NCBI GenBank assembly: GCA_001179505.1
Contig: CDMY01000710.1
Span: 1 to 28,421 of the forward strand
Length of the DNA stretch: 28,421 nt
Reading direction: 5' to 3'
From: Vitrella brassicaformis CCMP3155
Taxonomy: Eukaryota > Protista > Chromerida
Shown: positions 1 through 28,421 of the stretch, one piece after another
Numbering within the stretch: position 1 is the stretch's first letter
Layout: each line of letters starts with the position of its first letter
Position numbers and translations under genes: made by a program
Notes under the pieces: model-generated
The model's input: the letters and a program-made list of their open reading frames with translations, nothing else
Databases searched by the model: none
What the model was told of the DNA's origin: nothing

Positions 1-1872
1 GTCATTCGTGTACCCCCAGTAAGACGTACGGAGATATGTCGAGAAAATCATGCTGAGATCCTCAAGTATGGGACCGCCTACCTTACGAATGATAGAGTAA
101 GTGATACCATCCATCCCTGGGGCACTGGAGTTAGAGCACTTACTGAGAGCACTTTGCAAATCCACTACAGAAAACGGCTGATTTGCTCTCCAGTCAACAT
201 GCAGAGGTGCTTGACGCGCCAAGTCATTCACACGATCAGCCAATTGAGGGGTGAGCATATTGAAAAACAACGCTTTCAGCCCTTGGAAAAGGGACTGAAA
301 GGCCAACGCAAAGGCATCAACAGTAGGAACACTGACAGGCAGGGAGGAGGAAACAGGCAGAGGAGGCAGAAACAGACGCCATATGTCACGCGGAGCGTGA
401 CGACGGACAAAAGCAATATGGCGCACCATAGCACTCAACCGATGCGTACGATAGGACTTCAACACGCGCTTGCGGTGGGCCCGAGCGCGATGCCACTCAG
501 CGCGTGTCCGAGTGACGTCATGCTGTGAACCATGAGTGCATGCGTAATGATGATAGCGAAGTGCCCGCGCCGCCTGAGAGATCGCTTTGTTGACTTCAGG
601 CGGGCGGCCGCATTTCGCTATCGTAAAAGCAGAAGCACTGCCTGCCATCTGGCTAAGTAACGCACTCGCTGCCCTCGCACGACAATCAATAAGACGCGCA
701 TGCTGATGCATGATCCGAGTGAGTGAATCTAAGAGTGCTTGTGCCCTCTGGCCTGCACATGACGAGTCACCTGAACTACACGCATGGCGCAGTGCCTCAC
801 GCAACTGTACATGTCTCGCATCCCCAGACAAAGACTGCCGAATGATATCTATCGCCTGTGCACTCCATACATAGCGCACCCTGCCCTGCCTGTTCTCCGC
901 AGCCTGAATGCGGTTGTGGAGACTGGCAATGGACGGGGGTAAGGTCGCAGGAAGGATAGCTAAAGACAAGTATAAGTGAGGCGTGCGAAGTGGGTGTGAG
1001 TGAATGGAAAAAGATGTGGCACGCAGGAACAACTCGGGGGATGCCGCCATGTAATCAATGACACTATGCCGAGCTCCCTGCGTACACGTCGGACATGCAG
1101 TAGAGGAGGCAGGGGAAGAGCCGATCTGTCGGCCATTAAAAAGAAGCAGCCGAGCTGTCTTACACACAGTCAGTAGCCACACACCTTTAGCATCAACACT
1201 ATGGGAGCATTGAGTCACACGCGGTGGCGGGTCACGGAGAAGAGAGTGTAGTGTATCCGGATCGATGCCCAAATCATCATAATCTGCCTCAGGCAGCGTG
1301 TCTGCAGCAGTGGCTGTCCTCGCATTGAAATCACCCGACAGAAAGACATACCCTTCGTCAGCCAATCCTTCACAGAATAAAGCAAAGGCATCCCACCATT
1401 CGCCGCCTTCCTCACTCGGGTGCAAGTATGGAGGTACATAACAAGCAAGCAAAAAGACAGGCCGATCAAGGCCGAACAGCTGCGGGTCTGCACGCAGAGC
1501 GACCACATTACCAAGTGGCGCCTGCTTTCGAGTAAGCAAGTGAGTGACACGAGTACTCGTATATACAGCAACCCCGCCTGTTCTGCCCATCGTCTTGCGT
1601 TCAGGATTATACATGCGTACACGAGGAGTCGCCCAACATGTATATCCAGGAAGTGACACAGGTGGGTCTGCGTCATCATGGTGCGTCTCGAGAAAGATCA
1701 AAAAGTCATACCGTACACGCCTATGAGCGTCCCACATACACATGTCATCCAGTAAGTCCCCATAGTCACGGAACTTGGCATGCAAGTTCTGGATATTGAG
1801 ACAGAAGAACGTCAGATGGGGGGGCGGAGTGCCAGCCGAAGGGGCAAAAGCCACAGCTCCTCCGGGAGGCAT
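1..1872 (-). CDS. LINE ORF2: AP-like endonuclease, linker and start of reverse transcriptase (3'-partial)
   Basis: Hand translation from ATG 1872: LNIQNL (1800-1783), FLETH (E at ~1689), GGVAVY, ACYVPP (1440), SGDFNAR (~1335-1318), LLFNGR, SVIDY (~1059), then SSAPGMDGITYSIIRK (~129-82), the K/S-A-P-G-x-D-G-I motif that precedes LINE RT domains. Confidence 0.92.
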   Translation of the reverse strand, partial: MPPGGAVAFAPSAGTPPPHLTFFCLNIQNLHAKFRDYGDLLDDMCMWDAHRRVRYDFLIFLETHHDDADPPVSLPGYTCWATPRVRMYNPERKTMGRTGGVAVYTSTRVTHLLTRKQAPLGNVVALRADPQLFGLDRPVFLLACYVPPYLHPSEEGGEWWDAFALFCEGLADEGYVFLSGDFNARTATAADTLPEADYDDLGIDPDTLHSLLRDPPPRVTQCSHSVDAKGVWLLTVCKTARLLLFNGRQIGSSPASSTACPTCTQGARHSVIDYMAASPELFLRATSFSIHSHPLRTPHLYLSLAILPATLPPSIASLHNRIQAAENRQGRVRYVWSAQAIDIIRQSLSGDARHVQLREALRHACSSGDSSCAGQRAQALLDSLTRIMHQHARLIDCRARAASALLSQMAGSASAFTIAKCGRPPEVNKAISQAARALRYHHYACTHGSQHDVTRTRAEWHRARAHRKRVLKSYRTHRLSAMVRHIAFVRRHAPRDIWRLFLPPLPVSSSLPVSVPTVDAFALAFQSLFQGLKALFFNMLTPQLADRVNDLARQAPLHVDWRANQPFSVVDLQSALSKCSNSSAPGMDGITYSIIRKVGGPILEDLSMIFSTYLRTSYWGYTND

Positions 1873-2025
1873 GGGCTGCGCACGACGCGTAGGCCGACGG
1901 CCGCCCCTGCCTCCCTTCGGTTTGGCCGTAGCCTGCCCCCGTGCAGCCGGACGTGCCCTCTTCTGTGGACCCCTGCGTGTCTGTGTCTTTCCACCCCTCC
2001 CCCCTCCCCTGGCCTTGGCCTTCAC
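1..2025 (-). mobile_element. Non-LTR retrotransposon (LINE, APE-endonuclease type); 5' portion only, the element continues off the left edge
   Basis: The minus-strand frame has no stop from ~2142 to position 1 and carries APE and pre-RT motifs. GC-rich composition ends abruptly at ~2025. Confidence 0.93.
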
Positions 2026-2028
2026 GTT

Positions 2029-2286
2029 GAAAAATTTGATAACAATAAAGAAGAACGACCTATTAATAGACCATTCTGCAGTGTCTGCAATATTAATGCA
2101 CCAATTTTTGAACTAATTAATTTTAATGCCATCAGAATACATTTATGTAAGCAATGTCAAAGAAAACAATACCGAACCTGTAAGAAATGTAATAGAAATA
2201 TGAGTATTTACGACTTTAAAGTTTACAGACATCCAAAGTATCCCTTTTTTATTTTTTATGACTGTTGCGAGGATTGTTTTAAATAA
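2029..2286 (+). pseudogene. 5'-truncated Cys-rich zinc-finger ORF (four CxxC pairs)
   Basis: EKFDNNKEERPINRPFCSVC...LCKQC...TCKKC...DFK...DCCEDCFK*. There is no ATG in the AT-rich part, and upstream sequence is antisense LINE. Confidence 0.7.
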
Positions 2287-2322
2287 ATGAAAATATATAC
2301 TATAATAGAACAATAATTGAAA

Positions 2323-2919
2323 ATGACTGATTGTGCCATTTGTCTGTCAAAATTAACAAAGAAAAAATTTAAGTTTCCGTGTAATCACAAATTTTGCCAG
2401 AAATGTATTGATGCTGTAAAGAAATTTGACGAAAAAGATGAAAGCAAATATCTATATATTTTACATAACCCATCTTTAAAATATCCTATAAGACTATCAC
2501 ACAATAATTACGGTATACTTGAATGTCCAATTTGTAAATCACAAGCAATTACTTCTAATGATAGACAATTTATTAAAGTAATTATAGAATTTGCTGATAA
2601 TTTTACATTACCTATTGTTACATTTGATGAACTGGATATTATTAAAAGAAAAATGAAAAGTATGTATCAATTTTTTGCTAATAAATTTGCTTTGGCTATT
2701 GAAAGCGAAAGAACTTTATATTACAAGATTTGGGAGGGAGAAGAAGACAATGGGGAAGAATTTTTAGCTATATCTCCTTTACTGACTGATGAATTGATAT
2801 ATAATGATGATTACTACAATATTGAAGCAATGAGTTTTATTGATTTCTTTAATGTCAAATTTGAGGAAAATAACAAAAAATCAAGAAATGATTTTACACA
2901 TGACGATATTATAGTTTAA
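2323..2919 (+). CDS. C3HC4 RING-finger protein (putative viral-type E3 ligase), 198 aa
   Basis: MTDCAIC-x12-CNHKFCQKC-x~39-CPIC, followed by an acidic C-terminal region; intronless. Confidence 0.85.
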   Translation: MTDCAICLSKLTKKKFKFPCNHKFCQKCIDAVKKFDEKDESKYLYILHNPSLKYPIRLSHNNYGILECPICKSQAITSNDRQFIKVIIEFADNFTLPIVTFDELDIIKRKMKSMYQFFANKFALAIESERTLYYKIWEGEEDNGEEFLAISPLLTDELIYNDDYYNIEAMSFIDFFNVKFEENNKKSRNDFTHDDIIV

Positions 2920-2931
2920 TACATATAGCTA

Positions 2932-3440
2932 ATGTCTAAGCACTGGCTTGTAGTTCAAAATTTTTCTGCAGATAAAATATATCACAAGGGAAGAGAAATA
3001 AACCTACTGCTCTATTAAACTGTATTCAACCTTTTCCGATACTCACTGCTTCATTTAAAGGAGACGGGGCAAATTGTGATAATGAAACGAGATATAATAT
3101 TAAAATTGACCAACTGAATAATATAGATTTTGATTATTTAACTATTGATGAAGAAGAAAAGAAAAGTTTTAAATTCAGCACACAGGGTTATTATTATGCT
3201 AAAATTCACTGCTTGCAGAGTGATAATGATGATTTGCAAAACAGATATGTAATAGGTTTAACAAAAGAAAATATTGAAGACTTTGAATATCATTATCCAT
3301 TTCTTGAATATTGCTCTCTGCCGTTCTATATTACTGATATAGATAATGAATATCAACTTACATATTTAGCTAATAATACATTGAAAAAAGATTATAGGTT
3401 TAATGAAAAGTTCAAATGCTTTCTATTCAGATATCAGTAG
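2932..3440 (+). pseudogene. Frameshifted hypothetical gene of the AT-rich island (~170 aa if repaired)
   Basis: The ATG 2932 frame (MSKHWLVVQNFSADKIYHKGREINLLLY*) stops at ~3018. A second frame is open 2976-3440 (PTALLNCIQPFPILTASFKG...FKCFLFRYQ*), so the two overlap and one indel would join them. Confidence 0.6.
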
Positions 3441-3558
3441 GAGGGGGTTGTGTTATTTTAGGTGGAGGTTCAGGAGTTGTAGAACGTAGATATTTTTTTT
3501 CTGGGTCTTTCCATATCCAACCCAAAAATAGGGCTCTAATAATAGCAGATGGTGGCAT
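3427..3558 (-). CDS. Small hypothetical ORF, 43 aa, Pro-rich C-terminus
   Basis: MPPSAIIRALFLGWIWKDPEKKYLRSTTPEPPPKITQPPPTDI*. It exactly fills the gap between neighbouring ORFs and is below the ORF-track cut-off. Confidence 0.4.
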   Translation of the reverse strand: MPPSAIIRALFLGWIWKDPEKKYLRSTTPEPPPKITQPPPTDI

Positions 3559-3567
3559 TTATATATA

Positions 3568-4065
3568 ATGGAATGTAATAAATGTAAAACTAAAAAGGAT
3601 AAATCTGAATATTATGTATGTAATGGAAGAATAAGATTAATCTGTAAAGAATGTAGAAAGATAATTGATAAAGAAAAGCATGAAAGAACAAAAGAAAGAA
3701 ATATTAAATGTTTCCCTGAATATCCAAAAATAAAAAAATGTATCTACTGCAAAATAATTAAACCGAGAACAGAAATGGTTAAAAATATATCAAAAGATGA
3801 TGGCATGAATTCTTACTGCATTGAATGCTCCCGTCAAAGAAGACGTAAGAAATTAAGAATAGAAAAGGAAACAAAACCAAAAGTTAAATTTATTAATTAT
3901 TTTAGTATAAAATGTAGAAAATGTGAATTAGTGAAATCGGTAATTGAATATGGAACAAATAAATTCAGTAAAGCAGGATATGATGGAGTATGTATAAAAT
4001 GTATTAGAAATAATATAGATGACAGAAATAGAACTTACAAAAGAATTAGTGGCAGGATTTACTAA
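3568..4065 (+). CDS. Protein with three tandem CxxC-x(19-23)-CxxC zinc-finger modules, 165 aa
   Basis: Modules are CNKC..K...CKEC, CIYCKIIK..E..KN.SKDDG...CIEC and CRKCELVK..E..TNKFSKAGYDGVCIKC; the protein is Lys/Arg-rich. Confidence 0.8.
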   Translation: MECNKCKTKKDKSEYYVCNGRIRLICKECRKIIDKEKHERTKERNIKCFPEYPKIKKCIYCKIIKPRTEMVKNISKDDGMNSYCIECSRQRRRKKLRIEKETKPKVKFINYFSIKCRKCELVKSVIEYGTNKFSKAGYDGVCIKCIRNNIDDRNRTYKRISGRIY

Positions 4066-4099
4066 CTACTGGCAGGATGAAAAGACCAGAGATATTGTA

Positions 4100-4189
4100 A
4101 TGATGATTTTATTAGGTTTAATAGTATTATTTACCTGTATTAATTTAATATTAAATATTAGAGTTCATAGACGTATTACATCGCTTTGA
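4100..4189 (+). CDS. Putative 29-aa hydrophobic micro-ORF
   Basis: MMILLGLIVLFTCINLILNIRVHRRITSL*. AT-rich DNA produces such ORFs by chance. Confidence 0.25.
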   Translation: MMILLGLIVLFTCINLILNIRVHRRITSL

Positions 4190-4274
4190 ATAGAGGTGTT
4201 AATATAAGAGTTAAAACAAACAATAAAACTAATATAAATGCTCCTATTATTCCTAATATATCACTTGAATTCAT
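4176..4274 (-). CDS. Putative 32-aa single-TM micro-ORF
   Basis: MNSSDILGIIGAFILVLLFVLTLILTPLFKAM*, with a hydrophobic run of about 22 residues. Confidence 0.35.
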   Translation of the reverse strand: MNSSDILGIIGAFILVLLFVLTLILTPLFKAM

Positions 4275-4360
4275 ATATAATAAATCGCATTTTTTGTTCG
4301 CCACCCCTCTCCCCTTTTCCACCCCCCCTGCTCATCCTGTCCATTCTCATTTAAAAAATA

Positions 4361-4470
4361 AAACCCACATATATATAGGTGGGTTTCATACCCTATCACA
4401 TGGAAACGTACCCTTGACCCCAGGGGACTGAAAGAACCCTTGGGTCAAGGTACGTTTCCATGTATATACA
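4361..4470. repeat. Cluster of inverted repeats at the right end of the AT-rich island
   Basis: aaacccac(4361-68)/gtgggttt(4379-86); acatggaaacgtacccttgaccc(4398-4420)/gggtcaaggtacgtttccatgt(4442-63) with a 1-nt bulge; perfect palindrome tgtatataca (4461-70). Confidence 0.9.
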
Positions 4471-5322
4471 ACACATGAGCTTCTTTTCTGAGTTGTTCGA
4501 CCTTCAAGCTTTCGACGGCGAATCATTCATTGAGTGATTTGAGAAGAATGAGTGAATCATTCATCATTCTTGAATGAGGTGGAGCGAGAGATGAGTGCCC
4601 TGCAGGCTATGGCAGAGGAGGATAGTGGTGAGCAGGTGAACGTAGAGATCGATTGAGGTGTGTTGGTGTGGGATGACTATCTCTGTATGATAAATCTGTG
4701 TTTTTGGACATTCCATCACTCAATCTGTCGATTGCTCGTCGCATTCCATCACTCATTCGCCAGTGAATCACTCCTGGTTGTCTGTCTCGCCCAAGCAACG
4801 CTCAAGCACTTGCTTTGCTCGCGCTCCTCATCCTCGCCGCGCCGGCCGGGTTGCTTTTTTTTCTTTTTTCCGGGCCAAGCTCGACGCCAGGCGAGTCAGG
4901 TGGCCTGCTGGGATGCCCTGGTGACTCAGACGGGCAAGCAGAAGGCGTGTGAATTTGGTCGCTTAAATGGGAAAACGCTTATATGGGAAAAACGCTATAT
5001 GGGACATGAAATTTCCCTCCTCCGTCGGGCTGGCGGGACTCGCTCGCATTCCCGAAACGAAATGCAAAGTCCCCATGCATGCAAAGCCCCAAAGCTCGCA
5101 TGCAAGCCCCCGCAAGGGAACCGAAGGGAATTGCTAGCTTGGCCCCAATTACGGACAAACAAACAAAGGAACACTTTGTTGCGTAAGAGCGTGCCACGCT
5201 CGTGAAACTCGCGAGTCCCGAACCCTGAGCCCTGTCCCATTTATCCTACCCTGACAGTAAACAAAGGAGCATGTAGTGATAAGGCATAGCTCTCTTTTTC
5301 ACTACTTGAACTTAGTCACAGA

Positions 5323-5603
5323 CTAGTATTGTGTCGGCCGCCTTCGGCGGCCGTGGATCCCGAGGAGCTCAACCTGGAGCGGGCAAAGTAATAGGTTGAC
5401 AACGCCACCTCGGCGCACGTCTGTATAGGTTAGGGTCTAGGGTTTAGAGTTTGAATTGCACTGGGCTCCTGAGACACTGTGCCGCACGATTCGAGAAGCA
5501 CACCGCTCGAACCACCGGCCGGCGCTTGACATCGCCATGAAGCGAAAAAGGAAACCCTAAATGTGCACCTTTGGGGTTTCCTGCGTCGTTACCTGTAGTG
5601 GGA
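5323..5603 (-). mobile_element. Non-autonomous Helitron, 281 bp
   Basis: The minus strand reads A|TCCCACTAC...cggccgcc-gaa-ggcggccg-8 nt-CTAG|T. That gives 5' TC, a 3' GC-rich hairpin (5335-5353), CTAG (5323-26), an AT target and no TSD. Confidence 0.8.
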
Positions 5604-5668
5604 TGTATGACGTACTTTTATAAACATACTGTCATATGCACTATATCTGTATACTTGTTTCGTCATAG

Positions 5669-6120
5669 GCCACATACCAAGGGCCTTCTGGGAGACCCCG
5701 TACATTGTCATAAGACACTCGGGAGGCAGACTCTGGGATCTAGGACGTAGGCCTGGTCATATGTACGTGGGTGTGCCTGCGTTTGTGAATGCCTGTGGCT
5801 GTATTTGTGTGTATCCTGCAGATGCTAATTCTTTGGAGGAGACAGATGACAACGGTGTCATAGTCTCTCTGCGAGCACCCTCACAGGCTATAAAGATCAA
5901 CCGGTATGTCAGTGTGTATGGTATCACATCACATGTACACCGATCTGAGCCATCTGCGTTTTCGATGTGCAGCGACACTGGGAAAATTGAGTGGCGTCTT
6001 GGCGGCGAAAGTGCGGACTTTAAGATTATCAACGATCCCCACGGCAGATTCATAGGCCAACACGACATAAGGGCTCCCGGTGGCAATCGGATCACTGTGT
6101 TTGACAATGCTCAAAAAGGT
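5669..6120 (+). pseudogene. Arylsulfotransferase (ASST, PAPS-independent) gene fragment, 3 exons
   Basis: Exons 5669-5746, 5822-5903 and 5973-~6120 with GT-AG introns splice to LWDLGHANSLEETDDNGVIVSLRAPSQAIKINRDTGKIEWRLGG...QHDIR...ITVFDN. This matches the ASST pattern WD-x2-H-x-NS / TG-x3-W-x-LGG / QHD / FDN. N- and C-terminal exons were not found. Confidence 0.75.
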
Positions 6121-6535
6121 GGCGGTCTATGGATAACCGCTCAGTTTGCTGTGATGAGGCGGCCAAGTCGACTACATACTGTACTGTAGAGCCCCTCAAC
6201 AGCGTCATTCAATCAACGACTCAAATCATTCATTCATTCATGCATTCGTTGACCACTCATCCATTCACTCATTCGCTGACCAATCTCGAGTCTGGTTCAA
6301 TGAGGAGAAGTCTGTTTTCGGTGAGAACGTGTCAGGAGATGAAGGGATGGGTCAAACAAGCCAAGAGATGGAGCAAGTGGATCAAGACTGATGAGGGAGA
6401 TGTGCCTTGTCGTCTGTAGTAGGTGAGTCGTGTGTTTGTCTGATTCATTCATCGCATGTGATTGAGTGAATGACTGAACAGAACACGTCATGATGGAAAT
6501 CACGCAATATAATCAATCATTTACGATCATCACAG

Positions 6536-7560
6536 TCATATCATTGGTACGGCGACAGCGATGGCATGATTGATTGCCTCTGCGCCGAGCCCCCCCCCCC
6601 CTCCATGCACGGCGAAACCTTCCTTCATGAACCGAGCCAGCTCGTGCTCGCCTTGCGCATCGTCGTTCTCGTCTTCGGAAGGCGAGGGCCGCCGGCGGGA
6701 ATGAGATTGGGCCTCCCTTGACGCTGAAGCGGCCGCATCGTTGTCGCGAAGTCGAGCTGGCCCTTGTTGCCATGACATGGGCGGCGGGTTGCCCTTGGCA
6801 GTGCGAGTCCCTGCGTCAGGACCGTCCATCAGCAGCTGGCGAGTGCGCAGACGCCCAACGACCTGCACACACCCATCCATCCATCCATGCATGTACAAGT
6901 GGGTACGTATATATATGTGTGTCTGTCTGTGTACGTGTGAGGTGTTGGATCTCTCCTCCTCCCTCTGTGTGTACCTGGTGTGATTGTGTGCGGTGAGTGC
7001 TTCAGTTGGGTGAAGCAGCGGCGCCCTCAGACAAGCAGAACCACGAGAAACTTCCTATCGAAGGTCCGCGACAGAGAAAAGAGTGAAGGTGAGAGTGATT
7101 GACTGTCATGCTTGACTTCCTCGTGTGATTCACCTTGTGCAGCATCGAGTTGGCGTCACGCCGGTGATCAGGCGAGCAGAGATCTGCTGACGGTGGGCTC
7201 AGAGGCGGGGGGGTGAGTGTTGCGGGACATCTTGTTCGCTCCGCAGCGGTTGATGCAGGTGCTGTAGGTGAGTCAATCGGGCGAGAGAGTGAGAGCGGTG
7301 GCCGAGGGCTGTCTGTGTGCCCGGCGGCGAGGTGGGCGGAGCTGTCTGTGGCGTGCTGTGACTCCCGGTAGAAGGTCACTTAGGGAAATATCTTGAAGGT
7401 GAGGTCGCAGAGAGGATCTGAGAGCACCATGTGACGCAGCGCGACGAGCTGCGCATGTTGGTATACCCAGAATGTGGCTGCGGCGCTTCCTCGTCGATTT
7501 GGTTCTGCCCTTGTAATCGAGGAGAAACTCCATGATGGGGTTTCTCATCCTTTTGAGGGT
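6536..7560 (-). pseudogene. Hypothetical low-complexity spliced gene remnant
   Basis: Exon-like Pro/Ser/Arg-rich blocks are separated by gt..ag introns with ca/tc tracts (for example the acceptor at ~6860). I could not build a stop-free model and recognised no domain. Confidence 0.3.
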
Positions 7561-8103
7561 TTGTTCACATACGGCACTTCTGTTTGTCTCAATCTTCCCC
7601 CTCCCCCCCATCGTTTATCGTGTGCGTGGTAGGTCTGCAAAAAGCACCTGCCACTTGGGACGTGCGCGACACCAAAGTAAAAAAGGCATGCACAGGGCGT
7701 GGCAGGTAGGAAAAGGCGATTGGAAGGGATGCGGGAAGAGAAGCATGAAGGGAGACAGACTGGGATAGAGGAAGGGACGGCCAAGAAAGACACAAAATGA
7801 ATGCTACACCACCGGTATCCCACCGCTACTGGTGCGACACAAGCAAGGGCGAGGAGCGGCGGACCGGCTCCAACAGACCTTTACCCATATTTAGCTGACC
7901 CGCCCAACATGCCCTGTACGCTGTATAGACACTCACTGCATTGCCATCCGTCGACGTATTAATTAACAATTAAACACCGAAGGACACACACAAGCATGGG
8001 CACGACAAAAGCTTTGTGCTCAGATGCTATGGATGCACGAATCAATGGCGCACACACATGAATGCGGGGAGACCCGCATACACATGTGGGAGCATACGAA
8101 ATG

Positions 8104-8323
8104 CGGTAATGCGGCCAAACGAAACATCAAAACACCTGTCAGGCAGACACAGGAGCACTCAGACGAGTAGATCTGCGTGCCAGAATGGTGCGTGACGGCC
8201 ATCTGCTCAGCTGGCAATACAGAGGGCGGCAATGCGGCTCAACGAAACATCAACACACCTGCCAGACAAACACAGGAGCGCTCAGACGAGTAGATCTGCG
8301 TGCCGGAGTCCTGCGTGACGGTC
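8104..8323 (+). repeat. Tandem duplication, ~95-bp unit at 123-bp period
   Basis: aatgcggc..aacgaaacatcaa.acacctg...acaggagc.ctcagacgagtagatctgcgtgcc starts at 8108 and 8231. Confidence 0.9.
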
Positions 8324-8339
8324 GACGTGCTCTTTTCTG

Positions 8340-9286
8340 CCTATGACCCTTGGCTCGTGGAAGCTGATCTTTTGCAGCCCCCTCCCCCATTCAAGGGAGA
8401 GGGGGCGACATTGCGTCGTCCGCATCACCACCTCCCTTTGCTGTCTGCCCCCTCTCTTCAGTCACACACAAGTGCAGCCGATTTTTGGTTTCTCGGCCAG
8501 CCTCGCCGTTCACCAGCAAGCACCTCTTCATTCGGCTTCCCCAGGTCTTCAGGAATGGCCGCCAAATCGCCTCACACTGCCCAGCCGCCTTCTGACGGAT
8601 ACCCTAAGGGTCAACCACTGGCCAATCGCGATCGCTAGATTAGTGTGGATCCCTTTCTTTGCCTAAGGATCATCCCCTATATGAATTTGATTTTTGGGAT
8701 TTCCTCTACCTGGAATTCCGATGCGTGTAGGCAGCATATGCCAGAGCTGTTTTGGTTAAGCAAAACTAGACAGGATGCTCTCGCTTCTGATGCCATTCGC
8801 ATGTCATTCGGCAGCCGAACAAAGGAGGGAAAAAAGGAAACGAATTGTGGCAATCCCTTCCAGTTTCATGCATTGCCTAAACATTCGCCTTTACTGTTTT
8901 TCGGACACGCCTGCCCGAAGGGCAGGCACTCCACTTGTCTCACTGGACTGCCTGCAAAGGGATCTCACTGGACGCGCCGGGAGGACCAGCTGAGGAGTGG
9001 CACTAGGATGCTAGCTGCCGTGAAACCGTGCAAAGGCTTAGGACACAGAGGCGTGCGATCGGTCGATCGGAGTATGATCGTGCGTGGCCAGTGTACATGA
9101 ATCGGACTCGCAAAGACTCGGAGGGCGGGGCATTTCCAGGGCCCGTTACCGTAACCAACCAACCAACCTTTCGCCCCCGGGTTCCGCCTTTCGGAAGGTG
9201 TCCTTTTTCGATCGCCTTCCGTTACTAGGGGGCCCCTACCCCCTCGTACCCGTTCGTCGACCCGCGTTCGCGGGGGTTCCATCGAC
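8340..9286 (+). repeat. Dispersed repeat, copy A (blocks 8340-8665 and 9197-9286)
   Basis: Homologous to the reverse complement of 21966-21645 and 21633-21543. Contains hairpin gccccctccccc-attcaa-gggagagggggc (8377-8406). Confidence 0.85.
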
Positions 9287-9868
9287 TTAGGGAAAATTTC
9301 ACGCGGACTACGAAGGAGACATGGGTGTCTGTTTTGCATATGATGCCCATGCAATTGCGGTTCATATGCGCCCCACATCGGGAGGTCCCTGGGCCACGTG
9401 ACCCCCATTTTTACATAGGGGGGCATGCCCATGCGAATTGCGTCTCCTATGAACGCATGAAAATGCATCCATGGAGACGATATAGCAGCCCTGCAAAAAC
9501 GGGGCAGGGGCCAGGGCGGGTGTCCGGCGCACTGATGTCGGCCCGGGGGTTGCTTGGGGGTTAGAGGACGCCATGAAATAGCGCTTACTCGATGCTGATT
9601 GACCTGTCGATGAGAGACAATCAAAATTGAGTGACGACAAGCACACGAATCAAGTCGACCTGATGTCACGTACACCGCAGGCACCTAGTCAACGGAGGTA
9701 GGGTGTAGCCTCCGTTTTTACTAGTTCAAAGAGGCAAAAGCGGCTGTCATGACTTATTTTTCAAAGAAAAAGGATCAATGGTGCGTGCGGGTGAAGTTCC
9801 ACTCAAGCCAGTGTTCTGTCCCTGGCCGAGAAAGATAACTGGCCGGCCAGGCTATTATTCCCACGGGA

Positions 9869-10990
9869 ATGGATCATTCCCATGGGAAGAATCAGGTCGT
9901 CATTTCCGCCCATTCCGCTTCATCTGGTCGGAACAAAATCATCGCTCTCGATTTCCTTCTTGTCTTCAACAAACAAGCATCCAAGCCTCCTGCCCTGCCC
10001 CCGAGGTACTTCAACGCTTGCCGTCAAGACCGCAAGGCCGCTCCCTCCGGAGACATCACCCCTCTCTACTTCACCTCTGACAACATCAATGAGGAAAATT
10101 CTTGGACTCGTCGAGCAGTCCTTGCCACTGCCCAGCCCAGAACCGCTTGAACCGGACGCCGCCCTCCGCGATTCATCGGGAAGAGGAGCATGGACATCCG
10201 AGTCCCCCTCGCTGAAGACACGTACTTCACACCACCAGTGGTGTCGACCACCATCTCGAGTGAATCACGAACACATCCGGGCATACGGGATATAGTGCGG
10301 ACGCCCAGCTTGAAGTGGTCATCCCGCTGCCCGGCGCTGAGGCCGAGAGAGTGCTTGAGTGGCGGGACTGGTACCGGAGAACGAAGATCTCCTGCTCGGA
10401 CGGTACATCTCGTTGAAGAGAAGAAGGATGAAGCCGAACGGCGCCCTGGAAGTCCCGAAAATTCCGAAAATGACGTCAGCACAGCACGAGCGTCATCGCA
10501 TGAGCAAACGTATCAGACGAAAACTTCCATCCAAGACCAATGGGCGGGTATAGAAAGTGTGAGTGTACACGTATTACTACACCGTACCCTCACCGTTGCA
10601 AGCGTCGCGTACTCGAACCCTATCTGTACTCTATTCCTCCTCGGGTTTTGGACCAGGAGCATGTACTACTTGAAACCTCCTGGTCCATGTACCAGCTCCA
10701 CTGCAGAAGCGAAAACAGCTCAGCACATGATGTAGTCGGGAAAGTCCGGCGGACCATCAGTCGCATTTTTGAAATTGAAGAGCCCTGGGTTACGCTCTTC
10801 TGGATGGAGACAGATGAGTGATCAGATCACTATTGATGAGCTGGATAAGGTTCTTCGCCAAGAGAATGACGTGCCACTGGCATCATGCAATCCCATGCGT
10901 ATGCAATGTGGAGGTGCTGCGACGGGATCGCTCCTCCTCCTACTGTTGAGGTCCGAATCGCTAATTTTGTCGTGAAATTTCCAACGACCT
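9869..10990 (+). pseudogene. Decayed hypothetical gene; 3' part possibly ubiquitin-like
   Basis: Coding-looking segments lie in shifting frames (VVGKVRRTISRIFEIEEPWVTLFWMETDE* / SDQITIDELDKVLRQE). No intact model could be built. Confidence 0.25.
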
Positions 10991-11014
10991 GTAACGTCTG
11001 CACGCCCTGCGACG

Positions 11015-13801
11015 ATGGACTGGCGGGCTGTTGTGCTGGTTTCCGTGGCCATATCATCATGCCAGCAGACAACATCCGTCCCTATTGCGTCAAAGGACAT
11101 TACCCCGCCACCGCCGCGCAGTACAGATGGTCTCGAGGATGGCGCACCGCCAGCCTATGTGTTCACCGTGTTTGTGTCGGAGGATGAACGCGACGATAAT
11201 GAGGGGCTCAACAAACTCATGTACAAAATAACGGACAAGACGACGGGCGCAAAGATCATCGAGAGTTCGGCGCTGGGCCTAACGGTCAACGGCACGGACT
11301 TAGGGCGAGGAGTGGAGATGCACGAGCTTCCCGCGGAGAAGATAGACGAGACTTACGTAAAGATCGGCAAGCACCGTGTGGTGACGAGTCACGCCATGGA
11401 CTACACGTTCCACGTGCTGCATCTGGAGAGCAACATCACGTGGTACCTCAATGTGCGGCTATTCAACGACGGGGTGGCGTTCAGATACTCGTGGCAAGGG
11501 AGTCAAGAAGACCAGATCAGCAAGGAGGACACGGAATTCGTGATGCCCGGTGCGTGGGTGTGACTACATCTGTCATCTATCTGGGCACGGCATGGTGGAC
11601 ATGGCTCGGTGTATCTGCAGATGGCACCTACGTGTGGTATTTTGAGAGGACAGATGGCCGTCAGCGTTACGAGCTGCAGTCATATGCTGGTAAGTACAAA
11701 AGACAATGCACCCAGGCCTCCATGTGTACCCATTGCGCACATAGGTGAGTGGTTGCATTCCCCCGTGGACCATCTTGCCACACGCGAGAAGCAAATTGGC
11801 CACCTATACGGAGCCCCTCTTCTTTTCGATTTAACTGGCCCTGAGAGCGACGGCTGGAGCAGCAAGGGCATCCAGTACGCCTTGGTCACCGAGGCGGCAC
11901 TCTATGACTTTTCCGGCATGCGTATCGAGGCCCTTCCCGGCCGCATCTTCCGTCCCAACTTCGCCGAGGCGACCTTTCCCGCGCCGCCCCAGAGCAAGGA
12001 TGACGGCCTGATTCACTGTCCCTGGCGCGTCGTCATGCTGGCGTCAAACCTCCACCGCCTGGTCAGCAACGAGATGATCTCGCATCTCAACCCCGGCCCC
12101 TCGGTTGACCTCTTCCGCACAGGAGCACGGGACGATCAAGAACAAGGGCGTGCGCCATCGTGGGTGGTGCCCGGCCGATCTGTGTGGCAATGGTACAACG
12201 CGAAGTGGACGGGCCATCGGTTCGAAGATATCATGCCTGAGGGTGAAAAACGGTATATCGACGCTGCAGCCGAGTTGGGCTTCGAGTACACCACCGTTGA
12301 CTGCTGTTGGCTGCAATGGGGTGCACCCCGCGACGATGATGGGTGTTACACGGCACCAACACGGCACCAACCCCCTTGACACACCATCCATCCTCTGTGT
12401 CCGTGCAGTGATGATGATTTTCTGATCCGCCGGAAAGGTCCGGACGCCCTGTGGCCTGCACCCAGCTGGCCCGACGAGATGCCTGTATTCAACTGGCCCA
12501 ACGCCACCACCAGGCAGGCTTCATACACCCTGCTTGCCGACGTCTGCAAATACGCCAGCGACAAAGGAGTCAAAGTCATTGCATGGAAAGTCAGTGCACT
12601 AATAGTGCCCCGACACGAGAACATGTTTGGCGTCCCTGGTTTTTCAGGACGCACATGACAAAGACAGGATAACTAAGCCGGGCCCCGACAGGAGCTTTGC
12701 CAATCTGCGCAACTTCCTGAGCCGCCTTAAGGCTGTGGGTGCCAGCGGTGTCAAAGTGGACTATGTGCATGGCGAGACTGAGGGTGAATGCGTCGCACAG
12801 GGCTGGGAGGGACACATCGCGGTCGTGTATCATGACGTGACGGATTCTGTCTCTCTTTGTGTGGCTAGATAAGGTTCAATTCGAGACGGCATTGATGGAA
12901 ATGACTGCCGAGCTGAAGCTGGTGGTTAATATCCACGGTTGCCGGAAGCCCAGCGGAGAGTCCAGGAGATATCCAAACCACGTAAACCCACATACACACA
13001 GACACAGAATCGCTCACACACACGCCCGTCTGTGTGTATGGCATGGCAGCTGACGCGTGAGGCTGTGTGGGGTATGGAAATTATGCGTTTCCTCCATGGT
13101 AGGTACTTTAAGAGCCCTTCCAAGCTGGCACTCAAGCCCATCACAGCACGACACAATGCCATACTCCCCTTCACACGATTCGTCATCGGCGGCGCCGACT
13201 ACACACCGATGGCGCTCAGACCGGAAATGAGGGGCAGCACGACCATAGTCAGCCTCACACTCAGCCAGACAGCAACCTTTAATCATGTGAATGGGGGGAT
13301 GGGTGTGTGCAGGTGCATCAGATAGCGTTGCTGGTTCTGTTCGACTCGCCGCTGCAGACCATAGCCGAGGATCCCCATTACCTACTGGACAAGGACAAGC
13401 CCCACGCGGCCGCTCTGGACGTCATCAAGGCCATCCCCGCCACATGGCACACCACGCACCTCCTCCCACCCAGCAGCATCGGCGAGCTCGTCGTCATGGC
13501 ACGCAAGACTAACGACGAGGCGACCGACACGTGGTTCCTCGCAGCAATCAACGGGCGAGACGAACAAGTGACAATCGATGCGATATCTGTGGACTTCCTG
13601 GACAAGATCAAGACATACGAGATGGTTACTTTATCGAGTGTTGATGGTGACGGTGAGGGGATGGTGCAGCGAAGAGAGGCCAGGAAAAAGGGCGAGGAGT
13701 GGCAGCGGCTGGAAGGTGTGAGGCTGCTTCCTGGCGATGGGCTGGTGGTCATGTGGACGGCCGAGGAAAGAAAGAAAGAAGACAAACGGAAAGAACTGTG
13801 A
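11015..13801 (+). CDS. Glycoside hydrolase family 97 (retaining-type, alpha-galactosidase-like), 8 exons, ~772 aa, predicted signal peptide
   Basis: Exons 11015-11549, 11621-11689, 11745-12342 (donor less certain), 12409-12589, 12648-12783, 12869-12981, 13050-13247 and 13313-13801 join in frame (2319 nt). Motifs: VRLFNDGVAFRY, PWRVVM, PGRSVWQW, RYIDAAAELGFEY, GVKVDY, NIHGC..PSG..RRYPN, TREAVWGME, HNAILPFTRF..G.ADYTP, HQIA, IP.TW. Confidence 0.93.
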
Positions 13802-14219
13802 CCGTGTCGTTTGGTCATGACGTGATCTCCCTGCAAACTCGTTTATCTGTGTGGGTGAGGAATGTGCATGATAAACAAGCAGTCTGTTGCGCCGCTGGTC
13901 GTTTCTGGCCGGCTCAGGCAAAGAAATGAGTGGACCTTTAACGATGGATATGCGACAAGAAGATGACAACAATGTTAGCACCCACTGGCTGGCGGGGTGT
14001 CTCGGTGTTGTGTGTATGTGCCTGGTGGGCATGGATGTAGGCCACTAAGAAGAAGCCTGCCAGCGGGCGTGTCGTGCCGAGACATGACAGGCTGACAGAC
14101 AGATGTCATACGAGAGGCGATACACGTGTTGGTTTGGTTCTGTGTGTTGTGTGTGGGGTGAGATCCGCAAGTTTGGTTCAGCACTGGGTGAGATCCGCAA
14201 GTAGCAGAAGGACACAGGT

Positions 14220-15159
14220 TTGCCGCTCCGCAAGCATGTGGTGGGCCACTGGCCCGCGAACAGAGGCGGCGGCGCTGACACTCCACGTCAACGAGCGCAT
14301 GAAGGAGGCCCAGGTCGCCTACAGCAGTGAGGCCTTTCTCGTGAAGGTGGCCGCCGCCCTGGGGCTGATGTCGATGGCGAGAAAGGCGTTGTCGCGGCCA
14401 ACCCCGACAAGGTCGATCGGCTGGTGCGTGCGACACGCGCTTTGGTGCGGCGGAGTGGCCTGCAGAGGCTCCTAGGCAATTGCTCCTAGGGCACTGGACG
14501 TGGTTCATGATGGCGAGGCGGCCGGCCCTGTCATCTTGGCGAGATCGTATGAGTTCTGTCGACGACTCTCGATCGGGGTTTGGCGAGGCTGTGGCCACGG
14601 GTCTGCGGCCCTCTCCTCCTCATCAACATTCGAGCACCGGTGGCGCCCGGCTTTCGACGCATCCGAGGATGGGTTTGGGGTGACGTACGCTACGGCCTCC
14701 CCCGACACTGGGCGTGCGGCTGCAGAGAGGGCCCTTCTCTCCCCCATCCCATCCCCACTCAGCCCCCCCGACCCTCCTCAATCGAATCGAATCGTGCTAG
14801 CGAATCCAAGCCTGAGTATGAGCTGTCCTTCGATTCTGACGGTCGTCCATCTGAGGCCCGGCTGGTGCACGAATATGACACAGGCATCCGCGCATTCACG
14901 ATGCGCAGTTATAGAAGGATGCTTGGGGTTTGGGGGGCGGAGAACGAACGGAACACCCGTTGGAAATCCCTTCTACGTCGAAGCGACAAGCGAGGGGGAA
15001 GAATTGATCACGATGGAGTGGAGAACGGACAGTGCAGCCTTCCGCAGTTTTCCTGGGACGTATCGTACCGTCAAGGCTCCGTGGATCGGCACGCCCGATT
15101 GGCATCCCGTCGCCCTCCTCGACGATGACAACAAAGCCAATGCTCTTCGGCTTCACTGA
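14220..15159 (+). pseudogene. Frame-disrupted hypothetical gene remnant
   Basis: Protein-like segments occur in alternating frames (ESKPEYELSFDSDGRPSEARLVHEY.. / GNPFYVEATSEGEELITMEWRTD..LRLH*). No family recognised. Confidence 0.25.
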
Positions 15160-15289
15160 TTGTCTTACACAAGGGTCGCTATGTCGCCCACGACAGCGGC
15201 TAGCCTCCTGTCTACAACGCTTTTCGAGCGCTGCGGCTCTTCGTGGCGCTGCGATGTCAGGCCGCGATCTCAGGACAGTGTTTCGCTCG

Positions 15290-16290
15290 ACAGTGCGGGT
15301 CTCCGTCGACCCACGGCCTCGAGTATTATCGCCGTCATTGTCGTATACTTTCGTCGATACGAACATATACAATCTCGGTCGCTACGCATAATCGCACGGT
15401 GTCGCTTCAACGAAGTCTCATTCGTCGAATCACGACGGCGGTCGTGTCGTATGCGAGGCAGCGTGCCTTCGACGATTCGCAGCGGCATACGCCGTCGATT
15501 CGATTTCGTGTGTCTCGGCCGCTCCGCATTCCGTGGACGTTTGGCGCGAACGAACCGTCATCCGCCGAAGTACGACAGCGGTCTTTTATCGCATTCGGGG
15601 CACCTGCTCTCGTCAATTCAAGGCTGCGTACGCTGTCGATTCGGTCATACGTGTCTCACTCGTTCTGCGTCTGTTGGCGCTGGGAGACAAACACTCGTCC
15701 GTCCAAGTATGTCAACGCTGACTCAGCGATCGTGTCGTACTCAGCACGTTGTGTCTTCGCCAATTCGCGGCTACTTCGTGTAGTGACTATATTATACGAG
15801 TCTCGGTCGTTCCACGTCTGGGCGCGTCGAGGGGAATGAACTCTCATCCGTCGAATTACGACAGCGGTCTTTATCACATTCAGGGCAGCTTGCTCTCGCC
15901 GGTTCGCAGCGCGGCGCTGTCGCTTCGGGTTTCAGTCTTTCTACGTCTGTGGGCGCTGGGAGAGAACAAACACTCGTCAGTCGAATTACGTCACCGCTCA
16001 TCCAGTGATCGTGTCGTACTCAGGGCAGCATGCGTTGCGCACGCCGTCGAGTCGATTTTGTGTGTCTCGCGTCGATTATATATTTTGTGTGTCTCGGCCG
16101 CTCCGCGTTCCGTGGGCGATAGGGGAGAACGAACTGTCTCCGTCAGATTGCGACAGCGCCGACTTAGTGGTCTTTTGCCGCATTCAGGGCAGCATGCCTT
16201 CGCCGATTCGCGGCTGCTTAGGCTACTGACCTTCACGTCTCGGTCTAGGCGCACGAGGGGGACGATGTCTCCGTTTCGTCCATCTAAAGT
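15290..16290. repeat. Degenerate CpG-rich tandem array, ~7 units of 137-149 bp with alternating A/B types
   Basis: Unit starts at ~15290, 15433, 15573, 15722, 15859, 16002 and 16151. Recurrent motifs are cgacagcggtc, cagggcagc, gtctcggccgctccg and ggagaacgaac. Confidence 0.8.
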
Positions 16291-17418
16291 TGTGCGTCTG
16301 TTACCAATGCGGGGCTGCGACGCCGGCTCGTGAGTGAAGGCATGGGCCGTGTGCCGCTGCGTGTCTTCCGTCGATCGCATTGTTAGTTGCGGTGGGCACA
16401 AAACCGTCGTTCCTCCAATGGTTTGTTCTCGACGCCATGCGAGGCTCGGTCTTTATCGGTGCGAGGTACCGAGGATTATCGAGTAGAGACACGTTAGTCG
16501 ACAACAAAGACGTAACGGCGCAAGGCGACACTTGTCGATTGCGGTCTACGTGCTTCGTATGCGAATGATGGCCTTCGTCATTCACTGTACTGCGAGCTGC
16601 GAGCGCATGTCCTATGCTGTGTGCGTTGTCGACCGAAAGCGGATGCCTATTATCTCGTCGGCGTCGTGGCTGTCTCCGACAAGTCTCGTATTATCGCATC
16701 ACCCGTATCAACGCGACCTCCGTCAGGATCCGCTATTTCGCGAAACTCCGTCTTTGCCATCTATGCGAGGATCTCTTTCGTCGTCGTCGATGGGAAGCTC
16801 TGTCTTTTGTCGACACCTACCTCTCGTCTGTGGCACGAAGTCGGTTAGAGAACGAATTCATGGCGAGGCAAGGCGGCATGTCTCGTACGTTCCTGGCTAC
16901 GCACTGGTCGACTGTAGAGTACGTGCCCGTGCGCGAATGTCTCGTCCTCTATCGATGCAGCCCCGTCCATATCCGGAGCTACGGAGCTATGGGCTCTGTC
17001 GTCGTCGAGTGGAAACGGGGGATTCTCATCAATTCACTGTATGTGCGTGTGCGCCACGTCATCGGCTCAAGGTCGTAGCTGTCCGGCTCAAGGCCGTTGC
17101 GATAAAGAGGGAACGCAGCAATATAGAGACACGTAGCGAAACATACGCACGTTAGGCTTTGGCCTCCACACATATGCCAGACGCTCATGCGTGAGTCAGT
17201 CGAACGGAAGCTGAAGGGGGGAAGGGGGAAGATATAGCGCTGACTCAGCCTACTTCCGTCTACTTCTGCTCACCCAAGCTCGCTTGCATACTTTTCGATT
17301 CACGAATCGCGAGTCATTCATTCACTTAAGTCTGGCCATTTTCGGGTCTGTTTCAATGAGAAGGGGGCTGTATCTCGCGAGAACGTGTTAAAACGAGTCC
17401 TGTGGCCGACGAATTAGG

Positions 17419-20400
17419 CTACTTTGAATGGTCCTCAAACACGCGGAGGACCTTTCGGACACTCTTGCTCACAGGCCGGATGTCAATGCTCAGAATGCCA
17501 CTCGTGTTGTTCCATTTCCATGAGCCGAAAGAAGAGCTGTCGTCGTTGCTCTTGGCTGGCCGCCAATCAAGAGCATGATGAGTAGAATCCCCATCACTTT
17601 GGAGCAGCAAATCCGCACCACTGACACGGACAGTCCGATGAAGAATCACTTCAATGTGAATAGTCTGAGTGGTATCCTTGTGCGCGCTCGTGGAAACATT
17701 TCCGTTTGTGAGGGCATCAATCTCTGGTCCAATTTTGATTTGGCCAAAGCCGCCGTCGGTCAAGCCGCTGAAATCGGAAGACACCTCGGTCCTTCGCCTG
17801 ATCGAAGGAACAAGAGCAACAGCTGACGATGGATGCTTGGCTCTGTGCCTGAATGCTTACAGGCGGTAGACAGGGCGATTCTGCAGATCATAGTGATCCA
17901 CGGTGGCCCCATCGTCGTCAATTACTTCAAAAGACGAGCCAGTATTCAGGGAAGCAAATACCCTCACCGAGAGACTTGCCTCCACCTCTCCGTGCAAAAG
18001 GCGGCCATCGGCGTCTTTGGTACCGTCAGTCACGGGCATGAAAGGTATGATCGCACCGCTTTTCGCGTACGCAGGTAGAGTATACACGCCTTCCGAGTGA
18101 CGAAACAGTGAAACGTTCCGCAGCCACTGGCCGCCGGCAAAATGTGCGTATGGATGATGGTACGAGTGCCAGTCGCCTTCAGGCAGGTAGACATCAGTGT
18201 GGGTCTGGCCGTGTTGGGCTGCAAAAGCGACCATAATTTGATCACCAAGCATCTTTTGGCTTCCCATGGTGCGCACAGTGGCGTCAGAAGGGAAGTAATA
18301 CCTGCTCGTAACAAGCAAATGCACGAGAAATGGCAGGATGCCTTTTGCTTGGCGAGCCCCGACTGTCTCACCACAAGGGCGCAATGACTGGCAGTCCGTA
18401 CTGGAATGCGCGATAGGCCAGCGCATAGTAATACGGAATCAACTCATATCTCTGACGAACGTTGAACCTGGATCCACATGGACACGGATGACACTACAGT
18501 CTCTTGGCCCCCCCCCCCCCCCCCCCCCCCCNNNNNNNNNNNNNNNNNNNNNNNNNNNNNNNNNNNNNNNNNNNNNNNNNNNNNNNNNNNNNNNNNNNNN
18601 NNNNNNNNNNNNNNNNNNNNNNNNNNNNNNNNNNNNNNNNNNNNNNNNNNNNNNNNNNNNNNNNNNNNNNNNNNNNNNNNNNNNNNNNNNNNNNNNNNNN
18701 NNNNNNNNNNNNNNNNNNNNNNNNNNNNNNNNNNNNNNNNNNNNNNNNNNNNNNNNNNNNNNNNNNNNNNNNNNNNNNNNNNNNNNNNNNNNNNNNNNNN
18801 NNNNNNNNNNNNNNNNNNNNNNNNNNNNNNNCCCCCCCCCCCCCTCCCCTTCCCAGCACGTACGCACCTGTTGCTGTTGAGCCATCCGATCTCTGCCGGA
18901 GATATCCTATAAACACAGTGCTTATCCTCACTCCCAGGCGGGCACTTGTTCATCTTGAGGTTTTCTGTGTGTACGCGGAGAGGGACGTCAAACCATGCGC
19001 TGGCCGCCAACCATCTGGTATACATTCCGTCCTCTGCTGGATGGGCGCCGTTGGCTATCGCTGTGTCGTTGGGAAAGAACCATCGCTTGAATCCTCCGGT
19101 GTCCGTACCGTAATAGTCGATCCCAACAGTCACCTGTGGCGCATCAGCAATTTATCTGCGCTGAGGCTTTGTCGCTTCCTGTATTGGCATGCGATTCACC
19201 ATATTCATCTGCGACTGCTGATGCATGGCAAGGGCATCAAGTCTGCTTGCAATGTCTCCACTCCACACTGACGCTCCGAACCGCTGAATGCCGAGTGTTC
19301 CGGCTCGAGACAACATGAAAGGTCGTTGGGCTGTCTGGTTGGCACGATGGTTGCGGACGTAGCCGTCGTAGATGCTTCGGAGCCACAAGAAATTGTAGCT
19401 GATTCATACAAGTGCAAAGAAAGGCATGTGTGCAACGTGCTCGTTGGTGTTGTTTCGTTCCTCATTTACAGGTTATGCACATCTGCATGACGCTTCCCAG
19501 AGAGCCCCGCCCCGTTGTAACAAGCATCCTCGTCATAGCGTGAGGGCTCGCCCAGGTCGGTCCAATGAGCAGCGATCCCATTGCTAATGATATTGGGGTA
19601 TCGACGGTGGTCGTGTACCCACGCAGCTCCCTCCGCATGTGTCCAATCAACCATTGAGCCCTCACCCCACCAACTAAAACAAAGAACGCAGATGCGACTG
19701 TGCGCGGCTTTGTCGTGCATTTACGCACTCGTGCAAAGCGATCGGTGCTCGGGGATTGCCACACTCGGTGGCGAGATAGCCCTTGCCCTTCATCTCATGA
19801 TAAGTGAGCGTCTCGGATGCCATGTAGGACTCCTCGATTGCCATGAGAGCCAGGTGGTCACTATGATATGCAGCAATGTGCCTCTGAGGGTCGGGAAAGT
19901 GCCGTGTGTCCCAGTCAAGTGTGCCCATGGAGGACTTGATGCTGGGACGGATGCCCCCGAACCAATATAAATCTGATACCCAGCAGCAAAAAGGACACAC
20001 CGGCAAGTACCCGTGCGTGTGTCCTTCTTCTTCATCACCAAGGACAATCCCATCAATGGGTATTTTTGCGTCCCGTACGCTTTTTACTGCAGAGTCAGTC
20101 TCGTCCCAGGACTCGAAACCGTACTCACTCAGCCACTGACCAATCACACACTCCCCCAGTCATGTCGCAATTTAGCTGACTTCTTACCAGCCCAAACGCC
20201 TTCCTGGGAGGCACAGGAGGCGTGCCGACCAGCTGCATGTACCGAGATCGCACGGTTAGTGGGTCCTCTCCCATAATGACGAACAAACGATGCGGCACAT
20301 CCGCAGGGGTGTTTGGAGTGGCGATCGTCCACCATTCTGATGATGAAAAATCCCAAGACCTAAGCATAGCAAGGAGGCGCCGCGTTCACGCGGATTGATT

Positions 20401-21429
20401 GGAATTTGCCAAACTTTCTTACTGTTTGTATGTGTTGTCGAAGAGAAGACCCATGGAGGTTTGTCGTCCCTCCTTGGGAAGAGCCAACATGAAGGGAAAC
20501 TGGAGCACACCTCCTTTGCCTACATCAAACGCACGCATCACAGCGCCCTTGTCGAGGTGTCGTCTCACTACAGCGTGTGAGCTACCCGTGGTCTCTTTCG
20601 TCGTTTGTCCTTCTGTGTCGGGGTTGTGCCTAAACTCGTTGCCAAAGCTACTTCCCGATCCGAACCTCCCAAATGTGAGCCAGTCGCCGTTCACCTCGCC
20701 CGCCAACTGAAACTGCTGTCCTACTCCAAATGCATGGCTGAAGGATTGGCTCTGCACACTAAGGATCTTCAGCCCGCCGTCCTCTGTCCACCCATCCACG
20801 CAAAACCTGGTGAGAGCTTTGCCATTGTGATACACGTCCAAGCACCCCCCCTTCTCGTGCACCACTGCGATGCCCCTGCCTTGTATCGAGTGCTCCTCCG
20901 TGCTGACCGAACAGTCATCAACGAGCGAGGTGGGGTTGTTGTCGAAGACCATGTGGCTGCTTTTGATGGCCACATCGGCCGAGGGCCCCGTGCCTTTGCC
21001 GAACTCGATGTGTGTCGCGTTGGTATCGAGGATGGACACCAGTGCATAACCCTGTACCTCTTGCACTTTGAAGAGGAACTTGACGCGACAGCTGCCATGA
21101 AGTGCGGCGATAGATGGCTGTTCGACTGTAAGCAGCTCTATTTGCAGTGTATTTGATGTGAGCCCTGCCTTCTCATTCTCCGTAGTCGAAATATGTGGCT
21201 CACCATCCCCCACAGTGTCCAGGAAGCGACCATCCCCCAAAGTGTCCAGGAAGCGGGCTTTGAGCTCTGGAAGAGGAGGCGTTTCGAAAGACTCGCGAAG
21301 ACGTTTGGGCACATCTGGTTCAGGCACAAATAACGAAATTCAATTGCACTGATCTCTGGGCTGGTTACCTGCACCACATGACCATGTCATGAAGAGCCCT
21401 AAATAGATGGCCGGCCCACTTGCGAACAT
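17419..21429 (-). CDS. Glycoside hydrolase family 31, bacterial CtsZ/Agd31B-like alpha-glucosidase or transglucosylase; multi-exon, predicted signal peptide
   Basis: Exon 1 (21429-21369) encodes MFASGPAIYLGLFMTWSCGA. Motifs: YMQLVGTPPVPPRKAFG, IPIDGIVLD, YWFGG...MGTLDWD...FPDP, WTDLGEP (19564-19544, nucleophile), RPFMLSRAG..GIQRFG..VWSGD (acid/base D at ~19255), DYYGTDTGGF, RYELIPYYY, MLGDQIMVA, VYLPEGDW, LPAYAKSGAIIP. Stop at 17419. Confidence 0.92.
18532..18831. other. Assembly gap (300 N) flanked by poly-C, inside a GH31 intron
   Basis: Splicing AACAG|gtgcgt...gatccag|GTTCAAC across the gap gives in-frame NRFNVRQRYELIPY, so no coding sequence need be missing. Confidence 0.9.
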
Positions 21430-21542
21430 CTGCGGATGCGGCCGATTTTTGTAGTACGGCCAGGTATATCTGACCTGGTCCCCTCCCAGGTGGCCGTAGG
21501 TATTGCCGATGACGAGGTGGGCGGCGGCTAAGAAATGTACAT

Positions 21543-21966
21543 CTCGATGGGCCTCGCCGCGAACGCGGCTCGACGAATGGTTACGAGGGGGGAGGGGCCC
21601 CCGAGTAATGGGAGGCGATCGGGAAGGGACACCAGGCAAATTTTCGCACCAAAGTGGAATATACACGATTATGATCGCGATTGGCCACGGGCTCAGGTTT
21701 AGGGTAGAACGTGAAAGGGAGGATGCAGGAGACACAGCGATTTGACTGTACTTTGCAAGGATCCGGGGAGAGCGGATGAGGAGGACTCAGTCATTAGCGG
21801 TAGGATTGGTCCAGAAGCCGAGAATCTACTGTTTTTGATGGGTGATTGCAGTGAAGGCACACCCTGTGAAGTCAGATGTTTGTGCGGACCATGCAATGTC
21901 GCCCCCTCCCCCTTGAACGGGGGAGGGGGCTTCAAAAGACAAGCTTCAATGGGTCAATGTCATAGG
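21543..21966 (-). repeat. Dispersed repeat, copy B, directly upstream of the GH31 start
   Basis: Inverted homolog of 8340-9286 lacking ~520 bp of its middle. Contains the perfect hairpin gccccctccccc-ttgaac-gggggagggggc (21901-21930). Confidence 0.85.
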
Positions 21967-22480
21967 TAGGAGACAATATGGCAGTTGCACACTGGCACAA
22001 ATTGCAGTTGGAAAGCCGCCTGAAGACTCGTTGTGCTTGGGGGAGGGGAAGACAGACAAAGTGGGGCCTTGCACGCGCGAGTACATGCCAGAAAGCATGA
22101 ATTCACCTCATGCTTACTCCTCGATCCAAACTTCCGTGGTGTTAGAGGAAAAAAAAAGTTTGTAAACCCTGATGGCGCTCGCGTCTCTACTCCGTTGCTT
22201 CTCTGTCAGTGTATGAGTACGATACAGACTCTACACCAGATCTCGCCCTTTCTTCCGTGAATGCCATCGTTTTGGTGACCCTGATGGCCTGAGAAATTTC
22301 ATTTGGAGAAACGGTCCTGAGGTAAGTGGTTCATGACCTTCAGGTTGGTGAGGTACTGCGTGTCTTTTCATGTCCAGAGAAACGGCATCACAACTGAGCC
22401 AGGGATGAAGGCATCTGTCAAGCGGTGAGGGCACCAGGCGTAAAATGACGCCGGAACCACTCGCGTTGTTCTCGGATTGC

Positions 22481-22707
22481 ACACCCATCCACAGGCACAC
22501 GCGTACCCTTCTTGTCGCTCACCTATGTATGTATGGATGTGCGCATGTGTCTGCCGCAGAGATGCCTGGCTGTAGAATGGTCCTTCCCAGCCACGTAGCC
22601 AACCCACATGCCTACACACCCACACGCACATATGAACTCTTCTTGTCGCTCGTCTACGTATGCATGCATATGTTTGCATACACAGAGATGCCTGACTGCA
22701 GACTGGT
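22481..22707 (+). repeat. Diverged tandem duplication, 131-bp period
   Basis: cttcttgtcgctc at 22508 and 22639, each followed by cagagatgcctg.ctg.aga.tggt. Confidence 0.8.
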
Positions 22708-23820
22708 TTTTCTCGGGGCACCACTTGTAATGCAGCAAAAGACACAGCAGCAGGCAGAGGCAAGAGAAAGACATGCATCCATGGCGAGGCAGCAGCAGAG
22801 CAGAACAACCAGACATCTCTATTGTGTACTGCTGCAAGAATGTCATGGTTGACGGGGAAAAGTTAAGTTCATGTCTGTCTGTCTGTTCAGTATGTTGATT
22901 TGTCAGACGTTGATGCTTAGCACGATTGAAGTCCAAAATAAGAGTATACTCAGCTCGCATCGGGCAGTCGGTCGAGCACATACAGATTTGATTCGTATGC
23001 GGGGGACGTCAGTATTGGTTGATAGGTAGGGAGAAGGGAGGAAATAGAGAAAGGAATAGGGTGTATGATGGTTCGCGTGGTGTATGACTTGTGTGCACAG
23101 GATGGCTTGACTTGTGTGTAGAGGAAGGGGAATGGAGGTCTTGTTGGCGAGATGAGAAGCCTCGTTCTTTGCGATCGCGGCAGCGATACGGTGGAATCTT
23201 TTCCCCAGCCGCAGTTGCGCTACCACCTGGCGTTCCTTCATCGTTTTGTCGAGTGCTGGCTAATCCAAGAAGCTCAATCAGCTGGACCAGGACTATGCGG
23301 CTGAAGGTTTCAATTCCTGAACTTTGTACTGTTCATCGTTGTATCATACCTGGAGTTCGTGGTCGCTACTGATGTGGAAGAGAACTGGTATGGCATAGAT
23401 ATAGTTGCATGGACTCAGCCGGCCCCACGCCCCCCGACGACCAGAGGGGGGTGTGGCAGCCGGCTGGTTGCTGCCGTACGACCGTGCGGTGCTTTCATTC
23501 CCCTTCTCCTTCTCGTCTGGCTCACATTCAGATGGACACAACAGAGCTGTGTCAGTCTGTCATTTTCGTGCACATGTATGCCTTGCTTTTTGTCTCGTAC
23601 AATGCGTCTGTTTTTACCGTCTGCGTGGCGCAGTGTATCTGCTTTTTATGTTGTACTCTGGCCTTTTTCCAGGATGTGTGGCGGCCGTTTTGTACACAAG
23701 AAGCGACTGAACCGAATCAGTGATCCCGGCCGGCTGCGTCTCATCTCTCTCCCGTTCTTTGATTGGGAGGGGGTTTCGTCAGCGACCCATAGTTGCCCCT
23801 TGGGGTCGCCCATAGTCGAC

Positions 23821-23892
23821 CTAGTGGAGGCACTCAAAGAAACACCCATAACTCCACTCATGCAGCACTGCACGTGTGAGTGCCTCCACTAG
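23821..23892. repeat. Perfect 16-bp inverted repeat with 40-bp spacer (MITE-like)
   Basis: ctagtggaggcactca (23821-36) / tgagtgcctccactag (23877-92). Confidence 0.9.
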
Positions 23893-23924
23893 ACAAAACC
23901 CTCCAGAAGCCCTTTACTGGTCAC

Positions 23925-24117
23925 GCAGAGGCTAGCCCTGTGGCTGCAGGGATGGCCCTCAGTTGCAAGGCTGGCCTTACACGTGCAGGGCTGGCCTTAC
24001 ACGTGTAGGGCTGGCCTTCTAACCGCAGGGCTGGGTCATTGAGTGAAAAGCTGAATGTCTCACTGCAGGGCTGGCCCCACAGGCAGACATGCCAGCTTTC
24101 CGGCCGCAGGGCCAGCT
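23925..24117 (+). repeat. 20-bp-period minisatellite with a gcagggctggcc core
   Basis: Core variants start at 23925, 23946, 23965, 23985, 24005, 24025, 24065 and 24106. Confidence 0.85.
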
Positions 24118-24598
24118 TTGGCGCACAAGTCGCTTGTATTGCATCAACCGGACGCCTGTGTTGACAGGGCAGTCCACCTCGTGCTTCAGCGGACTATTGA
24201 CGAAAGGGAGCAGACGAGGGAGGTCCGCCGCGAAGTGACCAGCGGGACTCTCGCCGATGCATCATCAGCAAGATCTCGCATGCACCTCGCCGAAACGTGG
24301 ACACGCTGTCGGGGAAGCTCACAGGCGTGGAGGAAAGAAGCGAGGCTCAGAAGGAACGCCATAAGTGGATATCCTCCTATCAGATGCAGATATGTTTCTA
24401 GAGCAGCTGTGATACTTATAGCATTCACACGTCTATGAAGTCAAAGCTACGAGACCCTAAAGTCCCCGGCCATCGTGAGCGCGGTGAATGACTCCCTGGC
24501 CAACAACAAGGTTGTTCCGTTTTTCGGTGTGAAATAAACGCACAACTGACAACAAGAAGAATCATAAGCCATACGAGAAAATCTCTTGCCACCTTTCT

Positions 24599-27488
24599 AT
24601 GCGCTTCCCTCACATGCATGTGTGGTTTGTTATCGTTTCGAGCGTTCCGATTTGCCATTCACTCCGAAAGACCACCAATGAGACGGCCTTCAGGATTCGG
24701 CCTCCCAGGACTGGCCGCCACCAGCAGCCGTCCTTTTCCGTCGACGTCTTTGTTGACCAAACCGATGGCAACGTCCTAAAGTACAAAGTCAGTGCTGACG
24801 GGCAGGAGATTGTCCGACCTTCGACGCTGGGAATGGTTCTTGAAGGGATCCGTCTTGGAGAAAACGTCGAGATCGAGGCGTTAGACGAGACAGAGGTCAA
24901 TGATGTCATCGAGACGCGGGGCGGCAAGCACTCCAGAGCAAAAAATAACTTCGGTGGGCGAAGAAAAAGAACAAGGGGTGCAAACATTCGTTGTCGTTTG
25001 TGCCATACTGGTGTGGTCAGTCGAAGCTGTATACAAGATTCGTCAAGTCGGATCGGATTTCAAGGTATTTCAGTGAAATTGTGCCATTTCTGCCATTTGG
25101 GGCTGTGTCTTCTCTGCAAGTGGCATTTGGACGTCCGCGTCTTTTCTGATGGAGTCGCAATCCGCTATCGGGTCCCTGGAGCTGAGAACGGCACCTTTAC
25201 CGAAACCAAGGTGTTGGGCGAGCTGACTGAGTTTTCTCTCACGTTAGGCGACGATGATGTCACCTGGACCTTCTCACGGCCCAACAATCCGAAGAGTGAA
25301 CTTGGGTCTGTATGAATACATCACATAAGCAACTGCTTACGGAAAGATTGTTCTGCAGAAATTACGAGGGTATATGGGAGGGAGTGAAGTTTCGGGACCT
25401 CCCAACTCGCAACCGGTTCCATGGATCCTTATATGGGTTGCCGGTCGTCCTGTCCGACGCCACGAAGAAGGCGCCATTCCCATATCGGCTGATCACAGAT
25501 GCAGCCCTCTACTCGTACAGGTAAAGGCAACTTGGTCAGAGGCAGCACCGTTGCCTGCTTCACTCGGGTGGTGTGCTCGATTTGCAGTGGAATGAGACTC
25601 AGAGCGGGGGATACTGGAGTTCTGAAGGTCGATTTGGCGGACAAGATGTTCAAGAAAGCACTGCCCTTCAAAACACCCTGGCGTGTTTTAATGCTTGCCG
25701 GCTCTCTTAATGATCTCGTGAACAGCGATCTCGTTCCGAATCTCAATCCACCGCCGGATCTGCAGCTTTTCAACGATACGTCATACATCAAAGCAGGAAG
25801 GAGTGTGTGGCGTTGGCTTAAGCATAACACGGGGACGCCAGAAGAGGAGAGGCACTACATCGACATGGCACAGCAGCTCGGATACGAATATACAACCATA
25901 GGTTAGCAGCAAGCCTGCGATAACTGACATTTCATAGGATGAGGTATACCTATGGCTTCAGATGAAGGATGGGAGAGTCGCAAAGCAGGACATTCTCTCA
26001 TGAGAGATATGGCTGTGCAGGCCGTCTATGATAAGTTTGGCACCCATTACTGGAAAGAAGTAGAGAGACTGATAGAATACGCTGAGGACAAAGGCCTTAA
26101 GGTTAGAGATGACGAAGATACGATACGCAATGGATAGACATGAAGGCAAGCCGTTTGCCCATTTAGGTCTTTCTATGGAAGAACCACGGGCAGGTTGCAG
26201 ACCCTTCGAACGACTATGAAGACCTGCGGACATTTCTCGACAAGGTCAAGCACGTCGGAGCAGCTGGCGTTAAAGGCAAGCAGAAAAGCAGACACGGTGT
26301 TGGATTGTCGTATGGACACTCTCCTGGATACGTATGTAGTTGACTTCTTCAATTCGTATGTCAACTACACACACACCACGAAGGCTCTGTCACACAAGAA
26401 CCACACACCAATTTGACTCTTCAATTTCTTTGCAGTGAAGCAATCGACAAAATAGAACTGCAAGAGAAGATCCTGATTGAGGGAGCGAAGAGGCGTCTGA
26501 TGATCAACTTCCATGGATGCGCCCAACCGTCAGGTCAGGAGCGTACCTATCCCAACGCTGTTACGCGAGAAGGCATTATGGGACTTGGTGGGTGAAAAAA
26601 GAAAGAATGCTCTGCATCACATCATCTCTAGAAAGAAAGAATGCTCTGCATCGCATCACAATCAGAAACGAACAGATTTGGCAGCAATCCCAAACTGATG
26701 TGAGCCAAAATACATACGCACGCGACTCTCTCAAAAGCAATGAACTCTCTTTCATTGGACAGGCCTTCCCATAACGCCGCTCTGCCCTTTACCCGCTTCA
26801 TTGTTGGCCCCGCAGACTACACCCCTCTCTCTCTCGATGAAAAATACAAAGGACCGACCACCACTGTAAACATGCGCACACATGAGGGTGTTAAGGCATG
26901 CTGCACCACTCCTCCATTGCGCTCTGTTAATGTCTCCCCAGGCCCATCAGATAGCGACTCTCATCTGCTTCGACTCGTACCTTCAGACCATTTCTGAGGA
27001 TCCACAAGTCATCATGGAGTCGCCTTTTGTTGACGTTATTAAGAAAATCCCGTCAACGTGGTGAGTGAAAGACACAATCCCACTTTGGTGTCACTCCGCA
27101 TTCTTGGTTCAGGGACGAGACGCGAGTGCTGGAGCCATCGGCGATCGGCGAGCTGGCCGTCATTGTACGTAGGAAAGACGACGAGTGGTTTCTGGGGGTG
27201 CTGAGCGGATCGACAGAGACTCGGGAAGTGAAGATATCCCTCGACTTTCTCGAGGACAAGGAGTACACAGCCACCATCGTCATGACGAAATTGCTAGAAT
27301 CGGATGGCCACGAAAACACCGTTATGGAAGAACATGAGTGGTTCGCCTCGGCTGAAATTGAGGTCAAGCTGTGGGGGGAAGACACGAAGGGAGATGGGTA
27401 CGTTATGATCCTGTCGCCACCCATTGACGACCGACGACGAACGATGAGACAAGAGAGCGTGGCTTCGTGGGTGAGCGACGATCGGTGA
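24599..27488 (+). CDS. Glycoside hydrolase family 97 paralog (retaining-type), 13 exons, ~702 aa, predicted signal peptide
   Basis: Exons 24599-24953, 25021-25064, 25121-25305, 25359-25520, 25588-25901, 25962-26101, 26167-26275, 26340-26355, 26436-26587, 26666-26699, 26763-26865, 26942-27060 and 27113-27488 join in frame (2109 nt). Motifs: VRVFSDGVAIRY, TPWRVLM, GRSVWRW, IDEGW, GVKVDFF, INFHGC..PSG..RTYPN, TREGIMGLE, HNAALPFTRF.VGPADYTP, TWDETRVL, WFLG. Confidence 0.93.
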
Positions 27489-28421
27489 TCAGTCTGCGAG
27501 CTGCTGTGGTGGGCAGGTCGTCATAAGTTGATGTTCTCTGGTTGTGGGATCGGGGAGAAAAGCGTTGTTTCTTTGCTTTGTATGGACGTGATCCCTTCGT
27601 CTTCCATTTCTTGCTTGGGTCTGTGCGCCCACAGTGGCGGATTCAGTCAAGTACAGTACTGTCCTTGAGGGGATTGCTTCGCTTAAGTCAAGCACACGGA
27701 AGCAGTAACCACAGGAAGGAGCAGTAATGTTAGTCAAGTAAGGCAAAGCAGAGGGAATCGCGCAGAAGGGAAAGCAGTAAAGCAAAGCAAAGTGAAGTCC
27801 GCTGGGGGGAAAGGTACAAAGTGAAGTGAAGCAAAGTGAAGCCCGCGCCGACACATCATTTCCCCAACAAAACGCACCAGAAAGAGACCGCCAACACGAA
27901 ACATGGTCCTTGAGCACCCAATGCCGTCCCAGTAGCCAAAACAAACAGCTTTGCAGGAGGCAGAAAGCAATGGTGGAAAAGGCACCACAAAGCCGTCTCC
28001 CCGACGTCTCTGCTCCCGGGTCGACGTCGGCCTGTGGTTGTGCCGATGGAGCGGTGTCTAGTGGTAGAATGGGTGAGTGATGTAACTTTGAACGACGGAC
28101 ACTATGCAGACCTCCGGAGGACCTGAGTGGCCACTCCAGAGCGAACAAGAACTTCAACGAACGACATTAAGACTCAAATACAACGAGTCCAACACGAGTT
28201 CATTCACTTTCCTCACGATGATTGAGTTGGTGATTTCTCGGCTGTTTCTCCTCCTTTTCGGATGAGCGAGCGTGTATCGGACTACACCCAACCCCCTCCA
28301 CCTACCCTCATCCCGCGAGACGGCGGCGGGCCCCCCTGTTGCGCATGCAACGAGAAAGGGACGTCTGCGCTGTCCACATGCAGCCGACGATGTGACTGCC
28401 GGAATCACAAGCGCCTCTGCA

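Follow-up and report, generated by a model that had tools for sequence, protein, structure and literature searches.

An AT-rich island at positions 2028-4302 is, with a probability of roughly 0.8, a non-autonomous remnant of a Polinton-like virus (PLV). It would represent the right-hand end of the viral genome, where accessory genes lie, inserted into the nuclear genome of a eukaryote whose genes contain introns. The window analysed here is the whole 28,421-nucleotide stretch of contig CDMY01000710.1 from Vitrella brassicaformis CCMP3155. The fragment is delimited by its G+C contrast and by its colinearity with positions 10696-12560 of L002 (8961-10825 in L001), that is, metagenomic contig ERZ23491505 DONG22-1 scaffold_203, which is 12.8 kb long and the closest relative found. 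The assignment to PLVs follows from this colinearity because L002 bears genes for a capsid protein, an A32 ATPase and Tlr6F. The window itself is devoid of hallmark genes, so that the assignment depends on this one relative contig, and lacking a capsid gene, the window contains a PLV fragment and not a PLV.

Base composition sets the island apart from its surroundings. Its G+C content is 26.9% over 2028-4302, compared with 54.7% at 1-2027 and 55.1% at 4464-18500. A preliminary description of this DNA had proposed a low-G+C island with sharp borders and open reading frames spaced 9-36 nt apart. The composition (flanks at 53-55%) and the spacing, for which spacers of 36, 12 and 9 nt were measured, are borne out. 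The borders are as described on the left, where G+C drops abruptly from 67% to 32% inside 60 nt at 2027/2028, but the right compositional border lies at about 4302 and not at 4470. The intervening positions 4303-4470 are of intermediate G+C. Inside the island the coding share of 2028-4065 is 97%, followed by an AT-rich stretch with no confirmed gene (4066-4302) that closes with a 17-nt motif.

Both flanks are eukaryotic. Their open reading frames are exons of multi-exon genes, with exon-like blocks in two GH97 paralogues that were compared piece by piece, in agreement with the intron-containing surroundings described earlier. A second AT-rich island, at about 18.3-19.0 kb, was considered and rejected, being an assembly gap with poly-C on both sides; the sequence of the window is scaffolded across a gap, where Ns fill positions 18532-18832.

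The row of viral genes opens with ORF A (2029-2286, plus strand), which encodes a zinc-ribbon protein of two CxxC...CxxC units and has no start codon. Its 5' end is cut by the left island edge, with about 25-30 N-terminal codons gone, and what is left is 52-58% identical to the 109-aa product of L002 10696-11025. ORF B (2323-2919, plus strand) is intact and encodes a C3HC4 RING-finger protein of 198 aa. ORF C (2932-3440, plus strand) is a conserved gene with one frameshift, 57-62% identical to the intact 176-aa product of L002 11039-11569, for which Pfam, PHROGs, PADLOC and NCBIfam searches with the island protein all gave no family. On the minus strand lies a small conserved ORF of 43 aa (3427-3558), whose counterpart in L002 (11563-11718) encodes 51 aa and is 72% identical. 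The second codon positions of the minus frame are the best conserved, showing 3 mismatches versus 14 and 14 at the other two, and a spacer rich in TATATA is common to this frame and ORF D. The latter (3568-4065, plus strand) is intact and encodes 165 aa with three CxxC...CxxC zinc-ribbon units; it is 45% identical to P0001, a protein of 274 aa and five units (E 6e-55). Overlapping the end of ORF D is ORF E (4019-4189, plus strand), a doubtful, hydrophobic frame of 56 aa for which there is no L002 relative, no TATATA motif upstream and no family match in Pfam or PHROGs.

The RING and zinc-ribbon genes noticed in the preliminary description, a C3HC4 protein and two CxxC zinc-finger frames, are what they appeared to be. 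ORF B exceeds the Pfam cutoffs of both zf-C3HC4 (31.5 bits, cutoff 21) and zf-RING_2 (28.8 bits, cutoff 27.3), and its translation has all eight ligands in canonical spacing: C4, C7, C20, H22, C25, C28, C68 and C71. The Pfam match spans the first six, and the final pair follows after a 39-residue loop. Beyond the RING the protein has a C-terminal region of about 120 aa. Weak RING matches were all that the PDB returned, and a single-sequence structure model was too poor for a fold search (pLDDT 33). A word-indexed search of 5.8 billion protein clusters, covering proteins of similar length only, gave no relative of the RING protein, and IMG/VR pattern scans gave none for either this protein or ORF D.

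For ORF D the same 5.8 billion clusters hold one relative, on contig L001/L002. Alignment scans of IMG/VR and the JGI metagenomes with ORFs C and D added one remote zinc-ribbon relative of ORF D, on the 61-kb AT-rich contig L005, which is 28% identical and has nothing else in common with the island; for genes A and C scans gave no relative beyond L002. The repeated units of ORF D match PHROGs 1035, 2633 and 5558 (endonuclease VII, HNH, Lar-like) at E 8e-11 to 3e-8, and the endonuclease VII and Lar-like profiles are covered only in their zinc-ribbon portions. Neither Pfam nor NCBIfam revealed a nuclease domain, and in Pfam nothing was significant (best E 0.015, below the family cutoff). Across the island proteins, zinc-ribbon similarity is all that PHROGs, PADLOC and NCBIfam returned. 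Going by domain identity alone, the RING protein would most plausibly have been a putative ubiquitin-ligase-type accessory factor of the parent virus, and the zinc-ribbon proteins putative nucleic-acid-binding factors.

The viral origin of these genes is indicated by their arrangement. ORF A, ORF C, the small minus-strand ORF and ORF D correspond one by one to the four genes that close L002, without change of order, at amino-acid identities of 45-72%, and the colinear part makes up the terminal 1.9 kb of that contig. This supports the earlier proposal that the island is one end of an endogenous dsDNA virus. Besides gene order, the two sequences have in common a TATATA promoter-like motif and the 17-nt motif after gene D. 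The TATATA-type motif lies upstream of 15 of the 17 L002 genes, against a background of 5.7% (P 2e-17), and has been kept by three island genes; one copy is found upstream of ORF B. There are also differences. L002 has no RING gene, with a 13-nt spacer at the corresponding position, its genes A and C are intact, and its homologue of gene D has five zinc-ribbon units compared with the three of ORF D.

Which group of viruses did the fragment come from? Upstream of the island homologues, L002 encodes a Pox_A32-type packaging ATPase (226 aa, 35.8 bits), a DUF5754 protein (48.5 bits), a GIY-YIG nuclease and a fibre protein with an S74 chaperone (Peptidase_S74). DUF5754 corresponds to Tlr6F, a protein conserved across PLVs, and fibre genes of the S74 type are likewise found throughout that group (PMC12220804). 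L002 also encodes P0002, a protein of 415 aa whose predicted structure (pLDDT 82, pTM 0.79) matches a double-jelly-roll major capsid protein, as Foldseek aligns the model with PBCV-1 Vp54 and other capsid proteins of this type at E 5e-19 and a TM score of 0.72. By sequence, a word search with P0002 returned itself only, neither P0002 nor the ATPase had a match in the PDB, and IMG/VR pattern scans found no relative of these two or of the L002 homologue of ORF C. An exhaustive search widened the capsid family to 30 members, 3 of them at E <= 1e-10, with no close relative in IMG/VR. As for more distant members, on short contigs, in L007 an rve integrase and an SF1 helicase adjoin the capsid gene, and in L004 an SF1 helicase-GIY-YIG fusion and Tlr6F do. 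Taken together, these genes make up the repertoire typical of a PLV. Neither an integrase nor a replication gene was recognised in L002, which is incomplete at its left side, or in L003.

This evidence favours a PLV over a virophage or a nucleocytovirus as the source, and the view of the preliminary description that the group could not be assigned is superseded by the synteny with L002. Its premise was sound: no capsid, A32/FtsK-type ATPase, integrase or replication gene is present anywhere in the window, and tblastn with all reading-frame pieces of L002, L003 and L004 matched the window only at 2068-4041, without any other virus-like piece. On a narrow reading, the suggestion of a possibly undescribed lineage is justified, given the single relative of ORF D among the 5.8 billion clusters, the lack of any for the RING protein among those of similar length and the lack of any beyond L002 for genes A and C.

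That the island is instead a piece of a giant virus (Nucleocytoviricota) genome appears quite improbable. Low G+C, RING and zinc-ribbon genes, A32-type ATPases and Tlr6F are found in those viruses too, capsid proteins of giant viruses predominate among the structural matches of P0002, and the metagenome behind L005 comes from sediment and is known to contain giant-virus genomes. However, in L002 the capsid, ATPase, Tlr6F and fibre genes and the island homologues are all small and packed within 12.8 kb, after which the AT-rich block ends. The capsid family, at about 400 aa, has members next to an rve integrase and SF1 helicase on short contigs, and apart from the common ATPase and capsid fold, Pfam found no Nucleocytoviricota core gene (family B polymerase, primase-helicase, transcription factors) in L002-L004. 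The capsid bears on a virophage (Maveriviricetes) origin as well: at about 415 aa, its best structural matches are Vp54-like, and a virophage capsid appears among the more distant ones, at rank 50. Tlr6F and the SF1 helicase-GIY-YIG fusion of L004 are PLV/Tlr1-type features, and L002 and L003 showed no sign of a cysteine protease family, with several L002 proteins still unassigned. A virophage source is thus very improbable, even if virophages are AT-rich, integrate into protists and have ATPase, GIY-YIG, zinc-ribbon and RING genes in common with PLVs.

Two further readings dispense with an integrated small virus altogether. An assembly chimera, or a contaminant virus joined to host DNA, could be suspected in a gapped scaffold, and exact-product look-ups of the RING protein and ORF D in a public gene collection came back empty. 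Such an artefact would require two false joins 2.3 kb apart, as host-like sequence runs uninterrupted on both sides of the island with no N within 14 kb; an edge inside a gene and a broken gene are also more readily expected of a genomic copy in decay than of reads derived from a virus that replicates, which leaves this explanation with only a slight chance of being right. The least probable of all is non-viral DNA of an organelle, a nucleomorph or an AT-rich part of the host genome itself. Organelle and nucleomorph genomes are AT-rich and gene-dense, and in these respects resemble the island. Against this stand the four genes that are colinear with neighbours of a module of capsid, ATPase and Tlr6F, and the family searches, in which nothing organellar or cellular was matched except a generic RING. 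Scans for RNA genes or an integration target likewise found no tRNA or Rfam RNA in the window or in L001.

How much of the viral genome end has been preserved in this PLV fragment? The 17-nt motif at 4286-4302, which occurs once in the window, is exactly common to the island and L002, a single short match with an E of 0.007. It lies 221 nt after the stop codon of gene D in the island and 232 nt after it in L002. Since the AT-rich block of L002 also stops just after its gene D homologue, and the motif is similarly placed in both, the island probably ends, at about 4302, on the true genome terminus or close to it. The last 290 nt of L002 are of higher G+C and otherwise unalignable with the window, and their fold is not significant (z -1.75). 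In the window, two hairpin-forming inverted repeats at 4361-4386 and 4398-4463 were previously taken for terminal hairpins. They do fold as DNA (-34.7 kcal/mol, z -7.7), but their position is past the point where the AT-rich composition ends, and there is no sign that they are termini of the element. The long arm has no exact match in IMG/VR, and the hairpins have no partner elsewhere in the window. As regards terminal inverted repeats, the window, with only one end of the element, has no inverted partner of 4066-4463, and L002 is cut at its other end. As regards a target-site duplication, C-rich tracts on the two flanks have a 9-mer in common (1991-1999 and 4301-4309); tracts of this kind are found repeatedly in the window, and the left edge marks a truncation, not a terminus.

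The fragment could have arisen by an internal deletion in a full-length integrated copy, or a piece of a genome end could have been captured at a chromosome break. In evolutionary terms the insertion would be recent, because its G+C content has not drifted towards that of the host and two genes, of 165 and 198 codons, have kept their reading frames open at a G+C of 27%. We regard it as a non-autonomous relic because gene A is cut, gene C is frameshifted and genes for a capsid, an ATPase, an integrase or replication are absent from the window; its own genes would hence be insufficient for forming particles or for movement. Most likely it has no role for the host. A more adventurous scenario, in which the source is an undescribed PLV clade and the intact RING and three-unit zinc-ribbon genes, with their viral promoter-like motifs, are expressed and have been retained by the host, for instance in an antiviral response, seems unlikely.

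The case of this relic demonstrates that synteny with one metagenomic contig can suffice to place a 2.3-kb island free of hallmark genes in a virus group. Also documented is the variable accessory end in one PLV lineage, in which the RING gene is present in one member only and the number of zinc-ribbon repeats varies. Genes A, C and D, together with the 17-nt end motif, provide a marker for full-length copies in the host assembly. The category as such is already known, as endogenous PLVs and their debris are recognised and widespread in protist genomes, while the lineage from which this one came is very thinly sampled.

Partial or degraded endogenous PLVs have been reported in cryptophytes, Halocafeteria and others (PMC12220804; bioRxiv 10.64898/2026.07.28.741278). 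Reported G+C gaps between PLV and host amount to 14-28%, and RING-finger genes have been reported in both PLVs and virophages. Like the endogenous PLVs of protists, the island has a G+C content far below that of its host and packed, intron-less small genes, and L002 shares with them the double-jelly-roll capsid, A32-type ATPase, Tlr6F, GIY-YIG nuclease and S74 fibre. RING accessory genes occur among endogenous PLVs, and partial copies devoid of core genes are common; what distinguishes the island is that only 2.3 kb of accessory genes is left and that these genes have one relative or none in the databases that were covered. The zinc-ribbon units of ORF D resemble those at the N-terminus of phage endonuclease VII, HNH and Lar-like proteins, from which ORF D differs in having no detected nuclease domain. 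Virophage and giant-virus insertions in protists and algae are likewise AT-rich within G+C-rich nuclear genomes and overlap in their accessory repertoires. Unlike them, the relatives of the island carry no recognised protease, penton or giant-virus core genes, and the sizes of their genes and contigs fit small PLV-type genomes.

The composition profile of the window contains a single true block of low G+C, the AT-rich island at 2028–4302. Its G+C content is 26.9%, compared to 54.7% in 1–2027 and 55.1% in 4464–18500, and up to 4065 its coding share is 97%. In the fine-scale profile the G+C content drops from 67% to 32% at 2027/2028, and the return to higher values comes at about 4302. The preliminary description was thus right about a sharply bounded AT-rich island; of the span it proposed, 2026–4470, the left edge stands, but the right edge was placed too far out. 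The hairpins that it called terminal do exist (4361–4386 and 4398–4463) and are much more stable when folded than shuffled sequences (z −7.7), but both are located outside the compositional edge and may belong either to the element or to the host; a search for the long hairpin arm in IMG/VR gave no exact match. A second dip near 18.5 kb, which mimics another island, was rejected: it is a scaffold gap, a run of N at 18532–18832 with a poly-C tract on either side. C/T-rich tracts directly flank the island (1960–2027 and 4303–4345) and have a 9-mer in common (1991–1999 and 4301–4309). The insertion may have split a single polypyrimidine tract, or the 9-mer could be a chance match, with similar C-rich tracts recurring across the window.

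ORF A (2029–2286) carries two CxxC...CxxC units and has no start codon within the AT-rich DNA; a single 5' truncation at the element edge has cost it about 25–30 codons and the start codon. Its frame stays open upstream through the G+C-rich host flank to an ATG at 1780. The resulting 168-codon host–virus chimeric ORF (1780–2286), which an automatic gene caller could annotate, is probably a chance product. ORF B (2323–2919) scores above the Pfam cutoff for zf-C3HC4 and zf-RING_2, with all eight of eight RING ligands present and a 39-residue loop before the last pair that is inside the canonical range. ORF C (2932–3440) contains one frameshift. It is followed by a small ORF on the minus strand (3427–3558) and by ORF D (3568–4065), whose three CxxC...CxxC units resemble the zinc-ribbon portions of profiles for phage endonuclease VII and Lar-like proteins; family-profile searches found no nuclease domain in it. 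No breaks are present in ORF B, ORF D or the small ORF. ORF E (4019–4189; 56 aa, hydrophobic) is doubtful. Both the C3HC4 RING protein and the two CxxC zinc-finger ORFs (A and D) that had been noticed earlier are therefore real features of the island. Domain identity predicts that in the parent virus the RING protein would most plausibly manipulate the host as a factor of the ubiquitin-ligase type, and that the zinc-ribbon proteins would bind nucleic acids.

Relatives of these genes are rare. Exact product look-ups and IMG/VR pattern scans gave no match, and no close relative was found in IMG/VR for any gene tested. A word-indexed search of 5.8 billion protein clusters, covering proteins of similar length only, returned no relative of the RING protein and exactly one of ORF D: P0001 (274 aa, 45% identity, E 6e-55), encoded terminally on a metagenomic virus contig of 12,847 bp (L002; ERZ23491505 DONG22-1 scaffold_203). 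When every reading-frame piece of the island was compared with this contig by tblastn, the island genes proved colinear with its last four genes, at identities of 52–58% for ORF A, 57–62% for ORF C, 72% for the small ORF and 45–50% for ORF D. The minus frame of the small ORF is supported, since second codon positions are its most conserved. For ORFs A and C, pattern scans gave nothing besides this contig. The RING gene has no counterpart in L002, where a 13-nt spacer is found at that place. P0001 consists of five zinc-ribbon units, the last three of which correspond to ORF D.

What kind of virus does this relative represent? L002 has a G+C content of 32% and small, tightly packed genes, with Pfam matches to Pox_A32 (the packaging ATPase), GIY-YIG and DUF5754, or Tlr6F, which is conserved across Polinton-like viruses (PLVs; PMC12220804). 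The C-terminal end of its 573-aa protein is a Peptidase_S74 chaperone domain; S74 fibre genes are reported to be ubiquitous among PLVs (PMC12220804). For a further protein, P0002 (415 aa), sequence searches of Pfam and PDB came up empty and the word search returned it alone, so an exhaustive HMMER search was run, which yielded 30 proteins of mostly ~400 aa. An AlphaFold2 model built from 26 of these (pLDDT 82, pTM 0.79) matches Vp54 of PBCV-1 in Foldseek (E 5e-19, TM 0.72), as well as other double-jelly-roll major capsid proteins in PDB and BFVD.

Three contigs with other members of this capsid family complete the picture. L003, an NCBI assembly contig, is colinear with L002 at 30–62% identity and stops at the A32 ATPase gene, so that the end equivalent to the island is missing. 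It is a 17.9-kb contig (GCA_029979945.1, JARPNI010000256.1), of which the 13.8 kb analysed are uniformly AT-rich (32.6% G+C); its capsid protein is 50% identical to that of L002. L004 encodes Tlr6F and a 1259-aa SF1 helicase–GIY-YIG fusion, an architecture reported in Tlr1 elements and some PLVs. In L007, genes for rve integrase and SF1 helicase adjoin the capsid gene. This combined content points to the gene set of a PLV rather than of a giant virus or virophage.

The island matches only the L002 accessory genes downstream of the ATPase and Tlr6F. With L002, L003 and L004 as queries, tblastn found nothing else in the 28-kb window, in agreement with the earlier view that it holds no hallmark gene and one end of an endogenous dsDNA virus. 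The motif TATATA/ATATAT occurs within 30 nt upstream of 15 of 17 L002 genes, against a background of 5.7% (P 2e-17), and is kept ahead of ORF B, ORF D and the small ORF. The AT-rich gene block of L002 ends about 10 nt past the ORF D homologue. A 17-nt motif, exact in both, follows the stop codon by 221 nt in the window and by 232 nt in L002. In the window it is located exactly at the AT-to-GC transition. From this one short match we infer that the right edge may lie at or near the genome terminus. In L002 the G+C content jumps from ~25% to 43% about 10 nt past the last gene (region 12561–12847), and the contig ends 39 nt beyond the motif; L002 may itself be integrated, with a short stretch of host DNA attached, or may end in a terminal repeat of higher G+C.

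The flanks contain exons of ordinary cellular enzymes, among them an arylsulfotransferase-like exon. The closest host exon that could be recognised is 1.3 kb away on the right side of the island, and the 2 kb on its left yielded nothing recognisable, so the insertion looks intergenic or intronic. A protist host is plausible, and there is no hint of a human contig. Two GH97 paralogues on the plus strand (11015–13450 and 24600–27060) are 25–57% identical in exon-like blocks; compared piece by piece, they have at least seven colinear conserved blocks in common with unconserved spacers between, the pattern expected of exons and introns. These diverged copies, ~13.6 kb apart, enclose an apparent GH31 gene with several exons, encoded on the minus strand (~17.8–21.3 kb), that seems to run across the N gap; the arrangement resembles a small cluster of glycoside hydrolases or a segmental duplication. 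Between 8350–9273 and 21557–21957, ~12–13 kb apart, there are three pairs of inverted repeats (119 nt at 76%, 77 nt at 87%, 34 nt at 79%), which may be copies of a dispersed repeat or mark a segment duplicated in inverted orientation. An array of diverged ~140-nt repeats (D1, D3–D5, D9, D10) at 15400–16220, within overlapping long ORFs, may be a repeat-domain coding exon. At 8094–8321 a 105-nt unit is duplicated in tandem (85% identity, 123-nt spacing).

In the most likely course of events, an entire PLV genome, or the end of one, entered the chromosome, and all except the terminal 2.3 kb would then have been deleted or never captured. At 27% G+C, stop codons make up ~8–9% of random triplets by our estimate. 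The insertion is likely recent, because the G+C content is unameliorated and two reading frames, 165 and 198 codons long, have stayed open at this composition. The fragment has no capsid, ATPase, integrase or replication gene, and its own genes therefore do not suffice for it to behave as a virus or mobile element.

Partial endogenous PLVs are already described in the literature, as are G+C gaps of 14–28% between PLVs and host and RING-finger genes common to PLVs and virophages. The island, likewise partial, low in G+C relative to its host and equipped with a RING gene, belongs to this known category; what is unusual is the thin sampling of its lineage. Compared to its closest relative, it carries a RING gene where L002 has none, and a three-unit instead of a five-unit zinc-ribbon protein.

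What the first reader, a model, noticed from the sequence alone, without database searches (positions are those of the whole stretch)
11015..27488. Cluster of three intron-containing, bacterial-type, putatively secreted glycosidases (GH97-GH31-GH97) in a eukaryote
Seen: two GH97 genes and a CtsZ/Agd31B-like GH31 within 16.5 kb, all with signal-peptide-like N-termini, intact catalytic residues and many spliceosomal introns. The GH31 and the second GH97 are divergently oriented. Established: GH97 is a mainly bacterial (Bacteroidota-rich) family, and GH97 and GH31 genes co-occur in bacterial polysaccharide utilisation loci. Inference: an old horizontal acquisition, domesticated and kept clustered as a eukaryotic carbohydrate-scavenging or cell-wall-remodelling module. 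Caveat: retaining GH97s are typically alpha-galactosidases while this GH31 type acts on alpha-glucans, so a single shared substrate is not assured.
Basis: partly seen in the sequence, partly recalled or inferred. Interest (0 to 1): 0.75.

Follow-up and report, generated by a model that had tools for sequence, protein, structure and literature searches.

The report
Three bacterial-origin glycosidase genes in Vitrella
The alga Vitrella brassicaformis has three real, intron-containing genes for sugar-cleaving enzymes of bacterial origin (GH97, GH31, GH97) side by side. They come from two separate old gene transfers followed by duplication inside the alga, and nothing yet shows that the three work as one unit.

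Summary
Observation confirmed. The window is a whole 28.4-kb contig of Vitrella brassicaformis CCMP3155. It carries GH97-A (11015-13801, +), an Agd31B-like GH31 (CDS 21429-17419, -) and GH97-B (24599-27488, +).

The assembly gap (18532-18831) lies inside a GH31 intron. Two transcript contigs splice across it without extra letters, and one DNA contig bridges it with about 10 letters, so no coding sequence is missing.

All 11 GH31 introns have RNA support. The GH97 models rest on homology only. Catalytic residues are intact in all three. In GH97-B the nucleophile sits in a predicted 16-nt micro-exon that has no RNA check.

Horizontal origin is supported. Fifteen Vitrella GH97 loci form one clade and three GH31 paralogs form another. 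Their other relatives are bacterial by name or gene context, or unnamed metagenome sequences. The GH31 paralogs share 8-10 intron positions.

The "kept as a module" reading is not supported:
- The two families have different bacterial neighbourhoods; only 1 of 80 bacterial loci of this GH31 type has a GH97 within 10 kb.
- No other GH97 or GH31 locus in the genome repeats the pairing.
- GH97-A has an 84%-identical gene-sized copy elsewhere.
- The GH31/GH97-B spacer holds a repeat and another transcript.

Even so, adjacency is rarer than uniform chance predicts. The scan had already reported bacterial-origin GH97 genes on other Vitrella contigs.

The parts
11015..13801 (+). GH97-A gene (CDS with stop). 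Exons: 11015-11549, 11621-11689, 11745-12342, 12409-12589, 12648-12783, 12869-12981, 13050-13247, 13313-13801. 772 aa. Signal-like N-terminus MDWRAVVLVSVAISSC. Retaining-type motifs KVDY (Asp499), HG (529-530), Glu548, Glu554.
   Evidence: Pfam; spliced alignment to paralog P0001; all introns GT-AG, 55-85 nt; motif columns; nucleophile position fixed by 3a24 vs its D-to-G mutant 5e1q. No RNA check.
17419..21429 (-). GH31 gene, CDS with stop (mRNA reaches at least 17400 to about 21568). 12 exons: 21369-21429, 20586-21314, 20423-20519, 20188-20359, 20039-20135, 19729-19972, 19470-19673, 19200-19398, 18868-19133, 18372-18467, 17861-18301, 17419-17797. 994 aa. Catalytic Asp506 (WTDLGE) and Asp583 (WSGD).
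   Evidence: Joints in transcript contigs of runs X1 and X2; splice dinucleotides; ORF and 100% match to annotated P0242 and 99.8% to the JGI-sample protein P0243; coordinates; alignment to CjAgd31B 4b9y, E 3.5e-48.
18468..18867 (-). GH31 intron 9, which contains the assembly gap (N run 18532-18831) and a poly-C/G run (18499-18531). True length is probably about 80-110 nt.
   Evidence: RNA contigs X1 record 1 and X2 record 3 join the flanking exons with no letters between. DNA contig X3 record 4 has 10 letters between 18498 and 18832. The same intron position occurs in paralog C308.
24599..27488 (+). GH97-B gene (CDS with stop), homology model. Exons: 24599-24953, 25021-25064, 25121-25305, 25347-25520, 25588-25901, 25962-26023, 26087-26101, 26167-26275, 26340-26355, 26436-26587, 26666-26699, 26763-26865, 26942-27060, 27113-27488. 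685 aa. Signal-like N-terminus MRFPHMHVWFVIVSSVPICHS followed by a basic Ser/Thr-rich stretch.
   Evidence: Pfam; spliced alignments to eight guides; assembled in-frame ORF; motif columns. Small exons and all splice sites are without RNA support.
26340..26355 (+). Predicted 16-nt micro-exon of GH97-B encoding (V)DFFNS, which includes the catalytic nucleophile Asp. The upstream intron 26276-26339 has a GC donor; the downstream intron 26356-26435 is GT-AG.
   Evidence: Sequence. Only with this exon is the frame kept through to the stop, and the motif then matches paralogs (VDFFHS, VDFFES). Inference; not checked by RNA.
21540..22130 (.). High-copy dispersed repeat in the spacer between GH31 and GH97-B.
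   Evidence: DNA contig depth of 150-400 against 13-24 in the flanks, with many loose ends; a 90%-identical copy on contig C886.
22266..22873 (+). Separate low-level spliced transcript on the + strand between GH31 and GH97-B (GT-AG introns 22320-22375 and 22424-22558). No recognisable domain.
   Evidence: Joints and contig X1 record 2; Pfam negative.
15400..16200 (.). Degenerate ~140-nt minisatellite in the 3.6-kb convergent spacer between GH97-A and GH31.
   Evidence: the repeat finder families D1-D6 with 130-149 nt spacing; no coding pattern in six frames; Pfam negative.

Best explanation
There are three separately transcribed nuclear genes of Vitrella brassicaformis. Each encodes a retaining exo-glycosidase that enters the secretory pathway.

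GH97-A and GH97-B are retaining-type GH97 enzymes, with an Asp nucleophile and Glu acid/base (calcium-dependent in solved GH97s, from memory). They belong to a large bacterial retaining subfamily whose characterised members are alpha-galactosidases or beta-L-arabinopyranosidases. The GH31 is an Agd31B/FjDex31A-like alpha-glucan hydrolase or transglucosylase with two catalytic Asp residues.

Each family entered the Vitrella lineage once from bacteria, in two independent transfers. Each gained spliceosomal introns and signal peptides, then multiplied: at least 15 GH97 loci and 3 loci of this GH31 type.

The GH97-GH31-GH97 arrangement on this small, repeat-rich contig was assembled inside the alga by duplication and relocation of single genes. 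It is not an inherited bacterial locus, and at present there is no evidence that it is a co-regulated unit.

Shown: gene structures (GH31 by RNA), family membership, catalytic residues, clades, lack of bacterial synteny.
Inferred: substrates, secretion, and that the clustering has no function.
For: - Organism and gene reality: named paralogs and the window's own annotated protein; spliced transcripts.
- Families: Pfam; solved-structure matches.
- Retaining signature D/HG/E/E in both window GH97s and in 106 of 107 aligned relatives.
- One GH97 clade of 15 Vitrella rows (SH-aLRT 100), with GH97-A and GH97-B in its two deepest subclades.
- One GH31 clade of 3 Vitrella rows (SH-aLRT 100). Its nearest relatives whose contigs were checked have bacterial gene order.
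- The window GH31 shares 10 of 11 intron positions and phases with the C308 paralog and 8 with C527.
- 359 bacterial species genomes carry this GH31 type.
- Only 1 of 80 of those loci has a GH97 within 10 kb. The nearest bacterial GH97 contexts lack GH31, apart from one fusion whose GH31 half belongs to another subfamily.
- C710 is the only contig with both families.
- GH97-A has an 84%-identical, 2.86-kb, gene-only copy on C747.
Against: - Under uniform random placement, 16 GH97 and 6 GH31 loci in 72.7 Mb give about a 1% chance of any GH31 lying within 4 kb of a GH97, and about 5e-6 of one being flanked on both sides. Some non-random process is therefore needed.
- A bacterial GH97-GH31 fusion sits in the sister group of the Vitrella GH97 clade. 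This hints that the two families can cooperate.
- Expression of the two GH97 genes and co-expression of the three were not tested.
- The trees are quick searches with midpoint roots, and most bacterial rows are unnamed.
Confidence: 0.72

Rival explanations
1. Functional gene cluster. After transfer, selection brought and kept the three glycosidase genes together, so that they are co-regulated (shared chromatin domain) and jointly degrade or remodel one alpha-linked glycan. This would be a eukaryotic analogue of a polysaccharide utilisation locus.
For: The triple adjacency is far rarer than uniform chance. GH97 and GH31 are fused in one bacterial protein related to the Vitrella GH97 clade. All three gene products have signal-like N-termini. 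Earlier notes of this scan list other Vitrella contigs where bacterial-type secreted enzymes sit together; those notes are unchecked.
Against: - No second instance among 14 other GH97 and 5 other GH31 loci.
- No bacterial precedent for this GH31 type next to GH97 (1 of 80 loci).
- The retaining GH97 signature points to galactoside/arabinoside substrates, whereas the GH31 relatives mostly carry CBM20 starch-binding modules.
- The spacers are 3.2-3.6 kb and hold a repeat, a minisatellite and another transcript.
- GH97-A is part of a recent gene-sized duplication.
Confidence: 0.12
2. Common landing site. DNA fragments carrying a GH97 and a GH31, from one donor or from successive events, integrated at the same permissive, repeat-rich locus. 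This contig is the ancestral site from which the dispersed paralogs were later copied. On this reading the clustering is historical rather than selected.
For: GH97-A and GH97-B represent the two deepest branches of the Vitrella GH97 clade, as expected if the first duplication was local. The contig is rich in mobile or foreign-looking DNA: a LINE-like ORF, an AT-rich island, a high-copy repeat and a minisatellite. Six of the 14 contigs that carry GH97 are under 45 kb, which suggests hard-to-assemble regions.
Against: No donor can be named, and the nearest bacterial relatives of the two families come from different, mostly unnamed contigs. The direction of the GH97-A / C747 duplication is unknown. 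The window GH31 is not the earliest branch among its paralogs.
Confidence: 0.12
3. At least GH97-B is not secreted but goes to the complex plastid, or to a compartment on that route. There it would act on alpha-galactosyl lipids or glycans.
For: After the signal-like core, GH97-B has a basic, Ser/Thr-rich, almost acid-free stretch (LRKTTNETAFRIRPPRTGRHQQPS) with Leu at the predicted +1 position. This resembles bipartite plastid leaders (the resemblance is judged from general knowledge).
Against: No targeting predictor was run. GH97-A and the GH31 have acidic residues right after the signal-like region. The stretch is short.
Confidence: 0.1

Closest known systems
Retaining GH97 enzymes: BtGH97b alpha-galactosidase (PDB 3a24, nucleophile mutant 5e1q) and the GH97 of PDB 5xfm
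   Same: Three-domain layout (GH97_N, catalytic barrel, GH97_C). Asp at the position that differs between 3a24 and its mutant 5e1q. His-Gly rather than His-Glu. Two conserved Glu six residues apart.
   Different: Similarity to the solved enzymes is distant (best E 2.8e-27 for the paralog P0001), so substrate cannot be transferred. The genes are eukaryotic, with 7 and 13 introns. GH97-A has long insertions and a charged C-terminal tail.
Cellvibrio japonicus Agd31B alpha-transglucosylase (PDB 4b9y) and Flavobacterium johnsoniae GH31 (PDB 6jr6)
   Same: Best solved matches of the window's GH31 (E 3.5e-48 and 1.3e-44). Both catalytic Asp residues are aligned.
   Different: The N-terminal part (the 306-aa exon) has no Pfam or solved-structure match and very few relatives (18 hits at E<=0.001 in 1.84 billion representatives). 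The CBM20 module found in most bacterial relatives is absent.
Bacterial polysaccharide utilisation loci and the bacterial GH97-GH31 fusion P0124 (MAG GCA_015657915.1)
   Same: GH97 and GH31 are physically linked. The fusion's GH97 half is of the same retaining subfamily and lies in the sister group of the Vitrella clade.
   Different: Its GH31 half is a different subfamily (best E 2e-5 over 78 aa). The alga has no transporter, sensor or operon structure. This GH31 type is next to a GH97 in only 1 of 80 bacterial loci.
Other horizontally acquired glycosidases in eukaryotes (GH97 transcripts in anaerobic gut fungi, bioRxiv 10.1101/487215; an expanded GH97 group in Pyropia, PMC7423979)
   Same: A mostly bacterial glycosidase family present and expanded in a eukaryote.
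   Different: Those lineages do not appear among the listed best relatives of the Vitrella genes, so they are probably separate events. Here two families sit side by side.

Membership tests
Glycoside hydrolase family 97 | N-terminal beta-sandwich, (beta/alpha)8 catalytic domain and C-terminal domain (Pfam PF14508, PF10566, PF14509) | tested here: met
   All three models hit exon pieces of both GH97-A and GH97-B. Single-exon scores for the catalytic domain are partly below cut-off, but they add up in colinear order.
Glycoside hydrolase family 97, retaining subgroup | Asp nucleophile at the BtGH97b position (the residue changed in mutant structure 5e1q), with Gly in place of the inverting enzymes' base Glu after the conserved His | tested here: met
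   GH97-A has KVDY and HGC; GH97-B has KVDF and HGC. For GH97-B the Asp lies in a predicted micro-exon that has no RNA support.
Glycoside hydrolase family 97 | Alpha-galactosidase or other specific activity; calcium dependence | not testable with these tools
   The two conserved Glu residues are present. Activity needs an enzyme assay.
Glycoside hydrolase family 31 (Agd31B-like clade) | GH31 TIM-barrel and C-terminal domains, with a catalytic Asp nucleophile and an Asp acid/base | tested here: met
   PF01055 and PF21365. WTDLGE and WSGD align to the WGDLGE and WTGD motifs of 4b9y. That these are the catalytic Asp residues of Agd31B rests on my memory of the literature.
Horizontally transferred gene of bacterial origin | Nearest relatives bacterial, recipient copies monophyletic, absent from related eukaryotes, integrated in the host genome | tested here: met
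   Clades; bacterial gene contexts; 359 bacterial species genomes with the GH31 type; introns and transcripts. 'Absent from other eukaryotes' rests only on the 120 best hits of each of three searches.
Metabolic gene cluster / PUL-like module | Conserved co-location across paralogs or species | tested here: not met
   No other contig holds both families. Only 1 of 80 bacterial loci pairs this GH31 type with a GH97.
Metabolic gene cluster / PUL-like module | Co-regulation and a shared substrate pathway | not tested
No expression data were obtained for the GH97 genes.
Secreted protein | Cleavable N-terminal signal peptide | tested here: inconclusive
   Hydrophobic cores score KD(11) 2.45 for GH97-A and 2.23 for GH97-B, but only 1.38 for the GH31, and only from the upstream ATG. 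The paralogs have clear signal peptides. No predictor was available.

The most novel reading that the evidence does not exclude
Vitrella has assembled, from independently transferred bacterial genes, a eukaryotic 'glycan utilisation island'. Its members (two retaining GH97s and an Agd31B-like GH31) would be co-regulated and secreted to harvest alpha-linked glycans from its surroundings, such as coral mucus or bacterial exopolymers. This would be one instance of a genome-wide tendency of transferred secreted enzymes to cluster.
Probability: 0.1. Interest if true: 0.7.

Novelty: new member of a known kind. Interest (0 to 1): 0.33.

Why it matters
This adds a documented case of bacterial glycosidases domesticated by an alveolate alga: RNA-verified introns for the GH31, shared intron positions among its paralogs, and one clade per family. 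It also shows that physical clustering of such genes need not reflect an inherited or functional bacterial-style locus.

If the clustering of transferred secreted enzymes in Vitrella proves to be general and co-regulated, it would bear on how eukaryotes build metabolic gene clusters from foreign genes. It would also bear on how a coral-associated phototroph supplements its nutrition.

The predicted 16-nt micro-exon carrying a catalytic residue is a useful warning for gene prediction in this genome.

Tried and rejected
- Single-exon searches of solved structures gave nothing for the largest GH97-A exon or the 306-aa GH31 exon.
- The deep profile-free search with the 306-aa GH31 exon found only 18 relatives. 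It served mainly to reach the paralog P0223/P0241.
- Co-transfer from one bacterial locus was tested and rejected. The GH31 half of fusion protein P0124 does not match the window's GH31. Six nearest bacterial contexts show no GH97-GH31 adjacency. Only 1 of 80 bacterial GH31 loci has a GH97 nearby.
- Recent tandem duplication of GH97-A and GH97-B was rejected: 42% identity, and they fall in different deep subclades.
- Contamination was rejected: introns, transcripts, and the stretch is held by runs from four studies.
- A look-up of the window's annotated GH31 on its contig was not on record.
- An exon-internal 21-mer of GH97-B, searched in JGI metagenome contigs to find a transcript, gave two unrelated chance matches. 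GH97-B expression and its micro-exon therefore remain unverified.
- The C886 GH97 locus gave no usable model and was left out of the tree.
- A first alignment run timed out and was repeated with faster settings.
- The region 13.8-17.4 kb gave no Pfam hit in ten open frames.
- Joined (spliced) protein models were never sent to a database or fold tool. They were used only in local scripts for alignment and trees. Database searches used exon references or stored proteins (P0001, P0241, P0242).

Full report
**What the window is.** The window is the whole of contig C710 (28,421 bases) of a 72.7-Mb, 1064-contig assembly. Paralogs elsewhere in the genome, and the annotated protein of this very contig (P0242, longest contig 28421), are named Vitrella brassicaformis CCMP3155 by NCBI and UniRef. 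The organism is therefore this chromerid alga. Earlier notes of the scan say the same.

**The observation.** Exon-sized open frames hit the three GH97 Pfam domains at 11.0-13.8 kb and again at 24.6-27.5 kb on the + strand. They hit the two GH31 domains at 17.9-20.2 kb on the - strand. The described layout is real.

**The gap, tested first.**
- Two assemblies that behave as transcriptomes (runs X1 and X2) each hold one contig that lies on the GH31 with no mismatches and skips eleven stretches. They hold about half of the words of the stretch searched, which fits spliced RNA.
- All eleven stretches read GT..AG on the - strand.
- One of these introns, 18468-18867, contains the N run 18532-18831. 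The transcript contigs pass from 18467 to 18868 with nothing in between.
- A DNA contig of run X3 has only 10 letters between 18498 and 18832.
- The letters just before the gap (18499-18531) are a poly-C/G run at which reads break.
- The same intron position and phase occur in the paralog on C308.
- The gap is therefore an over-estimated hole in a short intron. The two sides are continuous and in frame in the mRNA.

**Gene models.**
- GH31: 12 exons, CDS 21429 to 17419, 994 aa. The annotated P0242 (933 aa) is 100% identical over its length but starts at a downstream ATG. P0243, a protein from a JGI sample, is 99.8% identical over 643 residues.
- GH97-A: 8 exons, 7 GT-AG introns of 55-85 nt, 772 aa. 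It was built on P0001, a paralog about 72% identical at exon level.
- GH97-B: about 14 exons, 685 aa, from spliced alignments to eight guides. The guides left out the nucleophile motif. Reading the sequence shows a 16-nt exon, 26340-26355, encoding (V)DFFNS between a GC-AG intron and a GT-AG intron. Only with it does the frame run to the stop at 27488, and the motif then matches paralogs.
- Spliced models were used only in local scripts.

**What the enzymes are: GH97.** The solved alpha-galactosidase 3a24 and its mutant 5e1q differ at one aligned residue (KVDF versus KVGF), which marks the nucleophile. GH97-A has KVDY and GH97-B has KVDF at that column. Both have His-Gly where an inverting GH97 aligned has His-Glu, and both keep two Glu residues six apart. 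The same signature is found in 106 of 107 aligned relatives. Both therefore belong to a large retaining subfamily. Similarity to characterised enzymes is distant, so an alpha-galactosidase or beta-L-arabinopyranosidase activity is an inference.

**What the enzymes are: GH31.**
- The best solved matches are Cellvibrio Agd31B (4b9y, E 3.5e-48) and a Flavobacterium GH31 (6jr6).
- Both catalytic Asp motifs are aligned.
- Most bacterial relatives carry a CBM20 starch-binding module, which the Vitrella proteins lack.
- An alpha-glucan hydrolase or transglucosylase is the most likely activity.

**N-termini.** GH97-A and GH97-B have clear hydrophobic signal-like cores. The GH31's is weaker and needs the upstream ATG at 21429, which lies inside the mRNA. 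Paralogs have clear signal peptides. After its signal-like core, GH97-B has a basic Ser/Thr-rich stretch, so plastid-route targeting cannot be excluded.

**Origin: GH97.** In three word-based searches, the only listed best hits marked as eukaryotic are Vitrella's own. The named hits are bacterial and most of the rest are unnamed metagenome sequences. A tree of 15 Vitrella GH97 loci and 92 other sequences puts all Vitrella rows in one clade (SH-aLRT 100) among bacterial sequences. GH97-A and GH97-B fall in its two deepest subclades and share 42% identity.

**Origin: GH31.**
- The GH31 has two paralogs of the same subfamily, on C308 and C527. The three form one clade on a long stem.
- The nearest relatives whose contigs were checked show bacterial gene order.
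- The window gene shares 10 of 11 intron positions and phases with C308 and 8 with C527. The introns therefore predate the duplications, which happened in the alga.
- This GH31 type occurs in 359 bacterial species genomes from many phyla.
- Horizontal acquisition, once per family and long ago, is the best reading.
- Caveats: quick tree searches, midpoint roots, many unnamed rows. Absence from other eukaryotes is judged only from the best 120 hits per search.

**Is the cluster a unit? Evidence against.**
- Six nearest bacterial contexts show no GH97-GH31 adjacency.
- One bacterial protein fuses a retaining GH97 (sister group of the Vitrella clade) to a GH31, but that GH31 belongs to a different subfamily.
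- Among 80 bacterial loci of this GH31 type, only one (a Kribbella) has a GH97 within 10 kb.
- In Vitrella the other 14 GH97 loci and 5 GH31 loci never share a contig.
- GH97-A has an 84%-identical copy on C747 that covers exactly the gene, introns included, and nothing beyond it. Single GH97 genes have evidently moved recently.
- The 3.2-kb divergent spacer holds a high-copy repeat and another spliced transcript. The 3.6-kb convergent spacer holds a minisatellite.

**Is the cluster a unit? Evidence for some non-random cause.** With 16 GH97 and 6 GH31 loci in 72.7 Mb, uniform placement gives about a 1% chance of any GH31 lying within 4 kb of a GH97. It gives about 5e-6 for a GH31 flanked on both sides. 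Candidate causes are an early local duplication of GH97 plus insertion into a permissive, repeat-rich region, or selection. The data do not decide between them. Co-expression was not tested.

**Verdict.** These are real genes of two independently acquired bacterial families, with intact catalytic machinery. The 'module' idea is unsupported but not excluded. This is a new member of a known kind: domesticated bacterial glycosidases in a protist.

Noticed in passing
window 26276-26435: The catalytic nucleophile of GH97-B appears to be encoded by a 16-nt micro-exon (26340-26355), preceded by a GC-AG intron. Standard homology-guided splicing skipped it and produced a motif-less protein.
   Followed up: partly
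window 1-2112 (- strand): A 704-codon open frame running off the contig end has an Endonuclease/Exonuclease/phosphatase domain (E 8.8e-7). It looks like a LINE-type retroelement ORF.
   Followed up: no
window 2026-4470: AT-rich island (27% G+C against about 54%) with a RING-finger open frame (2317-2916). It is already noted by the scan as virus-like (s1-212051).
   Followed up: no
window 5611-6186 (+ strand): Exon-like frame with an arylsulfotransferase (PF14269) match. The family has at least 25 loci in the genome, several of them on contigs that also carry GH97 or GH31 genes, but tens of kb away.
   Followed up: partly
window 21540-22130: High-copy dispersed repeat (DNA contig depth 150-400 against about 13-24), with a 90%-identical copy on contig C886.
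   Followed up: partly
window 22266-22873 (+ strand): Low-level spliced transcript with two GT-AG introns between GH31 and GH97-B. No domain was found, and it is not clear whether it is a separate gene.
   Followed up: partly
window 15400-16200: Degenerate minisatellite of about 140 nt, five to six copies, with no coding pattern.
   Followed up: partly
window 11005-13826 and L038 (C747) 2632-5448: Gene-sized duplication of GH97-A at 84% nucleotide identity, introns included. Its ends lie within 10-25 nt of the start and stop codons, an unusually tight duplication unit.
   Followed up: partly
L025 10001-13990 (MAG GCA_015657915.1): A bacterial 1329-aa protein fuses a retaining GH97 to a GH31. 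It sits in a locus with another GH97, a GH2 and an AraC-type regulator.
   Followed up: partly
window 10728-10876 and L032 (C430) 3415-3565: A 150-nt element, 91% identical, lies just upstream of GH97-A and also at another GH97 locus.
   Followed up: no
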